From assembly GCA_025061835.1 (NCBI GenBank), contig JANXAC010000002.1, positions 37,185-101,184 on the forward strand: a stretch of 64,000 nt of DNA, given 5' to 3'. Source of the stretch: Spirochaetota bacterium. GTDB lineage: Bacteria > Spirochaetota > Brevinematia > DTOW01. Below, one piece after another: positions 1 to 64,000 of this stretch. How positions within the stretch are numbered: the stretch's first letter is position 1; every line of letters begins with the position of its first letter. The notes beneath the pieces are model-generated. The model had not been told where the DNA came from. It made no database searches and saw only the letters and a program-made list of their open reading frames with translations. A program made the translations under genes and the position numbers.

Positions 1-2
1 AA

Positions 3-179
3 TGGGATAATGACGTTAAGGGTAAAGTTAGGTTTCTGAAAATCAAAGGTTATGCCAAAAACTACACTTCTGGAGACATATACGAAAAGTTGTCAAAAAT
101 GGTTCAAGAGATTGGGTTTCCTAAACCTCTCGCTATTACTGAAGTCTCAGTAGAAGAATTTGAATTATATGGAGGCTAA
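3..179 (+). CDS. C-terminal end of an upstream gene truncated by the window edge; product unknown
   Basis: Own translation: frame 3 is open from the first bases to TAA at 177-179 (...LAITEVSVEEFELYGG*). The stop overlaps the GGAGG ribosome-binding site of the next gene. Absent from the ORF track because no start lies in the window. Confidence 0.3.
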   Translation, partial: WDNDVKGKVRFLKIKGYAKNYTSGDIYEKLSKMVQEIGFPKPLAITEVSVEEFELYGG

Positions 180-181
180 TT

Positions 182-664
182 ATGGATGTCAATATAATTG
201 ATAATAAAGTTCTTGAACTTCTCAAACAAAACAAAGGAATCATAGCCTTCGGTTATATAGGTAAAGGAGACTATCCTATAGCAGAACCAAAGTTTGTTGT
301 AGATATTGACTTATCTTCAAATACCTTGTCGTTCTTTGAGAGTAAGCAAGAAGTTGCTGATTATATGAAAAATTCAAAATCAGTAAGTGTTTCGTTGTTT
401 GACTGGAGCGGTAAAGTATTTGATGGATATCAACTGAAAGGAATAGTTGAGGTTTTTCCTAAAGGTAGTAAAGTCTTCAACGAGATACTTGAAAGGTATA
501 ATTCAAGGTCTCTTAAACCTGAGTTTCTTAATGAGTTTTTAGCATTGATGGAAGAGAGTAAAATAATACCCACAAAAAACTTTATCATTCAGATTAAGTT
601 CAACATTAAATATTCCCAAGCTCCGTCTCCTGAATCTGCAAAGCCAATAGTAGTCTTAAGGTAA
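182..664 (+). CDS. hypothetical protein (160 aa), first gene of an overlapping unit with pirin and copA
   Basis: ORF track; ATG at 182 preceded by GGAGG (171-175); stop overlaps ATG of next gene (TAATG). No motif I can name confidently. Confidence 0.55.
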   Translation: MDVNIIDNKVLELLKQNKGIIAFGYIGKGDYPIAEPKFVVDIDLSSNTLSFFESKQEVADYMKNSKSVSVSLFDWSGKVFDGYQLKGIVEVFPKGSKVFNEILERYNSRSLKPEFLNEFLALMEESKIIPTKNFIIQIKFNIKYSQAPSPESAKPIVVLR

Positions 665-1482
665 TGAATAAGTATTCTGATGTTATTGACATACACAAAG
701 GAATTGATACGATGGAGGGGGGAGGAGTATACATTAGGAGATACATTGGATACAAACCTAACTATTTTGACCCATTCTTGCTTCTAGATGAGATCAAGAA
801 TGATAAACCTGAAGAATATCAAAAAGGATTCCCAATTCACCCTCACGCAGGTTTTGAGGTTATCACATACCTTGTTTCAGGAAAGATAGTCCATAGCGAC
901 TCAACCGGATCAAGGTCAGAAATATCAAGTGGTGATATTCAGTTTATGAACACAGGTTCAGGAGTAGTTCATTCTGAAATGCCAATAGCCACTGACAACA
1001 AACTACTTTGGGGATTTCAATTGTGGATAAACATACCATCAAACTTAAGAGAATCAGAACCCTACTACAAAAACTATCACCAGATAACACTACGAGAAAA
1101 TGATATTGAGGTAAACATCATAGCAGGTAAGTATGGTAATATTAGTCAGAATAATTACAGCAAACAACTGTCAAAATATATATCCGTCAGGTCTCTTGGA
1201 AAATCAACTTTCAACATAGACATAAATGAAGAACACAACGGTTTTATAGTCGTTTCAGAAGGTAGAATTGATGTTAATGGTTCAGATGTTGGTGAGGGAA
1301 TGATCGCACTTCTGAATACTGGTAAGGTTGAGGTATTAATGGAACCAGATACCTTCATATTATTCGTAGAGGGTAGAATGCTAAAAGAACAATTCGTTAG
1401 GTACGGACCTTTTGTAATGGATGATGAGGAAGGAGTGCTAAAAGCAATAAGAAACTACAGAAGGATTTCTCAACAACTATGA
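664..1482 (+). CDS. pirin-family cupin protein
   Basis: Cupin metal-site motifs HPHAGFEVITY ... GDIQFMNTGSGVVHSE characteristic of pirin-like proteins; 272 aa. Confidence 0.7.
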   Translation: MNKYSDVIDIHKGIDTMEGGGVYIRRYIGYKPNYFDPFLLLDEIKNDKPEEYQKGFPIHPHAGFEVITYLVSGKIVHSDSTGSRSEISSGDIQFMNTGSGVVHSEMPIATDNKLLWGFQLWINIPSNLRESEPYYKNYHQITLRENDIEVNIIAGKYGNISQNNYSKQLSKYISVRSLGKSTFNIDINEEHNGFIVVSEGRIDVNGSDVGEGMIALLNTGKVEVLMEPDTFILFVEGRMLKEQFVRYGPFVMDDEEGVLKAIRNYRRISQQL

Positions 1483-3566
1483 TTGACTTAAGGTTTCAGA
1501 TATCAGGAATGAGTTGCACCTCCTGTGCTAGAACTGTTGAGAAAATTATACTAACCTCTCCTGATGTTTATAAAGTAAAAGTTGATTTCACAACAGCAGT
1601 AGCACATATATCCGCAAAAACAAGTATTAACCTGTCTGATATTAGAAGAAAACTAAAAGATTTTGGATATGACCTAGCGCCACTAGAAGATAATGTAAGA
1701 CTTGATGTTGAAAGAAGAAGAGTATTTTTAGCGTTCTTTCTATCCCTACCTCTCTTCATTTTCATGGTTCTTAAAATGTTTGGAATTCATATTCACAATA
1801 CTTTGCTAGAAGTCCTAACTTTTGTCTTGTCAGCCTCCGTTGTCATAGTAGTAGGTTTTAGAATACACAAAAACGGCATTAGGTCACTACTTTATTTATC
1901 ACCTAACACTGATAGTCTTGTGTCTATAGGGTCTTTATCGGCATTATTAACATTCTTTCTGAACAAGGTATTTCAGATAGGTGATTTTTCAGTTGAGGCA
2001 GTAATAGTGATGGATGTATTTATTCTAGGAAACTATATCAAAACAAAACTTTCAGAAAGTGCTGTTAGGTCACTAAAAGAGTTATATAAAATTTTCTCAA
2101 ACCACGCAACTATAATAGAGGATGGTAAAGAAGTAAAGAAGGATATAGGTGAAGTCAGGGAAGGGAATATCGTTGTTATCAAGTCGGGAGAGAGAATACC
2201 AATTGATGGTGTTGTGATTGAGGGGAAGAGTAGCATTGAAGAATCCTTTATAACAGGCGAAGCAAAACCTAGAGTTGTAGAGAGAGGAGATAAAGTTTTT
2301 GCAGGAGGTTATAACATTGATGGTTTTCTCAAGGTAAGAGTAAATAAAAAAATTGAAGATACCCTTCTCTACAAAACGATACAACTCGTTGAAGATATAA
2401 AGTATTCAAAATTACCTATACAAAACATAGCAGATGCTTTCGTTAAATATCTTGTGCCTGTTGTTCTATTTGTTTCTTTATTCTCGCTAATATTTTGGAT
2501 AAGTATAGGTGATCTTAACAGAGGTATTGTAAGTTTTGTTTCAGTTCTTGTGATTGCCTGTCCATGTGCTTTGGGCATTGCAATACCAACTGCACTAGCA
2601 GTCGCGATAGGAATACTATCTAAAAAAGGAATAATCATAAGAAACTTTGAAAAAGTCAGATTATTTAAAAGGGTAGATACATTCATTTTTGACAAAACTG
2701 GAACACTTACCGTTGGAAAACCCAGAGTGGTTGAAATTTCACTTGACAGTAGATATGCAAGAAACATATTTTATCTCTCCTCTCTATCTGAACACCCTCT
2801 TTCCATAGCCTTAAAGGATTACCTGAAGGATAATTTCGCCGATGTCTCTGAAGAAACTAGTCAAGTAGATCAATTTAAGGTTCTACCGGGGGAAGGTATT
2901 GAAGGTATAGTTGATGGGAAGCGATTTAAAATACAAAGGTCAAAGGAAGAAGACAAGACAACATCTTCAGATATATTCCTTTTTGATAGTAACGAATGGC
3001 ACAAAATAGGTAAAGTTTATTTTAGCGATACTCTCAAGGAAGAAGCAAGAGATATTATAGAATACTTGAAAACCTACGGAAAGATCATAATGCTAACTGG
3101 TGATAAGTGTAGTGTTGCAGAAGATATCTCAAACAAAACAGGAATAGAAGAGTATTATTGTTCCCTTTTACCTCACCAGAAACTGGAGATTGTTAAAAAC
3201 ATTCAAAATCAAGGTAGAATTGTAATGTATGTAGGGGATGGAATAAACGATACTCCTAGTCTGAGTGCATCAGACATAGGGGTTGTGTTTTCAAGTAAAG
3301 ACAACATCGTAGCAAGTATAGGAGACTTTGTAATAACATCTAAAAACTTAAAAGATTTAAAATTCCTTATAGATTTCTCAAGGACATTGGATAGGAAGAT
3401 AATTCAAAATCTTGTCTGGGCTTTTGTCTATAATCTCATCGCCATACCAGTTGCATTTATTGGGCTTCTAACACCTTCAATAGCGGAAGTTTTAATGGCT
3501 TTGAGTTCTATAAGTGTTGTTCTAAATTCTCTCACCTTGCGTGGAAGGTCAAAGAGTCTGGATTAA
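1479..3566 (+). CDS. copA: copper-type heavy-metal translocating P1B-type ATPase
   Basis: N-terminal HMA domain with GMSCTSCA (CxxC); membrane CPC motif (ACPCALGIA); DKTGTLT phosphorylation site; GDGINDTP hinge; C-terminal MALSSISVVLNSL (MxxSS, Cu-type). ATGA overlap with pirin gene. Confidence 0.88.
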   Translation: MIDLRFQISGMSCTSCARTVEKIILTSPDVYKVKVDFTTAVAHISAKTSINLSDIRRKLKDFGYDLAPLEDNVRLDVERRRVFLAFFLSLPLFIFMVLKMFGIHIHNTLLEVLTFVLSASVVIVVGFRIHKNGIRSLLYLSPNTDSLVSIGSLSALLTFFLNKVFQIGDFSVEAVIVMDVFILGNYIKTKLSESAVRSLKELYKIFSNHATIIEDGKEVKKDIGEVREGNIVVIKSGERIPIDGVVIEGKSSIEESFITGEAKPRVVERGDKVFAGGYNIDGFLKVRVNKKIEDTLLYKTIQLVEDIKYSKLPIQNIADAFVKYLVPVVLFVSLFSLIFWISIGDLNRGIVSFVSVLVIACPCALGIAIPTALAVAIGILSKKGIIIRNFEKVRLFKRVDTFIFDKTGTLTVGKPRVVEISLDSRYARNIFYLSSLSEHPLSIALKDYLKDNFADVSEETSQVDQFKVLPGEGIEGIVDGKRFKIQRSKEEDKTTSSDIFLFDSNEWHKIGKVYFSDTLKEEARDIIEYLKTYGKIIMLTGDKCSVAEDISNKTGIEEYYCSLLPHQKLEIVKNIQNQGRIVMYVGDGINDTPSLSASDIGVVFSSKDNIVASIGDFVITSKNLKDLKFLIDFSRTLDRKIIQNLVWAFVYNLIAIPVAFIGLLTPSIAEVLMALSSISVVLNSLTLRGRSKSLD

Positions 3567-3706
3567 TAACTACTATGTAGGATCAAATGGATTTGTTGAG
3601 TAAAAAGTCTAGAATCTTGCTTACTCACCTAGTAGAAATTGAATTGATTGATAGATATTCTACTAGTTCAAAGTCCTTTCTTTAATACCTTTCGGTTTGA
3701 CACATT

Positions 3707-4300
3707 CTACACTATCACTATCTCACCATCTTTTCCAGACAATACTCTTGATTTTTCGTTAAGGTGGTATATTCCAATCAGTAAAGATGCAATAGCATCA
3801 AGTTCATCTTGAGTGTATTCTCTAGATTCCAATTCTAGACCTAATGTATGGAATAGTTCTATAATACTATGCTTATCCTTCCTATTTACTCCAAAGTAAT
3901 CATACAGGGCGCCCGGTAGTGTCTCAAAAATTTTCTTACCCATACTTTCCAGTTCTCTTTTTATCACAAGTCCTCTCTCCGTTAGCATTCTCATAGGTCC
4001 CAGTGTTATAGGAAAGAATTTTATTCCAAGTTCTTTGAGCATTACATCACATTCCCTTAGGTGTCTTCCTTTCCTATCGTTTATTGTCTTTCTTCCTTCA
4101 GGAATACTCAATGGGGCATCTATGAATACAAAGTCAAAATCTCTTGAAATCTGTATAATATCTTCGTTGGAATGAATAATTCCAACAACTGTTTTGTCGT
4201 TGCGTATGAACGCATAACCTGTATTTCTCCTAGAGCTACCTGCAAGGTCTATACCTAAAACCCTATCCTTAAGAGTTAGTCTTTTAATACTAAACTCCAT
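3707..4300 (-). CDS. hypothetical protein, possibly an RNase H-fold nuclease-like protein
   Basis: 197-aa ORF; N-terminal VLGIDLAGSSRRNTGYAF resembles the first strand and acidic site of RNase H-like (YqgF/DUF429-type) folds; AGAGG just upstream of ATG. Family assignment tentative. Confidence 0.5.
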   Translation of the reverse strand: MEFSIKRLTLKDRVLGIDLAGSSRRNTGYAFIRNDKTVVGIIHSNEDIIQISRDFDFVFIDAPLSIPEGRKTINDRKGRHLRECDVMLKELGIKFFPITLGPMRMLTERGLVIKRELESMGKKIFETLPGALYDYFGVNRKDKHSIIELFHTLGLELESREYTQDELDAIASLLIGIYHLNEKSRVLSGKDGEIVIV

Positions 4301-4652
4301 AAACCTCTAGTAAATTATAATACTTCTTACCAAGACTATGTCTAAAAGATCAATCACACAAAATAAAATTTCTATTGAATTAGCCAATAAATTCCAATTT
4401 TTAATTATCAGATAATACTATTTAGACTTTTTGCTTATCCATCTTTTTGTTTTAGATAGTATTTGCTAGTCTCAAAATTTTGCTTCATATTGCTCTTTCA
4501 AGCGTTTGTAGGATGAATTTTCACCTATTCTCAACGGAAACTACAAACGAAAGAAGAAACTCAACTTTGGTTACTAACTTTACTTTTTAGTTCATTAAGT
4601 TTGATATTACTCAAAAGGTTATGTTTATACTATTTGTTGAGTTTAGTCAGGT

Positions 4653-5828
4653 ATGAGAAAACTTTTTAGTTTTTTAAAGGAAAGACAGGACATAGTTTTA
4701 TTTTTCCTATCGGTTTTGGTAGTCTTGTTTAGACTGCTTTTCTACGATATGATATCATGGGACTACAAATACCACATATCCAAATGGTATGACACACTTA
4801 AAACTGAAGGTTTCAGTGCTTTTTCAAAAACTTTTTCTGACTACTCACCAATGTATCTGTATCTGATTTATTTTTTGACTTTTATTCCTCTACACGGTCT
4901 CTATTCAGTCAAACTCCTCTCAACAATATTTGATATAATCCTTGCCTTCGTATCCTCAAGAATAGTATTTAGACTAACATCAGATACTCCCGCTTCAAAA
5001 TTGTCTTTTCTTGTTGTCCTATCTTTACCAACCGTAATTATGAACAGTTCCTACTGGGCTCAGTCCGATATGATATTCACAACCTTTGTCCTTTTAGGTG
5101 TGTTAAACTTTATCCAGAAAAGGTATTTCTTAGGCTACTTATTTATAGGTGTTGCCTTTTCGTTCAAACTACAAACAGTTTTTATCCTACCAGCAGTTGC
5201 AATAATCACCCTCTACTACCTAATATACGAAAGGAAAGTAAGATTCCTATTTTATCCAATACTCATCCCACTAGTGTATTTTGTTTCAATAATACCTTCC
5301 TACATAGCAGGTAAAAGTTTGGTTGAACTCGCAACAATATATTTGAATCAAACTGAAACTTACAAAGATGTCACGTTAAGCGCTCCAAATATCTATACCT
5401 TTATACCTAGCGACTTTGGTAGAGAGTATTCTTCAACAATCACTATCATTGGAATAATCCTAACTTCTCTGATAACTATAACCTTGGTAGTTTATTTCTT
5501 GATCAACTACAAAAGGATTGTTCAAAACAACTATGAGAATAGTATAGTAATGTTGTTTTTGCTTTTTGCTTTAGTTGAGCCTTACTTTCTTCCTAGAATG
5601 CACGAGAGATATTTTTACATTGCTGATGTCCTTTCGGTGATATTTGCTTTTAAGTTTAGAGACAAGTGGTTTTTACCTGTTGTAGTCGTCCTATCATCTA
5701 CCCTCGCATACATACAGGTAAATATACTTCTAGGTCTTGTAATGGTCGCAGTTCCTCTTGGAGTTGTGATAGTCTGGTATGTTTTTTATGTAAGGAAAGT
5801 TTTAGTATTAGAAACCAAGACAACATGA
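4653..5828 (+). CDS. polytopic integral membrane protein, function unknown
   Basis: 391-aa ORF with many long hydrophobic segments; preceded by a ~350-bp AT-rich leader. Confidence 0.6.
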   Translation: MRKLFSFLKERQDIVLFFLSVLVVLFRLLFYDMISWDYKYHISKWYDTLKTEGFSAFSKTFSDYSPMYLYLIYFLTFIPLHGLYSVKLLSTIFDIILAFVSSRIVFRLTSDTPASKLSFLVVLSLPTVIMNSSYWAQSDMIFTTFVLLGVLNFIQKRYFLGYLFIGVAFSFKLQTVFILPAVAIITLYYLIYERKVRFLFYPILIPLVYFVSIIPSYIAGKSLVELATIYLNQTETYKDVTLSAPNIYTFIPSDFGREYSSTITIIGIILTSLITITLVVYFLINYKRIVQNNYENSIVMLFLLFALVEPYFLPRMHERYFYIADVLSVIFAFKFRDKWFLPVVVVLSSTLAYIQVNILLGLVMVAVPLGVVIVWYVFYVRKVLVLETKTT

Positions 5829-5970
5829 AAATTATCATTCTTGGAAAATTCCTAAATCCACATCTAAAGTTCAACACTCAAGAAACCTTAGACTAGCTAC
5901 TCCGTCTATTCCGTAGATGTCCTTGGATACAAATATCAAGAATGCTAAAGGATTCTTTAAAATACACTTT

Positions 5971-6333
5971 ATGAAGTTTGTTGATGAGATTGGTGGAGTG
6001 AAGCCTGTTGGTCATTACTCGTCCGCTGTTATCTTACCCAACGGTTTTCTTTTTCTATCAGGGCAAATAGCAAATGGCGATTCAGTAGAAGAACAAACCC
6101 GGAATGTGCTAAACAACATCTCAAAAATTCTCTCGGAACTAGGATATTCAAAAAACGATATTTTCAAGGTAGTAGTTTATATAAAGGATATATCAAAGTT
6201 TCCGCAGTTCAACGAAGTTTATAAAGAGTTTTTTGGAGAGCACAAACCAGTAAGAACTACCGTAGAGGTTAGTAGATTACCAAAGGATTCACTGATTGAA
6301 ATAGAAGTAGCCGCTTTTAAAGTAGCACCTTAA
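5971..6333 (+). CDS. ridA: RidA/YjgF-family reactive-intermediate deaminase
   Basis: VKPVGHYSSAVILPNGFLFLSGQIA ... VRTTVEVSRLPKDSLIEIEVAA matches the RidA/YjgF family. ORF track starts at ATG 5917, but the family-typical length is met from the ATG at 5971 (MKFVDEIGG...). Neither start has a clear RBS. Confidence 0.72.
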   Translation: MKFVDEIGGVKPVGHYSSAVILPNGFLFLSGQIANGDSVEEQTRNVLNNISKILSELGYSKNDIFKVVVYIKDISKFPQFNEVYKEFFGEHKPVRTTVEVSRLPKDSLIEIEVAAFKVAP

Positions 6334-7193
6334 AGGTTCTTCACAAATACTTTGTCGGAGGATAGAATATATTGCGAGTTAAAAACTTTGTCAATCACCT
6401 TGAAACCTCCGTCAAACTCAAGAAGGACTCCAACATTCTCATCAAAGTCAAAAACAGAAACTAACATATCTTCATCTACCTTCTTCACATCCACAACCTC
6501 AAACCAAGAAGACCTAACTGGTATTTGGATTGTTTCATAATCTCCTTTTTCTAGAGTCATTAGAAAACCATTGAAACCAAATTTTTGCCACATATTCACT
6601 CCCAGCACAATCCTACCCTCATATGCCTCAATCCCTGAAAATTCCCACAGATCGTTGTTTATGTTTATTTCAAGAAGTTCAAGTTCATTCTCAAACCTTA
6701 CCAATATACCTCTGTAATTATCCTTATCAACTCCATAGAAGAAGTATTTATTATCATATCTAATACCACCTCTGAATTCATATTCACCCATAAGCATCAC
6801 AGGAAGTTTTAACCTCTCAAGCGTATTGATTATGAAGACATCACCATTCATTACATCATCACTAGGCTTGTAGAAGTTCCCTACCGCAACATACCCATCA
6901 CTCCAAACAAACTCTGAAAATGTGTCATACACAGCTTTTTCTGAAACTATATCTAGGTTTTTGTCCAGAAACAATACTCCCGCAGATCTATAGAAATTCT
7001 GATTTACATAGAAACCAGATAGTATCACCTTACTTTCAGTTTTGCTAACACTTCTACAGTAGAAGTTATTAATACTATCTATTATCTTACTATCCTTTTT
7101 AATTATTGTTGAGTATTGGTTAAGTGAATTCAGAAAATCAAAACCATTGACACTACCGACTGGTGTGAGTTTGGTATGTTCCAGTATTTCCAT
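6330..7193 (-). CDS. hypothetical protein (287 aa)
   Basis: ORF track; lies immediately downstream of scpA on the same strand (5-bp gap); no recognisable motif. Confidence 0.5.
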   Translation of the reverse strand: MEILEHTKLTPVGSVNGFDFLNSLNQYSTIIKKDSKIIDSINNFYCRSVSKTESKVILSGFYVNQNFYRSAGVLFLDKNLDIVSEKAVYDTFSEFVWSDGYVAVGNFYKPSDDVMNGDVFIINTLERLKLPVMLMGEYEFRGGIRYDNKYFFYGVDKDNYRGILVRFENELELLEININNDLWEFSGIEAYEGRIVLGVNMWQKFGFNGFLMTLEKGDYETIQIPVRSSWFEVVDVKKVDEDMLVSVFDFDENVGVLLEFDGGFKVIDKVFNSQYILSSDKVFVKNL

Positions 7194-7198
7194 AGACT

Positions 7199-7915
7199 TT
7201 ACCTTTTCAACACAAGAATGTCATCAAAGTGTTTTTCTTGTTGCAGCTTTGTAATCTCTGACCTTGTTGTCTCAAGTATTGCGATGAATGATGTTATCTG
7301 TTGTAAAACTGGTTCTGACATAACAAGCTCAGAGAAGCTAAATGAATACCTTGAGTTCAGTATTTTCTTTATCTGATCTATCTTTTCTGAAATATTTACC
7401 TCATCCCTTTTTAGTTGGTATTTTCTATCTCTCTGTATGTTTATGAAATACTTTACTGCTAGTCTTACCAGATCCTGGAGAGTATAGTCTTTATGCTTTA
7501 TAATGCTTCTTTTAACCTGCTTTGACAACATCATCTGTCTAATAGCTCGCTTATTCTTTAGTAAGTCTCTCAAAACTCTAAACTCCTTGATTATCTCTAG
7601 TTGGGATAGCAACACCTCCGTTTCTGCTTCCATATCTTCATCTTTTGGAACAGGTTTTGCTAACAGAGTCGTAGCTTTCAGATAGAGTAGAATACTTGCT
7701 ATCCTTACAAACTCTGCGGATGTTACAAGTTCCGGCTTATTGTTTCGTGAATATTCAATATACTGATCTACTATTTTTGTTAGTGATACTCTTGTTATAT
7801 CAAGTTTATTTTTGGTTATGAGTGTAAGTAGTAATCCAAGAGGACCTTCAAACTCATCAGTTTTTACACTAATGTCAACCTCAACAAGTGGTTGTTTATT
7901 ACCATTCCCATCCAT
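7199..7915 (-). CDS. scpA: segregation and condensation protein A
   Basis: N-terminal DEFEGPLGLLLTLITKNKLDITRVSLTKIVDQYIEY matches the conserved ScpA kleisin N-terminus; 238 aa. Confidence 0.78.
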   Translation of the reverse strand: MDGNGNKQPLVEVDISVKTDEFEGPLGLLLTLITKNKLDITRVSLTKIVDQYIEYSRNNKPELVTSAEFVRIASILLYLKATTLLAKPVPKDEDMEAETEVLLSQLEIIKEFRVLRDLLKNKRAIRQMMLSKQVKRSIIKHKDYTLQDLVRLAVKYFINIQRDRKYQLKRDEVNISEKIDQIKKILNSRYSFSFSELVMSEPVLQQITSFIAILETTRSEITKLQQEKHFDDILVLKR

Positions 7916-7984
7916 CTGTTTAAATCATATTAGTTTCTGTTGTAGCTTTTCAAATTATTTCCCTTGAGCTTCAAACCTGAATAA

Positions 7985-9649
7985 TTACCTAACGAATATT
8001 GATGTCGTTGCAAAACCACCTATCGGAAAGTCTTCTAGGACTTCTTCTTCTAATATGAAGGGTATAATATTTTTAGATTTTGGGCTTATGTTGAAGACTG
8101 TTGAGAGATAGTTTGGAAGTAGGTTGTAGGTATATCCACTACTCGCGTATCCAGATGAGGGAATCTCAACATACAGAACAAGTTTATCTGTCCTCAAATC
8201 CTGTGATATAAAATTGTATAACTTTTCATAGGTGTCAAAAACTATCGTTTCGGGGAATAAGTTTAACTTCTGTATAGTTCTTGATGCTCTGTTAATGGCA
8301 CCTATGTTTATTCTCGTTCCACTCTGAACCCAACTCGGTATCTTAAGATTAAAGTCTCTTGTTATTATTTGGTCTCTAAACTTTTTTATACCTACGGTTA
8401 CTCTAATATCCTCACCGGGAGAAACTACTACCTTTGACGGAATTACAAACGCAACAAATCCAACATCTATCGGTTCAGTTTCAATCCTAACTCTCACTTC
8501 TTCTATATCAACACTAAAAATAGGGTTATAGATTAGAAAGTCAAGTATAGAATTCACATCAAGAATGGATATAGCATAACCATAACCCATCTGATAGACA
8601 GGTATAATATCACTAAAGTCAATGTTGTATTTTTTATCAACTCCTTCAAACTTGAATGAGACTCTACAGTCAAGTTTGACATTACCTTCTCCAAAGATAC
8701 CTTTGCTCTTCAGAACCGACTCTGTTATGGTAGCAGATACCAGCGAACTTAAAATACCGCTTACTTTAGCAATTTGGTATTTATAGGAGTATTGTCCATC
8801 AACATCAATAAACACTTTGATAGTAGGTGCCGTTTTACCTACTATTCCAAATATCCCACTACTACCATCAAACTCCATACTACCAACAATCTGTTTTGGA
8901 ACACCCAGTTTAAATGACAGACTCTGTCTAGGAACGATTGTAACTATATCCACCTCTGATATAGGAACTGATGTCTTACCACCTAGAAAGGCTGGATGCC
9001 CTAGTGCAAAAACTTTATCGCCATCAACATAACTTACAGTTCCTATGGCAGTAAGTTCCATATCACCAGAGACTAGATTGATACCTATTGCATCACCAGG
9101 TTTAAACCCTCTTTGTGCTGTTTCGTATTTCAAACCAAATGACGAAAACGAGTCAATTATTAAAAAGTTATCTTTCATAGTGCTTTCAATAAGGCTTTTG
9201 GTTATTTTAGAAGCACCACTTAAAAGTATAGGTGTTACATATTTCAAATCGCCTGGCAGTGATACGTAGTTCTTTAGGTAGTTTTCAAGAGTTATCATAT
9301 CTTCTATCGGAGTTATCCCTACAATAGGTTCTTTTAGAAATGTCCAAGTGAATGCAACTGCTCCAACAAGTTTATTGTCTATATATACAGGACTACCACT
9401 CATCCCCGCAACAACACCAGTAGATCTTATCTCTTCATCATCTATCCTTGCTATTATAACTCCAGATTTAGGACTATTCTTGAAGACACCTATAACCTCA
9501 AAAGAAAATTCTTTGAGAGTGTTGTTATTCCATCTAGTTATACCTATACCCTTCTGCCCACTCTTGACATCAGAAAGATTAACAAAAGATGAAAAACACA
9601 AGGAAAAGGTATTTAGGATCGCAAATAATACTATAAAAACCCTTTTCAT
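7985..9649 (-). CDS. secreted serine peptidase, SpoIVB/S55-like (tentative)
   Basis: N-terminal signal peptide; GMSGSPVY and GTVSYVDGDKVFALGHP resemble the Ser and His regions of S55 peptidases, but their order relative to my recollection of SpoIVB is uncertain. Confidence 0.45.
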   Translation of the reverse strand: MKRVFIVLFAILNTFSLCFSSFVNLSDVKSGQKGIGITRWNNNTLKEFSFEVIGVFKNSPKSGVIIARIDDEEIRSTGVVAGMSGSPVYIDNKLVGAVAFTWTFLKEPIVGITPIEDMITLENYLKNYVSLPGDLKYVTPILLSGASKITKSLIESTMKDNFLIIDSFSSFGLKYETAQRGFKPGDAIGINLVSGDMELTAIGTVSYVDGDKVFALGHPAFLGGKTSVPISEVDIVTIVPRQSLSFKLGVPKQIVGSMEFDGSSGIFGIVGKTAPTIKVFIDVDGQYSYKYQIAKVSGILSSLVSATITESVLKSKGIFGEGNVKLDCRVSFKFEGVDKKYNIDFSDIIPVYQMGYGYAISILDVNSILDFLIYNPIFSVDIEEVRVRIETEPIDVGFVAFVIPSKVVVSPGEDIRVTVGIKKFRDQIITRDFNLKIPSWVQSGTRINIGAINRASRTIQKLNLFPETIVFDTYEKLYNFISQDLRTDKLVLYVEIPSSGYASSGYTYNLLPNYLSTVFNISPKSKNIIPFILEEEVLEDFPIGGFATTSIFVR

Positions 9650-9748
9650 ACTTTAAAAATAATAAATAAACTTTTTCAAAGATTCCAAACTTACAGGCTT
9701 CAGTATAATTTTAAAGTCTAGGTTATGCTTTTTTAAAATAGATATTGT

Positions 9749-11140
9749 ATGATAGAAGTTTCCGTCAGTTGGCTTGCTAAAGTTTCACGAGGTAGGCTTG
9801 CATACTCTAAAGGACCTAAACTCATAAGCGGTATATCTACTGACTCAAGAAATATAAAAGAAGGTGAATGTTTTGTAGCACTGAGAGGTAAAAATTTTGA
9901 CGGTCATAACTTCGTCAAAGAGTGTCTATCAAAAAAAGTAACAACTTTTGTTGTTGAAGACGCTTTTTTCAATTCCAATACTAATCTTTTTGAAAGTGCT
10001 AATGCCATTGTAGTCAAGGATACTTACAGAGCATTGATGGATATAGGTAGTGCCTACAGAAACGATTTTGTGCCTGATAAGAAGATCATAGCGATAACTG
10101 GTAGTTCCGGTAAAACTACTACTAAATACATTATAGCACAGTTGCTTTCATACAAGTATAAGGTAGAATTCTCACCTAAAAGCTATAACAACAATGTAGG
10201 TGTTCCATTGTCTATTCTAAAGATAAACGAAGATACAGACATAGGTGTCTTGGAAGTCGGAATGAACAGAAAGGGTGAGATAAGGAAACTTTCAAAAATT
10301 ATTATGCCTGATGTTGGCATCATAACCAATATAGGATACGCCCACATAGAATTTTTAAAAACTGTCAGAAATATAGCACTAGCAAAGTCGGAACTATTTG
10401 AAGGCATACGACAAGGAGGAGTTGTATTTCTCAATAAAAATTCAAGATATTTGGATGTTCTTGAAGTAAACGCAAAAAGATTCCAACTTGATATTCACTA
10501 CTTTGATGTTAAAGAAGCTAGAGTAATACAGAATAGAGGAATAGATGGAGTTGTGTTTGAATACGATGATGTTGAGTTTGATACATCGGTTCCTGGAACC
10601 CATAATATTGAAAATTTGGTTTGCGCCTTTGAGATAGCAAAGTTTTTCGGAATTAAAATATCTGACCTAGTGTCAATAGTCAAAAATCTATCCCTGCCAG
10701 AGATGAGGAATAATGTTATAAGAGGATGGTTTACAGTGATAGATGACTCATATAACGCAAATCCTGACTCTATGATGATGGCTCTTGACCTTTTGGATAG
10801 TGCTAAATCTAAAGGTAAGAAGATAGCAGTTCTTGGAGATATGCTTGAGTTAGGGGAACATTCTCAAAAACTACATCTACAGGTAGCTGACCACATACTT
10901 AATAAGAATATTGACTACATTCTGTGTTATGGCGAGAATTTCTCTCTAGTCCATGATTATCTTATTGAAAAGGGGATGGATAAAAATAATGTTATATCCA
11001 CCTCAAGCATAAACGAAATAGCGGATATACTAGGTTACCTCGTCAAAGAGGGGGATATAGTGCTTGTCAAAGGTTCAAGAGGGATGAGATTGAATGAGAT
11101 CGCTTCGTTCCTAGAAAATAAGATGAAGGAGAATGTATGA
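9749..11140 (+). CDS. murF: UDP-N-acetylmuramoyl-tripeptide--D-alanyl-D-alanine ligase
   Basis: Mur ligase P-loop ITGSSGKTTTK; DDSYNANPDSM motif; N-terminal STDSR...DGH region typical of MurF; 463 aa. Confidence 0.9.
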   Translation: MIEVSVSWLAKVSRGRLAYSKGPKLISGISTDSRNIKEGECFVALRGKNFDGHNFVKECLSKKVTTFVVEDAFFNSNTNLFESANAIVVKDTYRALMDIGSAYRNDFVPDKKIIAITGSSGKTTTKYIIAQLLSYKYKVEFSPKSYNNNVGVPLSILKINEDTDIGVLEVGMNRKGEIRKLSKIIMPDVGIITNIGYAHIEFLKTVRNIALAKSELFEGIRQGGVVFLNKNSRYLDVLEVNAKRFQLDIHYFDVKEARVIQNRGIDGVVFEYDDVEFDTSVPGTHNIENLVCAFEIAKFFGIKISDLVSIVKNLSLPEMRNNVIRGWFTVIDDSYNANPDSMMMALDLLDSAKSKGKKIAVLGDMLELGEHSQKLHLQVADHILNKNIDYILCYGENFSLVHDYLIEKGMDKNNVISTSSINEIADILGYLVKEGDIVLVKGSRGMRLNEIASFLENKMKENV

Positions 11141-12462
11141 TTTTTGCAAAATTCTTCCTATCAGTTCTATCAATAATAGTATCTATCTTCTCTTACTTGT
11201 ATATACTCAAAATCTTAATTACCTTTAAGTTTCCCTTAATGGTTAATGTTATTCTCATCAGCGGTGCTATACTCCTACTTGCTTTGTTCGGTATTGTCAG
11301 TCTTTACATAAGAAGAATAAGAAAATATGATGTTTCAAGATTGGATGTTAATGATGTTCAGAGCATTTCAAGGTTTTTGTCATTCGTCCCTATTTTTTTC
11401 GCGGCACTCTCTGTGTTGATCGTAGTATCAATATCTGCTTATGAGTATCGGACAACAAGAAATATTACAAACTTTTTTAATGTTATTGTATTTTCGCTAC
11501 CTATAGCATTTATATCATACTATCTAGTCAAGATTTCCTTACTTGAGGTAAGACTCAGTGGTTTCTTTTCATTCAGTCGGCGTAATTCTGTAAGCATTCT
11601 ACTGTCTTTCTTGATTGTGATGTTGTTCAATGTACTTGTAGGATTAGGCTTTGTGCTTATTTCCGTATTATACATAAAGAAGTCACTGATGGTTGTCATC
11701 TATGTAGTGGTTTTTTCATTTATCACTTCCCTAATACTTTTCGTTTGGAATCTAGCTTTGAAGTTGAGGTATGTCATTAAGATCCTAAAAGTTCCAGAAA
11801 TGTTTGAGAGTTATGTTCCTGTTCTCTCTAACGATGAGATAGGTTTAATTTCGGTTTATCTTGATGGTATTTTATCCGAATGTAGGCAATCATACAATTT
11901 CCCTAGAATATATCTAGGAGACAAGAAAGTTGATATTGAGTTAGGTAAGCACTTCTGTGGCTGTGTTTGGCTAAAACTCTTTGATGTTCCTTCTCTGTTT
12001 TCAGAGTTCTCTGAAAAAGTTATGGATGATATACAGATAACCTTCGCTAGGATTGAGTCTAAGGTTATTGAAAGTAAAGGGTATGTTGCTAGATTTGATG
12101 GGACTGAGATGTATATAGTCTGGGGGCTAGATGGAACCGACTGGGGTGATAACCTTAAACAGTTTGTCAATTTTCTATACTCTGCTTATAAACAGAATGT
12201 TTTTGACAATATAAGTGTCCTAAAAGTTGGTATTGCTAGTGGGAGAGTATTTGTAGGTAGAACCGAAAGTATATACGGCAATCTGCCATACATTTTCGGA
12301 GAGGGTATAATTGAAAGTTATATCGTCGGCAAGTATGTTAAAGGTGATGGATTTTTTGCATCAGGGGAAATCAAAGATCTCTTCGGAAATTACACTTACA
12401 TAGATAAAGTCAGGGTAAAAGAACTGAACAAAATAGTAGAAATATACAGACTATTCATTTAA
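11137..12462 (+). CDS. membrane-anchored protein with C-terminal class III nucleotidyl cyclase-like domain (tentative)
   Basis: About 7 N-terminal hydrophobic segments; C-terminal LKLFDV ... ARFDGTEMYIVWG ... LKVGIASGRVFVGRTESIYGNLPYIFGEGIIESYIVG resembles the metal-binding Asp strands and the RIGIHTG...GD.VN.A.R segment of adenylate/guanylate cyclase catalytic domains. ATGA overlap with murF stop. Confidence 0.45.
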   Translation: MIFAKFFLSVLSIIVSIFSYLYILKILITFKFPLMVNVILISGAILLLALFGIVSLYIRRIRKYDVSRLDVNDVQSISRFLSFVPIFFAALSVLIVVSISAYEYRTTRNITNFFNVIVFSLPIAFISYYLVKISLLEVRLSGFFSFSRRNSVSILLSFLIVMLFNVLVGLGFVLISVLYIKKSLMVVIYVVVFSFITSLILFVWNLALKLRYVIKILKVPEMFESYVPVLSNDEIGLISVYLDGILSECRQSYNFPRIYLGDKKVDIELGKHFCGCVWLKLFDVPSLFSEFSEKVMDDIQITFARIESKVIESKGYVARFDGTEMYIVWGLDGTDWGDNLKQFVNFLYSAYKQNVFDNISVLKVGIASGRVFVGRTESIYGNLPYIFGEGIIESYIVGKYVKGDGFFASGEIKDLFGNYTYIDKVRVKELNKIVEIYRLFI

Positions 12463-12501
12463 GATATACCATAAATGTATACATTATCGGAGGTCTGTTA
12501 T

Positions 12502-12666
12502 ATGGGTAAGAAGTATTATTACATTGAAGAGGGGGCACAAAAAGGTGCTAAGTTTGATTCTGTTGAGGAATTAAAACAGGCAATGTGGGAAATTTTTAAA
12601 GATAAGATGTCTAAAGATGAATTTGAAAAATACATTAAGGATAAGATAAAAGAAACAGAGGAATAA
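12502..12666 (+). CDS. small charged hypothetical protein (54 aa)
   Basis: ORF track gives 12475 start, but GGAGG at 12489-12493 lies inside that extension and is 8 nt upstream of ATG 12502 (MGKKYYYIEEG...). Confidence 0.4.
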   Translation: MGKKYYYIEEGAQKGAKFDSVEELKQAMWEIFKDKMSKDEFEKYIKDKIKETEE

Positions 12667-12672
12667 ATGTGA

Positions 12673-13344
12673 ATGAGACTACTCTGTGTAAGCGATGTCG
12701 TTGATAAATACTTATATAACTCTGATGATGCTATCAAGATAAAACCAGATCTTATAATATCCTGTGGGGATTTGCCAAGAGATTACTTGGAATTCCTCGT
12801 TTCAAAGTTCAATGTTCCATTACTGTTTGTCCAAGGCAATCACGATAATTATGATGCTATAGAAAGCAGAAAAGAAGGTGTTTTAGAACTCATAGGTGCG
12901 TCAAAATTTGATTTTAAAAGTAAGTATGATTACACTAGATCCTTGGCGGGGATGGAGATCGATAACAAGGTAGTTGTTTTAAACAAATTAATATTTTTAG
13001 GTTTTGAAGGATGTAACAGATACAACAATGGAAGGCATCAATATACTCAAAAAGAGATGTTTAGGAAAGTTAGAAAAACATACTTTAGACTTTTTGTGAA
13101 TAAGATAATATACAACTCTTATGTTGATGTTGTAGTTTCCCACGCACCACCCTACGGAATACATGATAGAAACGATGTGGTTCATACAGGGTTCAAGGCA
13201 TTCCTTGAATTGATTGAAAAGTTCAGACCGAAATATCTACTACACGGACATGTTCATATATACGACAACAGAGAAAGTAGAGTATTTGAGTATAAAGGCA
13301 CAAAGATCATAAACTGCTACGGATATTATATCCTTGATTTGTAA
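12673..13344 (+). CDS. metallophosphoesterase (calcineurin-like phosphoesterase/phosphodiesterase)
   Basis: Motifs GD (CGDLP), GNHD, HAPP, GHVH in canonical order; 223 aa. Confidence 0.75.
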   Translation: MRLLCVSDVVDKYLYNSDDAIKIKPDLIISCGDLPRDYLEFLVSKFNVPLLFVQGNHDNYDAIESRKEGVLELIGASKFDFKSKYDYTRSLAGMEIDNKVVVLNKLIFLGFEGCNRYNNGRHQYTQKEMFRKVRKTYFRLFVNKIIYNSYVDVVVSHAPPYGIHDRNDVVHTGFKAFLELIEKFRPKYLLHGHVHIYDNRESRVFEYKGTKIINCYGYYILDL

Positions 13345-13361
13345 AAGCTAATTAATATCCT

Positions 13362-15320
13362 ATGTTTGCTAAAGTCATTATTGATTTACCTATTGAGGAT
13401 ACATTCTGGTTCAGTATTGACAAATCCAAACAACTGAATAGATTTCAAAGGGTTGTAGTTCCATTCTCTGGGGGAGAAGTAGTAGGTGTTGTTATTGATA
13501 CTAGTGAAGATCCAAAAGATAAGAAGTTAGGAAAAGTTATCAGAGTTATTGACAAAGAGGAAGTATTCACCGAGACTCAATTTGAACTAGCGAAGTTTAT
13601 ATCATACTACTATACATCAACACTCTCTGAAGCACTTTTCACAATGATTCCTAATTCAAGTAGAATAAATTTATCTAAATTGAGGACATTTATTCAACAA
13701 ACTATTGTTGAAAATACAGAACTTACAGTCAGTCAGACGAAAGTTTATGAAGAAGTTAAGAATAGTTTGGGAAGTTATAAAGTATTTGTTTTATATGGTA
13801 TTGCTGGTAGCGGTAAGACTGAAATATATAAGAAATTAGTCAGAGATGTTCTCAACATTGGAAAGTCAGCACTCCTACTTGTTCCAGAAATATCTCTTAC
13901 CCCCCAACTCGTTGATAAGTTTAGTTTCATACCAAAGGATATGTTGGCGGTCTATCATAGTAGGCTCACGGATAACGAAAGATTTAACATATACATCAGT
14001 GTCAAAAAAGGACTTAAGAAGTTTGTAATAGGTCCTAGGTCATCAATATTACTACCTTTTAAAGACCTTGGAATAGTGATAATAGACGAGTTTCACGAAA
14101 CATCATACAAATCATCAACTACACCAAGATACTCAACAAAGGAAGTTGCAAAATGGTTGTGTAAGTATTTCAACATCCCCCTACTACTAGGTTCAGCAAC
14201 ACCTCCAGTAGAAGACTTTTATCTTGCGAAGAATGGTGTATATAAGTTACTAGAACTCAAGGAAAAGTTTTCAAAATATCAAAAAGTTGATGTTGAGATA
14301 ATTGACTCAAAGAAATTATCGCCAAACAATGTTATAGCACCTGAAGTTATATCTCTCGTATCTAATAAGATCAAACAAAATCAGCAGGTAATAGTGTTCA
14401 TAAACCGAAGAGGCTTTAGTAATTTCATAAAGTGTAATAACTGTGGCTATATCCCAATGTGTCCAAATTGCGATATTACACTAACCTACCACAAATACAC
14501 AAACTCTCTTGAATGTCATCATTGCGGACATAAAGAGAAATATGAGGCTGTGTGTAAAAAATGTAGAGCAGGCAAGATGGTAGATGTAGGAAGTGGAACA
14601 GAAAAAGCAGAAGAGATTATTAGAAATTTATTCTACAACAAGAACATAATCAGAGTTGATTTGGACACTACCAGAGATAAAGGTATCTATGACAAGATTT
14701 ACAAGTCTCTTAGAGATGGTGATATAGATGTGATTGTCGGAACGCAGATAATATCCAAAGGACTTGATATACCCCAAGTTAATCTTGTTTGTGTGCTATT
14801 TCCAGAGATTACTTTGAGAATACCTGATTTCTACTCAGCTGAGCGAACATTCTCTTTAGTGATGCAGGCAATTGGTAGAGCAGGTAGAAGAGATGAGAAA
14901 GGTTTAGCAATTATTCAGACATCAGATACAGAACATTACAGTATCAGAACGGCAGTAGAACAGGATTACGAAAGTTTCTATTCTCACGAAATACAGAGAA
15001 GAGAGACTTACAAATATCCACCGTTTTGGCGGATTACCAGGTTTGTCTTCAGAAGTGAGATTGAGAAAAATTGTATTGAAGTAGGTAAGTCAGCAAAGGT
15101 TCTACTAGACGGTATAGCACACGGTAGAGACGATATAGTAGTATCTTCACTACTCCCAGCACCTATAACCAAAATATCAGGGAATTATAGACACCAGATA
15201 ATCGTAAAAAGTAAAGATGAACAGATACTAACAAGAGCACAAGAGATCGTGTATAAAAACTTAAGAAACAAGATGGGGGTTTATATAGAAATTGACAGAG
15301 ATCCTGTTTCACTCATGTAG
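13362..15320 (+). CDS. priA: primosomal protein N' (replication restart helicase)
   Basis: Walker A GIAGSGKTE; DEFH box (IIDEFHETSY); double Cys-cluster zinc finger CNNCGYIPMCPNCD...CHHCGH...CKKC characteristic of PriA; 652 aa. Confidence 0.9.
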   Translation: MFAKVIIDLPIEDTFWFSIDKSKQLNRFQRVVVPFSGGEVVGVVIDTSEDPKDKKLGKVIRVIDKEEVFTETQFELAKFISYYYTSTLSEALFTMIPNSSRINLSKLRTFIQQTIVENTELTVSQTKVYEEVKNSLGSYKVFVLYGIAGSGKTEIYKKLVRDVLNIGKSALLLVPEISLTPQLVDKFSFIPKDMLAVYHSRLTDNERFNIYISVKKGLKKFVIGPRSSILLPFKDLGIVIIDEFHETSYKSSTTPRYSTKEVAKWLCKYFNIPLLLGSATPPVEDFYLAKNGVYKLLELKEKFSKYQKVDVEIIDSKKLSPNNVIAPEVISLVSNKIKQNQQVIVFINRRGFSNFIKCNNCGYIPMCPNCDITLTYHKYTNSLECHHCGHKEKYEAVCKKCRAGKMVDVGSGTEKAEEIIRNLFYNKNIIRVDLDTTRDKGIYDKIYKSLRDGDIDVIVGTQIISKGLDIPQVNLVCVLFPEITLRIPDFYSAERTFSLVMQAIGRAGRRDEKGLAIIQTSDTEHYSIRTAVEQDYESFYSHEIQRRETYKYPPFWRITRFVFRSEIEKNCIEVGKSAKVLLDGIAHGRDDIVVSSLLPAPITKISGNYRHQIIVKSKDEQILTRAQEIVYKNLRNKMGVYIEIDRDPVSLM

Positions 15321-15363
15321 GTCATTCTAATGATTTTAGTTGTCATTCCGTAAATATTAGAGT

Positions 15364-16173
15364 ATGTCAAGTAGTAAGAAATCTAAATATCCTCCTCAGA
15401 AGGACAAAGTAACAACCAAACCAAAGTCTAGATCAAAAAGTAAAAGGAAGAGAGACTTATCAAAAATACTCATACTAATCTTATCCCTAGTAGCCATCGG
15501 AGGTGTTGTATATGTAGTTTATGATATTATCCAAAACAACCGAACACTAGTATCTGAACAGAATTATATAACTCAAGTTTGGACTAACAACCCAACCTTG
15601 AACGCAATGGTTAGTAATACAAATTATGTAAAGACCAATTCAAAGTCTTTAGAAATGAGTAATGTTGTTGAAAAAACTCAAGAGAGTTTTGAAAAGAAGA
15701 AGATTACAAACTCAGTCTCAATAAAGAAGGATAGTGTCAATGAAGAAGATAGTAAGGTAGATGTTAAGAGAGTAAAGATTTACTACTACAGAGTTTCTGG
15801 AGATAATCTTGTCTTTTCATCAAGGCAGGTTGATTTGAATGGAGATAGTTTGTATGAAGTTTTCAAAACTCTAAAACAGATCAAGAATTCCGATAATGAA
15901 GTATCCTTCGTCAACAAGAGAGTGAGAATTATTGATTATAGAGTTGTAGATGATACTCTAATTATAAACTTATCAAGAGAGATTGAGATAAATGAATACG
16001 GAAGTATAGGTGTTTTGTATTCCATCTACCAGATAGCATATTCTCTTGGTAGTATTACAAGATCCAAAAATGTTCTTGTGCTTATAGAAGGAACTAAACC
16101 TAACTATATAGAAGGAGAAGGAATAGTTTTTCAAAATCCTATAGATATAACTAGACTTCCTGCTATCAACTAG
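15364..16173 (+). CDS. hypothetical membrane-anchored protein with basic N-terminus
   Basis: Lys/Ser-rich N-terminus followed by one hydrophobic segment (ILILILSLVAIGGVVYVVY) and a ~200-aa extracytoplasmic domain; no motif named. Confidence 0.5.
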   Translation: MSSSKKSKYPPQKDKVTTKPKSRSKSKRKRDLSKILILILSLVAIGGVVYVVYDIIQNNRTLVSEQNYITQVWTNNPTLNAMVSNTNYVKTNSKSLEMSNVVEKTQESFEKKKITNSVSIKKDSVNEEDSKVDVKRVKIYYYRVSGDNLVFSSRQVDLNGDSLYEVFKTLKQIKNSDNEVSFVNKRVRIIDYRVVDDTLIINLSREIEINEYGSIGVLYSIYQIAYSLGSITRSKNVLVLIEGTKPNYIEGEGIVFQNPIDITRLPAIN

Positions 16174-16220
16174 TACAAGTTAATTTCCCTAGGTATTTAA
16201 TTAATCTTTATAATTCATCT

Positions 16221-17228
16221 ATGGAAGACATCTTATCTCCAAGAAGGGCAGTTGGTGAGGATACCTACGAAGAGGGAATAAGACCTAGATACCTTGATGA
16301 ATTTATAGGGCAGGAGAGTATAAAAAACAATCTCAAGGTGTTTATAGATTCTTCTATCAAGAGAAACGATATTCTTGACCATGTGTTAATTTCAGGACCT
16401 CCAGGTCTTGGTAAAACTACTCTCGCTAAAATAATCGCAAACGAACTTAGGACAAATTTCGTATACACTGTCTCTAACTCTTTCCAGAAGGTTGGTGATG
16501 TTGTTGCAATACTGACAAACCTTCAGAGAGGTGATGTTCTATTTATTGACGAGATACATAGACTTAAGCCTTCTTATGAAGAAGTTTTATACTCTGCTAT
16601 GGAAGATTACTCAGTTTCAGTAATGATAGGTGAAGGACCTGGTGCAAAGAGTATTAAGATTAACATTCCAAAATTTACACTGATTGGTGCTACTACGAGA
16701 ACTGGACTTCTTACATCTCCTTTAATATCAAGATTTGGAATACTTCTAAAGGTTGATTTCTACTCGGACGAAGATATGGGGGAAATATGCGAAAGGACCT
16801 GTAGGATACTTGGTCTTGATATATCAAATGAAGCTATAAAAGAAATAGCAAAACGCTCAAGAGGAACACCAAGAGTGCTAAACAGGATATTAAGAAGAAT
16901 AAGAGATTTTGCAGTAGTTGAGGGAGTAAGTAGGATTGAATTAGGCAAGGTTAGAGAATACCTTTTGAAACTCGGGATTGATGAGGAAGGATTAGACGAA
17001 GTAGATAGGAAGATACTTTCAGTGATTGTTGAGAAATATCAGGGAGGTCCTGTTGGACTTAAGACACTTTCCGCAAGCATAGGAGAAGAAGAAGACACGA
17101 TTGAAGATGTTTTTGAACCTTTTCTCATACTAAAAGGATTTATAAAGAGAACCCCTAAAGGTAGAGTTGCGACTGAGTTAGCATACCAGCATCTTGGCAT
17201 ACCAAAGAATAGCAATTCACTTTTCTAA
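16221..17228 (+). CDS. ruvB: Holliday junction branch-migration ATPase RuvB
   Basis: PRYLDEFIGQE start region; Walker A GPPGLGKTTLA; Walker B VLFIDEIHRL; RuvB-type C-terminal winged helix; 335 aa. Confidence 0.92.
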   Translation: MEDILSPRRAVGEDTYEEGIRPRYLDEFIGQESIKNNLKVFIDSSIKRNDILDHVLISGPPGLGKTTLAKIIANELRTNFVYTVSNSFQKVGDVVAILTNLQRGDVLFIDEIHRLKPSYEEVLYSAMEDYSVSVMIGEGPGAKSIKINIPKFTLIGATTRTGLLTSPLISRFGILLKVDFYSDEDMGEICERTCRILGLDISNEAIKEIAKRSRGTPRVLNRILRRIRDFAVVEGVSRIELGKVREYLLKLGIDEEGLDEVDRKILSVIVEKYQGGPVGLKTLSASIGEEEDTIEDVFEPFLILKGFIKRTPKGRVATELAYQHLGIPKNSNSLF

Positions 17229-17242
17229 ACTCTAGTAGAAGT

Positions 17243-17551
17243 ATGGTAGAAGTAAAGGTAGCGTATGATAAAGGCAGGGTAAGAATAGAGATGAATGGGC
17301 ACAGTGGATACGGCAAGAAAGGTGAGGATATAGTATGTGCAGGAATATCTGGAGTATTACAATTTGTAATAATACATTTCTTCAACAACCTGCGAAGAGA
17401 TGGTAATTTTAAACTATCAAATGGTGTTGGTTTTGTTGAGGTTATGTTGAAGGAAGAAGATAGAGATCTAATATCTTCATTCATTGAGTATCTAAAACTA
17501 GTTGAAAAGAGTTATCCAAACTCGTTGAGAATAGATGTTGTTAATAAGTAG
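17243..17551 (+). CDS. prp: ribosomal-processing cysteine protease Prp (DUF464 family)
   Basis: GHSGYGKKGEDIVCAGISGVLQ matches the Prp His/Cys catalytic region; about 100 aa. Confidence 0.72.
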   Translation: MVEVKVAYDKGRVRIEMNGHSGYGKKGEDIVCAGISGVLQFVIIHFFNNLRRDGNFKLSNGVGFVEVMLKEEDRDLISSFIEYLKLVEKSYPNSLRIDVVNK

Positions 17552-18551
17552 TATTCAAATTCTTAACTATCCTGTGCCTTATTATGTTTATCTCTCCAGA
17601 TACACTTCTCAAGAATTTCTCAAGCATTTCTATCACTGGCAAGTTCTGCGGAAACCTTGGACTATCAGAAAACACAGATGTCATGTTTAGTAAGTATCTC
17701 GTAATAAAGTTAAACCTACTAATAACCTCCTTATCGTCTGTAGAACTACTTAACATATCCAATCTTGAGAAGTTAAAAGTTCCAGTTTTACCTAGAAGAG
17801 TTTTTCTATTGTATCCATAATTGATGTAACAACTGTAGAGATTATTATTTTTATATATCTTTGAAGTTTCTGATTTTCTGATGATTATATCATCATTCAG
17901 TAAGAAAGTTGGTATATCAAATGTTTTTACATGCCCAAATACACTTGGGCTATCAACATTGAGTCCTTGAAGATTTCCATCTTTTACAAAGATTGTCTGG
18001 TTGTCAGAGTATTCATCTATCTTTTTAGTTATAAATTCTATTTCAATGTTCTGTAATAAAATCTCAAGAACATACTTGTCCCACAACTCGCTTACCTTGC
18101 TTATCTCAGGCTCAATCGGGTATATCGTGTATTTAATACTTTTCTCTATTTCTATGACACTTCCATTTACAATTCTGTCATTAAGGACACTTCTAGGTGC
18201 GATGAGGTATCTCAATACTTCATACTCAACTGATTTGGATAATTCAACTGGTTTGTTACTCTCCACCTTAATTAAGCCTGGAACTATCGTAATAAACCCG
18301 ACTACCGATGGCCTAAACATCAATACAAAGTCCAGTCTGACAACACTGTCAAAGAATATTATGGTTTTAGGTTTAAAACTTTGGTCTTTCTTATCAATAC
18401 TTCCTATTTCAACGAATTCGTTGTTGTTATAACCTGATACACCTTGTGTTGGGAAGTCTTGAATATTATCACTCCCCGTGATACCTATATAATCCTCTTT
18501 GAATATATCTCTTATTGAATTTATATTAAAACTCATACTATTCCTCAACAA
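17541..18551 (-). CDS. hypothetical protein (336 aa)
   Basis: ORF track; overlaps the upstream 602-aa gene by 14 bp (same strand), implying co-translation; no recognisable motif. Confidence 0.5.
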   Translation of the reverse strand: MLRNSMSFNINSIRDIFKEDYIGITGSDNIQDFPTQGVSGYNNNEFVEIGSIDKKDQSFKPKTIIFFDSVVRLDFVLMFRPSVVGFITIVPGLIKVESNKPVELSKSVEYEVLRYLIAPRSVLNDRIVNGSVIEIEKSIKYTIYPIEPEISKVSELWDKYVLEILLQNIEIEFITKKIDEYSDNQTIFVKDGNLQGLNVDSPSVFGHVKTFDIPTFLLNDDIIIRKSETSKIYKNNNLYSCYINYGYNRKTLLGKTGTFNFSRLDMLSSSTDDKEVISRFNFITRYLLNMTSVFSDSPRFPQNLPVIEMLEKFLRSVSGEINIIRHRIVKNLNTTY

Positions 18552-20346
18552 ATATGGTTATAAGAGAAGAGAATGCGTTAAGTTTTTCAACCGCTCTTTC
18601 AACACCTTCTACAAATTCTTTGTTATTTTGTCCTCCTATCCTGTGTATGTTAATGACAGTTTTAGGGAATGGTGAATATATATCATCAGAAATGAACTTG
18701 AGTATTTTATACATTCCTTTGAAGATATCTTTAAAAGCACTAAGGAATTCAAAGCATACACCATTTATTATCATTATCTTTCTCTCTATAACTTTTTTGT
18801 TTGATTCGTTAGCTAGGAGTGATGGGGAGGATATGAACTTAGATAACAGTATATGATACTCTCCACCTTGCTCAACTGCCTTAACAAAATCTTCCATTTT
18901 AGCCCTAACAGGCTCCACTTTTGAGTATAATTCAGAGAACGTTTTTTGAAGTTGTTTATCCGAGAACGAACCAGCAACTATCAAATTATTCACCTTATCT
19001 TTTATATCAGGCTCCCAAATAGTTTTGATGAAAATGACCGATATTCCGAGAAGTTTAGTGTATAGAAATGGTGGGAGACCATACTTTGAGAAAAGGCTAC
19101 TAACATTTGTTGAGTATATACCGTATTCTTGTATTTCAATAGGCTTGCCAAAAATGACAGTCATATATTTATCTATAAGTCTGTTATTCTTCTCATCCAT
19201 CTTTGATATTATTAGTCTTTTGTATTTTTCATTTATTACTTTTGAGAATTCTTTGAATAATGAATAGTTAGTCTTGATTACAAATGGTTTGTGATTTGGG
19301 TCCTTTGAGATGTAGGCAACCAGGTCAGCTATATTAATTTTGCTGATATTATCATTCAAGGTCTGGAAGAAGTTAGGAGATAATTTATTTTTGATTTCTG
19401 ACGCTTTCTGATTATCTCCCGAGAAGTTGTTTATGTAGTCTAACATTATATTGATATACTGAGTCGTGTACACATCATCCACAACCAACGATAATAAGAT
19501 ACTCTCAAGATCCTTAATGTGATTTACAAGTCCTTGAGGAGAGATAGACTTAAAACTGACTTTACCTCTTTTGAGTTCTGAAAACTGTGTAAACCTCCTT
19601 ACAATTGTTTCAAAATCAAAGTATGCAAACTCCCTAAGTTTAATTATGTTATTGAAAATACCATCTGCACGCTTTACCAGATCTTCTGGTATAGAAGATA
19701 GTATAGCACTTATTTCATCTTCAATTGCTCTAATGGCACTTTTCATACTTTTTGCTTTATCAACAATATTACTAACAAAACTTGTGGTTAGTTCTTTATA
19801 TCTCTCAACAACATTAGGAAGGTCTGTAATACTTTCAAAAAGATATTCACAGGATGACTTTTGAACACCTATGCCTTTCCAGAAATTCTCATTCTCCAGA
19901 AATATGTCAAAAATGGATCGTAAGGTCTTTGCATACTCATATAGTGATAGTATGATTCTACCAAACTCTCCGGATAATCCACCTTTCGATGGATCTATCA
20001 TACACGGCTTACTTCGCCTCAGCTTCTGCTCTATTTTCTTTAGTGCCTTGCTCTTCTTGTAATCACTGGATGGCATGATATTAAAGACAGAAAGTAGAAA
20101 CATTAATATTCTGTCCCACAGTGAAAGTTCTACATCTATAACCTCTTCCCTCCTTATTGGTAGCTCAACGAGTTCTAACTCTCCTTGAGCGGACATTTCG
20201 GATACTTTTGTAGAAGTGTATTTTTTCAGTTTTTCAGCCAGTTTTTTTCTTTCCACTTCATCAGTCTTCAACGCTTCTGCATCAAATTTTCTGTCAAAGA
20301 CACCTAGTTTTTTAGCTCTATCAACCGTTTCCTTATCGTAAGGCAT
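18538..20346 (-). CDS. hypothetical protein (602 aa)
   Basis: ORF track; 24 bp downstream of the gamma-CA-like gene on the same strand; charged N-terminus, no nucleotide-binding or catalytic motif recognised. Confidence 0.55.
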   Translation of the reverse strand: MPYDKETVDRAKKLGVFDRKFDAEALKTDEVERKKLAEKLKKYTSTKVSEMSAQGELELVELPIRREEVIDVELSLWDRILMFLLSVFNIMPSSDYKKSKALKKIEQKLRRSKPCMIDPSKGGLSGEFGRIILSLYEYAKTLRSIFDIFLENENFWKGIGVQKSSCEYLFESITDLPNVVERYKELTTSFVSNIVDKAKSMKSAIRAIEDEISAILSSIPEDLVKRADGIFNNIIKLREFAYFDFETIVRRFTQFSELKRGKVSFKSISPQGLVNHIKDLESILLSLVVDDVYTTQYINIMLDYINNFSGDNQKASEIKNKLSPNFFQTLNDNISKINIADLVAYISKDPNHKPFVIKTNYSLFKEFSKVINEKYKRLIISKMDEKNNRLIDKYMTVIFGKPIEIQEYGIYSTNVSSLFSKYGLPPFLYTKLLGISVIFIKTIWEPDIKDKVNNLIVAGSFSDKQLQKTFSELYSKVEPVRAKMEDFVKAVEQGGEYHILLSKFISSPSLLANESNKKVIERKIMIINGVCFEFLSAFKDIFKGMYKILKFISDDIYSPFPKTVINIHRIGGQNNKEFVEGVERAVEKLNAFSSLITIFVEE

Positions 20347-20369
20347 AAAACCTCCACTTCATTTCAAAC

Positions 20370-20876
20370 TTAGGTTTTCATCAATCTAGCTAGTTCAACA
20401 TACTCCATAGCATTTGTCTTTATCTTCTCTATTTCTTCTTGAGAGAGTTCTCTGACGACCTTAGCAGGTGAGCCCAGAACCAAAACACCATCAGGTATCT
20501 CTGTTCTAGGAGTAATTAATGTCCCTGCACCTATTATTACATTTCTACCAACCTTCACATTATCCAACAGTATTGATCCCATACCAACTATAACATAATC
20601 TGATATAGTAGCACCATGAACTATCGCATTGTGACCTACAGTAACATAGTCACCTATTATGGTTGGAATACTATGGTTAACATGTATTACAGCATTATCT
20701 TGAATATTAGAACATCTACCTACCTTAACAAAACAAACATCACCCCTTACTACTGCTCCAAACCATACACTACTATCTTGACCTATCTCAACATTGCCTA
20801 TCACCCTAGCATTATCAGATATATACACGCTACTATGTATTTTCGGAAAATACTGACCAAAATTATAAACCTTCAC
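20370..20876 (-). CDS. gamma-class carbonic anhydrase family / hexapeptide-repeat protein
   Basis: Left-handed beta-helix hexapeptide repeats with His ligands (VIHVNHSIPTIIGDYVTVGHNAIVHGATI); 168 aa. Confidence 0.78.
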   Translation of the reverse strand: MKVYNFGQYFPKIHSSVYISDNARVIGNVEIGQDSSVWFGAVVRGDVCFVKVGRCSNIQDNAVIHVNHSIPTIIGDYVTVGHNAIVHGATISDYVIVGMGSILLDNVKVGRNVIIGAGTLITPRTEIPDGVLVLGSPAKVVRELSQEEIEKIKTNAMEYVELARLMKT

Positions 20877-21054
20877 AAAAGAATTAAAAACAAAACATCA
20901 GCAAAAAAACAAATTAAATAATATTAAACACTACTCTGAAAAAGTAGATAAGGTAAAGATTTGAAACTCCTGAGTCAAAAACTTCATAGAATTCCTGGCA
21001 ATTTACATAAGTAATCAGTAAAGTTTCATATCTCGCTATAGAAGTTATCTAAAT

Positions 21055-21084
21055 TTGTATTGAAAAACTCAAATTGGTTATAAT
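21055..21084 (+). promoter_or_regulatory. candidate sigma-70-type promoter of tuf (TTGTAT-N18-TATAAT)
   Basis: Perfect TATAAT at 21079-21084, TTGTAT at 21055-21060; AGGAGG RBS at 21108-21113, ATG 21119. Sequence-only prediction. Confidence 0.35.
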
Positions 21085-21118
21085 TAGTGTAAAATAAGTT
21101 TAGTTGTAGGAGGTTTTT

Positions 21119-22309
21119 ATGGCTGAAGGTAAGTTCGAGAGAAAGAAGCCCCACATCAATGTAGGGACTATAGGTCACGTTGACCACGGTAAAACAACTT
21201 TGACTTCTGCTATTACTAAAGTTCTATCAAAAAAGGGCTACGCTAAAGAAAAGAATTATGAAGATATTGACAATGCTCCTGAAGAAAAAGCTAGAGGTAT
21301 AACTATTCAGATTCAGCACATAGAATACGAAAGTGATACAAGACACTACGCACACATAGACTGTCCAGGACACGCAGACTATGTTAAGAATATGGTTACG
21401 GGTGCAGCACAGATGGATGGAGCAATACTTGTTGTCGCTGCTAATGATGGTGTTATGCCTCAAACAAGAGAACATGTCTTGCTCGCCAGACAGGTAGGTG
21501 TTCCTTACATTGTAGTATTCCTAAACAAGATTGATATGGTCGATGACCCTGAAATCATTGATATAGTTGAAGAAGATGTAAGAGATCTCCTGAAGAAGTA
21601 CGGCTACCCTGGTGACAAAGTTCCTATCATAAGAGGTTCTGCTTACAAAGCCATGACAAACCCTGACCCAAACACAGACGGTAAGAGTATATTAGAGCTC
21701 CTTGATGCTCTTGACAAGTTTATCCCCGAACCCGTTAGAGAGATTGATAAACCATTCCTTATGCCTGTTGAAGATGTATTCTCCATCTCAGGTAGAGGAA
21801 CTGTAGTTACCGGTAGAGTTGAGAGAGGTAAGATCACTCCAGGTGAAGAAGTTGAGATAGTAGGACTTTCTTATGAGGTCAAGAAAACTGTCGTTACATC
21901 AATAGAGATGTTTAGAAAGGAACTTGACTCCGCTATAGCCGGAGACAACGCTGGATTGCTTCTAAGAGGTATTGGAAAGGATGAAGTTTGGAGAGGACAG
22001 GTTATCTGTAAGCCTGGGTCAGTTACACCTCATAAGAAATTCAAGGCAGAGATATATGTTCTGAAGAAAGAAGAAGGTGGAAGACATACTCCATTCTTTG
22101 CTGGTTATAGACCTCAGTTCTTCTTTAGAACCGCAGATGTCACTGGAACTGTTACGAAGATACCAGGAGAAATGGTAATGCCAGGAGATAATGTGAATGT
22201 TGAGGTTGAATTAATATACCCTGTTGCTATGGAAAAGGGACTTAGATTTGCTATAAGAGAAGGTGGTAAAACAGTCGGTGCAGGTGTTGTAACAGACATT
22301 ATTGAGTAG
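21119..22309 (+). CDS. tuf: translation elongation factor Tu
   Basis: [11 protein letters not shown]-loop, DCPGH, NKIDMV and [13 protein letters not shown] motifs; 396 aa; AGGAGG RBS. Confidence 0.97.
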
Positions 22310-22322
22310 TTTCGGTGGTTCT

Positions 22323-22631
22323 ATGGTTTCAAAAATAAGAGTAAAACTAAAGTCATACGACGCTGAAGTAATTGACAAAACTGCCAAAGACATATGTAAT
22401 GTAGTCAAGAATGTAGGGGCTAAAACTGTAGGCCCCATACCATTACCAACAAAAATAAGGAGATACACTGTCTTAAGATCTCCTCACATAGATAAAGACT
22501 CAAGAGAGCATTTTGAATATAGACTTCACAGAAGGCTAATAGACATACTTGAGCCATCTCAAGAAGTTATAGATGCTCTCTTAAGATTGGAAATACTACC
22601 TTCAGTTGATGTGGAGATAAAACAAGATTAG
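22323..22631 (+). CDS. rpsJ: 30S ribosomal protein S10
   Basis: [20 protein letters not shown]...[15 protein letters not shown] matches S10. ORF track start 22302 is a TTG inside the tuf 3' end; the first ATG is at 22323. Confidence 0.93.
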
Positions 22632-22671
22632 TTATAGATCAAGAATACCTAGATTTTATTTGGAGGAAGTT

Positions 22672-23325
22672 ATGGGAAAGTCTTTTACCGGAAAGGGGCT
22701 TATAGGCAAGAAGATAGGAATGACGCAAATATTCGTTGGTGAAAACGTTGTTCCAACTACAGTTATAGAAGTAGGTCCTTGCACCATATTACAAGTCAAG
22801 ACACCTGAAAAAGACGGATACAGTGCAATCAAACTCGGTTTTGGAGCTGTCAAGTCTAGGGTAAAAGATAAGAGTGATAAGACAAAGTATAAGATAATAC
22901 ATAAACCTGCTATAATAAAAGAGTTTAGAGTTGATGACCCTACAAAGTTTAAGGCTGGAGATACTCTAGATGTTTCTTATCTTGAAGGCATCAAGTATGT
23001 TGATGTAAGTGGATACTCAAAAGGTAGAGGCTTTCAAGGTGTTATGAAGAGATGGGGCTTTTCCGGAGCTCCTGACTCACACGGACAATCGGTGTTCCAC
23101 AGAAGACCTGGTTCAATAGGACAGCATACATTCCCCGCTAAAGTATGGAAAGGTAAGAAAATGCCCGGTAGGATGGGTGGTGAAAAGGTAACAGTCCAAA
23201 ATCTGGAAGTTATTCATATTGATAAAGAGAAAAACCTTATCCTCGTTAAAGGAGCAGTACCTGGCTACAACGGCAGTTATGTTTTTGTGAGAGAGGCTAT
23301 CAAGAAATCAAATCTGGTTGGTTAG
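22672..23325 (+). CDS. rplC: 50S ribosomal protein L3
   Basis: GLIGKKIGMTQIF N-terminus and L3 body. Track start 22660 is TTG overlapping GGAGG (22662-22666); ATG 22672 lies 5 nt downstream of that RBS. Confidence 0.93.
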   Translation: MGKSFTGKGLIGKKIGMTQIFVGENVVPTTVIEVGPCTILQVKTPEKDGYSAIKLGFGAVKSRVKDKSDKTKYKIIHKPAIIKEFRVDDPTKFKAGDTLDVSYLEGIKYVDVSGYSKGRGFQGVMKRWGFSGAPDSHGQSVFHRRPGSIGQHTFPAKVWKGKKMPGRMGGEKVTVQNLEVIHIDKEKNLILVKGAVPGYNGSYVFVREAIKKSNLVG

Positions 23326-23332
23326 TTTATTG

Positions 23333-23421
23333 GGAGGGGTGGCCGAGCGGACGAAGGCGACAGTCTTGAAAACTGTAGTACCCTCTATAGGGTACCGGGG
23401 GTTCGAATCCCTCCCCCTCCG
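23333..23421 (+). tRNA. tRNA-Ser (anticodon UGA), class II with long variable arm
   Basis: Hand-folded cloverleaf: acceptor GGAGGGG/CCCCTCC, D-stem GCC/GGC, anticodon stem ACAGT/ACTGT with loop CTTGAAA (anticodon TGA at 23367-23369), 7-bp variable-arm stem GTACCCT/AGGGTAC, T-stem GGGGG/CCCTC with TTCGAAT loop, discriminator G; CCA not encoded. Confidence 0.85.
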
Positions 23422-23426
23422 ATCCA

Positions 23427-24308
23427 TCAAACATACTCTATTACTACACCTATCCTCTGCTTCCTCTTACAATCCTTGAAAAAGTATACTATTGATGTTT
23501 CAGTGAAAGGAAACTGTTGTTTATACTTACCGATACTTTCAGGCTTCATCACTCTGGTTATAACCATATCAGAAGTCTGCATCATTAGAGTATAGCCTCT
23601 ACCTCTTACAGGAATACTCTGAATGAAATCATTCCTAGCCAAAAATCCAATAATGTTATTCCTTCCCTCACTCTCAATGGACTTTGATATCTCATATATA
23701 TCTGACATACCAAGATAATCATTTATTCTTATAATAAGCATCTCAGAATTTACCATTAGGTCAACTCTAACTTTAGCACTAGACCTATTAAGACTTATGT
23801 TTGCCTCAACTATATTATCTATGATCTCTGAAGATGATATAATAATATGTGCCCTGTCAACTTTATCACCAACTTCAAAGTAATCTAGAAATGATACTAT
23901 GATGTCCATTAGTTCCTCAGGAATAAGTTTTATGTTACCTTCTAGTATAACTGAGTCTCTTTGAGTATTATTCATTATCTCAACAGGAATAAACGAATTC
24001 ACATCACTACCATGGTGTATCAAAGTGTCAATAATGCCTAATAAAAATTCTTCTTTATATGAAAGTGAAATGTTCCCTTTGTAGAACCTGTTGTAAGTTC
24101 CTGATATGAAAACTAGTATGTTTCTATTACCTTCTTTTAATAGATTGTTCCTTACAAAATTTATATATGCTGATGTATCAGTTATTACTATTTCGTTGTT
24201 AGGTATAAGGTAATATGGAGAACCTTTACCGTTCAATACTATAACATCAGAGTATATTCTTGAAAGTAGACTAACTATGCTATGATTACTACTTGCAATG
24301 ACAAACAT
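23427..24308 (-). CDS. hypothetical protein (293 aa)
   Basis: ORF track; last gene of the eno-rpmI-386aa-293aa same-strand series; no recognisable motif. Confidence 0.5.
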   Translation of the reverse strand: MFVIASSNHSIVSLLSRIYSDVIVLNGKGSPYYLIPNNEIVITDTSAYINFVRNNLLKEGNRNILVFISGTYNRFYKGNISLSYKEEFLLGIIDTLIHHGSDVNSFIPVEIMNNTQRDSVILEGNIKLIPEELMDIIVSFLDYFEVGDKVDRAHIIISSSEIIDNIVEANISLNRSSAKVRVDLMVNSEMLIIRINDYLGMSDIYEISKSIESEGRNNIIGFLARNDFIQSIPVRGRGYTLMMQTSDMVITRVMKPESIGKYKQQFPFTETSIVYFFKDCKRKQRIGVVIEYV

Positions 24309-24377
24309 ACATCAGATAATAGAAAAATATAAGAATTTTTAAGATTATTTCAAAAATTCTCTAGGAATGAAAACCTT

Positions 24378-25538
24378 TTAGTAAATTTTCTTGACAACTT
24401 TACCATTATAGAAGTACCTGAAACCTAGTAATCCTCTATTAACGAGCTCATTAACACTAGAAACTACCTTATCTTTCTCAAGACCTCTTAAACTACCAAA
24501 GTGCTCCCAAAGAAATCTATCATTCACACCCATAAGAGACTTTACTCCCTCTTCAAATTCTACATATTTACCTTGAAACGAACTACAGATTATTCTTTCG
24601 TTTCTATCTAGCACTTCTGTGTTGTTTTTGTTGTGTTTTAAATACTTTAGTCTTTTAGACATGAGATAGCAAGACAGATACTCTCTTTTATCTCCCTTAA
24701 ATCCAAGAAAGTTTAACCATTCAAGATACTCTTCTCTTAATCTAGGATACTTATCTAACCTTCTCGCCAATATTCCTTCATCCTTATGTGATACTATTAT
24801 CGTATAATTATCAGAAGGGATGTTTAGTGTATCGTGTATGAATTCTGAAAGTATTTTAGGTATCCTTATATAAACTACATTGTTAAAATTCACATTCCTG
24901 ACTAGGAAGCGAAATTTATATGGAACAACTAGAAAACCTCCTTCAACCTTGAACTTGCTCAAGACTACTCTTCTAGTATAAAAATCAATATCCTTAAGCA
25001 CTAAACAACTAATATCCTTTAGAGAGTTCTTGATCAAAAGAGATTGAGTAATATCTTTTGATATGATTAAAGTCCTTCTCGTTTGTAGATTACCTAAATC
25101 TCTAGTAATGAATTCCAATTTTTTGCTAGTAAAAAACACAGATATCTTGTATTCGTAATTTTCTCTTACTTCAACCTTTAAACTAGAATAGGACTTTAGA
25201 CTCTTAAGAAATTTCCTCAAGTTTTTTCTGTTCATGCAGCCTGAAACGACAGAAACCTTCTTGAATTCTGATCCTCTAACAAATTCGTAGAGTTCTCTAT
25301 ACTTTTCTCTATACAGGGGTGATAGAGGATATATAAATTCAGGGTCTATGATGAACACCTCATGATCTCTAGTATCACCCTTGAAGAATTTGAATGATTT
25401 GTACCCGATAATTTTTAAAGGTGATAAATTTATAAACTCTTGGTTCAAGCGAGGATTTACAATAAGAGTTGGGGAGTCTAGCTTCACCACCTCCCCTAAC
25501 ATTATCTTCCTCTTTTCAGAAGGGAAGATTAAGTTCAT
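24378..25538 (-). CDS. hypothetical protein (386 aa)
   Basis: ORF track; start ATG abuts the rpmI stop (TAGATG). An alternative ATG 12 codons in (about 25502) has a better RBS (AAGAGGAAG). No recognisable motif. Confidence 0.5.
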   Translation of the reverse strand: MNLIFPSEKRKIMLGEVVKLDSPTLIVNPRLNQEFINLSPLKIIGYKSFKFFKGDTRDHEVFIIDPEFIYPLSPLYREKYRELYEFVRGSEFKKVSVVSGCMNRKNLRKFLKSLKSYSSLKVEVRENYEYKISVFFTSKKLEFITRDLGNLQTRRTLIISKDITQSLLIKNSLKDISCLVLKDIDFYTRRVVLSKFKVEGGFLVVPYKFRFLVRNVNFNNVVYIRIPKILSEFIHDTLNIPSDNYTIIVSHKDEGILARRLDKYPRLREEYLEWLNFLGFKGDKREYLSCYLMSKRLKYLKHNKNNTEVLDRNERIICSSFQGKYVEFEEGVKSLMGVNDRFLWEHFGSLRGLEKDKVVSSVNELVNRGLLGFRYFYNGKVVKKIY

Positions 25539-25733
25539 CTAGAAAATCATTCTCTTCACTTTCTTTGCTTGGGCGTAAGTGAGTTCTAACTCCTGACTAA
25601 GTCTTCTTTTTCTTCTTCTTGATTTGTCAGATAGTAAGTGTCTCATACCTTGTTGTCTTCTAAGTATTTTACCAGATCCCGTGATTTTAAACCTTTTCTG
25701 CGCAGAAGTGTTTGGCTTGTTTGACTTTGGCAT
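25539..25733 (-). CDS. rpmI: 50S ribosomal protein L35
   Basis: MPK...KRFKITGSGKILRR...HLL.DKS.RRKRRL matches bL35; GGAGG RBS upstream; 64 aa. Confidence 0.88.
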   Translation of the reverse strand: MPKSNKPNTSAQKRFKITGSGKILRRQQGMRHLLSDKSRRRKRRLSQELELTYAQAKKVKRMIF

Positions 25734-25748
25734 AATCTACCTCCGATA

Positions 25749-27059
<1,311 letters not shown>

Positions 27060-27498
27060 TTAAAATCTATATTTCTTTTTATTTTAAGTCCTCTTAAAAC
27101 TTCTTCTCAAGTTATCAAAGATTATAACAATAAAGTCTAAAATTTTTTGTGAGATGTTTCATAAAATAGTTTAAGGTTATGGAGATGGATATTTTTAGTA
27201 TATCACACCTCTTGCTACTCTGTTTTCTTTCTTTTCAAAACAACACCAAAAGGAGGTGATATGATGTGAGGAGAGATGATATGCAACATATACGAGAGGA
27301 CAAGAAAATTATGAAATACCTTAACGGGCATCTGGAGAACATATAAAAACAGACTTGTAGTTATCTGCTAGAGCAACACTTGATAGACACTAAAAGCATT
27401 AACTATACCCAAATAACTCTTAAATTTTGGAATTTATTGACTTCAGTCGCATCTAATTGAGAAAAACGATGCTACTAAATTAGAATTAAATTAGAAGT

Positions 27499-27903
27499 AT
27501 GAAAAAACTTATAATCAATGTTATCTGGTTAACACTCCTAGTGAGCAGTTGTGGGCTTGCTATAAGAGAAACTCCAGAGGAGATTGAAAAAGCAGATATT
27601 CAAGAAACCTACAGACTAGCGGTAAAATACTACTCTGAAGGGCTCATAAACGAAGCAAAGTTCTTATACCAAAAAGTAATAGAAAAGTATTCACAACTAC
27701 AATCACCTGGTGATAAAGATAGGAAAACTTACCTTTGGGCTATATACGAGATAGGTTTCATAGAATACTCTCAAGAAAGGTATGACAGTGCAATCTCATA
27801 TTTTGAAACGCTATTCAAAGAAGCAGGAACATTTGGCGACAGGCTACCACAAGTTGTGCTTGGTAAAAGGATTTATCTAAAAATAAAAGCCAAAAAGGGT
27901 TAA
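27499..27903 (+). CDS. small lipoprotein with helical (TPR-like) repeats
   Basis: Signal peptide ending in lipobox LVSSC; 134 aa with Tyr/Glu-rich helical repeats. Confidence 0.55.
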   Translation: MKKLIINVIWLTLLVSSCGLAIRETPEEIEKADIQETYRLAVKYYSEGLINEAKFLYQKVIEKYSQLQSPGDKDRKTYLWAIYEIGFIEYSQERYDSAISYFETLFKEAGTFGDRLPQVVLGKRIYLKIKAKKG

Positions 27904-27906
27904 ATA

Positions 27907-29148
27907 ATGATAGTGTTATTTGAAGACAAATATTCAGTTGAACGACTCTTCCCATTCTCACCTACACGACCACTACAGGACCTAAAGACAGGTATATTAA
28001 CAGTATATGAAAGACTATCCTACCTATACAACTTTGAAGTGAAGGTGATATCAAGAAAAGAGATGTTATTCTACTTTCCAGAGACTAAAGTTTTGTCTAT
28101 GCAAGATTTAACTAAAAAGAACGAAATAATATTCATAAACTCCTGTTATGTATATCCATCCGAAGATTTCAGAGCAAGCATGAACACCGTAGGAACTTAT
28201 GAAGGAACAATAATATACCTACACACAAGATCCAGTGAAATCCAAAAGCCAGAACTACTTTACGATGGACTGTATCAAAACGATATTCAGAAGATAAAAG
28301 ATTCTATAAATACACCTATTGAAGAAATAAAGATACAAAATCTAAAAAACTTCATCTTTTACCCGTGGGATACGGTTTATTTAAACTCATCTCTTATGGT
28401 TAAGGACTTTGAGCTTCTATCAAATAGGAACGAACTGATAGGAGGTAATCAGTCTAGCTTTGACGTACAAGGTAACAAGGAACTCTTATTTATATCTCCA
28501 AAAGCAGTAGTTTCAAAAGGAGTTTTCATAGATACAACTCAAGGACCTGTGTATATTGACTCTGAAGCAACTATACATCCACTCACAGTAATCACAGGAC
28601 CTACATACATAGGCAAAAGAACTGTAATAAGTCAAGCAAGAATAAGAGAAGGATGTAATATTAGGAATGTCTGTAAGGTATCTGGTGAGGTTGAAGAGAG
28701 TATAATTGACTCATACACGAACAAAAACCATGAAGGTTTCATAGGACACTCATACATAGGACAGTGGGTTAATATAGGTGCTATGGCAACAAATAGTGAC
28801 TTGAAAAATACTTATGATGAGGTAAAAGTTTTTATTCAACCTAGAAAAGTTATAAATACCGGAATCCTCAAGGTTGGATGTTTTATAGGTGACTTTTCAA
28901 AGATAGGTATAGGTGTATTGATAAATACTGGAACTGTGATAGGCGTCGGAGCAAATGTGTTTTTTGAAGGGGAACTCGTAAGAAAGTTTGTTCCAAACTT
29001 CGCATGGGGTGGTAAAGAACCTTACAAAAAATTTCCTTTGGACAGGTTCTTAAGTATGACTAAAACCATGTTCTCAAGAAGAGGCAAAAATTTTGATAAA
29101 TCTATTGAAGATCTATTAGTCAATCTTTATAATCAAAATAAGGTATGA
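27907..29148 (+). CDS. hexapeptide-repeat (left-handed beta-helix) protein, nucleotidyltransferase/acyltransferase-like
   Basis: C-terminal half has repeated [LIV]-G-x4 hexads (IGHSYIGQWVNIGAMATNS..., VGCFIGDFSKIGIGVLINTGTVIGVGANV); starts 4 bp after the lipoprotein gene stop. Confidence 0.5.
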   Translation: MIVLFEDKYSVERLFPFSPTRPLQDLKTGILTVYERLSYLYNFEVKVISRKEMLFYFPETKVLSMQDLTKKNEIIFINSCYVYPSEDFRASMNTVGTYEGTIIYLHTRSSEIQKPELLYDGLYQNDIQKIKDSINTPIEEIKIQNLKNFIFYPWDTVYLNSSLMVKDFELLSNRNELIGGNQSSFDVQGNKELLFISPKAVVSKGVFIDTTQGPVYIDSEATIHPLTVITGPTYIGKRTVISQARIREGCNIRNVCKVSGEVEESIIDSYTNKNHEGFIGHSYIGQWVNIGAMATNSDLKNTYDEVKVFIQPRKVINTGILKVGCFIGDFSKIGIGVLINTGTVIGVGANVFFEGELVRKFVPNFAWGGKEPYKKFPLDRFLSMTKTMFSRRGKNFDKSIEDLLVNLYNQNKV

Positions 29149-29229
29149 TAATTCCGATAATCTTTACCATAGTTTGAAAAGTTGTTTTACAGTAATTTAG
29201 TTAGCATAAAGGTCTAAAGCGGAGGTTGA

Positions 29230-29991
29230 ATGGAAAACTTGATAGGTATAGGGTATCTTAAATTCTTCAGTGAAGGAGATAATACTATGTATGATAAAGT
29301 TGACATAAATATCAAGAACGATAATGACTTTGTTGAATTAATTAACAAGTTCATAAAAGAAGGTAAATATTTCTACTTAAAGTTCTACGGTATATCACCA
29401 GAAATTGAAAGAAGGGTAAATCTAGCTATCACTAAGATTTTTGAGAATTACGAAAGGGGAGACTTATCTGACATTGTATATACTTGTGTTAAAGAACTAA
29501 TCCTCAACGCTAGCAAAGCTAACATAAAGAGAATAGTGTTTGAAGAACATAATGTTGATGTAAATGATGAAAAGAGCTTCTTGGTAGGTATGATGAAGTT
29601 CAAAGAAGAACTTTCCGAGATAAACCTACCTAAATATATTCCAAAACTAGCAAACAAGGATCTATACATAAGTGTAGCATTTTACCATTCCAAAGATGGT
29701 GTTAGGATTGAAGTTGTGAATAATGTAAGCATGAGTGAATTCGAAAACAAAAGGATAAGAGAGAAACTTAAGAAAGCGATGGGTTACGAAGATATATCAC
29801 AGTTTTACTTAGAACAAGGTGATGAACTTGAGGGAGCAGGATTAGGAATTGCCCTTATTGTAATGCTCCTTAAGGGAGTCGGTATTGACCCTTCACTTTT
29901 CAGAATATCCGGACCTAACAATAACTATGTCCTAGCCAGAATAGAAGTTCCTCTAACCGAAAATTATGTTAGTGTAAGAAAAAGAAATTAG
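29230..29991 (+). CDS. GHKL/HATPase_c-like protein (anti-sigma-factor-type kinase or histidine-kinase-like; tentative)
   Basis: N-box-like ELILNASKA, G1-like DGVRIEVVNN, G2-like EGAGLGIAL in the canonical order; GGAGG RBS 5 nt upstream of ATG. Confidence 0.42.
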   Translation: MENLIGIGYLKFFSEGDNTMYDKVDINIKNDNDFVELINKFIKEGKYFYLKFYGISPEIERRVNLAITKIFENYERGDLSDIVYTCVKELILNASKANIKRIVFEEHNVDVNDEKSFLVGMMKFKEELSEINLPKYIPKLANKDLYISVAFYHSKDGVRIEVVNNVSMSEFENKRIREKLKKAMGYEDISQFYLEQGDELEGAGLGIALIVMLLKGVGIDPSLFRISGPNNNYVLARIEVPLTENYVSVRKRN

Positions 29992-30066
29992 ACAAAGAAA
30001 ACACTAACTTAAAAGACAACTAAATTTCAGCAAACACTCTTAATAACTTAGAAAATTAATTTCGGA

Positions 30067-31281
30067 TTACTTATTCACAAGAAATCTACTCAACCAAAAA
30101 TCCGCTTCCTCTGGAATTAACCTTCTGGCTTTGAACAGTAGGTCTATTGCTTCCTTCTTCCTGCCAAGCGCATACTCGCTCCTTGCCAGATAAACCATAA
30201 CAAGTCCTTTAAGATAAGAATCCTCATCAAAATTCTCAAGCAACCCTCTCAATCTCAAACTACTTTCACTATAGTTTCTGACATTAAAGTAGTTCTTAAC
30301 TATATACTTTAGATTTCCTTCAAAATCACTATCACTGCTATACCCCAAAGTAGATTTGACACTAGACGAATCAAACTTTCCTGAAACAGGTATTCGGCCA
30401 CTTCCGTTAGTTATAAGAACGAGATTAGTTGTAAATGTCTTTACTTCATTGGTAAAAAAATTAGTTACATAATTAGTTATGAATACAGTATTTGTGGTAA
30501 CGTTCATGTTAGCATCAACTGACAAGGCTTTATCCATTGATGATCTTTGAACAATTAGATTGGTAGAAATTTTTGGAGAGGACATATCATCATACCTAGA
30601 TCTACTTACAACAACACTGTTATACTTCCTTGAAAAGTAGTAATTCGTAACACTCTTAAAAAATGGTATAACTATGTAAGAAAAATTAGTATCAGACGGA
30701 AGAATGTCAAACAATATCGTCTCATCAGGAGATAAAACTGATATTGGTTTCAAATTTTCTAGATTACCCTGAAAATTCTCATCAACTTTATACACGAAAT
30801 AACCATCACAACCATTAATCCTGCTCCATTTTATAACCACATTCCTAGAATCGTTTATGTAATCCAATTCAACTTTAGGTAATGGTGTATAAATAACAAA
30901 ACTGATAGAAACATTCTGCTCGGAAACAAACTCTAAAATATCCTTACCACCCTTATTCACAAAAACAATATAATAATTAGCTCCTATGTTAGGAGTTGGA
31001 TCTTTAACATATAGAAACTCCCCTCTTCTATCAAGTTCATCATACCTGTATGTTCCAACTTTAGTAATTAGGGAAATATTATTAGAAAACATAACAGAGT
31101 TTGATATGTAAATAGGGCTTCTATAGATGGAAAACGACACATTAGTATTCAAGGACTTCCAATAAACAAAAACATCTCCATCCTCCATACCATATGTTAT
31201 AAGCGAAACAACCTGTGCTATACAGATATTACCTAAAAAGAGAAATACAATAATTACCAAAAACCAAACAATCAACCTCAT
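30067..31281 (-). CDS. secreted/membrane-anchored hypothetical protein with C-terminal TPR-like helices
   Basis: N-terminal hydrophobic signal/anchor; beta-rich middle; C-terminal helical repeat region; 404 aa. Confidence 0.5.
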   Translation of the reverse strand: MRLIVWFLVIIVFLFLGNICIAQVVSLITYGMEDGDVFVYWKSLNTNVSFSIYRSPIYISNSVMFSNNISLITKVGTYRYDELDRRGEFLYVKDPTPNIGANYYIVFVNKGGKDILEFVSEQNVSISFVIYTPLPKVELDYINDSRNVVIKWSRINGCDGYFVYKVDENFQGNLENLKPISVLSPDETILFDILPSDTNFSYIVIPFFKSVTNYYFSRKYNSVVVSRSRYDDMSSPKISTNLIVQRSSMDKALSVDANMNVTTNTVFITNYVTNFFTNEVKTFTTNLVLITNGSGRIPVSGKFDSSSVKSTLGYSSDSDFEGNLKYIVKNYFNVRNYSESSLRLRGLLENFDEDSYLKGLVMVYLARSEYALGRKKEAIDLLFKARRLIPEEADFWLSRFLVNK

Positions 31282-31450
31282 AGCAGTTATATTATCGTAT
31301 AAGAAATATCAACAACTCAAACTCGCCACCTACAGACCTACTGTATCAAAAACTATCTATATTACCACTTCCTAACACTCATATTGCTAAATTCTATCTA
31401 TTGAAACATAACGTCTCACTCAATCTATTATTTAGAAGATGCTACAAAGT

Positions 31451-34168
31451 TTAGACAACAATATTTACAAGTTTTTTAGGAACAACAATAATCTTTTTTG
31501 GTTGTGAGTTATTCAATGATCTCCTGATTACCTCATTACTCAACGCCATCTGTTTGATTTCCTCGTCAGTTATATCTATTGAAACTTGAACTTTTGCTTT
31601 TACCTTTCCATTTATTTGGAACACAACTTCAACTGTATCATAGGAAAGGAACCTTTGGTCATAAGAAGGCCATAAACTTTCACACAGCATTAATTCATTA
31701 CCTATCAAACTCCACAATTCTTCTGCTATGTGTGGTGTGAATACATACATAAGAGCAATAAGTTTCTCAATTCCTTCCCTAAACACACTCCTTTCAACTT
31801 CATCTTTAGGTTCAAATGAATAGAGTTCATTTGTGAGTTCCATAAGTGATGCTATAGCAGTATTAAAACTAAAGTCTCTCTCAATATCATCCCCTACCTT
31901 CTTGACAGTGATATTTATCTTGGTAAGTAAGTCTTTCGCTTTTTTGGAAAGGTTCTGGACTGAACTGTAATCAAAACTCTTTGACTCCTTGATTGTATCC
32001 AACTTCCCTACTACAAGTCTCCAAACTCTATTCAAGAACCTATACGCTCCTTCAATACCTTCATCGCTCCAGTCCAAATCCTTCTCTGGAGGAGACGCAA
32101 AAAGAATAAAAAGTCTAACAGCGTCAGCACCATACTTTCTGACCATATCATCAGGATCAACAGTGTTATGCTTTGACTTTGACATCTTTGCAGATTCACC
32201 TATCTCTTCCTCCAACTTTGAAATAACATCATTCCAAGCACCATCACTATTCCCAATAACCCCAAACAAAAGAGATATGTTACTAGCCAGTGTCAAGTGA
32301 TATTCTTCCAGAACATCCTTAATCTTTCTATCATCCTCAACAACATTAACCTTCAAATTCTGATACCGTTCTGAAAGCTTTTTGGTAAGAGTTCTAATTG
32401 TATCGTTCTCATCAAGACCTAAAGCATTGAGTAGCATATTAATACCGACCCATCGTTTATTCACCATACCCTGCGTCAATAGATTTACAAACGGTTCATC
32501 GCTATCAACCAGTCCTATATCTTTCATAAACTTGTGGAAGAATCGTGCGTAGAGTAAGTGTAGTATTGCATGTTCTACTCCTCCTATGTATTGATCAACA
32601 TCAAGCCAATACCTACTCTCTTCTTTTGAAAACGGTTCTTTATCATTCTTTGGAGATGTATATCTTGCGTAATACCAACTTGAGTCAAAGAAAGTATCCA
32701 TCGTGTCAGTCTCTCTTCTCGCCATTGAACCACAACTGGGACACTTTACCTTGAGAAATTCTTCATTAGTCTCAAGCGGATTACCTCTACCCGTAAATTC
32801 AACACCTTTAGGTAAAACAACAGGTAGATCCTCGTAAGGAACTGGAACATAACCACACTTCTCACACTTCACAAACGGTATAGGTGTTCCCCAATATCTC
32901 TGTCTTGATATAAGCCAATCTTTTATCTTGTAGTTATACCTCCTCTGACCTAGCTCTTTCTCTTCAATGTATTCAATTATCTTCATAATTGCCTCGCTAC
33001 TTTTCATTCCCGAGAAGGAAGAAGAATTAACCATTATACCTTCTTCGGTATATGCAGAAGTCATTTTGCTTGGATCAAGACTTTTATCAGAAGGTTGTAT
33101 AACAACTTTTATGGGTAGTCCATATTTCTTAGCAAACTTGAAGTCTCTCTCATCGTGAGCAGGCACACACATTATCGCACCAGTTCCGTATTCCATAAGC
33201 ACAAAGTTAGCAACCCACAACGGAACTTTTTCACCAGTAAGCGGGTTTTCTACATACCTCCCAGTGAATACCCCTTCCTTCTCATACTCCTCTGAAGTTC
33301 TCAACTTGTAATCCTCCTTTCTCATTCTTTTGACTTCACTTTCAATACTAGGATTTTCCTTCATAAACTCATCAACTAGAGGATGTTCTGGTGATATTGC
33401 CATAAAAGTAACACCGAAAATAGTATCAGGTCTAGTTGTGAATATTGGAAAGTCTCTACCATCATCAAGTTTGAAATTCACAACAACACCGAAGCTCTTA
33501 CCTATCCAGTTTTTCTGCATCAATATAACCTTCTCGGGCCATTTACCGAGTTTTGAGTGATCCTCTAGTAATCTATCCGCATATTCTGTTATCTTTATGA
33601 ACCATTGTTCAATATTTCTTATCTCAACCTCTGTCCCACACCTCCAACACTTACCATCTATAACCTGCTCATTTGCCAAAACGGTATTACAATCAGGACA
33701 CCAGTTCACTGCAGAAGACTTTCTATAAACTAAACCTCTTTCATACATCTTTAGGAATAACCATTGGTTCCACTTGTAATACTCTGGATCACAGGTTGTA
33801 ATTTCCCTACTCCAGTCATAAGCAAAACCAAGTCTCTTGAGTTGAGACTTCATAGTTGCAATATTATCATATGTCCAAACCGCTGGATGGACACCTTTAC
33901 TAATAGCCGCGTTCTCCGCTGGTAGTCCAAACGCATCCCATCCCATAGGATGTAAAACATTAAATCCTTTCATCTTCTTATACCTAGCAACAACATCACC
34001 TATCGTATAGTTTCTCACATGCCCCATGTGTATTCTACCCGAAGGGTATGGAAACATCACAAGAACATAATATTTCTTTTTACTACTATCAACTTCAGAC
34101 CTAAAAACTCCTTTTCTCTCCCATATCTCCTGCCATTTCTTCTCAATCTCTTCAAAGTTGTAGTGCAT
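31451..34168 (-). CDS. leuS: leucyl-tRNA synthetase
   Basis: Class I HMGH ([15 protein letters not shown]) and KMSKS ([13 protein letters not shown]) motifs, LeuS-type editing domain insert; 905 aa. Confidence 0.95.
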
Positions 34169-34346
34169 ATTAGAACCTCTATTCCATATTTTAAAAAACT
34201 ATAACTACCGAATTCATCTAGGATTACATAAACCTTTAAGATATTCAATTCAAGGTTCTTCAAGATTGTTCAAGCAAGTTTTATAAATTCAATCAAAAAT
34301 TTTTGAAATCTTCTCTCTGTAAAAGTATAATATATCAGAAGAAGCT

Positions 34347-35108
34347 ATGTCTCTTAAGGAAATGATCTCAATATCTACAAAAGTAATCCCTTCAGTAGAT
34401 GAAATAATTTCAGAATCTCTCAAGAGACACAATTTTACTCCCCAAGATGTAGAAGAAAACTTTTCCGATTCAGTAGAAACTTTAGAAAGAATAGCAAATG
34501 GTATATATAATGAATATGAAAACAAATGTTTGGAAACTTTTGTACAAAAATGGATAAGACAAAGAAGACTAGACGACATAGAGAAAATAAAGATCCTCAA
34601 CTGTGAAAACTACGTAGAAAAACTTAAAAACGAGTTTCTTGAATTCGCAAAAGCAATCCAAAATCTTGAAAAACATCTTGGCAATATGAGAAAAGCAAGA
34701 GGAGGAAAGAGCTTTGAAAAGATCATTCTAATACTTCTTAGAATGATAGAGATTACTTGTGAGATACCGAAAGGAGAATATAGAAATAGGCTAAAGAGAA
34801 TAGATATAGTAATACCATCATCTCAGCAAGCCATAAATTATCCAGACAGGTCTGTATTTCTAACCTGTAAAAGGACATTGAGAGAAAGATGGAAACAAGA
34901 AGTCCCTCAAGTAGGACCTAACTAGACAGTGTACCTGATAACTATTGACGATGATATAAGTCAAGGAAAAGCCGAAGAAATACGTTATATGGGTTTAATA
35001 GCTTTCACAAAGGATAGTGTAGCACGCAATATAAACAAGCCTTGGATAAGAGGACTATCAAATTTACCCAAAGACATAAAACAAAAGATAGGAAGAGCAA
35101 AGAGGTAG
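34347..35108 (+). pseudogene. presumed restriction-endonuclease partner of the downstream methyltransferase, interrupted by one in-frame TAG (34923-34925)
   Basis: Own translation: the frame of the 192-codon ORF continues open for 60 more codons (TVYLITIDDD...KQKIGRAKR) to TAG 35106-35108, 3 nt before the methyltransferase ATG. Nuclease identity is inferred from position only (RIDIVIP/FLTCK could be a degenerate PD-(D/E)xK core). Confidence 0.4.
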
Positions 35109-35111
35109 AAT

Positions 35112-36374
35112 ATGATACAGAAAGAACTGTTTGACAAAGGTCTATTTAATACTGACTTCCTAGCATCAGATACCTCTCACAAGAGACAAAGAGAGCCTTA
35201 TTTTGACTTTAAGGGAATTAAAGCTAGTGAAGGTATTTACGGCATTCACCCATATCCAGCAATGTTCCATTACAGAGTCGTTAGAGAGTTAATAAAGAAT
35301 TTTTCAAATGATAATAGCATTGTTTTTGATCCGTTCCTAGGCTCGGGAGTCAGTGCTGTTGAGAGTATAATAAGCAGGAGAAATTTCATAGGATACGACA
35401 TAAACCCTCTAGGTGTTTTAATATCAAAAGTTAGGACAACACCTATACCAACAAGAGAACTTCTAGAGACTCTCAACTTCATAGTTCAAAATTTTGATAA
35501 TCAAGCAGCTGAAAAACCCTCCTTCACAAATATTGATTACTGGTTTAATGAGAGTGTGGCTAAATCTCTATCAAAAATAAAGAAAACAATCCTGCAGATA
35601 CAGGATAGAGTAAGAGACTTTTTCTTAGTAGCATTTTCAGAAACGGTAAGAAAGGTATCACTAACAGACCATAATGAATATAAGCTTTTGAAAGACAGTT
35701 CAAAGATAGTAGAAGATGTTAATGTTATAAAAACATTTAACGAGATCTCCCAAAGAAACATAAAACTACTAACAGATTTTTACAGAACCAATGAAGTTTC
35801 AGGCAAAATAATCTCAATTCAAGTTAGGAACATATTAGATGGATTGGACTTTGACTACCCTGCTGACTTAATTATAACCTCTCCTCCTTATGGTGACTCT
35901 AGAACTACTGTTGCCTATGGTCAGTTTTCAAGACTATCTCTACAATGGATAGGAATAAACGAAAATATTGACAAAAAATCACTAGGAGGCAAGATTAGTA
36001 AAATTCATACTAACTTACCTTCAGAGACTTTATATACTACCCTCAAGGAAATTCTAAAAGTTGATGAAAGGAGAGCTGTAGAAATATTTTCGTTCTACGA
36101 AGATCTTTACAACGCTATAAAGGTAATAGCAAAATCGGTAAAGAGAGGTGGTTATGTATGCTTTGTTGTCGGAAACAGAAGAGTTAGAAAAGTAGATCTT
36201 CCAACGGATATAATCTCTGCTGAATTCTTTATTAATGAAGGACTAGAACATATTAAAACAATAGTTAGAAAAATCCATAACAAGAGAATACCAATTCAAA
36301 ATTCTCCCTCCAACATAAAAGGAAATACTGACACAACGATGCGATACGAATATATTCTGATACTCCGTAAGTAA
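35112..36374 (+). CDS. amino (N4-cytosine or N6-adenine) DNA methyltransferase
   Basis: SAM-binding FxGxG-type motif (VFDPFLGSGVSAV) followed about 175 aa later by catalytic SPPY (IITSPPYGD), an alpha-class-like arrangement; AAAGAGG RBS. Confidence 0.8.
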   Translation: MIQKELFDKGLFNTDFLASDTSHKRQREPYFDFKGIKASEGIYGIHPYPAMFHYRVVRELIKNFSNDNSIVFDPFLGSGVSAVESIISRRNFIGYDINPLGVLISKVRTTPIPTRELLETLNFIVQNFDNQAAEKPSFTNIDYWFNESVAKSLSKIKKTILQIQDRVRDFFLVAFSETVRKVSLTDHNEYKLLKDSSKIVEDVNVIKTFNEISQRNIKLLTDFYRTNEVSGKIISIQVRNILDGLDFDYPADLIITSPPYGDSRTTVAYGQFSRLSLQWIGINENIDKKSLGGKISKIHTNLPSETLYTTLKEILKVDERRAVEIFSFYEDLYNAIKVIAKSVKRGGYVCFVVGNRRVRKVDLPTDIISAEFFINEGLEHIKTIVRKIHNKRIPIQNSPSNIKGNTDTTMRYEYILILRK

Positions 36375-36500
36375 TTAAAATCGTAATAACCTTAAAGGCT
36401 CAAGATATTGTCCAGATATTTCTAAAAACAAAACAAGGATTAGGGTATTGTCTTAATAATACACTTCTGTTATCAAAAGTATTCAAAACCCACAGCCAGC

Positions 36501-38969
36501 CTAGATAAACAGATTAATGTTTGAGTTTGAAGCGTTTGCGATGTAAGTAGCAACACCTCCTATTTTTATACCATCAATGAGTTCTTCTCTTCTTATTCCC
36601 ATAACATCCATAGACATCTGACAGGCAACAATTTCAACGCCACTCCTCATCGCATTCTGTATCAGTTCTTCAAGAGTTGAGATATTCTTCTTCTTCATAA
36701 GCCATCTTATCATCTTAGGTCCTATGCCAAACATATTCATTTTTGACAATTTTAGGTTTTCAGTCCCTTTTGGTAGCATCATACCAAACATCTTTGATAT
36801 GAGATCTTTCTTGACTTTTACCTTAGAGTTTTTCTTAAGAGCATTCAGACCCCAGAATGTGAAAAACATACTAACTTTCTTTCCCGCAGATAAGGCACCG
36901 TTTGCTATAACAAATGACGCTATCAGTTTATCAAGGTCATCATCAAATACTATTATGGTAGCAGAATTGTTAGTTGAGATAACATTTGAAGTAGAGAGTG
37001 TTTCTTGCGAAGACTTTTCTATCACAGCCTCAATTATTCCCTTATCTTGCTTTAGAGATAGTAATTTATTACCTGTAACATCGGTCCAAGCCTTGACATC
37101 ATTAGCAAAACCCGGGTCAGTTGCCTTTACAACGACTTTTGCACCTCTTTGGAGAGAATCCATACTCTGTTTCAACTTGAGTATAGGACCTGGACACTGT
37201 AATCCACAAGCATCAACTTCAACAACTACTCCTTCCTTTGTCTCCTTAAGTGGTTCTTGAGTCACAAGGTCAGATAGGTCAACTCTATATCCAGTATATA
37301 TATCCTCATTACCTTGCTTCTGGGTTACTACTTCATAAGTCTTGTATCCACCCGTAAGGTTATAAACCTCCTCAAATCCATTCTGATAAAGTATCCTACA
37401 AGCAACATAAGCTCTTAAGCCAACTCCACAATACACAATTATCTTTTTATCTCTTGGCAACTTATCAAGGTTATTTCTCAGTTCATCAACAGGTATATTA
37501 ACAGAACCTTCAATGTGTCCAAGATCATACTCATCTTTGGTTCTAACATCAAGCACAAAAATACTAGATTTATCACTGTTCAAAAACTCATCCCAAGTTA
37601 TTATCTTCTGCTTCCCACTCAAAACATTCTCTGCCACATAACCTGCTATGTTAACAGGATCTTTCGCCGAAGAGTATGGTGGAGCATAAGCATGATCTAG
37701 GTCAATCAAATCATAAACAGTTAATCCTGCTTGTATAGCTGTTGATAGAACATCTATCCTTTTATCAACTCCATCATATCCAACAGCCTGTGCCCCAAGT
37801 ATCCTACCATCTTCAGGAGAAAATATGAGCTTGAGAGACATAGGAAGAGCACCAGGATAATACCCTGCGTGAGATGAAGGGTGTATTATAACATACTTAT
37901 ACGGTATCCCTTCTCTCTTGAGTAGTTTTTCAGTTGCACCTGTAACAGCAACAGTTATATCAAAAACCTTCGCTATAGCAGTTCCTATAGACCCCTTATA
38001 CCTTCTAACATTACCAAAGACTATGTTATCGGCAACAATCCTACCTTGTAAGTTAGCAGGCCACGCCAAAGGAATACCTATCTTCTTCTTTATGACAGGA
38101 TGATAAACTTCAATAGCATCTCCAATAGCATATATATCAGGGTCCGAAGTTTGTAAGTAATCATTCACAACTATATGTCCTCTCTCTCCTATCTCAAGTC
38201 CCGCTTCCTTTGCTAGTTTACTCTCTGGTCGCACACCAATAGAAAGTATCACCATATCAACTGATAGTTTTCTACCACTACTCAAGTTAACTACTATCCT
38301 ACCATCAAGGTCCTTATCAAAACTTGCTACACTATCCTTAAGATAGAACTCAACATTCTTCGTTTTTAAGTGCTGATGAACCAAAGCAGCCATCTCAAAG
38401 TCAATAACCCCCATAACTTGTTCCATCGCTTCAACAATCGTAACCAGAATGCCTCTATGCGCTAGATTTTCCGCCATCTCAAGCCCAATAAATCCTGCCC
38501 CTACTATCACCGCTCTCCTCGGTTTGTTTGAATCAATAAATTCCTTTATCCTATCAGTATCTCTTATGTCTCTAAGAGTGAAGATATTTGGTAAATCTAT
38601 ACCCGGTATCGGTGGTTTAACTGGTGTTGCTCCCGGTGAAAGCACAAGTTTATCATACTTCTCCGTATATTCATTACCAGTTCTCAAATCCCTAACTAAA
38701 ACTTCTTTTTTCTCTCTATCAATCTTCAAAACTTCACTCCTAACCCTAACATCTACATTAAACCTCCTGATAAAGCCTTCAACTGTTTGAACCAAAAGAT
38801 TACTCCTCTCTTTTATCACACCACCTATGTAGTAAGGTAACCCACAGTTAGCATAAGATATATACTCACCTCTCTCAAAAACCACTATCTCTGCCCTCTC
38901 ATCCAGTCTTCTCAACCTAGCAGCAGTTGACATACCTCCAGCAACACCACCTACTATCACGCACTTCAT
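36501..38969 (-). CDS. four-domain sulfur oxidoreductase: CoA-disulfide reductase/NADH oxidase - rhodanese - TusA - DsrE-like
   Basis: FAD/NAD Rossmann VIVGGVAGG with redox Cys in SYANCGLPY; rhodanese active loop YCGVGLRA; TusA CPxP motif (CGLQCPGPIL); C-terminal DsrE-like region (EIVACQMSMD). Track start 38981 overlaps GGAGG; true ATG likely 38969 (MKCVIVGG). Confidence 0.8.
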   Translation of the reverse strand: MKCVIVGGVAGGMSTAARLRRLDERAEIVVFERGEYISYANCGLPYYIGGVIKERSNLLVQTVEGFIRRFNVDVRVRSEVLKIDREKKEVLVRDLRTGNEYTEKYDKLVLSPGATPVKPPIPGIDLPNIFTLRDIRDTDRIKEFIDSNKPRRAVIVGAGFIGLEMAENLAHRGILVTIVEAMEQVMGVIDFEMAALVHQHLKTKNVEFYLKDSVASFDKDLDGRIVVNLSSGRKLSVDMVILSIGVRPESKLAKEAGLEIGERGHIVVNDYLQTSDPDIYAIGDAIEVYHPVIKKKIGIPLAWPANLQGRIVADNIVFGNVRRYKGSIGTAIAKVFDITVAVTGATEKLLKREGIPYKYVIIHPSSHAGYYPGALPMSLKLIFSPEDGRILGAQAVGYDGVDKRIDVLSTAIQAGLTVYDLIDLDHAYAPPYSSAKDPVNIAGYVAENVLSGKQKIITWDEFLNSDKSSIFVLDVRTKDEYDLGHIEGSVNIPVDELRNNLDKLPRDKKIIVYCGVGLRAYVACRILYQNGFEEVYNLTGGYKTYEVVTQKQGNEDIYTGYRVDLSDLVTQEPLKETKEGVVVEVDACGLQCPGPILKLKQSMDSLQRGAKVVVKATDPGFANDVKAWTDVTGNKLLSLKQDKGIIEAVIEKSSQETLSTSNVISTNNSATIIVFDDDLDKLIASFVIANGALSAGKKVSMFFTFWGLNALKKNSKVKVKKDLISKMFGMMLPKGTENLKLSKMNMFGIGPKMIRWLMKKKNISTLEELIQNAMRSGVEIVACQMSMDVMGIRREELIDGIKIGGVATYIANASNSNINLFI

Positions 38970-39307
38970 AAAAGCCTCCATAAACTACAAACAGTATATA
39001 GTATAATAAATATATTGAGATAATTATATCAAAGTTTGAAAAATCTACAATACTTGTAGTATTTTACATAACCAAAATAGATTAGATTTTATAAAGACAG
39101 CCTAAATCGTTAGAAAAAACACTAAACTTTATCACAACTCAAAAGAAACACACCTATGTAGAGAGGAAATTACTCACACTAGGATTACAGCAAAACCTTA
39201 AGGGTATATTACCTTTTAAATACTACTTTACCAAACTTTGAAGGTGAATAGGATATTAGGTTTTATCTTTAGTCCTCCCATCCAGATTGTTTATATTATC
39301 TACACAA

Positions 39308-40663
39308 ATGTATAAAAAAACTACTATCCTAGTTGTAGATGATGAGACTGAAATACTAGTCTCAATAAATAACATCCTCCAAGAAGAGTTTGATGTATTA
39401 GTATCAAGAGACTTTTCTCTATCTCTAAAAATACTGGAAGAAATACAACCTGATGTAGCATTAATTGACCTAAAACTAGGAGATAGGGACGGTAGGGAGA
39501 TCATAAAATCTATCAAAGAGAGGGACTTGAAGACACAGATTATAGTCATATCTGCCTACACTGATATTGAAAATATCGTTGATAGCATCAAACTAGGTGC
39601 TTTTGATTTTGTTGAGAAACCTATCTCACCAGCTAGATTGAAGGTTGCTATCAAGAATGCTCTTGAAAATCTAGAATTAAGAAAACTACTAGAAAACAAA
39701 ATCCTCTCTGAAGGAATAACTACTCAAAACCCTAGGATGAAAGAGATAATCAAACTCGTTGAAAAATCCGCATCCACTAGTTTTCCAGTTCTAATACTCG
39801 GCGAATCTGGAACTGGTAAGGAGAGAATAGCATCTCTCATCCATAATTTAAGTAAGAGAAGATATAAAGAGTTTGTTAAACTCAACTGTTCTGCTATACC
39901 TTCTGAACTTTTTGAGTCTGAGTTGTTTGGATACGAAAAAGGTTCATTCACTGGAGCATACCAAAGTAAGAAAGGTAAGTTTGAAATAGCAAACGGTGGA
40001 ACACTATTCCTAGATGAGATCGGCGATTTGTCTCTGGAACATCAGGCAAAACTCCTACGAGCAATAGAATACGGAGAGATAACCAAAATAGGTAGTAAAG
40101 AAACAATAAAGGTTGATGTTAGGATAGTATCTGCTACCAACAAAGACCTTGAGAGAATGGTCAAAGAAAAAGCATTCAGAGAAGACTTGTTTTACAGAAT
40201 AAATGTCATCACAATACATCTACCACCACTCAGAGAAAGAAAAGAAGATATAAAAATACTCGCAGAATTTTTCCTAAAAGAGACGATACAAAAAGAAGGA
40301 TTACCAAACAAGTATTTAACAGACGAAGCAATCCATTTGCTTGAAAACTATGACTACCCCGGTAATGTAAGAGAACTTAAAAACATCATTCAGAGGCTTG
40401 TCATAGTATCAGAAAAGGAAGTTATAACCAAGGAAGATGTCAATAAAGTTATAGCAACAACCAATCTCAATAGAGATTACGATAAACTTGTATCAATCCT
40501 ATCATCCAAACTACCACCCAACACCGCAAGAGAAGAATTTGAAAAAATCTACCTAAAGCACCACCTTGAGAAAAACCAAAACAACGTCTCAAAAACTGCA
40601 CTCTCATTAGGTATCCTACCAAACAACCTATTAAGAAGACTCAAAGAACTAGGTTTGAAATAA
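39308..40663 (+). CDS. sigma-54-dependent two-component response regulator (NtrC family)
   Basis: Receiver domain (ILVVDDE...ALIDLKLGDRDG), AAA+ sigma-54 activator domain with Walker A GESGTGKE and GSFTGA (GAFTGA-type) loop, C-terminal HTH. Track start 39287 is TTG; first ATG 39308 gives the usual receiver N-terminus. Confidence 0.85.
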   Translation: MYKKTTILVVDDETEILVSINNILQEEFDVLVSRDFSLSLKILEEIQPDVALIDLKLGDRDGREIIKSIKERDLKTQIIVISAYTDIENIVDSIKLGAFDFVEKPISPARLKVAIKNALENLELRKLLENKILSEGITTQNPRMKEIIKLVEKSASTSFPVLILGESGTGKERIASLIHNLSKRRYKEFVKLNCSAIPSELFESELFGYEKGSFTGAYQSKKGKFEIANGGTLFLDEIGDLSLEHQAKLLRAIEYGEITKIGSKETIKVDVRIVSATNKDLERMVKEKAFREDLFYRINVITIHLPPLRERKEDIKILAEFFLKETIQKEGLPNKYLTDEAIHLLENYDYPGNVRELKNIIQRLVIVSEKEVITKEDVNKVIATTNLNRDYDKLVSILSSKLPPNTAREEFEKIYLKHHLEKNQNNVSKTALSLGILPNNLLRRLKELGLK

Positions 40664-40982
40664 ACATAAAAATTGTGAAACATCAAAAGTCAAAATCATT
40701 GATTAAGAATTAAAAAACCTAAACATTCTCAAAGAAAAACGCTACAAAAACTTCAAAGATAGTTATCACACAACAAACATAATCACTATCAACTACGATA
40801 TATCACTTTTGATACAGTGACAGAACTTTTAACTTCTAGAACGGTATTAGATTACGACAAATCCACCTACTTACTAAAAACTTACATTCAAATGGGCTTA
40901 AGGATACCTATTAAGAAGTTTCTAGGTTCAATCTAAAAGCAAATTTCACTAGTAATAACTAGACACTTCCAAATGAAAGTTT

Positions 40983-40997
40983 TGGCACGCTAATTGA
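40983..40997 (+). promoter_or_regulatory. candidate sigma-54 (-24/-12) promoter: TGGCACG-N4-TTGA
   Basis: Perfect -24 element TGGCACG at 40983-40989; -12 element TTGA (consensus TTGC) at 40994-40997; about 30 nt upstream of AAAGGAGG and ATG 41029; lies downstream of the sigma-54 activator gene. Confidence 0.4.
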
Positions 40998-41028
40998 AAA
41001 GCATTAATATATGTAAAAGGAGGTATGT

Positions 41029-41814
41029 ATGAAACAAGTAGTGAGAGTGTCAGTTTTGTCGCTTATAGCGGTTGTGTTTGCTCTAACCGCTACACATATC
41101 AATGCTGAGGATGATATTAAGGTAACAAGAGCCTCAGACAATATGTTTAAAGGTGAGGGTTTTGGAGGTCCAATAGTCAGTGCTTTTTACATTCCTAGTA
41201 TAGCTAGTCTGAATGAAAAACTACAATCACTAGGATACCAACAGAGATTTGGTGAAGTTTTGTTAGGAATAGGAGGACAAGGATTTGGCTATACTGGCAA
41301 TGTACTAATGGGTGGAGGTGGCTCTATAATTATATCATCCTCAATAGAAGGAAAGTTTAACGGAACGAATGTAGTAGCAACATTATCTGGTAGTTTTGGT
41401 TTCTTTGAGTTTGGATACGCTGTTATTAAAGCTCCTAATTTTGAATTTGCACCTATTCTAGGCATTGGTGGAGGCGGCTACACGCTTTCATTTAAGTCAA
41501 AATCTGAGGCTTACGATTTTGATACCATAGCCAAAAATCCATACTCCTATGCGAACGGAATATCTTATGGAGACTTCAGCATTGAAGTTGGAATACTTAC
41601 CTATGGTAAATTAATCCTATCCGAAAACATAATCCAACTATGCGATGACCTGAAAATCAAATCATACAGCACAGTAGGACTAATACTAAAGGCTAGTTAT
41701 ATCTTCTCAATAATAGGTAATGATGACTCTATAATATCAGAACCAAGTTTTGGAGATCATACTATCAGTCTAGGTTTATCCATAACCTTCGGTGGCAAAA
41801 GCGAGAAGTTATAA
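41029..41814 (+). CDS. secreted glycine-rich hypothetical protein
   Basis: Signal peptide (LIAVVFALTATHINA); repeated GxGG/GFG tracts; 261 aa; strong RBS AAAGGAGG. Confidence 0.55.
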   Translation: MKQVVRVSVLSLIAVVFALTATHINAEDDIKVTRASDNMFKGEGFGGPIVSAFYIPSIASLNEKLQSLGYQQRFGEVLLGIGGQGFGYTGNVLMGGGGSIIISSSIEGKFNGTNVVATLSGSFGFFEFGYAVIKAPNFEFAPILGIGGGGYTLSFKSKSEAYDFDTIAKNPYSYANGISYGDFSIEVGILTYGKLILSENIIQLCDDLKIKSYSTVGLILKASYIFSIIGNDDSIISEPSFGDHTISLGLSITFGGKSEKL

Positions 41815-41824
41815 CTTACAATTT

Positions 41825-41850
41825 GAGGGTGGCACAGCCACCCTTTGAAA
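41825..41850 (+). terminator. perfect 8-bp-stem hairpin (AGGGTGGC-ACA-GCCACCCT) with short T run; intrinsic terminator or attenuating structure
   Basis: Inverted repeat at 41826-41844 followed by TTTGAAAATT; sits in the 44-bp gap between two same-strand genes. Weak U-tract, so termination may be partial. Confidence 0.3.
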
Positions 41851-41858
41851 ATTAACTA

Positions 41859-42419
41859 GTGTTAGATATAATTAGACTAATCGGTAGTATCTTTTACCCC
41901 TTGGTAGAAGGAATTAGAATAATAGGAGTTCTAATAGGTATTACTGCTCTATCCTCTACCGAAATTGGTTTGGAAAATCCTAGGTTTTTTGAAGACAACA
42001 GAGGAAACTTGATCTTCTCATTCAACCTAAAAAACACCTTCAACGATAAGTTCCAAAGGCTTGTTGAAAGAGGGATAACATCAGGATATGCTATAGATGT
42101 TTCATTCCAAACAACCAAGATACTTGTGAATGTCTCAATAACTAACAAAGTTACATACAATAACTCAAAGAATATGTTTCTGGTTCATCTTCATAAGAAT
42201 GCTACGACAAAAAGTATTACAATAAACAGTATAGAGGAAGTAAAAACTGTTATGAACCAAATAAACATTCTTCTTCCAAAGTCTGGAATAGAAGGAGAAG
42301 AAGTAACGGTAAGGATAAAAGCAGAACCGTTTTTTGAGTATCAGGAGTTTAGTGATATAGATCCTTCAAGAGCTGTATGGGGCAGAAAACTGAGTGTTGA
42401 AATAAAGTATAGACTATGA
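41859..42419 (+). CDS. hypothetical membrane-associated protein (186 aa)
   Basis: ORF track; starts at GTG, no in-frame ATG in the first ~100 codons; hydrophobic N-terminus; 3' end overlaps the convergent histidine kinase gene. Confidence 0.42.
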   Translation: MLDIIRLIGSIFYPLVEGIRIIGVLIGITALSSTEIGLENPRFFEDNRGNLIFSFNLKNTFNDKFQRLVERGITSGYAIDVSFQTTKILVNVSITNKVTYNNSKNMFLVHLHKNATTKSITINSIEEVKTVMNQINILLPKSGIEGEEVTVRIKAEPFFEYQEFSDIDPSRAVWGRKLSVEIKYRL

Positions 42420-43562
42420 CACAACTGGTAGTCTTACAACTACTTCTGTTGTACCTTCAGAAACGCTAGAGTTTACCGTTATATCACCATAACTCTCAAG
42501 TATTATCTTCCTTGTAATTGCTAACCCTATCCCCCTTCCACCTTTCTTATATGATACTCCAAAGTCAAATATCTTATCCAAAATCTCTTTAGGAATACCC
42601 CCACCATTGTCCCAAAATCTTACAATAGCAGAATCTCCATCCCTAGATACACTAACTCTAACAATACCCTTACCATCGGTAGCCTCAAAACTATTCTTGA
42701 GTATATTAACAAAAGCGTTCATAAGCAAAACCCTATCAACCATAACGAAAACTTCACTTTCACCACTCTCAAACTCAAACTGGAAAAATAGCCTCAACTC
42801 TTCAAGAATAGAAATCAAGTTTTCTTTTCTAGGAACTGGTTTCGGAAGAGATGAAATCTCTCTTATTTTGGAAAGAAACTGGTTTATATTATCCAATATT
42901 TTGTCAATCCTTCTAATAGTTTCAACGTTTAAACCTTTACCGCTTTGAATTGAGTTTTTTACTTCCGTATATACCGGCGTAAGAAGATTACCAACCTCAT
43001 GAACCATAACTTTACTTACATCTCTCCAACCTTCAAACCTCTCAAGTTCCGCAACCCTTTTTTCATACTCAACTAACCTAGACACTAGGTTTTGAAACGA
43101 CAACGATATCTTACCTATATCCTTAAATATAGGTTTAGGAAACGCTATATTTAGACTAACTGGGAACTTGAAGTTAGTAAGAAAATCAACTAGCAACCTC
43201 AACTGCCTTGTTATCAGTAAAGAAAGTAGCACAGAGGACAGAACAAAAACTAGAAAGGTAGCACCTGATGTTCTTATCACACTGTTCATAGCATTCCTAA
43301 ATATCTCCTCTTGCGAGACTAACAAAAAACTAATCTTTCTATCCAGATACATTAGTTCCTTTTCAACCTTCTCAATCTCTCCTCTGCTAACAAGAGCCCT
43401 AATCTCTCCAATCTTATTTGAAATCTCAAACATATTGAACTTACCTACCATAGTATTCCATAGGCTAAATCCAAACCAAACGGTTAGAACAGAATAAACT
43501 GCTGACACCAAAATAACCAGAATAATTATAACCTTCCTCATAACTAAATTTTGACTAAACAT
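42414..43562 (-). CDS. sensor histidine kinase (two transmembrane segments, DHp + HATPase domains)
   Basis: H-box HEVGNLLTP; N-box NAFVNILKNSFEA; G1 FWDNGGGIP; G2 GGRGIGLAI; N-terminal and mid hydrophobic segments. Confidence 0.85.
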   Translation of the reverse strand: MFSQNLVMRKVIIILVILVSAVYSVLTVWFGFSLWNTMVGKFNMFEISNKIGEIRALVSRGEIEKVEKELMYLDRKISFLLVSQEEIFRNAMNSVIRTSGATFLVFVLSSVLLSLLITRQLRLLVDFLTNFKFPVSLNIAFPKPIFKDIGKISLSFQNLVSRLVEYEKRVAELERFEGWRDVSKVMVHEVGNLLTPVYTEVKNSIQSGKGLNVETIRRIDKILDNINQFLSKIREISSLPKPVPRKENLISILEELRLFFQFEFESGESEVFVMVDRVLLMNAFVNILKNSFEATDGKGIVRVSVSRDGDSAIVRFWDNGGGIPKEILDKIFDFGVSYKKGGRGIGLAITRKIILESYGDITVNSSVSEGTTEVVVRLPVVS

Positions 43563-43642
43563 CCGTAAGTTTTAAAAACTTACATTCAAAACCCCTTGAG
43601 TCTAAATTTTATTAAACGATAGTTCAGAAGTATTATTGGATA

Positions 43643-44536
43643 CTAGTATGACTCATCAAATACAGAAACTTCTTCGTCTTCCTGTGTGTTGTAAGTTAGG
43701 TAATCCTCACAGTTCTCGGCATCATAAACTATTACGGTTTGATCTCTAACCTCAATCATCCTATAATAACCATCTTTACCTATTGAACCCGTTTGAACAT
43801 GGTAAGGACCTACTCCTTTTGCAACCAATGGGAAGGATGTTATAAGGTTTGATCCATTATCAAAAACTCTGTTTTTGTGAGTATGACCTGACAATATCAA
43901 AGATACATCGTAACTTGTTATTATCCTCTGAAACTCTTCTCTACCTAGTATGAATACATCCTCTTGTATTCCATTTTTCGGGCTTAAAAAAGGATGGTGG
44001 GTAATGATGATGTTTGTATTGCTAGAGTTTTTCAGCGCATCTTCAAGAAATTCTAGTTGATGCTTAAATAGACCAACACCTTCGGAACTAGGTATCATCA
44101 AGTTGTGTAGATGGAAGGAATAACTATAGTCATACCCCGTGTCAAGGAATATGAGCCTTACATTCTTAATATCAACATAGTAATTCAAAAATTCACTTCC
44201 AATGAAACTTCTGTAATTTGGGATATCCTTAAGAGAGAATTTAAAAAGTGTTCCGTATTCGTGATTACCCGGGACAAAATACAGCGGTATCTTCATCTCT
44301 CTGTCAAAGTAGAAAATACCATCGGAGTAGTAGAATAGATCATTTAATATCTCATAGTTTGACTTTGCTAAAATTCCCTCGCCAAACTCAACTATGTCAC
44401 CAGAAATTATAACTACATCAGGAGACAGCAGATTAAGGTTCATCCTCAAAATTTCTATATTTCTAACATAATTCCTAGAGAACAAGTTGATGCTATCTAT
44501 ATGCAAATCAGTAAGATGTAGTATTCTCAAACTCAT
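43643..44536 (-). CDS. metallophosphoesterase (calcineurin-like)
   Basis: LHLTDLHI, GDIVEFG, GNHEYG, ITHHP, GHTHKN motifs in canonical order; 297 aa. Confidence 0.8.
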   Translation of the reverse strand: MSLRILHLTDLHIDSINLFSRNYVRNIEILRMNLNLLSPDVVIISGDIVEFGEGILAKSNYEILNDLFYYSDGIFYFDREMKIPLYFVPGNHEYGTLFKFSLKDIPNYRSFIGSEFLNYYVDIKNVRLIFLDTGYDYSYSFHLHNLMIPSSEGVGLFKHQLEFLEDALKNSSNTNIIITHHPFLSPKNGIQEDVFILGREEFQRIITSYDVSLILSGHTHKNRVFDNGSNLITSFPLVAKGVGPYHVQTGSIGKDGYYRMIEVRDQTVIVYDAENCEDYLTYNTQEDEEVSVFDESY

Positions 44537-44948
44537 CTAAAGTTTCCTCAAAAATATTATAAATGATAAAGTTTCAAAAGTGTAACTTAGACAAACTTAA
44601 ATTTGTTTAAGAGTAATGTTGAGAATTTCAGAGAGTGTAGAACTAGGAATGTCTTTGATTGTTCCTAGTCTGCCATCCTTTAATAGCACCTATGATATTC
44701 ATTAGGTAAAACTTTTCGTTTTTCATAATACTCTCTATCCTCACTTCAAACACCTATACTTCGCCCAGAATAAAATCTGCTAAATTCCTAAAGAATTCAC
44801 CTTTGAAAAGTTCACTTTTTCACTCCTCTTGCCTTTATCTTACAAAAGTAAAAGGAAGTTTTCTAACATCAATTTTTACAAAACCCTACTCCAAACTTCA
44901 GGTAGTAAATACTTGAATAGAAAAGATTCTTATCTAAATAATTTCACT

Positions 44949-45734
44949 ATGGATCTAGGCATAAGAGGAAAGACTGCTTTGGTAACTGCTAGTAGTAAAG
45001 GTATAGGTAAGGCAGTAGCTACCGCTTTGGCTAGCGAAGGTGCTAGAGTAATAGTATCTTCAAGCAATCTAGACAACATAAAATCAACCGAAATGGAGCT
45101 AAAACAAAAAGGTTTTGATGTCTATTCTTATGTTTGTGATCTATCCAAGGCTAGTGATGTTGTGAAGCTTGCGGATGAGGTTTTGAGAGATTTTGGAAAG
45201 ATTGATATTCTCGTTTTCAACACAGGAGGACCTAAACCTGGATACTTCTTTGAACTTGAAGAAGAAGATTGGTATAGGGCGTTTGAACTTGTATTAATGT
45301 CAGCAGTGAGACTTACAAAGAAACTACTACCGAAAATGATAGACAACGGCTGGGGAAGGATTATCTACTTAACATCAGTAGCAGTAAAAGAGCCAATAGA
45401 CGAACTACTGCTTTCAAATGTCTTTCGTTCAGGAGTAAATGCTCTCTCAAAATCACTTTCAAGAACGATAAGAAAGGATAATGTAACGTTCAATGTAATC
45501 TATACGGGCAACATCCAGACAGAAAGGGCTAAAGGCCTCCTTGAATACATAAGCAAAAAAACAGAAAAACCGTTTGAAGAAGTAAAGAAAAGTATGGAAT
45601 CATCCATACCTCTCGGAAGATATGGAAGTGTAGAAGAGATAGCAAACTTTGTTACATTCCTCTGCTCTGAAAAAGCAAGTTATGTAAACGGTACTAGTAT
45701 CCAAGTTGATGGTGGTTTCTTAAGAAGTATCTAA
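44949..45734 (+). CDS. short-chain dehydrogenase/reductase (SDR) family oxidoreductase
   Basis: Rossmann TASSKGIGKAVA at N-terminus from ATG 44949 (MDLGIRGKTALVTASSKGIG); the ORF-track start 44829 is a TTG adding 40 atypical residues. Confidence 0.82.
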   Translation: MDLGIRGKTALVTASSKGIGKAVATALASEGARVIVSSSNLDNIKSTEMELKQKGFDVYSYVCDLSKASDVVKLADEVLRDFGKIDILVFNTGGPKPGYFFELEEEDWYRAFELVLMSAVRLTKKLLPKMIDNGWGRIIYLTSVAVKEPIDELLLSNVFRSGVNALSKSLSRTIRKDNVTFNVIYTGNIQTERAKGLLEYISKKTEKPFEEVKKSMESSIPLGRYGSVEEIANFVTFLCSEKASYVNGTSIQVDGGFLRSI

Positions 45735-45738
45735 AACT

Positions 45739-46431
45739 ATGTATTGCTTTCTTATTAAACTCAAAAGATTCTTTCTGTCAATTCTAGGCAAAAAAGACAA
45801 GATTAGGATAGGTATTCTTATTTCTGGGCGCGGTTCAAACATGGAAGCAGTTATAAAGGGCTGCAAAGAAGGCAAGATTAGAGGGAAAGTAGTAATTGTA
45901 ATAAGCGACAAACCAGATGCAAAAGGTATTGAAGTTGCTAGAAGTTATGGTGTCAAGGCTATATACGTTTATCCGGGCAAGTATAAAACTAAATTTGAGG
46001 AAGAAAGAGAGTGGGAATATGTTAGGATACTCAAAAGACACTGTGTTGACATAGTAGTTATGGCGGGATTTATCAGAATAATAAAAACCCCCCTACTCTC
46101 TTCATTCAAAAACAGGATAATAAACATCCATCCATCGCTTTTACCTAAGTATCCCGGACTTGAAACACACGCTAGAGTTCTAGAAGCCGGTGAGAAAATT
46201 CACGGCTGCACGGTCCATTTCGCTAATGAGATTGTTGATGGCGGCAAGATAATTATGCAAGCAAAGGTAAAGGTTCTTCCAAACGATACTCCTGACACAC
46301 TATCAAGGCGAGTCCTTGAGAAAGAACATAAGATACTAGTTAAAACACTATCACTTATTGCAGACGGCAAAATATCCTACGAAACCCTCAAAAAACCAAT
46401 TGTCTATGAAATAAACGACAAGATTGAGTAA
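45739..46431 (+). CDS. purN: phosphoribosylglycinamide formyltransferase
   Basis: IGILISGRGSNMEAV and NIHPSLLPKYPGLETH motifs; about 25-residue N-terminal extension relative to typical PurN, so the true start may be internal/non-ATG. Confidence 0.82.
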   Translation: MYCFLIKLKRFFLSILGKKDKIRIGILISGRGSNMEAVIKGCKEGKIRGKVVIVISDKPDAKGIEVARSYGVKAIYVYPGKYKTKFEEEREWEYVRILKRHCVDIVVMAGFIRIIKTPLLSSFKNRIINIHPSLLPKYPGLETHARVLEAGEKIHGCTVHFANEIVDGGKIIMQAKVKVLPNDTPDTLSRRVLEKEHKILVKTLSLIADGKISYETLKKPIVYEINDKIE

Positions 46432-46511
46432 AAATTTCCAAAACTAACATTTGACTTTATCTTTACGAAACATTTACAAATTGTTTAAGTTTCTCATAAA
46501 GAATAAGATTT

Positions 46512-46919
46512 ATGAAATACAATGTGTTGTTCCTTTGCGTTCAGAATGCTGGTAGAAGTCAGATGGCAGAAGCCTTCGCTCGGGAGTTAGGAAGTCATAT
46601 AATCAATCCATACAGTGCTGGCTCAAATCCTGCTAGAGAAATTAACCCAGTTGTAAAACAATGTATGGAAGAGATCGGAGTCAAAATACTCAACGAAAGA
46701 CCAAAAGGATTTTCAGACTTACCAATTGATAAGTTTGATTTCGTCGTGAATATGGGATGTGGAGATACCTGCCCCTACTACCCATCAAAAGAATACATAG
46801 ACTGGAACATCCCAGACCCCAAAGACAAACCAATAGAAGAAGTAAGACCTATCAGAGATTTGATAAAATCAAAAATCCTAGAGCTCGTGAAATACCTTGA
46901 GAGTTACGATAACAAATAA
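46512..46919 (+). CDS. arsC: arsenate reductase / low-molecular-weight phosphotyrosine phosphatase family
   Basis: P-loop CVQNAGRSQMAEAF (CX5R) at N-terminus plus downstream Cys pair (CGDTCPYY) as in thioredoxin-coupled ArsC; 135 aa. Confidence 0.65.
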   Translation: MKYNVLFLCVQNAGRSQMAEAFARELGSHIINPYSAGSNPAREINPVVKQCMEEIGVKILNERPKGFSDLPIDKFDFVVNMGCGDTCPYYPSKEYIDWNIPDPKDKPIEEVRPIRDLIKSKILELVKYLESYDNK

Positions 46920-47139
46920 TTCCTACTAACCCTACTCTGAAAGCACACTTCCTTCAGGTTCTACAATTATCAAAGTTTGAAAAAATGATAACAAAGCAAC
47001 AGATGTACAGATCTAAAAAATCCACCTCTTCCAAACACCGAAAACCAAGATACATAGAACCCTGATAGTTCTATTACTAACCCTAAACCAAAACTACGTA
47101 AGGATTGAAAACACAATTTGACAAATCTACTATAAGGTT

Positions 47140-49185
47140 CTACCTGTTATTCTCACCGCTTAATACCTTTACCTGACTATTGAACCAGTCTTGTTTAGAT
47201 TTGCTTTCTCTCAACACTTGCTGTAGTTTTCCAAACTTCCTCTCAAGTGAAACTCTGTAGTCTTCAAGTCTGTCCTGAAACTTTGTATAAAGGTCCTTGT
47301 TTGACTTTATAATGTTATCAATCTGTTTTTTCTTGTTTGCTATGACACCACCTGCTCTAGTGTATTCATCACAAACCACAGTTATATTGTAAGCAAATCC
47401 TGTGTCAACAACCTTGTCTCCGTTGGTATCATAACTAAACACATCACTTACAGCCATTATGTTTTCAATAACGACACTAACAAGCTTGTCATTATCAATC
47501 GTTAAAATACCTCTCCTAACATACTCCCATAAATCAGACTCAAAATCCAGTTTGGTTGATATGTTCTTTGTATATATTCCTATGTGGTAAAGTAGTCTAA
47601 TATTAGTTTGTCTGGTCTGGTAAGGTTGCATCGCAAACATTCTTAACTTATCCTTCAACCTTATAAATTCCATATCTGTAGCAAATGATCCTTCCTCTTT
47701 CTCCTCATCTGGCTTTTCATAGAGTTGTCTCCTATCTACCATCGGCTTGGTTATCTTGGAAAGGTAAATCATAACATCGTTGTATTTTTCAATCAGATTT
47801 GATATACTGTTGGTTATTGACTTGTAATCGTAATCTACTTTAGTAGTAACCTCCTTACTAGGGTTCTCTCCAACTACTTTCAAAGTTCCATTAATTATAT
47901 CCTTCAAATCATTCTCCTCCCTCTCAATCTTAACACCATTTACATAGACAACTGCATTCTCTGCTCTGGATATGTAGTTTTTAGGTTCGTATTCCGAAAG
48001 TCTTCTAACCTCTTCAACTTTGTCCTTGATTACTATTCTATAGAAAGTCATTCTTGATAGGTCGTTGTTATTTCTCAAAACAAACTTCTCAACTTCTTTC
48101 CCTTCAAACATTGAAAGAGTGGTGATTTTGGAAGTTTCTGAAGGAAGTATTCTTAATTCATACTTCGTTCCATCTACTAAATGTATGACTATAAATACGA
48201 AATCATTGGTCGTGTATTCCTTGAGTATGTCAAAGGTTGTTATAGGTGTTCCACCTTTTACTTCAACGTTGCTAACTTTAACACTTTCCATAACTCTAAT
48301 CTCAAGTTCTTTTGGTTTAGGAATAGGTTGTTGAGTGAATAGGTTTGATACTTCTAAAATAGTATTTTTGGATACCACATACCTAATATCTCTGGTTATT
48401 TCTTCCTTATCTTTGAGTGTTAGTGAAGGTAGCGAGGTAAATTGTGATAGTATGTTCAACTCGTTTGGTGGAGATGTTATAACCTTATCCCTTGTAAGTA
48501 ATCCAATTCTCACAAGTTCAGACAAGTCTCCATTTATAATAACCTTAGCACTTTTGCCTGTCTTCTTACCTTCTATTCTTAAAACTTCGTTGTTAGCATC
48601 AATCTTAATAACAGAAGCAGAAACTATTTGAGATGCTTTTTCGTTAATAAGTTTGGCAAGGTCTCTCAATTTACCGCCACCAAAGTCAATCTCTACTTCC
48701 TTATCAAGTAGTGATATTTTTATTTTGAAAGGCTTAAGTTCGGTATCCAAAGGCAGAGGGTCTGATACGAATACATCTGGTTTTGCCATCCTTTCAACTC
48801 TTACTCTCATATCCCCAACTTCAGCTCCTCTATTCGGTAAAACTTGAACTATACTATCATCACTTGAATATCCAACCCTGTTCTGAAACGGAGACCTGTA
48901 GTCGTAAAGAGACTTTGCTATGTCCCTCAACTCCCTAAGGTTAAGCTCTACGAAATTTATAATTGCTTTTCTTATAGTCTGGTTACTTATCTCTTGCTGA
49001 TACTTTTCTCCCTTGCTACTCTCTGCTTCAACGAGCTTTTCAACAATTTCCTCCGTATTTATACCACTTCCAGTCAATTTATCTATTCCAAACTTCTTCT
49101 TGCTACTCTGCGAGTATCCGTTGTAAACAAAGAACAAGAATACAGTTCCTATTATGAATAACAATAACTTCTTATCCACACTCAT
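47140..49185 (-). CDS. FliD-like (flagellar filament cap, hook-associated protein 2 family) protein with signal-peptide-like N-terminus (tentative)
   Basis: KLTGSGINTEEIVEKLVEAE resembles the FliD N-terminal motif (ITGLASGMDIDDIVSKLMQAE type); C-terminal coiled-coil region FGKLQQVL...FNSQVKVL resembles FliD_C. The 25-residue hydrophobic N-terminus is atypical. Confidence 0.4.
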   Translation of the reverse strand: MSVDKKLLLFIIGTVFLFFVYNGYSQSSKKKFGIDKLTGSGINTEEIVEKLVEAESSKGEKYQQEISNQTIRKAIINFVELNLRELRDIAKSLYDYRSPFQNRVGYSSDDSIVQVLPNRGAEVGDMRVRVERMAKPDVFVSDPLPLDTELKPFKIKISLLDKEVEIDFGGGKLRDLAKLINEKASQIVSASVIKIDANNEVLRIEGKKTGKSAKVIINGDLSELVRIGLLTRDKVITSPPNELNILSQFTSLPSLTLKDKEEITRDIRYVVSKNTILEVSNLFTQQPIPKPKELEIRVMESVKVSNVEVKGGTPITTFDILKEYTTNDFVFIVIHLVDGTKYELRILPSETSKITTLSMFEGKEVEKFVLRNNNDLSRMTFYRIVIKDKVEEVRRLSEYEPKNYISRAENAVVYVNGVKIEREENDLKDIINGTLKVVGENPSKEVTTKVDYDYKSITNSISNLIEKYNDVMIYLSKITKPMVDRRQLYEKPDEEKEEGSFATDMEFIRLKDKLRMFAMQPYQTRQTNIRLLYHIGIYTKNISTKLDFESDLWEYVRRGILTIDNDKLVSVVIENIMAVSDVFSYDTNGDKVVDTGFAYNITVVCDEYTRAGGVIANKKKQIDNIIKSNKDLYTKFQDRLEDYRVSLERKFGKLQQVLRESKSKQDWFNSQVKVLSGENNR

Positions 49186-49286
49186 ATAATTAAAATACTA
49201 CAACCTCGTAGGATAGCAAATCCTACTACTAGGTTCGGTAAAAATTCAAAAATGATAACCAATCAGAAATAATTGACTTCTACATT

Positions 49287-50579
49287 CTATGCCTTTATTG
49301 CTTCAGCAGGGTTCATACTTGCCGCATGCCTAGAAGGTATTAGCGACACAACCGAAGACACTAAGACTCCAACAACGATAGCGTTGAATATTCCTCCTAT
49401 GGTTATCAACCACTTTATCACATTGTCCATTGGAATATTCATATTCCCCATCGAAGAAGAAAAATCTATACCATATATTGAAAGAGGTATGCTTATTAGT
49501 ATGCCCAACACGACTCCTAGTATTGTTCCAAATGCTCCTAGTATCGTTCCTTCAAGTGTGAATAATGCCAGAATTCTTGGCTTACTGAAACCCATGGCCT
49601 TGAGGATACCTATTTCTCTTCTTCTCTCAAGTATTACCATCGTCATTATACTTATTATTACCAGAGTTCCAAGAGCTACTATTATAAGGTAGATTAATAT
49701 GTAGATACTCAGAACCTGGTCAAATATACCCGCTATTCCACCAGCCTTCCTCCAGTCAAGTGCCATCACATTGTTGTATTCTACATAAGAAGATAGTTTT
49801 TGGTTTATCTTCTCTGCTATCCATCCTGCGGAATCGTAGTCTTTGAGCATAATTATGATCTCTTGCACACCTCCTCCAGTTCCTAAGACTTCTTTTGCAT
49901 CCTCAATGGACAACATAAACACATTATCATCAAGCAAGTTAATACCCGTGCTGAATATCCCAACAACCTTAAATCTAGGTATTCTTATACCTAGATCACT
50001 GCCTTGTAGCATAAGCGGAAACGTATCTCCTACCTTTATCCCAAGCACATCCGCCATCTTCTTACCTATTATAATCTCTCTGTATTTTAATCCGTCTTCT
50101 TCAATCACAGAACCACTCAAATATCTACCCTCTATGATACTTTTGTGTAGCATCAGTAATTCCTTCTCCTTCTCAATATCTCCACTGATACATATTCCTA
50201 CTTTATTTCTACCACCAAACTCTATAAGCGCTGGAAACTTAATCCTCTCAGTAGATAAAACAATATTACGCTTTGCTTCTGGAATTTCGCTGACTATCTT
50301 CAAAACCTCTTCAGGATTTCTAACAAGGTAATAGACAGGCATTTGTTCTATCCTTTCCATATATTCTCTTGTAGATATCCTAATGTGTCCTGTATCACTC
50401 TTTGTTGAATTTCTAACAATATTGTCCATAATCCCACTAACAAGCCCCTGTAATATAACAACTGCCATGATTGCAATAGCAACGGAAGTTATAGCAAGAA
50501 TGGACCTTCTACTATTTCTCCATATATTTCTAAAAGCCATTTTAACCAACATTATCATAAGCAATACCTCCAAAATCAA
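49287..50579 (-). CDS. ABC transporter permease, FtsX/LolE/MacB-like
   Basis: N-terminal TM, large periplasmic domain, C-terminal FtsX-type 3-TM bundle (ILKAMGFSKPRILALFTLEGTILGAFG); no ATPase gene adjacent. Confidence 0.78.
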   Translation of the reverse strand: MILEVLLMIMLVKMAFRNIWRNSRRSILAITSVAIAIMAVVILQGLVSGIMDNIVRNSTKSDTGHIRISTREYMERIEQMPVYYLVRNPEEVLKIVSEIPEAKRNIVLSTERIKFPALIEFGGRNKVGICISGDIEKEKELLMLHKSIIEGRYLSGSVIEEDGLKYREIIIGKKMADVLGIKVGDTFPLMLQGSDLGIRIPRFKVVGIFSTGINLLDDNVFMLSIEDAKEVLGTGGGVQEIIIMLKDYDSAGWIAEKINQKLSSYVEYNNVMALDWRKAGGIAGIFDQVLSIYILIYLIIVALGTLVIISIMTMVILERRREIGILKAMGFSKPRILALFTLEGTILGAFGTILGVVLGILISIPLSIYGIDFSSSMGNMNIPMDNVIKWLITIGGIFNAIVVGVLVSSVVSLIPSRHAASMNPAEAIKA

Positions 50580-50585
50580 TCCACA

Positions 50586-52175
50586 TTACATCCTCTCAGG
50601 AGCAGATACTCCAATTATCCAAAGTCCTCTTTTCAAAACATTCTTAACAGCCCTAACAAGTATCTCCCTTCCTTCAAGAACCTTTCCGTAGTCAATTACT
50701 CTACACTCAGAGTAGAACTTGTGAAACATCGTAGCAAGTTCATTTAGATAATTCGTCATCCTTTGAGGTTCCAAGGATATTGTTATGTCTATTATTTCTT
50801 CAGGAAACCTTAGTATCATAACTGCTATTTCTCTCGTAATTGATGAACTTTGATCAATAATAGGAGATGGTACTCTCTCAAGACCTTCGGTATTTCTCAA
50901 TATACCTGAAATTCTTGCGTGCGCATACTGTAAGTAATACACAGGGTTTTCTTCATTCTGCTTCTTTGCTTCCTCTAGATCAAAATTGATATGAGTATCA
51001 ACTTTTTTTGAAACCATAAAGTATCTTACAGCATCAACCCCAACTTCATCAATCACCTCTCTCAAGGTTATAATGTCTCCTGTCCTTTTTGACATTCTCA
51101 CAGGTTCTCCGCCTCTGAAAAGAGAGACAAGTTGCCCAAGTATAACATCAATCTTGACATCACTGTATATGGAATTTACAGCAGATACGAGTCTCTTTAC
51201 ATAGCCGTGATGGTCTGCTCCCCAAATGTTTATAAGTCTATTGAAACCTCTCCTTATTTTATTGACATGATAGGCAATATCCACACCAAAGTAAGTGTAT
51301 TCTCCATCCGATTTCTTTACAACTCTGTCTTTATCGTCATCAAAAGCAGTGCTTCTGAACCATAATGCTCCATCCTTCTCATACACAAACCCCTTTTCAG
51401 CAAGGAAGTTTATAGTTTCTTCAACCTCACCGCTTGCGTGTAACGTTTTTTCAGAAAACCAATTGTCAAAATGAACTCTGAAATCATCAAGATCCTTCCT
51501 ATGCCACTTTAGTATAACTTCAACAGGGTCCTCATCTGTTTGTGCTACCTCCTCAATATAGCTTCCAGAGTATCCATTCTCAGGTATCTCTCTACCTTGC
51601 CTTCTTGCTTCCACAGACTCATAGAGTAGTCTAATCTGATTTCCAGCATCGTTTATATAGAACTCTGTTTGTATATCATATCCTGATGTTTTAAACGCTC
51701 TGTAAAGAGAGTCTCCGATTGCTCCCCACCTTGCGTGACCTATATGAAGAGGCCCTGTTGGATTAGCACTTACATACTCAAGAAGTATTCTTCCTTTACC
51801 TTTACCATACTCTGACTTACCATACTCCTCATCCTCTGCTACCCTTCTTACTAACTCCTCTAGAAACTCCGATGAAACCCTAAAGTTTATAAAACCACCA
51901 TTAGCAACAGATACTTCTGAAAATAAAGGTGGAGAAGAACTAGAAAAAAGATAAACAAGACTATCCCTCAACTTACCCGAGACTTCATTAAGAGACATTT
52001 GAACACCTTTTGATCTAAGTTCTCTGAATACCTTAAAAGGTATAGTAGTTGAGTAATCTCCAAACTGTCTATTTTGGGGATAGTCAATGCTTGTTTCTTC
52101 TTGTGAATAATGTATTTCAAAATCTTTCCTTATTGCCTCTCTCAATCTATCTCTCACAACTTCCCTAACAGTCAT
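50586..52175 (-). CDS. argS: arginyl-tRNA synthetase
   Basis: Class I HIGH-type motif (ANPTGPLHIGHAR), DALR anticodon-binding C-terminus; 529 aa. Confidence 0.95.
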   Translation of the reverse strand: MTVREVVRDRLREAIRKDFEIHYSQEETSIDYPQNRQFGDYSTTIPFKVFRELRSKGVQMSLNEVSGKLRDSLVYLFSSSSPPLFSEVSVANGGFINFRVSSEFLEELVRRVAEDEEYGKSEYGKGKGRILLEYVSANPTGPLHIGHARWGAIGDSLYRAFKTSGYDIQTEFYINDAGNQIRLLYESVEARRQGREIPENGYSGSYIEEVAQTDEDPVEVILKWHRKDLDDFRVHFDNWFSEKTLHASGEVEETINFLAEKGFVYEKDGALWFRSTAFDDDKDRVVKKSDGEYTYFGVDIAYHVNKIRRGFNRLINIWGADHHGYVKRLVSAVNSIYSDVKIDVILGQLVSLFRGGEPVRMSKRTGDIITLREVIDEVGVDAVRYFMVSKKVDTHINFDLEEAKKQNEENPVYYLQYAHARISGILRNTEGLERVPSPIIDQSSSITREIAVMILRFPEEIIDITISLEPQRMTNYLNELATMFHKFYSECRVIDYGKVLEGREILVRAVKNVLKRGLWIIGVSAPERM

Positions 52176-52424
52176 ACATTAAGATTATAATTAAACACAG
52201 ATATAAATCTGAATTTGCTCAAATGTGGCTCAATAAAGTCCGAGATCTTATTAGGAATTTTACAACTACTGGGAAAGTAAATAACAGCAAAATTAGAGAA
52301 AACATAAATCTAAAATATTTAAGGATTAAGTGAAGGTCATCTTTTGTGAGTTTTTAAACTTCACTGAATGCAAATGTGGAAAATAAATCTCACTTTGATT
52401 AAAATATCATCGTAAGAAAATAAT

Positions 52425-52913
52425 ATGCCTACACTTCTAGATAGAGAAAAAGTTAAGAATAAGATCAGGAGAGTTCTTAAGGATTTTGATGAAGATAGTG
52501 TTGAAGAGATGGTTGAACTTATATACGACGACATTTACTTAGGTTTTAAATCAGAAATAGACTCCAAAGCAGATAGAAGTGAAATAAAAGAGGAATTACA
52601 AGGAATAAGGTCTGATATAAAGGTCCTTTCAGAAACTGTGAAGATTGGGTTTGAAAACATAAATAAGAGATTTGAAGATAATAACAAAAGGTTTGAAGAC
52701 ATTAACAAAAGATTTGAAGATATTAACAAAAGGTTTGAAGATATCAACAAAAGGTTTGAAGATATCAACAGAAGGATAGGTTTCCTACAGTGGTTAATGG
52801 TATTCCTTTTTGGGATATTTTCAGGAATAGTGACATTCATAAGTTCAAGCATTATGAACCCAAAGTTTGATGAGATAATAAAACTGCTACAGGAAATCTC
52901 AAAGAAATTATAA
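52425..52913 (+). CDS. coiled-coil repeat protein with C-terminal transmembrane anchor
   Basis: Five tandem NKRFEDI heptads, then hydrophobic segment LQWLMVFLFGIFSGIVTFI; 162 aa. Confidence 0.6.
   Translation: MPTLLDREKVKNKIRRVLKDFDEDSVEEMVELIYDDIYLGFKSEIDSKADRSEIKEELQGIRSDIKVLSETVKIGFENINKRFEDNNKRFEDINKRFEDINKRFEDINKRFEDINRRIGFLQWLMVFLFGIFSGIVTFISSSIMNPKFDEIIKLLQEISKKL
52662..52775 (+). repeat. tandem direct repeat, 21-bp unit x5 (AACAAAAGGTTTGAAGATATY), in-frame within the CDS
   Basis: Read directly: units at 52662, 52683, 52704, 52725, 52746 with only synonymous or near-synonymous differences, plus a degenerate sixth unit. Confidence 0.85.
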
Positions 52914-53071
52914 TAGCACTGTGTCAAAGTAATAAATCCTAAAAAATTTACAAAAATACTTAATTGTGAATGTCAAGAGTAAAATTTAGATAATATAACT
53001 CCTTACCTACTTGACTAGAATCTTGGAATTTTATTATATTTATAACGGCTTTTATGTAATGGAGGTTAATT

Positions 53072-54016
53072 ATGCTCTCTCTTACCATGAGGATGGTATT
53101 CATCATAGGGGCACTATTCGGTATCCTATATCTCGTGATAGCACTGGTAGGTCAGCAAGGAGTGATGTTCAATCTAGCACTATCTGGAGTTATCTTGCTC
53201 ATACAATATCTCATAGCTCCAAAAATAGTTGAATGGAGTATGAGAGTAAGATACATTTCTGACAACGAGTATCCGGAAATACACAGAATGGTAGAAGAGA
53301 TGGCACAACAAGCAGGAATACCTAAACCAAAGATTGGAATATCTGATATGCCAATAGCAAACGCATTTGCGTTTGGAAGAAGTGTAAGAGATGGAAGAGT
53401 AGCACTTACCACCGAGATTATGAGAATTCTGAATAGAGATGAACTCAGAGCAGTGATAGGTCATGAGATTGCCCATATAAAGAATAGAGATATGCTTATA
53501 ACAACACTCGTCTCCGTAATACCTATGATACTATACAACCTTTCTATCTTCTTTATGTATTTTGGTGGAGGTAATAACAGAGAAGGGAATCCTGGTGCTT
53601 TGATTGGCATCCTGATGTTAATCTTATACTTTATCTCAAATCTCCTAGTCCTCGCAATCTCAAGGGTAAGAGAATACCTAGCGGACTACGGCTCCGTGAA
53701 GTTCGGTAATCCCCCAGAACACCTGGCAAGCGCTTTGTATAAGTTGGTTTATTCTTCTGCCGTAGCGGAAGAGGAAGAAAAAGCCCAAGTTGCAGGTCTC
53801 AAAGCATTCTTCTTGAATGACCCAAGCGTAGCAGAAGAAGAGATAAGAGAACTAGCACAGTTGGATACTAATAGAAACTTCCAAATTGATAGATCTGAAC
53901 TTGAGCAACTTAAGAGAGGTAAAATAAGAGTTTCGCTAGGAGAAAAAATGATGGAGTTATTTACAACACATCCTAACATGCTTAAGAGAATTAAGAAACT
54001 ATCTGAATATGTATAA
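53072..54016 (+). CDS. htpX: M48-family zinc metalloprotease HtpX
   Basis: HEIAHIKNRD (HExxH) zinc motif, flanking TM segments; GGAGG RBS 6 nt upstream of ATG. Confidence 0.85.
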   Translation: MLSLTMRMVFIIGALFGILYLVIALVGQQGVMFNLALSGVILLIQYLIAPKIVEWSMRVRYISDNEYPEIHRMVEEMAQQAGIPKPKIGISDMPIANAFAFGRSVRDGRVALTTEIMRILNRDELRAVIGHEIAHIKNRDMLITTLVSVIPMILYNLSIFFMYFGGGNNREGNPGALIGILMLILYFISNLLVLAISRVREYLADYGSVKFGNPPEHLASALYKLVYSSAVAEEEEKAQVAGLKAFFLNDPSVAEEEIRELAQLDTNRNFQIDRSELEQLKRGKIRVSLGEKMMELFTTHPNMLKRIKKLSEYV

Positions 54017-54714
54017 TGTATAATGATAGACAAGTTATTGCCATCGTCCTAGCAGGTGGCAAAGGACAACGGTTTGGTAAAGATATACCTAAACAATTAT
54101 ATGAACTAAACGGACATCCAATAATTTATTATTCATTAAAGGTTTTTAACTCAGATCACTTTATTGACGAAATAATCGTCGTTTCTAACAAAGAATACTT
54201 GGAAGCAACGAGAAATATATGTAATATTTTCCATAAAGTCAGTGATGTTGTTGTTGGTGGCGAGACAAGAAGTCTTTCATCAATGAACGGAGTTATGTCG
54301 GTTAGGAATCTAAACTCTTATGTGCTGATACACGATAGTGCTAGACCATTCGTAACAAACGAACTTATAAGACAATTGCTTTCAAATGTTGAAGAAACCG
54401 GTGCAGTCATACCTGTTTTAAGATCTGTTGATACACTCGTTGAAGTAAGAAGCGATAGATATGTCGCGAATACTCTTGATAGAAACTCAGTATTCAGAGT
54501 TCAAACCCCCCAGTGCTTCAAGTATGAGGTTATATTTGAGGCATATAGAAGGTATTTAGGCAAATTCGTTGATTTGCCTGATGACAGCTCTTTAGTCATT
54601 AAGGAAGGAATTTCAAGAGTAAAAACTATTGAAGGTGATGAAAGAAATATTAAAATCACCACTCAAGAAGACATTCTTATCAGCATAAACTTTTCAAGTT
54701 TCTATTCTTTTTGA
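54016..54714 (+). CDS. ispD: 2-C-methyl-D-erythritol 4-phosphate cytidylyltransferase
   Basis: VIAIVLAGGKGQRFG nucleotide-binding N-terminus, IHDSARPFV motif; TAATG overlap with htpX. Confidence 0.85.
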   Translation: MYNDRQVIAIVLAGGKGQRFGKDIPKQLYELNGHPIIYYSLKVFNSDHFIDEIIVVSNKEYLEATRNICNIFHKVSDVVVGGETRSLSSMNGVMSVRNLNSYVLIHDSARPFVTNELIRQLLSNVEETGAVIPVLRSVDTLVEVRSDRYVANTLDRNSVFRVQTPQCFKYEVIFEAYRRYLGKFVDLPDDSSLVIKEGISRVKTIEGDERNIKITTQEDILISINFSSFYSF

Positions 54715-54764
54715 AACACTAATTTTATCTCTTTGATAATACATAGTCTTATAAGGAGTTGAAT

Positions 54765-55784
54765 ATGTCTGAAAAGATAGTAGCAGTAGTTGGTGCAACT
54801 GGAGCAGTCGGACAAGAGATGATCAAAACATTAGAACAAAGGAACTTTCCTGTCAAAGAACTCTATCTTTTCGCATCCGAAAGAAGTAAGGGAAAGAAAC
54901 TTAAATTCAAAGGTGTTGATATTGAAGTCTTGGAACTCAAAGAAGACGTATTTAAGAAGTATAGGATTGAGATTGCATTATTTTCCGCTGGTGCTGATAC
55001 ATCAAAAAAGTTTTCTCCTATCGCAGCGAAAGACGGAACAATAGTTATTGATAATTCCAGTGCTTTTAGAATGGATGATAACGTTCCGTTAGTGATACCA
55101 GAGGTTAATCCCGAAGATGTGAAGTGGCACAAAGGCATAATAGCAAACCCAAACTGCTCTACAATCCAGATGCTTGTCGCTCTAAAACCTATCTATGACT
55201 ACTCAAGAATAAAGAGAATCATAGTATCAACATACCAAGCAGTTTCAGGAGCAGGAGGAATGGCAATTCAGGAACTAGAGGATGAAATCAAAACTTACTC
55301 AACATTAGGTAGAGATGGAATACTAAACTATAAACCTACCAAATTCCCTTATCCTATCTTTATGAATGTTATACCTAGGATTGATGTTGTGCTTGATAAC
55401 TTATACACAAAGGAAGAGATGAAGATAGTTAATGAGACGAGGAAAATGCTTCACGATAATGAAATAAAGATATCAGCAACTACCGTCAGAGTACCTGTTG
55501 TAAAAGGGCATAGCGAGGCTGTATGGATAGAAACTGAAAAAAAGGTAACATCGGAGAAAGCAAGAGAATTATTAAGTAATGCTAAAGGTGTTAAACTTAT
55601 GGATGACCCATTCAAGGATGTTTATCCTACTCCCATCTTCAACGGACATGACACAGACGATGTCTATGTTGGAAGGATAAGAGAGGATATTTCAACTGAA
55701 AACGGTCTTGTAATGTGGATAGTAGCAGATAACTTAAGAAAAGGAGCAGCACTCAACGCAGTCCAGATAGCAGAAATACTTTAA
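54765..55784 (+). CDS. asd: aspartate-semialdehyde dehydrogenase
   Basis: VAVVGATGAVGQEM Rossmann, active-site NCSTIQ; track start 54759 is TTG, ATG 54765 follows AAGGAG RBS. Confidence 0.9.
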   Translation: MSEKIVAVVGATGAVGQEMIKTLEQRNFPVKELYLFASERSKGKKLKFKGVDIEVLELKEDVFKKYRIEIALFSAGADTSKKFSPIAAKDGTIVIDNSSAFRMDDNVPLVIPEVNPEDVKWHKGIIANPNCSTIQMLVALKPIYDYSRIKRIIVSTYQAVSGAGGMAIQELEDEIKTYSTLGRDGILNYKPTKFPYPIFMNVIPRIDVVLDNLYTKEEMKIVNETRKMLHDNEIKISATTVRVPVVKGHSEAVWIETEKKVTSEKARELLSNAKGVKLMDDPFKDVYPTPIFNGHDTDDVYVGRIREDISTENGLVMWIVADNLRKGAALNAVQIAEIL

Positions 55785-55831
55785 AATTCTTTAATTTGAC
55801 ACAGTAGTATAGATTTTTTCAGATTTCACTT

Positions 55832-56701
55832 ATGCCAGAACTTACTTTCTTTTCAAAAGAACCTATAGAATGTCCTGTTTGTGGTTATACTTTTAAGCGA
55901 GAAGAACTAATGAGTGGTGGTGGTAGATTAAACGCAGGTAGGCTAACCGAAGAATTAAGAAGGTTATATATCCCAACCCAGAAGTGGGGAAAAGTAAACC
56001 CACTTATATATCCAGTTACAGTGTGTCCTAACTGTTTGTATGCGGCGTATAAGGATGACTTTGTCAATAAGTATCTCTCGCAAGAAGAGATAACAAGGTT
56101 AGAGAGTTATAGGAAAGTTAGAGGTGAGTATGCTATATCAATAATACGAACAGTTGATTTTGAGAGACAAAGAGACCTAAAGCATGGATTACTTAGTTAT
56201 ATACTCGCTATTAGTTCATACTCATTTCAATCAAAAAAACTCGCACCTTCATTCAAGAAGGCTGTATCTGCCTTAAGGGGGGCATGGTTAGCAGGAGATT
56301 TACTTGAGGAAGAGAAGAAACAAGAATACGCTAGATTACAGCTACTACTATACAAAAAGGCTCTTGAATTTTACACTACATTCATTGAAAAACAATCAAG
56401 ACGAGAAGAAACAATTGACGGTATAAAATTCTTTGGCCCAGATACTGACAAGGACTTTGGTTTTGACGGTATCATATACATTCAAGCAGTTTTGAAATAC
56501 AGACTTTTGTTTCTTGAAGAAGACCCTGAAAAGAAACTTAAAATACTCTCCGACTGCAAAAGAGATATAGCAAAATTCGTAGGTATAGGAAAGAAAAGCC
56601 CCGATAAACCTGCCGATGTTCTTGAGATGGGCAGGGATTTGTACGATAGAATGACAAAAGATGAAGAAGAATTACAGAAGCAACTAGGAATAAAAACATA
56701 G
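55832..56701 (+). CDS. zinc-ribbon hypothetical protein (DUF2225-like, tentative)
   Basis: N-terminal CPVCGY...CPNC double CxxC; helical remainder; 289 aa. Confidence 0.5.
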   Translation: MPELTFFSKEPIECPVCGYTFKREELMSGGGRLNAGRLTEELRRLYIPTQKWGKVNPLIYPVTVCPNCLYAAYKDDFVNKYLSQEEITRLESYRKVRGEYAISIIRTVDFERQRDLKHGLLSYILAISSYSFQSKKLAPSFKKAVSALRGAWLAGDLLEEEKKQEYARLQLLLYKKALEFYTTFIEKQSRREETIDGIKFFGPDTDKDFGFDGIIYIQAVLKYRLLFLEEDPEKKLKILSDCKRDIAKFVGIGKKSPDKPADVLEMGRDLYDRMTKDEEELQKQLGIKT

Positions 56702-56917
56702 AATCATTAAGTCTAGACTCTCTTCAACACCATACTTCATCTTTAACAACATTCAACTCACCTTTTTGTCTAATAACTTTCCTTATACATAGTTTTCAGT
56801 TAATACTACTGTTTTCTCCATCCTAACAACTACCTTCGTTTTGCACCAGTTTGATTTCACTTAACCCCCTACCCTACAAACTTGGATAACTTAATTTATT
56901 CGGATTCAAGCAAGGTT

Positions 56918-58999
56918 TTATTTTCTAGCAAGTTTCAGTTGATTTGACCTCACATCGTAGAAGAATATCATAGGTTTGCCGTTATAAACGATAATAGATG
57001 AGTAGCCTCCTGCTTTCATACTTGATACCACCTGTATATCCCATTTGCTTCCATCATAGTAAGCATACCTTATCTCCTTCTTTGACTCAACGAAGTATGA
57101 TATGTGAGGATTACCTTTCTCATCAACAAATATGGATGTAAACCTACCAGGGTCATCTTTTCTATCCACTACCTGTATGTTCCATTTACCTTTGGTTTTC
57201 ACTGCATATTTAAGTGCTTTGAGAGTTGAGTCGTAGTATGAGACATGTATATTGCCAAACTTATCAATTTTCATACTTGAGTAATACCCTACCTTACCAT
57301 CGGCATCAATTACCTCAAACCTCCAACCTGCTTCTGTTTCATCCACTCCCTTCCTACAATACTTGATATCACCGTTAGCGTTATCAAGATAGACTATATG
57401 CACAACATTGTTGAAAACAGAAATACTCGTATCACTACCGACATTCTCATAGCTATCAGGAACTGAAACTTCCCATCTATCCATCTTTATGTTGTATGTC
57501 AAATATCTCAAACTACCTAGTGTATAGTTGTAATATGATATGTGAGGAACACCTCTTTCATCAACTACTATGCTTGTGTATCTACCTGCCTTATCTTGAT
57601 TGTCCAGTGTGAAGATTTTCCACTCCCTACCCTCCTTTATCGCATACCTTAAGTCCTCATCATCCCATCGTTCGTTTATGTACGTGTAAGAGATATGTAT
57701 CCTGTTAAAATTGTCAACAAATATGGAAGGATACCTACCAGAATCTACATCCTTATCTACCACTTCTATAATCCATCTGTCGCTTTGATTTTTCCTAAAA
57801 GCATAAAACAGATTTTTAGAGTTGAAGTTATAGTACGCAAGATGTATGTTGTTATCACTATCCACGAATGATGAGAGGTTGAAACCTGAACCGGACGTTG
57901 AGTCTACAATCTCCTCAAACCAATTATCCAATAGTACAGAAAACTTAACTTTGGAAGTATTACCTAACTTATCCAAAGCGGTTATGAATATCTCGTAAGA
58001 ACCATTTTTGAACTTAGTTGAATCAAAAGTGAAAACTACTCTATCTTTTTCTCTCCTTGATTGTATCGTCTGATTACCTATAGAAACAGAGTAGTTTGAT
58101 AATCCAACATCCTCGTCACTAAACTTAGCGTAGAACTCAAAAATACCACGAACAATCGTCTTGTTTGTTAATCCTTCAACCACTATAGTAGGAGGAGTCT
58201 TATCTACTTTTATCCATCTAGAAGATTCGTAGAATTTACCTTTTATATCCTCAGCTCTAATGGATACTGAATAAAATCCTGTAGGTAAAGAAGTTATATC
58301 AATTTCCATACTACCTACAGGTTCCTTGTTAGATTCAGAGAATAAGTTCTGTCCAGTGAAATCGTTAATTTCAATGTAAGTCATCTTGAAATTTTGAATA
58401 GCAGTTGAAGCAAACTCTTTGTTAAATACCACCTTGTATTTCAAATTTATGTAGTCCTTGTAATAATCCAATCCTTCATCATCTATATTCAGCTCAACTG
58501 ATGATATGTATTCACTCTCACGAATCTCCTCAACTTGTGGTAGAACTATTTCAGGTTTCAATTCCGGTTTAACATCTTCATACCTTGGAATATTCCTAAC
58601 CTTCACAGGCTTAACCTTGTACTTTCTTTTTACTATCTCCTTCGGCTTGACTTCAGGAACGAATAGAAATACTATTTGATTGGTGTAAAGGTTGTTGTTT
58701 CTATCTCCTAAAACAACTACTAAATTGTTAGTTCTCTCTGACAACTCTACCCGAGTAGATAATTCTTCCTTCGGCTCTGATAAGAGTATAAGTCTTTCGT
58801 TTAGAAAAACCCTAACTTTTGTTGTATTTTGAATATTACCCTCAAGCCTCAAAAGAACCTCAAGATTTTTGTCTTTCACCAATTCCGCGTTTTTAGGATT
58901 TACGAATATCAAACCAACCTTTTCTTCTTGGTATTCACAACTACAACTTGCCAATGCTAGTAATGTCGTTAGAAGTAAAATACTTTTTAGAAACTTCAT
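56918..58999 (-). CDS. lipoprotein with tandem beta-propeller-like repeats
   Basis: Lipobox LALASC; C-terminal half has about 6 repeats of a ~45-aa module ending in [IV]H[IV]SY (IHISYTY, PHISYYNY, VHIVYLD, IHVSYYD, PHISYFV); 693 aa. Confidence 0.55.
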   Translation of the reverse strand: MKFLKSILLLTTLLALASCSCEYQEEKVGLIFVNPKNAELVKDKNLEVLLRLEGNIQNTTKVRVFLNERLILLSEPKEELSTRVELSERTNNLVVVLGDRNNNLYTNQIVFLFVPEVKPKEIVKRKYKVKPVKVRNIPRYEDVKPELKPEIVLPQVEEIRESEYISSVELNIDDEGLDYYKDYINLKYKVVFNKEFASTAIQNFKMTYIEINDFTGQNLFSESNKEPVGSMEIDITSLPTGFYSVSIRAEDIKGKFYESSRWIKVDKTPPTIVVEGLTNKTIVRGIFEFYAKFSDEDVGLSNYSVSIGNQTIQSRREKDRVVFTFDSTKFKNGSYEIFITALDKLGNTSKVKFSVLLDNWFEEIVDSTSGSGFNLSSFVDSDNNIHLAYYNFNSKNLFYAFRKNQSDRWIIEVVDKDVDSGRYPSIFVDNFNRIHISYTYINERWDDEDLRYAIKEGREWKIFTLDNQDKAGRYTSIVVDERGVPHISYYNYTLGSLRYLTYNIKMDRWEVSVPDSYENVGSDTSISVFNNVVHIVYLDNANGDIKYCRKGVDETEAGWRFEVIDADGKVGYYSSMKIDKFGNIHVSYYDSTLKALKYAVKTKGKWNIQVVDRKDDPGRFTSIFVDEKGNPHISYFVESKKEIRYAYYDGSKWDIQVVSSMKAGGYSSIIVYNGKPMIFFYDVRSNQLKLARK

Positions 59000-59154
59000 A
59001 CACCTCTTCCTAACACAAGGATATAGTAAATAAGTAATTTACTACTTTCAAGATTGAAGGACTGAAGTTTGTAGGAGAGTTTAGTGAAAATCATAGCTAA
59101 ATTTGAAAATTACACAAGTTTATTTGTAAAAATATTACTAGTATGGAGGGATTT

Positions 59155-60510
59155 ATGGTGAGATTCGCATTGATATTCACTATAATATCATTATTGCTTG
59201 TTACCAGTGTAAGTGTGAATGCATCAGAATCAAGGTTAGTCGGGATGAATTACTTTAATTATTACAACCCTCTAGGAACATCATCACTAATTGAGGATAA
59301 CTTCAACATTACTTACATTTCCGGTTATGTGAACTCTGACTCAAACTTCTTGGTAATAGAACCAAGACAGGGAAGTGTAGGTATATTTGATAACTCCTAT
59401 GGAGTTGTAAAGTATTCAATAAACACACCTATAGAGAAGCTTAACATAGGTGCTATAATTAACTACCCATACTACGAACTCGCACTATTAACAAACTTCG
59501 TAGTCTCATTAACAACTACTTTAAACGATCACTTGAGAAACAGAATTGAAGTTTTGTTAGGTGTTAGTCAGATATTGGGCATCAAACTATTAAGACCATA
59601 TTTAGGTTTTGGATATGCTAGTGATTATACAAACTTTAATATATCACTCTATCAGGGAGATACTTTAACAAACTCTGTTAATGCAAGACAATCTATATCT
59701 CAGATAAAGATAATATTAGGGAGTATAGTTGATCTTTCGTTTATTAAGGTTGACGCTAGTGTTAAGATTTATCTACCTTCTTACGAAAATTCCTATAGAA
59801 CGAATGTTCCTCAAGTGAATAACTACCAAAACTTTATAGAAGAGAAGTCAGGAGGAGCTTTCGGTTTAGATATAACTGCTCAACCAAGACTAGGACTCGG
59901 CGGAACATCATATCTTCTAGGTATTGCTAGATACTTTACCTATTCTCTACCTGCATCTCAAGTGATTAGAGTTGACATCAATGGCGATGGTAATCTTGAA
60001 GCAGATACGACTGTAAACCAAGATTACCAGAATGTTATCATAACAACGGGTGCTTCGTTTAACACTTACATAAATAACATACTTGTTTCTTTAGGTCTCT
60101 CTCTAGGTATTCAGAATTCATTTAGGAAAACTGCTTCAGGTAATCAAGAGTTTTCCACTTCTACATCATCAATGTATGTTCCGATATTCGCATCGTTTGA
60201 AATACCATTTGTAGATTGGTTTTTAATCAGAGGAGGATTATCAAAGTATATCTACCAGAATTATTACTCTGAAGTGAATAATAGGCAAATCAATGGGACC
60301 GTAATAGATAACAGTCTTTCAACACCTCTATCATCTCTGTCTTTGGGTTTCTCAATAAAACCAATCAAGGATTTATCACTGGACTGGGTCGTAAGTTATT
60401 CATTCCTGAACAGTGTTATAGTAAATGGAACTCTACCCTGGATATTGAGTGGTGCAACAGGTTTCAATAATGTTACATATCTGTTCAGTATTGAATATAG
60501 AATTCCGTAG
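59155..60510 (+). CDS. secreted hypothetical protein, possible outer-membrane beta-barrel
   Basis: Signal peptide (LLLVTSVSVNA); alternating hydrophobic beta-strand pattern, aromatic-rich C-terminus. Track start 59143 overlaps GGAGG; ATG 59155 is 5 nt downstream. Confidence 0.5.
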   Translation: MVRFALIFTIISLLLVTSVSVNASESRLVGMNYFNYYNPLGTSSLIEDNFNITYISGYVNSDSNFLVIEPRQGSVGIFDNSYGVVKYSINTPIEKLNIGAIINYPYYELALLTNFVVSLTTTLNDHLRNRIEVLLGVSQILGIKLLRPYLGFGYASDYTNFNISLYQGDTLTNSVNARQSISQIKIILGSIVDLSFIKVDASVKIYLPSYENSYRTNVPQVNNYQNFIEEKSGGAFGLDITAQPRLGLGGTSYLLGIARYFTYSLPASQVIRVDINGDGNLEADTTVNQDYQNVIITTGASFNTYINNILVSLGLSLGIQNSFRKTASGNQEFSTSTSSMYVPIFASFEIPFVDWFLIRGGLSKYIYQNYYSEVNNRQINGTVIDNSLSTPLSSLSLGFSIKPIKDLSLDWVVSYSFLNSVIVNGTLPWILSGATGFNNVTYLFSIEYRIP

Positions 60511-60593
60511 TATTTTGAAATTTTCTAACTGGTAAATACTACTAAATCATTTATAATTAACATAATAATCCTAATTCGTCTTAGGTGTGATGT

Positions 60594-62021
60594 ATGAAAA
60601 CTACAAATATTGAAATGGTAAATGAATACGAATGGATATACAAAAGAAGAGAAGGGATGAATACGAATGTTAGGTTTTTTTGTTCAAAGGAAATTCTTGA
60701 AGGTATGGATGATGCTGTTTTGACGCAGGCTATTAATGTTTCTTACCTACCTGGTATAGTTGGGGACGTGATTGTTCTTCCTGATGCACACTGGGGGTAT
60801 GGCTTTCCAATAGGGAGCGTGACTGCTTTTGATGAGAATGGTGTTTTTACAGTAGGAGGTGTGGGATTTGATATAAACTGTGGTGTTAGGACATTAAAAA
60901 CAGACTTACAATTAGGAAGAATTTCAAAAAAGGATCTAGAACTCCTTTCAAAGAAGCTATTTGAAACTATCCCAGCCGGTCTTGGCAAAGATGGGGATAT
61001 TAAACTCTCAAAGAAAGAACTTTTCAAAGTTTTAACAGAAGGCGTTAAATGGTGTCTTGATAATGGATATGCAGAAAGAGAAGACATTGAAAACATAGAA
61101 GAGAATGGAACTGTTGAATCTGCTATACCAGACTATATTAGTGAAGAAGCGATAGAAAGGGAGAAGGGACAGATTGGGACTCTAGGGTCTGGGAATCATT
61201 ATCTAGAGGTTCAGGTTGTTGATGAGATATACAATAGAAGTATAGCAGAAGTATTTGGACTTTTTGAAGGACAAATTGTGATAACGATACATACTGGCTC
61301 AAGAGGTTTCGGACATCAAGTAAATACAGACTTCATTAGGATATTTCTCAATGCAGTTGAAAAATACAAAATACCTATTAAAGAAAAGGAACTTGCCTGT
61401 GCTCCAATAAAATCAGATGAAGGTAGGAGATACCTAGGTGCAGTGAAATGTGCTATAAATTACGCATTTGCAAATAGACAAATTATTACATACTTGGTAA
61501 GAAAGGTATTTAAGAAGGTTTTTAGAAACACATCAGTGGAAATACTTTATGATGTTGGTCATAACAATGTCAAGGAGGAGTTACATAATATAGACGGTAA
61601 GAGGAAAAAAGTTTTCGTTCATAGAAAAGGAAGCACTAGAGGTTTTGGTCCTGGAACATTAGGTATTCCCGAGAAGTATTCAAAGACGGGACAACCTGTG
61701 ATAGTAGGTGGCTCAATGGGATCATTCTCGTACATTCTATCTGGAACAGATATTGCTATGGAGAAAACATTCGGTTCAACGATACATGGTGCAGGCAGGT
61801 CTCTGTCAAGAAACCAAGCAAAGAAAAATTTTCCTTACGAGAAGATTATAAAGCAACTTGAAAATAGAGGTATAACTGTTTTGTCATCATCAAAAGCCGG
61901 TATCTCTGAAGAAGCACCACAAGCATACAAGGATATAGACAAAGTTATAGAGTCTGTTTCTTCATCAAGAATATCAAATAAGGTAGCACGACTAAGACCA
62001 ATAATAACGATAAAAGGATGA
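60594..62021 (+). CDS. rtcB: RNA-splicing ligase RtcB
   Basis: Metal/GTP-site motifs GFDINCG, GSGNHYLEVQ, HTGSRGFGH, HNNV, TIHGAGR; 475 aa. Confidence 0.9.
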   Translation: MKTTNIEMVNEYEWIYKRREGMNTNVRFFCSKEILEGMDDAVLTQAINVSYLPGIVGDVIVLPDAHWGYGFPIGSVTAFDENGVFTVGGVGFDINCGVRTLKTDLQLGRISKKDLELLSKKLFETIPAGLGKDGDIKLSKKELFKVLTEGVKWCLDNGYAEREDIENIEENGTVESAIPDYISEEAIEREKGQIGTLGSGNHYLEVQVVDEIYNRSIAEVFGLFEGQIVITIHTGSRGFGHQVNTDFIRIFLNAVEKYKIPIKEKELACAPIKSDEGRRYLGAVKCAINYAFANRQIITYLVRKVFKKVFRNTSVEILYDVGHNNVKEELHNIDGKRKKVFVHRKGSTRGFGPGTLGIPEKYSKTGQPVIVGGSMGSFSYILSGTDIAMEKTFGSTIHGAGRSLSRNQAKKNFPYEKIIKQLENRGITVLSSSKAGISEEAPQAYKDIDKVIESVSSSRISNKVARLRPIITIKG

Positions 62022-62219
62022 AAATATAATTTACACTATCCAGCCACACACATACCTTAACATAGCATTTGTTTGCAGAAATAGATGATAACCAAAGATA
62101 GGTGACAAAAACTAGTTTTTCAAACTCAATAAGATTATAAGATCGACGATCCTAATTACTCTGACTGTTTAGAAAGAAAATTCAAAATCAAGGGTTAATT
62201 TATACCTTATCACTGATGG

Positions 62220-62561
62220 TTAAATTTTACCATCCTCTTTCCTAATCATAGCGGATGCGATAATCTCATCACTTATCTTCTTTGAAACATTTTCTATAGC
62301 TTTCTCACTCTTGTATTCACCAGACTCTATAAACCTCTTGCCTCTCTCAACCGCTGATTGTCTTATGTCTGGAGTGTTTCTTATGGTTGCTAGTGCTACA
62401 TCCTCAGCCTGTTTTCTTTGAAGTATCTGTTTTGCATCTTCTGATATACTAACCTCATCTCTTGAAACCTGGTTATTTTGATTGATATTTACCTTCCCAC
62501 CTTTGCTTACAGTATTATTTGGCTTTATTGGTTCAGGACCACCAACACCTCTTATAAACAT
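62220..62561 (-). CDS. flgM: anti-sigma-28 factor FlgM-like protein (tentative)
   Basis: VSISEDAKQILQ and DIRQSAVERGKRFIESGEYKSEKAIENVSKKISDEII resemble FlgM's central and C-terminal sigma-28-binding helices; AGAGGTG RBS; 113 aa. Confidence 0.5.
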   Translation of the reverse strand: MFIRGVGGPEPIKPNNTVSKGGKVNINQNNQVSRDEVSISEDAKQILQRKQAEDVALATIRNTPDIRQSAVERGKRFIESGEYKSEKAIENVSKKISDEIIASAMIRKEDGKI

Positions 62562-62743
62562 AAAAGCACCTCTTATTCAACTCTATTATCGGTTATATTA
62601 TGAATAATGTTAAGTTTTAATTCAACAAACAATTATTCCAAAGCAATCAAGTCTATCTCACAGGTTATCAAAGCTCCAGACTGTAAGATTTCTTGAAACT
62701 ATTTGATTGTTAATTATATTTTTATTGGACACTAGGTGAAGTT

Positions 62744-64000
62744 ATGATTGAGATATTATTAGCGTGTTTCATAAATTATTCCGTTTTCACAATATATTCT
62801 CTTCTGATAACTCTGGTAGAAAGGAAGAAACTGTTAGGTTTCCTACAAGAGTTATCAATATTCCTAATCTTTATTTCTCTTCTTATGGCGACCTTGTTAA
62901 AGATCCTTAATCTTCAGGTATTTCTATATGATTTACTCATATATCTATCAGCATTTTTATCGTTGATTATCCTTAATATCAGACTTGCTGATTACATAAG
63001 AACTAAAAAGTTTTACAAATACAAAACAATTAATCTTTTAAGATTGCTACTAGTTTATTCATCCGTAGCTGCTGTTATCTTAGTAGTAGTTTCAATAGTC
63101 TTTCTAGATGATTTATCATTCAAAAATCTACTCATAGTCCTAATAATACTCGCATCATCTATATCAATATTCTCAATAATATATTTGAAGATAACTAATG
63201 AAATATCAAGATTAAAGATTTTTGAAGATCTTTCACTAATAATTCCACTCTTAGTATCAGTTGTTTTGGATCTATATAGGGTTGATAGTGAAATATTTAT
63301 ATCCTTCATTCCATTTTCAATATCACCAATACTTCGTTCTGTTGTATCTTCTATCTCACCACTATCATACAATCAGGAGATCAGAGTCAAGATACTTGCC
63401 TTATTTTTAAGCGCGTCTCTTACGGTCCTTCCAATTCTGTATATTAGCATAATATCCTTAGTCAATTTATATGCATCTCACCAATTATTGGTCATTTCAA
63501 GTTTTTTTGTACTCATGTTATCGGCACTTATATCGGTAGTGATATACAAACTAATCCTTAACAAGATTAATGATGTTTTGACTAAATTTGTGAGAATGAA
63601 TATAAGTAGTATAAGAGAAGAAGAAGTATCTTCGTTGACGGTAGGAGAGTTAGTCAATAGACTTCAAAAATTCATTGAGAGGTTTTTTGGTAGGAACATA
63701 GTGGAGCTATACACTTTTAGTAGCTTTGAGAAAACATTGAACCCATTTGTAGTGCTGGATGGTGATAAGGGCTTTGTGGAATCAGCAAAGAATTTTAAAC
63801 TTACAGATAAAGACTTAAATATTCTAGTTTCAAGGTTTCACAAATTCTTCACAAAGGATAATGTTGAAAGTCCTGAATTCTTCAAAAAGTCTGATAACGA
63901 TATTCTGATACCTATTACCTATCAAGGTGAGCTTAAATTTGTATTGACCATAAGGTTATCTGATAGATTTGAGATAAATAGAGCAGTGAAGACTTTCCTA
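62744..64000 (+). CDS. polytopic membrane protein with cytoplasmic C-terminal domain (possible sensor); 3'-truncated by window edge
   Basis: Own translation: ATG 62744 (AGGTGA RBS 4 nt upstream) opens a frame with no stop through base 64000 (419 codons); first ~230 residues are mostly hydrophobic segments. Not in the ORF track because it has no stop in the window. Confidence 0.45.
   Translation, partial: MIEILLACFINYSVFTIYSLLITLVERKKLLGFLQELSIFLIFISLLMATLLKILNLQVFLYDLLIYLSAFLSLIILNIRLADYIRTKKFYKYKTINLLRLLLVYSSVAAVILVVVSIVFLDDLSFKNLLIVLIILASSISIFSIIYLKITNEISRLKIFEDLSLIIPLLVSVVLDLYRVDSEIFISFIPFSISPILRSVVSSISPLSYNQEIRVKILALFLSASLTVLPILYISIISLVNLYASHQLLVISSFFVLMLSALISVVIYKLILNKINDVLTKFVRMNISSIREEEVSSLTVGELVNRLQKFIERFFGRNIVELYTFSSFEKTLNPFVVLDGDKGFVESAKNFKLTDKDLNILVSRFHKFFTKDNVESPEFFKKSDNDILIPITYQGELKFVLTIRLSDRFEINRAVKTFL

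Follow-up and report, generated by a model that had tools for sequence, protein, structure and literature searches.

Does the gene that overlaps the end of murF in this 64-kb window (the whole stretch of DNA analysed here) encode an enzyme that makes a nucleotide second messenger, or something else? The initial annotation read its product as a membrane-bound class III nucleotide cyclase, possibly degenerate, and a nearby metallophosphoesterase as a possible hydrolase of the same messenger.

The reading frames concerned are as first annotated. murF, encoding the 463-aa UDP-MurNAc-tripeptide–D-Ala-D-Ala ligase (9749–11140, + strand), was confirmed by TIGR01143 (E = 3e-119) and by matches to Mur_ligase, Mur_ligase_M and Mur_ligase_C. 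The next gene is the cyclase-like ORF of 441 aa (11137–12462, + strand), followed by ORFs of 54 and 223 aa. The 441-aa family is unannotated in existing resources ("hypothetical", without a Pfam model) and is newly defined here. It comprises about 15 sequence clusters, found only in Brevinematia and Brevinematales metagenome-assembled genomes (MAGs); a scan of genome contigs returned 5 loci only, each in a MAG whose title reads Brevinematia, Brevinematales, Spirochaetes or uncultured bacterium.

The C-terminal domain is homologous to class III cyclases

Residues 255–441 with the stop codon (11899–12462, + strand) form a degenerate class III cyclase homology domain (CHD), or pseudo-cyclase. The 441-aa protein alone gave no match to Pfam or NCBIfam even at E ≤ 1, and the gathering score of Pfam PF00211 was not reached: P0012–P0014 had no Pfam match, and the precomputed Pfam entry was empty for 11 of 11 close homologues. 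Profile methods did find the relationship. All six matches of the family profile among PDB sequences were class III cyclases, and a search of 1.84 billion proteins reached genuine PF00211 cyclases at E values of 1e-7 to 3e-4. Alignment of the family to class III cyclases with hhalign extended over 229 columns, with a probability of 97.8% and E = 7.6e-13. The resemblance is well above chance, and the domain is homologous to class III cyclases by sequence and fold, as the initial annotation had supposed.

AlphaFold2 (AF2) produced a confident CHD model, and the β4-β5 arm is predicted to be retained. This fold match is not fully independent evidence, because the input alignment was dominated by canonical cyclases; with a family-only alignment, the pLDDT of the CHD fell below 50. 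That the domain is instead another palm-type domain (GGDEF, the palm of Cas10, or a CHD-like fold of the AdvA type) is hardly credible. Measured against the published description of AdvA (bioRxiv 10.64898/2026.04.03.716176), the Brevinematia domain shares the loss of catalytic residues; the other AdvA-type trait, a CHD-like fold that lacks the dimerisation arm and carries an additional helix at the C-terminus, is not found in it.

Membrane part and linker

The N-terminal part of the protein (residues 1–207; 11137–11757, + strand) contains six transmembrane helices, not the seven or so counted initially; the number is based on the AF2 model and hydropathy. The AF2 helices span residues 2–28, 34–63, 71–107, 110–143, 148–179 and 181–217 (pLDDT 75–92). 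Hydropathy analysis shows six hydrophobic segments, and K/R-rich loops fit an N-in/C-in topology. Two loops are conserved, the cytoplasmic RKYDVSRLD (residues 62–70) and the predicted periplasmic AYEYR (residues 101–105). No Pfam family matched residues 1–207, a fold search with this part returned generic helical bundles only, and the domain could not be linked to MASE10 or any Pfam sensor.

Residues 208–254 (11758–11898, + strand) form a HAMP-like linker, as suggested by hhalign and a MAFFT alignment. In the hhalign result, residues 206–255 pair with the HAMP region of authentic HAMP-cyclases, the AS2-type motif VPVLSNDEIGL being common to both; the Pfam HAMP model (PF00672) was not matched. 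A helical segment of ~14 residues, which precedes the catalytic domain in canonical HAMP-cyclases, is absent from the family and appears as a gap in the MAFFT alignment.

The overall architecture, with a polytopic anchor, a HAMP-like linker containing VPVxSxDE(L/I)G and a C-terminal CHD, is that of the bacterial 6TM/MASE10-HAMP-CHD class III adenylate cyclases (P0015, P0017, P0019, P0021). Homology to these HAMP-CHD cyclases is supported by the hhalign result given above and by an HMM E value of 1e-7; the hhalign alignment to P0015 reaches into TM3–TM6, at very low per-column confidence. Mycobacterium tuberculosis Rv3645 is a 6TM-HAMP-CHD class III adenylate cyclase of this type. The Brevinematia family differs from the HAMP-CHD cyclases in lacking four catalytic residues (Asp 2, the phosphate Arg, the Asn and the Arg described below), in its ~14 residues shorter HAMP-CHD region, in escaping the PF00211 and HAMP models, and in being always coupled to murF.

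Almost all catalytic residues have been lost

We compared the catalytic positions of 46 true cyclases with those of 12 aligned family members. The second metal-binding aspartate (Asp 2) is present in 46/46 true cyclases and in 0/12 family members, which have Thr, Ile, Asn, Val or Ser instead. Asp 1 is kept in nine of the twelve, including the protein in the window (D283), and is replaced by Gly, Glu or Asn in the other three. The transition-state Asn and Arg, both invariant in the true cyclases (46/46), are substituted throughout the family (12/12) by Ile/Leu/Val and Val/Ile, respectively; hhalign offers an alternative alignment with a 5-residue deletion over the NxxxR motif. The phosphate-binding Arg (Arg in 44 and Lys in two true cyclases) is Gly in 12/12, and a position occupied by Thr (38) or Ala (7) in the 46 true cyclases is Tyr in 12/12 (the invariant Tyr385). 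The Gly of the KGK motif (46/46) is Glu or Asp in the family, and the purine-binding Lys position is Arg or Lys. The substrate-specifying pair (Lys with Asp/Thr for ATP, Glu with Cys for GTP) is not found in the family.

The CHD keeps its fold, but judged from this alignment nearly all of its catalytic residues are gone. The expectation of cyclase homology is upheld, while that of the two metal aspartates and the substrate-specifying residues is not; the initial suspicion of catalytic degeneracy is borne out by the loss of Asp 2 and the phosphate Arg, Asn and Arg in 12/12 members. Because these four residues are replaced in all aligned members, neither half of the canonical site is available, and the Brevinematia CHD, as far as its residues tell, can contribute neither the metal nor the Asn/Arg side, even in a heterodimer. 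We infer that the 441-aa protein makes no cyclic nucleotide.

Non-catalytic halves of pseudo-heterodimeric cyclases, such as the C2 domain of ADCY10, still give Lys, Asp, Asn and Arg to the shared site. Within ADCY10, the family profile best matches the second cyclase-domain repeat (residues ~306–398), which, like the Brevinematia CHD, is without the GD metal aspartate at the aligned position. Unlike such halves, the Brevinematia CHD misses both residue sets, and no partner CHD gene was found nearby.

The CHD is nevertheless the best conserved part of the 441-aa family, with 23 invariant positions in 15 sequences down to 27% identity. This conservation is strong and family-specific (E324, R370, Y385, E389, E393 and Y395 are among the residues invariant in this family alone), and on its account we regard the gene as functional. 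The invariant Glu324 adjoins the lost metal aspartate and could form an unconventional site with Glu389, Glu393 and Arg370. An active, unconventional nucleotide cyclase would have in its favour the CHD fold with its predicted β4-β5 arm, D283, the basic residue where true cyclases have the purine-binding Lys, and E324, E389 and E393, which could in principle bind metal. Against these stands the absence of four residues that are present in 44–46 of the 46 true cyclases, with even Asp 1 missing from three members, and we consider such an enzyme, with the phosphoesterase hydrolysing its product in a second-messenger circuit expressed with murF, very unlikely.

The 54-aa protein and the phosphoesterase form a separate module

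The genes further downstream also bear on this circuit. A highly charged 54-aa protein (12502–12666, + strand, taking the ATG at 12502 as the start; GGAGG at 12489–12493) is followed by a 223-aa metallophosphoesterase (12673–13344, + strand), whose initial assignment is confirmed by Pfam Metallophos (PF00149, E = 1e-13). At homologous loci the small ORF is called as 54–59 aa. It is 78–87% identical among seven loci (L001–L004, L017, L019, L020) and 53–56% identical to its recognisable homologue in four others (L006–L009), a 50-aa ORF that precedes the orthologous phosphoesterase gene. No family match was found for it in Pfam, NCBIfam or PADLOC. PADLOC gave no match for the cyclase-like protein either, so we set aside a role in defence, Pycsar-like or otherwise.

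The phosphoesterase family has >2000 homologues in several phyla and carries the JGI annotation "Icc-related predicted phosphoesterase". Its invariant residues are D8, GD33, GNH57, H157, D165, D168, H171 and HGHxH195, and the metal ligands are intact except for the motif-I His, where the sequence is D-V-V. Since these motifs are common to all metallophosphoesterases, they say nothing about the substrate. The nearest PDB entries to the family profile were Dbr1 and MPPED2 only (E about 1e-3); the single sequence matched none. An NCBIfam search gave one weak YfcE-family match, below the cut-off, and neither the NCBIfam nor the PDB search revealed significant similarity to Icc, CpdA or Rv0805. The view of this enzyme as a cyclic nucleotide (cNMP) phosphodiesterase has thus found no specific sequence relationship to characterised ones behind it.

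The intact metal ligands and the position of the phosphoesterase gene 3' of the cyclase-like gene in most family loci count in favour of a second-messenger circuit, and MPPED2 is a weak cNMP hydrolase. The wider distribution speaks against the circuit. In other Brevinematales, the small ORF and the phosphoesterase gene have nadA on one side and NAD kinase on the other, and the flanks that were fetched contain no cyclase-like gene; in Spirochaetales, too, they occur without a cyclase-like neighbour. The pair is absent from the deep family branch L015. A second deep branch, L012, has only a convergent phosphoesterase, which was considered as a conserved partner and rejected as non-orthologous (25% identity over 77 residues). 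The phosphoesterase and its 54-aa partner make up a conserved module of two genes, distinct from the murF/cyclase-like pair beside which it was placed in one clade. With the catalytic residues lost as well, the proposed synthase/hydrolase pair is not supported. A more distant degenerate CHD relative, P0016, is followed by a gene for a cNMP-binding protein, which would fit the circuit and hints that such degenerate domains may still be part of cNMP signalling; no cNMP-binding protein is encoded within the 64-kb window.

Coupling to murF and proposed function

The junction between murF and the cyclase-like gene (11126–11140, + strand) has the features of translational coupling. An AAGGAG Shine-Dalgarno sequence (11126–11131) lies within the 3' end of murF, separated by a 5-nt spacer from the start codon. 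The ATGA overlap is confirmed by the letters themselves, ...GAG AAT GTA TGA, with the ATG at 11137–11139 and the murF TGA at 11138–11140. Promoter and terminator scans of 9500–15500 gave results no better than shuffled sequences.

The coupling is conserved across the fetched loci. murF is immediately upstream in all 18 that contain a family member and its upstream flank, which we count as about ten independent lineages because several loci are duplicate contigs. The 4-nt overlap recurs in five loci (L001–L004 and L017); elsewhere there is a 14-nt overlap (L012) or a 1-nt gap (L015). The cyclase-like gene is directly 3' of murF even in family members down to 27% identity, and its start codon overlaps or abuts the murF stop codon in every lineage found. 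Both flanks of the pair change repeatedly between lineages; the adjacency stays.

Because almost all catalytic residues have been lost, the 441-aa protein probably works in signalling or as a scaffold, and not as an enzyme. We propose, with doubt and confidence evenly balanced, that it is a receptor-type pseudo-cyclase, co-produced with MurF, that acts on peptidoglycan-precursor synthesis and is not a second-messenger synthase. It would probably dimerise like other 6TM-HAMP-CHD proteins and sense something in the membrane or periplasm, the conserved loops being candidate sites. The HAMP-like linker would pass the signal to the CHD, which would not be an enzyme but a module for binding or scaffolding, with a protein or a nucleotide as its partner. 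The most likely target would be cytoplasmic peptidoglycan-precursor synthesis, since the gene is co-translated with that of MurF in all lineages; the protein might, for example, tether or modulate MurF at the membrane. We infer this link to cell-wall synthesis from gene order only; against it counts that, in compact genomes, genes of unrelated function share operons.

The same gene order could be no more than a frozen operon through which a pseudo-cyclase receptor unrelated to peptidoglycan is transcribed and translated, a possible but rather unlikely explanation. It would suit the genomic setting, in that murF in the window lies apart from any dcw cluster and among unrelated housekeeping genes (priA, a GerM-like gene and ruvB), with priA and ruvB downstream in the same direction as the pair. 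It would also suit the much faster evolution of the cyclase-like protein (29–62% identity across loci, versus 53–72% for MurF), and no co-fused or co-varying feature was found. However, an overlapping or abutting stop and start that persists in every lineage while both flanks change is unusual for a neutral arrangement. A more specific role, as a membrane regulator dedicated to MurF, seems improbable to us; its inactive CHD would bind MurF, or a nucleotide such as ATP or UDP-MurNAc-peptide, and link a signal from the envelope to the final cytoplasmic step in precursor synthesis. To our knowledge, such control of Mur ligases has not been described so far.

Comparison with other cyclase-fold proteins

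The family clearly descends from membrane adenylate cyclases, although its catalytic machinery has been dismantled, and it is tied to murF throughout a spirochete class. As the present locus warns, a "cyclase-like" gene beside a phosphoesterase does not amount to a second-messenger circuit unless the catalytic residues have been checked.

An arrangement comparable to that proposed here is the cdaA-cdaR-glmM operon of Firmicutes, in which a membrane-anchored nucleotide-signalling protein and an enzyme of peptidoglycan-precursor synthesis are expressed together. CdaA itself is an active diadenylate cyclase, and its DAC fold is unrelated to the CHD; here, the membrane-anchored signalling-type protein has a degenerate CHD and the precursor enzyme is MurF. 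If the link to MurF is true, the family would offer a new handle on membrane control of cytoplasmic precursor synthesis.

AdvA of Acinetobacter baumannii (PDB 7SUA), which assembles and activates the divisome, and PA4961 are membrane proteins that control cell division and whose CHD-like domain is inactive (bioRxiv 10.64898/2026.04.03.716176). The 441-aa protein resembles them in being membrane-anchored, in having a cytoplasmic cyclase-like domain without catalytic residues, and in its apparent connection to the envelope or division. Taken with AdvA, the family suggests that the cell-envelope machinery may have taken up pseudoenzymes of the cyclase fold more than once.

A further precedent is a Pseudomonas aeruginosa structure, PDB 6yii, which bears the entry title "class III adenylyl cyclase-like ATP-binding protein"; a search for this protein in a limited collection of literature found no paper. 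Going by that title, the context of 6yii is that of a soluble transcriptional regulator, whereas the Brevinematia protein has the architecture of a membrane receptor.

Organisation of the murF cluster

In the window (G+C ~35%), murF (9749-11140, + strand; TIGR01143, E = 3e-119) is directly followed by an open reading frame (ORF) for a cyclase-like protein of 441 residues (11137-12462, +). The start ATG of this ORF shares bases with the murF TGA in an ATGA overlap, and a Shine-Dalgarno sequence, AAGGAG, lies within murF, 5 nt before the start. After 39 nt comes a highly charged 54-residue ORF (12502-12666, +; preceded by GGAGG) and, 6 nt further, a 223-residue metallophosphoesterase (12673-13344, +; PF00149, E = 1e-13). 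The gene for PriA is found 17 nt after the phosphoesterase ORF on the same strand, then a GerM-like gene and ruvB. The initial annotation had described these ORFs and their coordinates correctly, except for the number of transmembrane (TM) helices. The 64-kb window contains no further dcw gene, canonical cyclase or cNMP-binding protein. On one side, the cluster is flanked by a SpoIVB-type peptidase S55 homologue of 554 residues (7985-9649, -), and on the other by the GerM-like ('Germane') protein (15364-16173, +); both family names refer to sporulation or germination, yet the host is a spirochete.

A membrane protein with a class III cyclase domain

The AF2 model of the 441-residue protein contains six TM helices (pLDDT 75-92) rather than the approximately seven first proposed, and the hydropathy profile likewise shows six hydrophobic segments. 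K/R-rich loops at residues 58-72, 138-153 and 208-230 fit an N-in/C-in topology. The membrane part is followed by a HAMP-type segment, in which VPVLSNDEIGL matches VPVxSxDELG of genuine PF00211 class III cyclases in an hhalign alignment; a helical segment of ~14 residues that connects HAMP to the catalytic domain in canonical HAMP-cyclases is absent from the family in a MAFFT alignment.

Single-sequence Pfam and NCBIfam scans gave no match to the 441-residue protein even at E ≤ 1. Only 11 close homologues were found (51-91% identity), none annotated by Pfam; the few with source names are labelled Brevinematia or Brevinematales. A profile built from them gave six matches in the PDB (E = 0.011-0.037), each of them to a class III adenylate or guanylate cyclase. 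Scored against 1.84 billion representative proteins, the same profile recovered deeper branches of the family with 40%, 38% and 27% identity (P0012, P0013 and P0014) and, beyond the family at E = 1e-7 to 3e-4, genuine membrane MASE10/HAMP/PF00211 cyclases (PF00211 E ~1e-27), as well as one PF00211 protein of 303 residues and two proteins lacking Pfam matches. Aligned by hhalign to five genuine cyclases, the 15-member family gave a probability of 97.8% (E = 7.6e-13) over 229 columns spanning the HAMP-type segment and the entire catalytic domain. With a deeper input alignment of 11 family members and 46 genuine cyclases, AF2 modelled residues 201-441 with a mean pLDDT of 84 (>90 across the domain), and all of the top 50 Foldseek matches in the PDB were class III cyclases. 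Because canonical cyclases dominate the alignment on which this confident model depends, only the sequence-only results count as independent evidence. These uphold the C-terminal cyclase domain that had been assigned by eye, and none of them points to an unrelated fold; that the domain has some other palm-type fold is hardly credible. The architecture of six TM helices, HAMP-like segment and cyclase domain is homologous to that of membrane adenylate cyclases.

Loss of catalytic residues

We counted the canonical catalytic positions in an alignment of 46 genuine cyclases and 12 family members. The first metal-binding Asp, invariant in genuine cyclases (46/46), is retained at position 283 in nine of the 12 family members (G, E and N once each); the second, also invariant (46/46), is never Asp in the family, which has T (7), I (2), N, V or S (1 each) at position 323. 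The substrate-specifying pair differs as well: the purine-binding Lys (K 39, Q 7 in genuine cyclases) is R in six and K in six members, and its Thr/Asp partner (T 38, A 7) is Tyr385 in all 12. The phosphate-binding Arg (R 44, K 2) is uniformly Gly381. The transition-state Asn and Arg and the Gly of the KGK motif, each found in 46/46 genuine cyclases, are replaced by I/L/V, V/I, and Glu or Asp, respectively. An alternative MAFFT register places Lys280 at the first Asp position, and in the hhalign register the NxxxR segment is deleted; none of the three alignments restores the canonical residues. The catalytic residues are dismantled, as the initial annotation had cautioned might be the case, with defects in the metal half of the site as well as in the Asn/Arg half. 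Given the established mechanism of class III cyclases, the domain would therefore be unable to complete a canonical site, even within a heterodimer.

Despite its degeneracy, the domain is better conserved than any other part of the protein: 23 of its positions are invariant across 15 sequences, compared with 16 in the TM region, which is longer. Family-specific residues invariant in 15/15 sequences include E324, G381, Y385 and E389; R370, E393, Y395, G398 and G405 show little or no variation in the 12 closest members. The domain is therefore under purifying selection, for some other function.

Conserved linkage to murF and proposed role

In loci fetched for family members over the full identity range, murF is always directly upstream (L001-L005, L012/13, L015, L017/18/21, L019, L020, L022 and L023). 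The two genes overlap by 4 nt, or by 14 nt in L012, or are separated by 1 nt in L015, and the outer flanks vary. Identity across loci is 53-72% for MurF, versus 29-62% for the cyclase-like protein. The translational coupling seen in the window is conserved. Five related loci carry an ORF of 139-144 residues directly upstream of murF (L002, 4142-4567; L003, 4132-4566; L004, 3134-3562; L012, 3134-3553; L017, 1821-2249), the L002 and L012 copies of which had no significant match in Pfam scans; in the window this ORF is missing, and murF is preceded by the divergently oriented S55 peptidase gene.

We read the 441-residue protein as a pseudoenzyme that descends from class III cyclases. Proteins of this kind are known; the present one is a lineage-restricted variant that had not been annotated before, and its tie to murF is unusually strict. 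It would not synthesise cyclic nucleotides and is most likely a dimeric membrane receptor, a reading suggested by its architecture and the predicted retention of the β4-β5 arm, with the cyclase domain presumably serving as a binding or scaffold module. Production in step with MurF suggests that it probably acts on peptidoglycan-precursor synthesis. The link to murF is the intriguing part, with gene order as its sole basis, and a receptor unconnected to peptidoglycan, adjacent to murF merely through operon history, is a possibility that we take seriously but consider the less probable one.

The phosphoesterase and its small companion

The 54-residue ORF and the phosphoesterase follow the cyclase-like gene in the window, L001-L005, L017, L019 and L020. 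L015 lacks the pair and has an S49 peptidase gene next instead; the sole phosphoesterase of L012 is convergent and non-orthologous. Phosphoesterase orthologues in other Brevinematales (44-48% identity) are preceded by a homologous 50-residue ORF and have nadA (quinolinate synthase) on one side and, on the other, an unknown gene of 302-310 residues, NAD kinase and recN, with no cyclase-like gene near them. The pair spans 12502-13344 in the window, 4836-5678 in L006 and 4840-5699 in L009. These contexts resolve into two conserved gene pairs, one of murF and the pseudo-cyclase, the other of the small ORF and the phosphoesterase; in one clade the two pairs lie side by side. The nadA and NAD kinase neighbours hint that the phosphoesterase pair may be linked to NAD or nucleotide metabolism. 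A Spirochaetales metagenome-assembled genome (MAG) encodes the phosphoesterase without the small ORF.

The phosphoesterase family counts >2000 proteins from several phyla. The metal ligands are preserved (D8, GD33, GNH57, H157 and HGHxH195), except that the motif-I His is missing (D-V-V in place of D-x-H), and D165, D168 and H171 are additional invariant residues specific to the family. Its closest relatives of known structure, Dbr1 and MPPED2, match at only E ~1e-3, and no NCBIfam Icc or CpdA model matches. In the window protein, residues 149-215 partially match the PADLOC defence candidate PDC-S10 (E = 8.7e-14).

The synthase/hydrolase pair for a second messenger suggested initially does not hold up, given the lost catalytic residues and the occurrence of the phosphoesterase pair without a cyclase-like gene. 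That the protein is an active if unconventional cyclase with a phosphodiesterase as its partner would find some support in P0016, a more distant relative of 478 residues with a similarly degenerate domain, not beside murF. In its locus (L014, 5001-7902) it is followed, with a stop/start overlap, by a cNMP-binding protein of 149 residues (PF00027, E = 2.7e-17), as well as by an AI-2E family transporter. We consider this reading of an active cyclase and phosphodiesterase improbable.

Other genes

P0018, a distant relative of 487 residues without Pfam match, is encoded on a contig of only ~2 kb (L024, 51-1950), and its gene overlaps the start of an apolipoprotein N-acyltransferase (Lnt) gene, again an envelope-related neighbour. 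In a related Brevinematales MAG, a protein of >720 residues encoded 3.3 kb downstream of the cassette (L001, 11475-13326) joins metallo-β-lactamase/Apyc1-type (anti-Pycsar nuclease-like) and cNMP-binding domains. In the window, an 826-residue fusion of pyridine-nucleotide-disulphide oxidoreductase, Rhodanese, TusA and DsrE-like domains (36501-38981, -) suggests a multi-domain enzyme of sulfur transfer or persulfide handling. A grouping at 39287-44536 comprises a sigma-54 response regulator (39287-40663), a histidine kinase (HATPase_c; 42414-43562, -) and a second metallophosphoesterase of 297 residues (43643-44536, -), unrelated to the 223-residue one. At 34347-36374, an EcoRII-C-like ORF (a weak match, E = 4.6e-6) adjoins an N6/N4 DNA methylase, and the two probably form a restriction-modification pair.

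Follow-up and report, generated by a model that had tools for sequence, protein, structure and literature searches.

What do the three consecutive minus-strand genes at positions 17541-20876 of this locus encode, and does their close packing reflect a common function or only a common transcript? The window, meaning the whole 64-kb stretch of DNA that was analyzed, has a low GC content (0.31-0.39) and is part of a metagenome-assembled genome of Spirochaetia/Brevinematia. The ORF listing bears out the three same-strand genes of the initial annotation, with minus-strand ORFs at 20370-20876, 18538-20346 and 17541-18551, and because homologues at 30-92% identity lie on many independent contigs, these ORFs are, as judged from their conservation, real genes under purifying selection and not chance ORFs. 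The first in the unit is a gamma-CA-like hexapeptide gene (20370-20876; 168 aa, GTG start). A spacer of 23 nt (20347-20369), previously counted as 24 bp, separates it from the DUF5312 gene (18538-20346), which encodes a 602-aa protein of 69.4 kDa with a net charge of +9; a Shine-Dalgarno sequence, GGAGG (20355-20351), lies 4 nt ahead of the DUF5312 start codon, ATG 20346.

The third gene requires a corrected start. Its longest-ORF version begins at TTG 18551, encodes 336 aa and would overlap the DUF5312 gene by 14 bp, and the 14-bp overlap reported initially arises only with that codon. The TTG start is unsupported, because homologues and the NCBI annotation begin at the methionine encoded by ATG 18536: Met1 is invariant across 8 aligned homologues, and the NCBI protein that is identical (100%) to the window product (P0001, "hypothetical protein RMJ37_01565 [Spirochaetia bacterium]") has 331 aa. 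The NurA-like gene therefore occupies 17541-18536 on the minus strand and encodes a 38-kDa protein. The junction with the DUF5312 gene (18537-18551) reads GAGGA-ATAG-T-ATG, comprising GAGGA at 18546-18542, the DUF5312 stop codon TAG at 18540-18538, a 1-nt spacer at 18537 and the ATG at 18536. The overlap itself thus falls away, but the DUF5312 and NurA-like genes are still tightly translationally coupled. The 1-nt spacer recurs in related loci L001 and L013, with a 1-nt overlap in L002. A scan of the minus strand for terminator-like sites was negative throughout 17541-20876; promoter and terminator scores were at background level, and their sole use is this absence of an internal terminator. 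Outside the unit, the 3' end of the NurA-like gene overlaps that of the convergent prp gene (17243-17551, plus strand; ribosomal-processing cysteine protease, Pfam Peptidase_Prp 50.7 bits) by 11 bp (17541-17551), exactly as first described, and the convergent overlap is also present in L002 and L006.

The product of the third gene is apparently an active, very divergent NurA-type DNA nuclease of the kind represented by Deinococcus radiodurans NurA (DrNurA) and Thermotoga maritima TM1739. The 331-aa protein has the two-domain RNase-H-like NurA fold. A PDB sequence search with either large protein directly gave no matches, and neither the window protein nor 12 close relatives match Pfam NurA (PF09376) at E<=0.01; membership of the NurA family is supported via intermediates, without a direct match by the window protein. 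Three of the 22 members of the extended family exceed the 21-bit Pfam NurA cutoff, and a 22-sequence profile run against the PDB retrieved TM1739 (E=4.6e-28) and DrNurA (E=4e-27). Proteins of this clade are rare, no more than 19 having reached E<=0.001 when 1.84 billion representative proteins were screened with a profile.

The predicted catalytic and phosphate-binding residues are D63 (in FFDS), E165, D186-G187 (KDG), K204 (FGHVK), R294-P296-Q297-N298 (RFPQNL) and E306, among which D63, E165, D186, K204, R294 and E306 are invariant in 22/22 sequences. In the alignment, D63, K204 and R294 correspond to DrNurA residues D53, K201 and R309, which mutant data have established as needed for cleavage (PMC9960219). 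The initial annotation had found neither a P-loop nor a transmembrane segment in either large protein, which is correct for both, and no catalytic signature, which does not hold for the third gene. Its description of the pair as unknown genes is likewise half resolved, the third gene encoding a predicted NurA nuclease and the second a member of a named, uncharacterised spirochaete family, DUF5312.

NurA nucleases are understood almost wholly as the nuclease half of a HerA-NurA resection machine. No HerA/DUF87 gene lies within +/-8 kb of the NurA-like gene in L001, L002 or L013/14, and no ORF in the 64-kb window encodes a HerA-like P-loop protein, the only four ORFs with a Walker A pattern being those for a P-type ATPase, PriA, RuvB and EF-Tu. 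Because no HerA translocase adjoins its gene, we infer that the NurA-like enzyme probably works without HerA, a reading that we favor by a modest measure. The paper on DrNurA has a section on HerA-independent nicking of single-stranded DNA loops.

The 602-aa protein matches Pfam DUF5312 (PF17239) at 76.6 bits, against a gathering threshold of 25, with residues 31-594 covering positions 14-551 of the 553-position profile, and PF17239 is precomputed on all 23 of its homologues. It is a soluble, basic, all-alpha protein, whose N-terminal ~70 residues are conserved yet are modelled at low confidence; no fold relatives are known, and hhalign comparison of its N-terminal and C-terminal halves gave no significant sign of an internal duplication. 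Homologue, genome and metagenome searches, covering a partial taxonomic range, placed the family in Brevinematia, Brevinematales and "Spirochaetes" metagenome-assembled genomes, and T. pallidum TP0110 is annotated as DUF5312; among the members found, the family is spirochaete-specific, as judged from sequence matches. A repeat profile search for distant members returned the same 23 proteins, and the genome and metagenome scans reached Brevinematia-like loci only, because the back-translated motifs are clade-specific. A C-terminal DUF5312 fragment of 72% identity was found on a 2,965-bp contig (L009, 5-457) binned as "Candidatus Omnitrophota", which is probably a binning error rather than a non-spirochaete occurrence.

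The Treponema member TP0110 (TPANIC_0110; WP_010881559, 577 aa) resembles the 602-aa protein in being spirochaetal, ~65-70 kDa in size, assigned to DUF5312 and uncharacterised. It is a core member of the family at 512 bits, and T. pallidum produces it in intermediate amounts. It is nevertheless very remote from the Brevinematia proteins, whose profile, aligned by hhalign with the first 399 aa of TP0110, yielded only a 14-residue patch that is probably due to chance because it is not colinear. The neighborhoods also differ, TP0110 lying between rlmB and rpoN, whereas the window DUF5312 gene adjoins NurA. Neither "DUF5312" nor "PF17239" occurs in the ~8 million papers searched; TP0110 is named once in a Treponema paper (PMC8789261), and the other papers found under "TP0110" deal with non-treponemal organisms, mostly through locus tags of Theileria and Toxoplasma. 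The size, helicity and high conservation of the DUF5312 protein had suggested the Treponema cytoplasmic filament protein CfpA. This identity was ruled out, since RefSeq assigns CfpA to TP0748 and DUF5312 to TP0110, which are different proteins, and nine CfpA tryptic peptides compared with the DUF5312 profile gave no match that was significant or colinear (p=0.10-0.43). The neighbor of cfpA, TP0747 (344 aa), was considered as a hidden NurA and set aside, there being no NurA motifs by eye and no NurA template in Phyre.

How old is the association of the two genes? The initial annotation had raised the co-occurrence of the pair in other genomes and its neighborhoods there. We ran the DUF5312 and NurA-like profiles by hmmsearch over all fetched loci and consulted the precomputed gene tables, which set apart three clades, and the pair recurs in two deep clades (A and C) with differing flanks but not in clade B, where DUF5312 has no adjacent NurA. 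In clade A (DUF5312 identity 66-92%) the order gamma-CA, DUF5312, NurA is shared by the window, L001, L002, L005, L006 and L017, with a convergent prp gene downstream wherever checkable (the window, L002 and L006). In clade C (52%; L013/L014) the order is an unrelated 303-aa ORF, DUF5312, NurA and AhpC, and the pair keeps its 1-nt junction though both flanks differ. In clade B (58-60%; L007, L008, L018, L019 and L022) neither NurA nor gamma-CA is adjacent; L007 (3489-6488) and L008 (5201-8249), the two loci in which the wider context was established, have a 183-aa double zinc-ribbon protein upstream of DUF5312 and an archease downstream (Pfam Archease 115 bits), the other three having been examined only for adjacent NurA or gamma-CA. 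The genome that carries L008 (GCA_964475465.1) encodes a solitary NurA-like gene on another contig, L015 (3707-6577), beside two flaA (flagellar sheath) genes, from which it is divergently oriented. Since the pair is kept in clades A and C with changed flanks and is absent from clade B, the adjacency is evidently old and has outlasted the turnover of its flanks, yet it can be lost. The rate of evolution differs greatly between the two proteins, to judge from pairwise identities of 72/67/53% for DUF5312 against 43/44/34% for the NurA-like protein. Beyond the clades, the distant nuclease relatives P0039 and P0045 stand alone, with neither DUF5312 nor HerA adjacent; the gyrB gene beside P0045 (L011/L012, 585-3791) contains an intein (precomputed Pfam Intein_splicing). 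In the T. pallidum annotation nothing is named NurA or HerA though TP0110 is present, so the DUF5312 family reaches well beyond the NurA clade.

The remaining member of the unit was fairly labelled gamma-CA-like. Its product is a left-handed beta-helix (LbH) protein (Pfam Hexapep, 68.1 bits) whose best NCBIfam match is the gamma-CA family NF050158 at 182.3 bits, followed by PaaY and CaiE. The translation bears His65, His82 and His87, the spacing of which we take to be that of the gamma-CA metal ligands. It resembles the YrdA/PaaY/CaiE group in its hexapeptide LbH fold and three histidines but scores under the 250-bit equivalog cutoff. An orthologue of 63-72% identity lies upstream of DUF5312 in L001, L002, L005, L006 and L017, and in two clades out of three other genes take this place. 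Most probably the gamma-CA-like gene is no more than a co-transcribed neighbor.

The explanation that we put forward is that the three genes form one housekeeping transcription unit, passed down vertically in Brevinematia spirochaetes, the last gene of which would encode a very divergent NurA-type nuclease with an RNase-H fold and an intact catalytic site. If it behaves like DrNurA, this enzyme would depend on a divalent metal and act as a 5'-3' exo/endonuclease or nickase in the processing of DNA ends or single-stranded loops during recombinational repair, and such a substrate and activity are likely. It would act without HerA, none being encoded beside it, and the DUF5312 protein, conserved across spirochaetes, may serve the nuclease as a partner or scaffold without ATPase activity, or may regulate it. 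Taken as a whole, this combination of a housekeeping unit, a HerA-less NurA and a DUF5312 partner has in our estimation an even chance of being right, whereas the idea that DUF5312 and NurA are linked physically or functionally, which we infer from their coupling, falls slightly short of that. The same families could instead owe their adjacency to nothing but inherited operon organization, with DUF5312 having a spirochaete-wide role apart from DNA ends and NurA acting by itself or together with proteins encoded elsewhere, a HerA at a distance perhaps among them. This is a serious possibility, if a somewhat less than even one: one Brevinematia clade uncoupled both genes yet kept them, T. pallidum retains DUF5312 without an annotated NurA, the two proteins diverge at very different rates, and P0039 and P0045 do without either neighbor. 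What the operon-only explanation accommodates poorly is that the pair and its 1-nt junction persist at 52% DUF5312 and ~30-34% NurA identity with both flanks replaced, and adjacency that survives flank turnover usually marks a functional link.

Two further readings concern the nature of the nuclease. An anti-phage or anti-plasmid defence module, in which a NurA-like effector nuclease is joined to a sensor or scaffold, would have a parallel in the HerA/NurA-like TdpAB system, but vertical inheritance, the housekeeping context and ordinary GC speak against it, PADLOC gave no match for the NurA-like or gamma-CA proteins and only 13-bit LeoBC noise for DUF5312, and a defence role is very improbable. 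A search for a defence or phage origin likewise turned up nothing credible in PADLOC or PHROGs and no structural match in BFVD. Conceivably, too, the NurA-like protein has lost its catalytic activity and persists only as a structural relic, or it is no DNA nuclease but an RNA-directed enzyme of the PIWI/EndoV kind. Because all catalytic residues are invariant, including, across 22 relatives, the acidic and basic residues needed in DrNurA, the dead enzyme is unlikely; the protein does match PIWI and EndoV, but its NurA matches are twice as strong and span both domains, and we regard this pair of alternatives together as highly unlikely.

How far, then, does the proposed HerA-less nuclease depart from known systems? 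One of the nearest known counterparts, DrNurA (DR_0836; PDB 7F6D), belongs to a bacterial NurA-HerA end-resection complex and shares only ~15% identity with the window protein, whose gene has no adjacent HerA ATPase and is instead coupled to an upstream gene for an all-alpha DUF5312 protein. The window protein reads FFDS at motif I, against VVDG in DrNurA; nucleases of the DrNurA type are marked by Mn2+-dependent 5'-3' exo/endonuclease activity and a toroidal homodimer, both of which are putative for the window protein. TM1739 (PDB 1ZUP), a structural genomics "putative nuclease with RNase H-like fold" at ~16% identity, is itself uncharacterised. Archaeal NurA-HerA (S. solfataricus NurA, PDB 2YGK) and the TdpAB defence complex (TdpB, PDB 8WET) are much more distant, and their nucleases act atop a hexameric HerA-type ATPase that is absent from the window locus and the related loci examined. 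The unusual element is the HerA-less NurA coupled to DUF5312, a variant rather than a system of a new kind. With its catalytic residues intact and its gene coupled to that of a spirochaete-only family, this clade lends itself to testing how NurA might function independently of HerA, and the adjacency to NurA is so far the sole contextual clue to the role of DUF5312/TP0110. We think it doubtful that DUF5312 is an unrecognised ATPase-free partner that replaces HerA for the divergent NurA; were it so, the pair would represent a new spirochaete-specific module for DNA-end processing or nucleoid maintenance and would give a first function to a protein of the syphilis agent that has so far been annotated only as conserved and hypothetical. 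Should the link be merely operonic, a useful re-annotation would still result, from "hypothetical protein" to NurA-family nuclease with a corrected start codon.

The surroundings of the unit show some further peculiarities. At 21119-25538 the S10 operon seems to be interrupted beyond L3: downstream of tuf, rpsJ and rplC, the place of rplD is taken by two convergent ORFs on the minus strand, of 293 aa (23427-24308) and 386 aa (24378-25538), neither of which has a credible match in Pfam, NCBIfam, PADLOC or PHROGs. Three other ORFs, at 11137-12462 (plus strand, 441 aa), 29230-29991 (plus strand, 253 aa) and 30067-31281 (minus strand, 404 aa), gave no Pfam match at E<=1e-5 and no NCBIfam match at E<=1e-10. 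The conserved N-terminal L27 motif gave no six-frame regex match in the 64-kb window; prp here directly follows ruvB (16221-17228), whereas in T. pallidum it lies between rplU and rpmA (TP0743-TP0745). The gene between priA and ruvB, at 15364-16173 on the plus strand, encodes a protein of 269 aa that has a basic/TM region at its N terminus and a "Germane" domain resembling GerM (33 bits).

Follow-up and report, generated by a model that had tools for sequence, protein, structure and literature searches.

At the Brevinematia loci examined, rpmI lies behind eno and is followed without a gap by ORF386, a gene in the place normally occupied by rplT whose product is distantly related to the core of RecQ-type SF2 helicases but lacks the catalytic motifs. 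The joint account that we regard as probable is that ORF386 is a RecQ-derived pseudohelicase in an eno-rpmI-ORF386 operon and that the adjacent ORF293 encodes an independent RsbW-like regulator. The sequence studied, referred to here as the window, is a 64,000-nt stretch from a Spirochaetota bacterium (Brevinematia; DTOW01; GCA_025061835.1, contig JANXAC010000002.1, 37,185-101,184), and its features are listed in Table 1.

Table 1 Features of the eno-rpmI-ORF386 region and its surroundings, in window coordinates.
Feature	Position	Strand	Basis
eno (enolase)	25749..27047	-	Pfam Enolase_N 1.4e-61, Enolase_C 1.3e-128
rpmI (ribosomal protein L35, 64 aa)	25539..25733	-	Pfam Ribosomal_L35p 1.3e-19
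rpmI stop/ORF386 start junction TAGATG (termination-reinitiation type)	25536..25541	-	sequence, ttctagATG
ORF386, RecQ-core-like protein predicted to be catalytically dead, complete gene with its stop	24378..25538	-	
ORF386 residues 1-115, trimmed, degenerate N-terminal α/β lobe, putative RecA lobe 1 remnant	25194..25538	-	
ORF386 residues 116-250, RecA lobe 2 (Helicase_C-like), motifs IV-VI degenerate	24789..25193	-	
ORF386 residues 251-323, helical linker where RecQ has its zinc-binding subdomain	24570..24788	-	collinear hhalign
ORF386 residues 324-386, putative RQC-like winged helix with conserved aromatic/basic β-hairpin end (LGFRYFY..KKIY)	24381..24569	-	
ORF293, two domains, C-terminal RsbW/SpoIIAB-like GHKL, whole gene including stop	23427..24308	-	
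ORF293 residues 1-115, α/β domain; T43, D44 and F67 invariant	23964..24308	-	model secondary structure
ORF293 residues 116-293, Bergerat-fold domain; N-box SSEIIDNIVEAN (E161, N165), DYLG 197-200, RGRGYTL 235-241	23430..23963	-	
Promoter-like TTGAGA-18-TAAAAT upstream of eno	27081..27110	-	consensus scan, 10/12 matches
Promoter-like TTGAAA-16-TATATT in the ORF386/ORF293 gap	24326..24353	-	consensus scan, 10/12 matches
tRNA-Ser(UGA), convergent to ORF293, 5 nt from the ORF293 stop	23333..23421	+	ARAGORN; Rfam tRNA 58 bits
tuf-rpsJ-rplC block ending at tRNA-Ser, no rplD after	21119..23325	+	ORFs; Pfam L3; tblastn across loci

The gene layout described in an earlier, sequence-only reading was confirmed: eno, rpmI and ORF386 lie on the minus strand, the ATG of ORF386 begins at the base after the rpmI TAG, and ORF293 follows after a gap of 69 nt (24377..24309), in which no terminator-like site was found. 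The rpmI ATG is preceded by GGAGG at 7 nt. Promoter-like sites in the region are no more numerous than in shuffled sequence, so that the one upstream of eno has positional plausibility only, and the one in the gap is statistically undistinctive in the surrounding AT-rich DNA. Both ORFs are real genes, as indicated by purifying selection (dN/dS of 0.16-0.18 for ORF386 and 0.15-0.27 for ORF293, compared to 0.015-0.04 for eno and rpmI) and by full-length homologues with identities down to 25% and 33%, respectively. The abutting ATG is the true start of ORF386, since family members share a conserved MNxIxPSEKRK at the N-terminus; this conservation counters the start at M13 chosen by one gene caller (P0001, 374 aa).

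Each of the nine Brevinematia loci that we examined has an eno-rpmI-ORF386 unit with ORF386 as its third cistron (the window, L001, L002, L016, L017, L018, L019/L020, L021 and L022), at ORF386 identities as low as 25%, and eno precedes rpmI in all eight loci that cover the upstream region. The rpmI/ORF386 junction abuts or overlaps (0 to -4 nt) in 9/9 loci, reading TAGATG in the window, L016 and L017, TAAtGTG in L001, TAATG with a 1-nt overlap in L002, L018, L021 and L022, and ATGA with a 4-nt overlap in L019. The gene 3' of ORF386 differs by locus (flavin reductase, ExbD, ABC/Suf or ORF293). The ORF386 family is tiny, comprising 9 clusters among 1.84 billion representatives, and, like that of ORF293, is confined to Brevinematia. 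Its taxonomic spread was drawn from metagenome and Logan contigs together with two NCBI MAG contigs; a scan of GTDB genomes with the family returned no locus.

Few bacterial gene pairs are as conserved as rpmI-rplT, which is also a textbook example of translationally coupled genes under autogenous control. A metagenome scan with the L35 sequences of the clade recovered no sister lineages; it returned nothing but generic L35 loci with identities of ≤57%, which we reused for gene order. Among these 80 unrelated metagenomic loci, rplT lies directly 3' of rpmI in 70 of the 72 with downstream room, which bears out the earlier remark that ORF386 occupies the usual position of rplT, and eno is absent from every one. 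As in the infC-rpmI-rplT operon, which is under L20-mediated control and where translation of rplT is coupled to that of rpmI in E. coli (PMC1888825), rpmI is followed by an abutting or overlapping cistron; however, the upstream gene is eno rather than infC, the downstream gene encodes a RecQ-like protein rather than L20, and searches around eno and rpmI found no L20 leader or other known cis-regulatory RNA, returning only the tRNA and antisense-tRNA artefacts.

Abutting stop and start codons are common in bacterial operons and by themselves are no proof of reinitiation. Because the start of ORF386 abuts or overlaps the rpmI stop at every locus seen, ribosomes terminating on rpmI would most likely translate ORF386 as well through termination-reinitiation, and its output would thus be proportional to that of L35. 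We infer this translational coupling from the junction sequences. The conserved rpmI-coupled slot downstream of eno argues for co-expression of ORF386 with growth-linked genes. The sequence-only reading had proposed coupling to rpmI and eno, and growth-linked expression, for both ORFs. With its conserved junction in the rplT slot downstream of eno, ORF386 retains both proposals, whereas the proposed coupling is not supported for ORF293, which lies outside the unit behind the 69-nt gap and has varying neighbours elsewhere.

Neither window protein gave a match above threshold in Pfam, NCBIfam, PADLOC or PHROGs. Matches to Pfam L19e_C (E 0.057) and NCBIfam PRK07034 were low-complexity basic-helix noise, and a PDB sequence search with the family profiles returned only two proteins, which we judged to be matched by chance: the caspase-8 death-effector domain (E 0.007 over 49 residues) and a designed repeat protein. 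The earlier statement that the two proteins show no nameable motif thus holds at the level of Pfam and NCBIfam thresholds, but not at the level of remote homology, which connects ORF386 to RecQ and ORF293 to RsbW/SpoIIAB. The clear homology to well-characterised families that would have spoken against that statement is reached only remotely; the fold families can be named, but the functions are putative.

Profile-profile comparison by hhalign aligned the ORF386 family with a RecQ profile over 295 collinear columns with an E-value of 2.1e-6 and a probability of 89%, a value that stays below 95% and was obtained with a profile of 7 sequences only. The score of 56.1 exceeded those of 40 column shuffles (≤25.2) and of the reversed alignment (21.5), and comparison with E. 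coli RecQ alone gave 294 collinear columns. The PriA encoded in the window, used as an SF2 control, produced no helicase-domain alignment, which argues that the RecQ signal is not one of generic composition. Weak Pfam matches were found among the family members to Helicase_C (two members, best 7.6e-4), RQC (two), DEAD (one) and Utp25_C (one, E 0.0022). The best seven Foldseek matches of the ORF386 model (pLDDT 49.5) were all RecQ-family cores, one of them BLM and the other six RecQ chains from bacteria, and the alignments spanned 436-484 columns. The structural matches of both ORFs are supportive rather than decisive because of the low confidence of the AlphaFold models (pLDDT 49.5 for ORF386 and 59.3 for ORF293).

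Residues 116-250 of ORF386 correspond to RecA lobe 2 (score 36.6, E 1.8e-4, shuffles ≤16), and the winged-helix region scores modestly above shuffles against the RecQ profile. Towards the N-terminus, residues 74-150 align with RecQ residues 151-225 (score 21.1, shuffles ≤15.2), while residues 1-73 score 13.1, which is below shuffles; the assignment of residues 1-115 to a remnant of RecA lobe 1 is tentative. RecQ DNA helicases (E. coli, 1OYW; D. radiodurans, 4Q47) consist of two RecA lobes, a zinc-binding subdomain and an RQC winged helix in a protein of ~600 aa. In contrast, ORF386 has 386 aa with lobe 1 cut to ~115 residues, lacks the HRDC domain and has its gene behind rpmI, in an operon with ribosomal and glycolytic genes. 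It is also more basic, with a pI of 9.1-9.8 in 11/11 family members compared to 5.3-8.6 in seven RecQ proteins, and its pI ranks third among the 52 window proteins, behind L35 and L3.

The catalytic motifs of the helicase core are missing from ORF386. Walker A ([AG]xxxxGK[ST]) is absent from all 11 family members, a lone GKS at residue 347 of P0016 being non-conserved, and global hhalign places PSEKRK on RecQ motif I, PTGGGKS. DExH (DE.[HD]) is likewise absent from 11/11 members, its candidate position being DPEF or deleted in the global alignment. The segment aligned with the arginine finger of motif VI (QxxGRAGRDG) reads HDTLNIPSDN and has no conserved arginine, and no conserved cysteine columns corresponding to the zinc ligands occur in the aligned region of the 11 members. 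Judged by the loss of Walker A, DExH and the motif VI arginines, ORF386 cannot act as a canonical ATPase or helicase, and we would predict no ATP-dependent 3'-5' DNA unwinding. That it is still an active NTPase or helicase through non-canonical motifs seems scarcely plausible: the conserved basic PSEKRK that falls on motif I and the purifying selection on the gene would fit such activity, but the motif losses in all members and a lobe 1 of such reduced length speak against it.

ORF386 would probably be a non-enzymatic nucleic-acid-binding scaffold, that is, a pseudohelicase. Precedents are Utp25, a DEAD-box-like factor of the yeast SSU processome (PMC9539457), and PriA of D. radiodurans (PMC4504706), in which the helicase fold is kept, the catalytic motifs are dispensable or degenerate, and the protein has a scaffold role (PMC9539457, PMC4504706). 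Utp25 is similar to ORF386 in that it acts in ribosome assembly and Pfam Utp25_C is weakly matched by one family member, whereas D. radiodurans PriA is a primosome protein and ORF386 is RecQ-derived. The putative coupling to rpmI would make RNA or the large ribosomal subunit the most likely target of ORF386, assembly being one example, as for Utp25 in eukaryotes. Nucleic-acid binding and a role connected with the ribosome or RNA are putative. The more specific proposal that ORF386 is a lineage-specific large-subunit assembly factor or a new ribosomal protein, kept stoichiometric with L35 through the coupled slot of rplT, we hold to be unlikely.

By its RecQ ancestry, ORF386 is no less likely to act on DNA than on RNA. 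ORF386 may have kept a DNA role, binding forked, single-stranded or G-quadruplex DNA without unwinding it as a genome-maintenance or nucleoid-associated factor, with the position behind rpmI merely providing strong growth-linked expression. We regard this as possible, albeit rather unlikely: RecQ-type repair proteins are normally of low abundance and encoded outside ribosomal protein operons, and the retention of the rpmI coupling at 9/9 loci while other neighbours vary is unexplained for a DNA-maintenance factor. The constant presence of eno as the first gene raises a different possibility, since RNA degradosomes pair enolase with an SF2 helicase in E. coli and B. subtilis. A helicase-like ORF386 that assembles with enolase in the manner of RhlB or CshA would explain the eno linkage, and an RNase Y gene lies ~450 nt downstream in L019. 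However, this proximity occurs in one locus only, the tightest junction is with rpmI rather than eno, and degradosome helicases are active DEAD-box enzymes that are neither RecQ-like nor dead; such a degradosome-type scaffold is therefore highly unlikely. Still less credible is that rplT has been lost from the clade and that ORF386 replaces L20, either as a novel ribosomal protein of the large subunit or as an assembly factor that has become obligatory. ORF386 is basic, it is placed and apparently coupled exactly as rplT is, and a search of the 64-kb window and of ~140 kb of related Brevinematia loci found neither rplT nor infC; but these loci cover little of each genome, nearly all bacteria have L20 and need it to assemble the 50S subunit, and ORF386 is far larger than L20, to which it shows no sequence similarity (hhalign score 9.6 over 4 columns with an approximate L20 query).

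ORF293 consists of an N-terminal α/β domain and a C-terminal domain with the Bergerat (GHKL) ATP-binding fold. The window protein matches no curated Pfam or NCBIfam model, whereas HATPase_c_2 is matched weakly in 4/8 family members (best E 0.0049, below threshold). Residues E161, N165, D197, G200 and R235-L241 are invariant in the family. ORF293 resembles the anti-sigma serine kinases RsbW, SpoIIAB and UsfX in apparently keeping the N-box Glu/Asn and an invariant G2-like G236-x-G238, but differs in its G1 box, which reads D197-Y-L-G200 instead of DxGxG, and in remaining below the HATPase_c_2 threshold; this motif register comes from a low-probability hhalign comparison with an approximate SpoIIAB sequence. 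The two-domain layout resembles that of Leptospira LvrC, in which a Rec domain is joined to an RsbW-like domain (PDB 9QIH; PMC13269768). Unlike LvrC, the N-terminal domain of ORF293 has neither receiver-domain similarity nor an acidic pocket: hhalign against four receiver domains scored 11.2, below shuffles, no acidic pair follows strand 1, and T43 and D44 are the only invariant candidates there. ORF293 would most likely be an anti-sigma-factor or serine-kinase-type partner-switching regulator, with a predicted anti-sigma activity; neither a STAS partner nor a gene for a sigma factor turned up among the ~50 window ORFs scanned with Pfam. No paralogy was found between ORF293 and the 253-aa ORF at 29230-29991.

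The genomic contexts of ORF293 and ORF386 show that the two genes have separate histories and are no conserved pair. ORF293 adjoins ORF386 only in the window and its close relatives L016 (72% identity) and L017 (86%), whereas the genes before it in L003 and L012-L014 are pfk-lysA or else those for a class II aminoacyl-tRNA synthetase and an SDR. Its constant anchor is instead the convergent tuf-rpsJ-rplC-tRNA-Ser block, while its upstream genes vary, and the convergent tRNA-Ser/ORF293 arrangement recurs in L003, L011-L014 and L016. The S10 operon here stops after rplC. The adjacency of the two ORFs is thus attributable to the eno-rpmI-ORF386 block lying beside the tuf-rpsJ-rplC-tRNA-Ser block in the lineage of the window, and ORF293 is an independent gene outside the eno-rpmI-ORF386 unit. 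The earlier proposal that ORF386 and ORF293 function as a pair, transcribed together with rpmI and eno and coupled to them, draws on their common strand, the short gap with no terminator-like site and the adjacency kept in L016 and L017, and on these grounds read-through transcription may occur in this lineage. As a functional pair, however, they are quite improbable and the proposal is largely refuted by comparative context, since ORF386 has unrelated downstream genes in L001, L002, L019, L021 and L022, ORF293 has other upstream neighbours elsewhere and is always anchored to tRNA-Ser and rplC, and a promoter-like site lies in the gap.

These findings assign fold families to two families of 'hypothetical proteins' and document broken ribosomal-protein gene orders in an under-studied spirochaete class, namely rpmI without rplT and an S10 operon ending after rplC. 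Across a whole clade, rpmI has moved behind eno and appears to be coupled to a RecQ-like protein, predicted to be catalytically dead, that database models do not recognise. If ORF386 is associated with the ribosome or RNA, bacteria would offer a case in which translation has recruited a pseudohelicase from DNA repair, and a further question would then be how expression of rplT is driven and controlled after its separation from rpmI.

The sequence-only reading had described eno, rpmI, an abutting 386-aa ORF (ORF386) and a 293-aa ORF (ORF293) beyond a short gap on the minus strand, and we recovered exactly this layout. The DNA is AT-rich (about 35% GC) and chromosomal, with its closest database matches in Brevinematia or 'Spirochaetes bacterium' metagenome-assembled genomes. 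Between the eno start and a divergent TPR lipoprotein gene lies a 451-nt intergenic stretch (27048–27498), long for such a compact genome, with promoter-like sites on both strands and no Rfam match.

Features of the eno-rpmI region and its convergent neighbours
Feature	Coordinates	Strand	Remarks
eno	27047..25749	minus	
rpmI	25733..25539	minus	Pfam L35, 1.3e-19; GGAGG ahead of start
ORF386	25538..24378	minus	ATG at the base after the rpmI TAG
ORF386/ORF293 gap			69 nt
ORF293	24308..23427	minus	
tRNA-Ser(UGA)	23333-23421		convergent to ORF293; 5 nt from ORF293 end
tuf, rpsJ, rplC	beyond tRNA-Ser(UGA)	plus	

ORF386 was said to occupy the usual position of rplT, and a background of 80 unrelated L35 loci, obtained by scanning metagenomes with Brevinematia L35 sequences, bore this out: in 70 of the 72 loci with at least 400 nt downstream, an L20 gene lies on the same strand within 300 nt of rpmI. 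Of these 72 loci, 51 carry IF3 upstream, and none contains enolase or an ORF386 homologue. The E. coli L20 protein is a repressor of rpmI translation, and control of rplT operates via translational coupling to rpmI (PMC1888825); the Brevinematia arrangement thus clearly departs from a near-universal pair. Neither the 64-kb window nor the other fetched Brevinematia loci contain rplT, infC or rplD, no Rfam cis-regulatory RNA (L20 leader included) lies near eno or rpmI, and ORF386 has no similarity to L20.

Contigs whose ORF386 homologues range in identity from 86% to 25% were compared, and in eight more loci (L001, L002, L016, L017, L018, L019/L020, L021 and L022) the ORF comes directly after rpmI, with eno preceding rpmI wherever the contig reaches far enough. 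The rpmI stop/ORF386 start junction is TAGATG in the window, L016 and L017, TAA-t-GTG in L001, TAATG (1-nt overlap) in L002, L018, L021 and L022, and ATGA (4-nt overlap) in L019. Downstream, ORF386 is followed variably by a convergent flavin reductase with clpP, ExbD, an ABC/Suf cluster or ORF293. Homologues of ORF293 are always convergent to tuf-rpsJ-rplC-tRNA-Ser (L003, L011–L014, L016); their upstream neighbours are pfk-lysA in L003, L013 and L014, and a class II aminoacyl-tRNA synthetase and short-chain dehydrogenase in L012. Because the neighbours of the two ORFs differ across loci, the conserved unit is eno-rpmI-ORF386, a three-gene unit with reinitiation-type junctions, and ORF293 lies beside ORF386 through rearrangement. 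The proposed coupling of both ORFs to rpmI and eno is therefore supported for ORF386, with its abutting or overlapping junctions in all loci, and fails for ORF293, which adjoins it only in the window and in two close relatives, L016 and L017. The 69-nt gap has no terminator-like site; it contains a promoter-like TTGAAA-16-TATATT, and consensus matches of this kind do not stand out statistically in the DNA here.

The S10 operon is also cut short (21119–23421, plus strand): tuf-rpsJ-rplC is followed by tRNA-Ser(UGA) and the convergent gene, without rplD, rplW or rplB. This arrangement, a second break in a usually very conserved ribosomal gene order, is kept in six Brevinematia loci (L003, L011–L014, L016). 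One of them, L011 (JANWXV010000211.1, 719 nt; 'Candidatus Bipolaricaulota' MAG SKYG54), shows 95–99% protein identity to the 3' end of the window ORF293 and to rplC, with tRNA-Ser between them, and is probably a mis-binned Brevinematia contig.

Both ORFs are real genes of tiny families restricted to one clade. Among 5.8 billion proteins, a word-indexed search detected five relatives of ORF386 and eight of ORF293. With an HMMER profile run exhaustively against 1.84 billion cluster representatives, ORF386 yielded only nine clusters, each with E < 1e-30 and none weaker; a profile search for ORF293 added just two Brevinematia proteins. Compared with relatives sharing 86% and 72% identity, ORF386 has a dN/dS of 0.16–0.18 and ORF293 one of 0.15–0.27, while the values for eno and rpmI are 0.015–0.04, indicating purifying selection on both ORFs yet fast evolution. 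The public 374-aa gene call for ORF386 starts at Met13, leaving out 25503–25538 (minus strand), and would mask the abutment with rpmI; conservation of residues 1–12 across the family, with the N-terminal MNxIxPSEKRK, shows that translation truly begins at the ATG next to the rpmI stop.

Both families are annotated as hypothetical and go unrecognised by present models. The earlier view that neither protein carries a nameable motif holds insofar as no Pfam or NCBIfam model matches either at threshold; profile comparison nevertheless links ORF386 to RecQ. The family alignment, read by eye, hinted at collinearity with the RecQ catalytic core, and scanning all 11 members gave weak Pfam matches to Helicase_C (two members, best 7.6e-4), RQC (two), DEAD (one) and the helicase-like Utp25_C (one), which are the domains that make up a RecQ-type protein. 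With hhalign, the family aligned to E. coli RecQ over 294 collinear columns (residues 74–370 on RecQ 156–482), and to a profile of seven RecQ sequences (E. coli and plasmid-borne recQ genes) with a probability of 89%, an E of 2.1e-6 and a score of 56.1 over 295 columns. None of forty column-shuffled family alignments scored above 25.2, and reversing the alignment gave 21.5; the window PriA, another SF2 helicase, yielded no helicase-domain alignment. RecA lobe 2 (residues 116–250) scored 36.6 (E 1.8e-4; shuffles at most 16); residues 74–150 and the C-terminal winged-helix region (324–371 versus RecQ 423–477) were modestly above shuffles, and residues 1–73 gave no signal. The relationship is remote, yet independent methods agree on it. 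No defence or phage family matched ORF386. Elsewhere in the window (34347–36374, plus strand), an EcoRII-C-like endonuclease fragment (192 aa) adjoins an N6/N4 DNA methylase (420 aa), likely a restriction-modification pair.

From its motifs, ORF386 is predicted to be catalytically dead. Walker A and the DExH/D motif are absent from all 11 family members; PSEKRK stands where motif I aligns, motif III is VSGC in place of TATA and motif VI is HDTLNIPSDN in place of QETGRAGRDG. Lobe 1 is shortened to about 115 residues, and the four zinc cysteines and the HRDC domain, further features of RecQ, are missing. The family retains the structural positions R..V...F, IP....EF..D, FLNFLG and LRG and a C-terminal aromatic/basic hairpin, LGFRYFY..KKIY, where a predicted model places two strands. 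All 11 members are basic (pI 9.1–9.8), whereas the seven RecQ proteins have pI values of 5.3–8.6; among 52 window proteins ORF386 ranks third in pI, after L35 and L3.

Invariant residues of ORF293 map to a putative N-box (E161, N165), a G1-like DYLG (197–200) and a G2-like RGRGYTL (235–241). The protein is a divergent RsbW-like one, encoded as a separate gene. It shares a two-domain layout with Leptospira LvrC (Rec plus RsbW-like domain); unlike the LvrC receiver, its N-terminal alpha/beta domain does not resemble receiver domains and is missing the acidic pocket. The most likely role of ORF293 is to sequester or phosphorylate a partner as part of a sigma-factor switch; the window ORFs that were scanned include neither a STAS nor a sigma-factor gene. 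A 253-aa ORF (29230–29991, plus strand) has GHKL-like strings by eye (ELILNASKAN ... GAGLGIALI), no Pfam or NCBIfam match, and no relationship to the ORF293 family by hhalign. Other window proteins include a 602-aa DUF5312 protein (18538–20346, minus strand; Pfam 1.8e-21) overlapping the start of a 336-aa ORF without a family match (17541–18551, minus strand), and an 826-aa sulfur-trafficking multidomain fusion of pyridine-nucleotide disulphide oxidoreductase, rhodanese, TusA and DsrE (36501–38981, minus strand).

Ribosomes terminating on rpmI would translate ORF386, so that it would be made in proportion to L35, and the protein may serve as a scaffold that binds nucleic acid but has no ATPase activity. 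Because the coupling to a ribosomal protein stays while every other neighbour changes, we favour an RNA-related or large-subunit role, for which the pseudohelicase Utp25, active in ribosome assembly (PMC9539457), provides an analogy. A close second is that ORF386 would be a passive DNA binder, a role inherited from RecQ, for which D. radiodurans PriA (PMC4504706) offers a bacterial precedent. ORF386 is a new, inactivated RecQ variant in an unprecedented operon position: in this narrow clade, a putative pseudohelicase takes the place of rplT in the coupled slot after rpmI.

Follow-up and report, generated by a model that had tools for sequence, protein, structure and literature searches.

When a single in-frame TAG interrupts the nuclease frame of a restriction-modification (R-M) locus and the methyltransferase next to it is left whole, the stop may be real or an artefact, and a real stop may have killed the enzyme, may throttle it, or may be read as an amino acid. 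We addressed this question for one such locus in a 64,000-nt stretch of Spirochaetota DNA (hereafter the window, whose coordinates are used throughout). The original prediction, made from the sequence alone, had read the locus as an amber-interrupted nuclease beside an intact amino-methyltransferase in a decaying R-M system, and this main reading was borne out wherever it could be tested. With a probability of roughly 0.87, we regard the locus as an ordinary, long-resident R-M system in decay, in which the change of Gln codon 193 to TAG killed the nuclease and left the methylase as an orphan.

Layout of the locus and its two enzymes

Positions 34347-35108 form one 254-codon frame with an internal TAG. 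From the ATG at 34347, 192 sense codons lead to the TAG at 34923-34925, beyond which another 60 codons can be read in this frame before a second TAG at 35106-35108. The methyltransferase ORF starts at ATG 35112, 3 nt past this final TAG, and runs to a TAA at 36372-36374. The coordinates given in the original prediction were all confirmed. The features of the region are as follows.

31451-34168, minus strand: leuS, neighbour of the R-M locus
34303..34331, plus strand: promoter-like site, TTGAAA-17 nt-TATAAT, 11/12 consensus matches, 15 nt 5' of the nuclease ATG
34347..34925, plus strand: restriction endonuclease pseudogene, 5' fragment of 192 codons with the premature TAG; Pfam EcoRII-C 27.3 bits, PADLOC REase_II
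34923..34925, plus strand: premature amber codon (codon 193); CAA (Gln) in the closest homologue, Gln being the family majority
34926..35108, plus strand: endonuclease gene, 3' remnant of 60 codons with the original TAG stop, from alignment to full-length homologues
35112..36374, plus strand: intact DNA amino-methyltransferase gene, 420 aa; Pfam N6_N4_Mtase, PADLOC MTase_II
36501-38981, minus strand: Pyr_redox_2/rhodanese/TusA/DsrE fusion (oxidoreductase), the other neighbour

The promoter-like site lies in the divergent intergenic region between leuS and the R-M genes and, judged from its match to the consensus, is likely to be the operon promoter; promoter-like sites in this region are no more frequent than in the region's own shuffles. 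No mobility genes were found near the R-M locus, and the predicted setting between leuS and a sulfur oxidoreductase gene, free of mobility genes, is borne out by the gene annotation. NCBI names the 192-codon ORF “type II restriction endonuclease” (MCS7298648.1, MDW8112026.1), and gene callers list a 59-codon ORF in the tail as a separate gene. The two ORFs (34347-34925 and 34929-35108) are better annotated as a single restriction endonuclease pseudogene.

The interrupted frame encodes a type II restriction endonuclease of the PspGI/Ecl18kI/EcoRII-C type. The Pfam profile EcoRII-C (PF09019, cut-off 25) scores 37.8 bits on the joined frame vs 27.3 on the 192-aa part, matching at profile positions 7-138 with the tail and 7-105 without it. 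Because both score and match length grow when the tail is added, and because full-length homologues match it at their C-termini, residue for residue, the 60-codon continuation is not a chance open frame; L197, T199, D201, S205, K208, E211, I212, R235 and P241, all within the tail, are invariant in the homologue alignment. In total 211 nuclease homologues were found, nearly all of about 250 aa and uninterrupted, and the best among GTDB species representatives is 51% identical. Searched against the PDB, the family profile found PspGI (3bm3, E = 3e-17), Ecl18kI (2fqz, E = 6e-15) and EcoRII (E = 3e-8), and NCBIfam held no informative model for either the nuclease or the methyltransferase. The fold was examined on P0001, an intact homologue 81% identical to the window's product, rather than on the interrupted frame itself. 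Its AlphaFold (AF2) model (pLDDT 95.3) has the mixed central beta-sheet and the long N-terminal helical region of the CCGG-family fold, and Foldseek matched it to Ecl18kI (TM 0.81), PspGI (0.69) and EcoRII-C (0.62), with no other significant fold. Pfam, the PDB profile search and Foldseek thus agree with the original assignment of the upstream ORF as the nuclease of an R-M locus, and the structural comparison with PD-(D/E)xK enzymes that had been suggested with it is answered through the homologue.

Using the PspGI residues listed in PMC2577326, E124 (GGKSFE), D153 (RIDIVIP) and K175 (TCKR) align with the active-site residues E105, D138 and K160; in the family D153 and K175 are invariant and E124 nearly so. 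The fourth acidic residue of this fold family, 13 positions after the Lys (E173 in PspGI, E195 in Ecl18kI), is absent: position 188 is Gln here and varies among Q/S/A/E across the subfamily. E185, three residues upstream and near-invariant, may be its stand-in. Q188 is a difference from the family that does not overturn membership of the CCGG group. R179-E180-R181, invariant in 69 sequences, aligns with R164-E165-R166 of PspGI, whose R-(D/E)-R motif reads the CC:GG halves (PMC2577326), and the recognition residue N113 is also present in the 5' fragment.

The methyltransferase carries FDPFLGSGVSAV at residues 72-83 and SPPY at 257-260; motif I (DPFLGSG) occupies 73-79, and motif IV (SPPY) follows ~180 residues later. 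D73, P74, F75, G77-S78-G79 and the whole of SPPY are invariant in 18 homologues, with L/M/V/C at position 76. Pfam N6_N4_Mtase (PF01555) scores 64.2 bits, and the PADLOC model MTase_II PDLC03322 matches over its full length (E = 1e-102), a match to be read at the family level and not as one to M.PspGI or M.MvaI directly, the source enzymes of the model not being stated. More than 7000 homologues exist, and the alignment with homologues runs over the full length, including the conserved C-terminal YEYI(V/L)(I/V)L(R/K)K. These results support the predicted intact amino-DNA methyltransferase. The order of its motifs is I ... IV (alpha-type) and not IV ... I as in the beta class. Residues 24-99 align with positions 137-213 of the Pfam profile for the beta class, in its C-terminal part, an alignment with MboIIA shows the same permutation, and in the AF2 model (pLDDT 82.9) the strand of motif I (70-73) precedes that at 251-256, after which SPPY lies. 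In the PDB, the methyltransferase sequence matched beta-class enzymes in their motif I region only, and the Foldseek matches were all generic class-I methyltransferases, among them NNMT, PNMT and Trm11; neither search pointed to a solved DNA methyltransferase with this topology. From SPPY (PMC2532716), and from some homologues that JGI names cytosine-N4-specific through automated naming, the enzyme is probably of the N4-cytosine type.

The premature TAG and what it could mean

The closest homologue of the nuclease, 81% identical and with the same leuS/oxidoreductase neighbours (L001/L002), carries CAA (Gln) where the window has TAG, and each of the 17 aligned homologues shows a sense codon in this column (Q, W or R, with Gln in the majority). 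The L001/L002 gene stops on a TAG at the same position as the final TAG of the window frame, and the ends of other homologues fall no more than a few residues away. Comparison with related genomes therefore yielded the uninterrupted frame, and the proposal of a single in-frame amber rather than a frameshift, with the same frame open to a second TAG, gains from a tail that is conserved among homologues. A functional type II R-M system has an uninterrupted nuclease frame, which is broken here at codon 193. All mapped catalytic and CC:GG-recognition residues lie upstream of the TAG and are retained in the truncated product. Beyond codon 193, the P0001 model places strands 194-198, 218-221 and 234-236, three of the five in the central sheet, and helices 206-214, 223-229 and 237-248. 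Since three of the five strands of the PD-(D/E)XK sheet and the C-terminal helices are missing, the 192-aa product should not fold into an active nuclease. The comparison with L001 (dS about 0.6) gives a dN/dS of 0.17 in the 5' part, 0.13 in the 60-codon tail and 0.14 in the methylase; from the value of the tail, the lesion is recent.

A sister genome, GCA_026414895.1 (L082), is 99.9% identical to the window and has the same TAG. It differs at 12 sites in 13.2 kb, of which 4 fall within the 2-kb R-M locus; as the locus makes up 15% of the sequence, this excess is suggestive and not significant (binomial P about 0.1). A 1-nt deletion at 34599 shifts the nuclease frame and leaves an 89-aa ORF (P0128), and C>A at 36347 (TAC to TAA) truncates the methylase at Y412*, removing its last strand, which is conserved.

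That the TAG is a sequencing or assembly error, the real genome having CAG or CAA at 34923 and an intact nuclease, was among the alternatives raised originally. The window belongs to a metagenome-assembled genome, whose consensus can carry errors, and the low dN/dS of the tail would fit an intact gene equally well. However, the TAG site is neither a homopolymer nor a repeat, and the same TAG is found in a contig built by an independent assembler (Logan assembly of SRR15826899, L083), which is 100% identical to the window over 4445 nt, in the separate sister MAG, which differs elsewhere by strain-level SNPs, and in the two NCBI records, which hold the same 192-aa product. An exact look-up of that product on contigs gave no match; the Logan contig came from a look-up of the methylase instead. 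This support consists of assembled sequences that may come from the same site; within what assemblies can show, we reject an artefact of a single assembly, and an error of this kind is very unlikely. We consider the decoding of TAG as an amino acid, whether by Gln reassignment or as pyrrolysine, hardly credible. Homologues do have Gln at the position, and some phages and a few organisms are known to read TAG as Gln, but TAG closes tuf (21110-22309) and rplC (22621-23325) at normal lengths, both ends being confirmed by Pfam, together with 13 further ORFs of 150 codons or more, and stop usage among all ORFs of this size in the window is TAA 25, TAG 16 and TGA 10. The nuclease frame itself terminates on TAG where the L001/L002 gene does, and ARAGORN found only a tRNA-Ser in the window, with no suppressor tRNA or tRNA(CUA). 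Stop counts, the tuf and rplC ends and ARAGORN together lead us to reject reassignment or suppression as far as the window allows, and the earlier argument from tuf and rplC is strengthened by the further long ORFs.

Leaky or regulated expression would take the form of amber readthrough, or of 192-aa and 59-aa pieces, the latter restarted at GTG 34929, acting as a weak split enzyme. The frame is otherwise undamaged, its tail is in frame with the dN/dS of 0.13, the GTG lies two codons past the TAG where L001 has GTA, and gene callers score the 59-codon ORF as a gene. A recent lesion, however, would give a low dN/dS regardless, the nearest SD-like AGGA lies 12 nt upstream of the GTG at poor spacing, and the window holds no suppressor tRNA. 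The stop does not appear to be a conserved design, as none of the 17 aligned homologues has one in this column and the more than 200 matches are nearly all uninterrupted at ~250 aa; programmed readthrough would be recognised by conservation of the stop in relatives, and only near-identical strains share it. The extra upstream frameshift in the 99.9%-identical sister speaks against selection for the frame, so that the readthrough regulation raised originally is disfavoured, and we give leaky expression in either form little credence. Slighter still is the chance that the TAG attenuates and does not kill the nuclease, by rare readthrough or by reinitiation at GTG 34929 and assembly of the two pieces; if so, the cell would hold a trace of a CCWGG/CCNGG nuclease, harmless yet restrictive, and the locus would be a naturally split or throttled restriction enzyme. 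A recently acquired cassette, defective on arrival or disabled on entry, is likewise improbable. R-M systems are often horizontally mobile, and this nuclease family is scattered over many phyla, archaea included; but the same gene pair sits intact in the same leuS/oxidoreductase slot of a lineage at dS about 0.6 (L001/L002), mobility genes do not flank it, and its G+C of 33.5% is within 1 SD of the window mean (35.0 +/- 1.5% for 2-kb windows), by which a foreign composition is rejected. Of the predicted “decaying or recently acquired” state, the former stands, with the additional lesions of the sister genome, and the latter is not supported, given the shared slot and the typical G+C.

Probable decay of the locus, and broken nuclease genes in its family

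In the preferred reading, the decay of a long-resident system ran as follows. The starting state was a chromosomal type IIP R-M operon of long residence, with a PspGI/Ecl18kI/EcoRII-C nuclease and an SPPY methyltransferase. A point mutation in the Spirochaetota population changed Gln codon 193 into TAG, ending translation after 192 residues; the truncated nuclease should be unable to fold as an active enzyme, and the methyltransferase would keep working as an orphan. With the nuclease dead, the locus is drifting, the sister genome having added its 1-nt nuclease deletion and the TAC-to-TAA change in the methylase. The methyltransferase is now an orphan without a working nuclease partner, and since its gene is intact and its past divergence was under purifying selection, we infer that it should still methylate the former target. 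In methylome readings of this hot-spring Spirochaetota lineage it is best taken for an orphan enzyme, probably of the m4C type.

Other loci of the family show this asymmetry too. Of 41 family loci, 39 have a methylase homologue next to that of the nuclease. About 10 of the 41 species-representative loci, or about a quarter, have nuclease frames broken by stops or frameshifts, and 6 of these keep an intact methylase. In none of the 41 is the methylase gene broken while the nuclease frame is full-length; L019 comes nearest, its methylase being frameshifted and the adjoining nuclease match missing the first ~36 residues. The nuclease is lost first, because a cell that loses the methylase while the nuclease is active dies. 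A point-mutated nuclease beside a surviving methylase is a common and well-understood route of R-M decay, and decayed type II systems leaving orphan methyltransferases are known for many Helicobacter pylori systems (Lin et al., 2001 PNAS, PMC30209). The locus described here, with a point-mutated nuclease and an intact methyltransferase, does not differ from them in principle; it goes beyond them in that near-identical genomes reveal the order of events, a shared nonsense mutation followed by a private frameshift and methylase truncation. On a small scale it illustrates the expected order cleanly, with the nuclease lost first by a lesion present in all strains and a second stage, more nuclease damage and the truncated methylase, in one of them. 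Beyond annotation, it matters little.

Known relatives and the probable target

By sequence, the best PDB match is the PspGI system of Pyrococcus sp. GI-H (R.PspGI and M.PspGI), with which the window's nuclease shares the aligned E/D/K active site and the R-E-R recognition motif. PspGI and M.PspGI recognise CCWGG, and M.PspGI has SPPY and a size of about 50 kDa (PMC2532716); the window's methyltransferase, likened to it by description, is also about 50 kDa with SPPY. A thermal environment, judged from the hosts of relatives, is a further likeness, as is the depletion of CCWGG and not of CCSGG in the window. Unlike PspGI, the window's nuclease gene is a pseudogene, identity in the structural alignment is only about 22%, the distance from the pocket helix to the GGKxFE motif is ~70 residues vs ~41 (in the helical N-terminal region), the catalytic E173 aligns with Q188, and the pocket residue F64 has no clear equivalent. 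Ecl18kI/SsoII (CCNGG; 2fqz) gives the best structural match and the longest sequence alignment (query 46-246). Near-invariant W69 aligns with W61 of Ecl18kI, the residue that stacks on the flipped base (PMC2577355). The segment -QEVP- after the RER motif is also shared; Ecl18kI is, however, 305 aa long and its catalytic E195 is unmatched. Ecl18kI and SsoII are partnered with C5-cytosine methyltransferases, unlike the SPPY amino-methyltransferase of this locus, and the depletion in the window favours CCWGG over CCSGG.

By analogy with the PspGI system, the target is most likely CCWGG, with the inner cytosine methylated at N4. It may instead be CCNGG, given the alignment of W69 with Ecl18kI W61. 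In the window CCWGG occurs 31 times against 53.8 expected (observed/expected 0.58) and is modestly depleted, and CCSGG occurs 15 times against 9-13 expected (1.1-1.7) and is not; among 32 palindromic 5-mers tested, 5 show a stronger depletion than CCWGG. Pooled over the family loci the ratio is 0.68-0.72 vs 0.92-1.03 in controls, a weak contrast that is gone under an order-2 model. Word statistics thus lend weak support to CCWGG over CCSGG. The locus further draws attention to a large group of thermophile enzymes, an uncharacterised PspGI/Ecl18kI-like subfamily of ~250 aa whose SPPY methylase partners are conserved and which may interest enzyme hunters seeking thermostable CCWGG or CCNGG enzymes. 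A lesser novelty may be that this widespread hot-spring subfamily has its fourth catalytic acid at K+10 (E185) and not at K+13.

Genes of the restriction-modification locus

The restriction-modification (R-M) locus at window positions 34347-36374 consists of a nuclease frame with an internal TAG and a methylase carrying SPPY, and the sequence matches the coordinates and layout of the original prediction.

Features of the locus (window positions)
upstream of the nuclease, minus strand: leuS, neighbour gene
34303-34331: strong promoter-like site, TTGAAA-17-TATAAT, 5′ of the nuclease ATG
34347-34925, plus strand: 5′ part of the nuclease ORF, ATG at 34347, 192 codons, TAG at 34923-34925
to TAG 35106-35108, plus strand: continuation of the nuclease frame, 60 codons open past the internal TAG in the same frame
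35112-36374, plus strand: methylase ORF, ATG at 35112, 3 bases past TAG 35106-35108, 420 codons
36501-38981, minus strand: Pyr_redox_2/rhodanese/TusA/DsrE fusion, downstream of the methylase

By sequence comparison this is a type II R-M operon whose families are known. The 192-aa part alone exceeds the Pfam EcoRII-C threshold (27.3 bits); for the 253-aa joined product the score rises to 37.8 bits and the end of the match moves from profile position 105 to 138. Searching 5.8 billion proteins with the joined frame gave 211 homologues, nearly all uninterrupted, about 250 aa long and covering 91-100% of it, and their alignment has nine invariant columns within the 60-residue tail. Against the PDB the family profile matches PspGI (3bm3, E = 3e-17), Ecl18kI (2fqz, 6e-15) and EcoRII (3e-8), and the best PADLOC nuclease model has 272 positions, the length of PspGI. 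The upstream ORF, first called a nuclease from its position, is thus identified as one, and the tail belongs to it. The AlphaFold model of P0001, the closest intact homologue (81% identical; pLDDT 95.3), predicts an Ecl18kI-like fold (TM 0.81; PspGI 0.69, EcoRII-C 0.62), and a structure search with it superposed nothing beyond these three.

By the roles assigned in the PspGI structure paper (PMC2577326), active-site residues E105, D138 and K160 correspond to window E124, D153 and K175, and recognition residues Q94 and R164-E165-R166 to N113 and R179-E180-R181, while the fourth active-site acid, E173, corresponds to Q188, which is no acid. In PspGI and Ecl18kI this acid (E173 and E195) lies at Lys +13, where the ~250-aa subfamily has Gln or a variable residue (alignments A1 and A4); the subfamily instead has a nearly invariant E185 at Lys +10, three residues before Q188, and one homologue (P0015) is reversed, with A185 and E188. 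E185 may therefore substitute for the fourth acid, and in the subfamily the metal-binding Glu may be placed differently. Codons 185-188 occupy window 34899-34910. All mapped active-site and recognition residues are encoded 5′ of the TAG. Past it the P0001 model has three helices and three of the sheet's five strands (194-198, 218-221 and 234-236), therefore the 192-aa product lacks most of the fold core, and we infer from the model that it would be inactive.

The downstream gene is, as predicted, an intact SPPY amino-methyltransferase of 420 codons, with matches to PF01555 (64.2 bits) and, at full length, to the PADLOC MTase_II model PDLC03322 (E = 1e-102). It carries FDPFLGSGVSAV, with SPPY ~180 residues further on. 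It is the C-terminal part of the beta-class PF01555 profile that aligns with residues 24-99, so that in the methylase motif I precedes motif IV, and the structural model likewise has motif I ahead of SPPY, with helical insertions at 114-226 (~110 residues) and 263-342. By its SPPY it resembles the published description of M.PspGI, a ~50 kDa protein that contains SPPY, is similar to M.MvaI and protects CCWGG but not CCSGG (PMC2532716). It has more than 7000 homologues, some automatically named “cytosine-N4-specific” by JGI. Foldseek with the methylase model returned generic class-I methyltransferases only and no solved DNA methyltransferase of such topology; the family appears to be without an experimental structure. 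A methylase homologue adjoins the nuclease homologue in 39 of 41 species-representative loci, and the two therefore form a conserved cognate pair.

Origin and age of the internal TAG

P0001 is encoded on two Logan contigs, L001 and L002. In L001, leuS, the nuclease, the methylase (3 nt on) and the oxidoreductase are arranged as in the window, the nuclease frame is uninterrupted and the codon aligned with the TAG is CAA. Gln is also the majority residue at this column of the homologue alignment, and the internal TAG is a mutated Gln codon. Exact protein look-up matched the window proteins to Spirochaetota MAG records for LeuS (MCS7298647.1 / MDW8112025.1), the 192-aa ORF (MCS7298648.1 / MDW8112026.1, annotated “type II restriction endonuclease”) and the methylase (MCS7298650.1 / MDW8112028.1).

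Judged from assembled sequences, the TAG is not an artefact of a single assembly: L083, an independent Logan assembly from SRR15826899, shows no difference from the window along its 4445 nt, the TAG included; this TAG also occurs in the separate MAG GCA_026414895.1 (L082; 99.9% identical, 12 differences in 13.2 kb). An assembly error, originally raised as an alternative, is thus very improbable. Reassignment or suppression of TAG was rejected, and we give a changed code very little credence, since in the window 15 further ORFs of 150 codons or more stop at TAG (tuf and rplC among them, as had been noted), the nuclease frame itself ends in TAG and the tRNA gene search of the window found tRNA-Ser only. 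This final TAG has the same position in L001 and L002, and other nuclease homologues stop within a few residues of it. Expression of the nuclease by readthrough or as a split enzyme is likewise considered highly unlikely.

Compared with L001, dN/dS is 0.17 for the nuclease 5′ part (dS 0.61), 0.13 for its tail (0.54), 0.14 for the methylase (0.63), 0.05 for leuS (0.84) and 0.06 for the oxidoreductase (0.64). The whole nuclease frame was thus under purifying selection for most of the divergence from L001, which makes the stop recent. The original prediction had left open a decaying or a recently acquired system; decay stands, but recent acquisition has very little probability, as the window and L001 lineages carry the pair at the same position, its G+C (33.5%) differs by no more than 1 SD from the 2-kb window mean (35.0 ± 1.5%) and gene annotation bears out a position between leuS and the sulfur oxidoreductase gene with no flanking mobility genes in the window. 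The pair is an old chromosomal resident. The nuclease gene is most likely a recent pseudogene created by Gln-to-amber mutation, leaving an intact orphan methyltransferase, probably N4-cytosine. This is an ordinary finding, its chief value being correct annotation of the locus.

In the “sulfur oxidoreductase” (longest ORF 826 aa, annotated 822 aa) four parts are fused: a CoA-disulfide-reductase-like Pyr_redox_2 with dimerisation domain, rhodanese, TusA and DsrE/DrsE_2. Two conserved leuS neighbours, at 29230-29991 (plus strand, 253 aa) and 30067-31281 (minus strand, 404 aa), had no match in a Pfam search; both occur in L001 and L082 as well. The N-terminus of the 404-aa protein is hydrophobic and signal-like.

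Decay in the sister genome and across the family

The preferred reading of an inactivated nuclease beside an intact methylase is supported by homology, the CAA in L001 and extra lesions in L082, where four of the 12 differences fall in the 2-kb R-M locus (L082:5237-7236, JAOAIC010000053.1, equivalent to window 34347-36374). A 1-nt deletion at window 34599 frameshifts the nuclease, giving the annotated 89-aa ORF P0128; 34614 is G>A; a further G>A, at 35140, gives the methylase substitution G10D; and through C>A at 36347 a TAC codon becomes TAA, removing the last nine methylase residues, YEYILILRK. Family members conserve this segment, in which E413 and Y414 hardly vary, and it forms the final sheet strand, 412-419, of the methylase model. 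The TAG is common to all strains compared and the other lesions are private to L082, therefore the nuclease was lost first. A Gln codon became TAG, probably leaving the methylase without a working partner, and the nuclease frameshift and methylase truncation followed in the L082 lineage; in at least this lineage both genes are now eroding, and methylation may also be lost.

The nuclease frame is broken by in-frame stops or frameshifts in about 10 of the 41 family loci (L009, L017, L020, L026, L036, L038, L040, L042, L043 and the N-terminally truncated L023), some of which may be MAG errors. The adjacent methylase is intact in six of these; L017 and L036 have damage in both genes. None of the 41 loci has a full-length nuclease frame beside a broken methylase, the nearest case being L019 (methylase frameshifted, nuclease match without its first ~36 residues). 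Such nuclease-first asymmetry is expected because methylase loss beside a live nuclease is lethal; Helicobacter pylori reportedly provides an example. The nuclease family is spread over many phyla, archaea included, in hot-spring and subsurface lineages such as Kryptonia, Calescibacterium, Aquificales, Thermodesulfobacteriaceae, Fervidibacter, Bathyarchaeota and Methanoperedens.

Target sequence

The nuclease family reads a CC:GG core with the central pair flipped. CCWGG occurs 31 times in the window against 53.8 expected (Poisson P = 5e-4), although, among 32 palindromic 5-mers examined, five fall further below expectation; pooled over the 41 family loci its observed/expected ratio is 0.68-0.72, with a similar value for pooled control loci under an order-2 model. 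CCSGG occurs 15 times in the window (9-13 expected; pooled ratio 0.92-1.03). The near-invariant W69 aligns with Ecl18kI W61, a pocket residue of a CCNGG enzyme. We slightly favor CCWGG as the target, and regard CCNGG as a tentative second candidate.

Other words in the window are more depleted than CCWGG: GATC (113 observed, ~250 expected), GGCC (12 against 33-50), and the palindromes CTWAG (0.38), CTSAG (0.46), GTWAC (0.43), GTSAC (0.42) and GAWTC (0.42). The depletion of unrelated palindromes suggests that other R-M systems in the genome exert, or once exerted, pressure on these words. GGSCC words are strongly depleted in the 41 family loci, with 63 observed against 365-487 expected.
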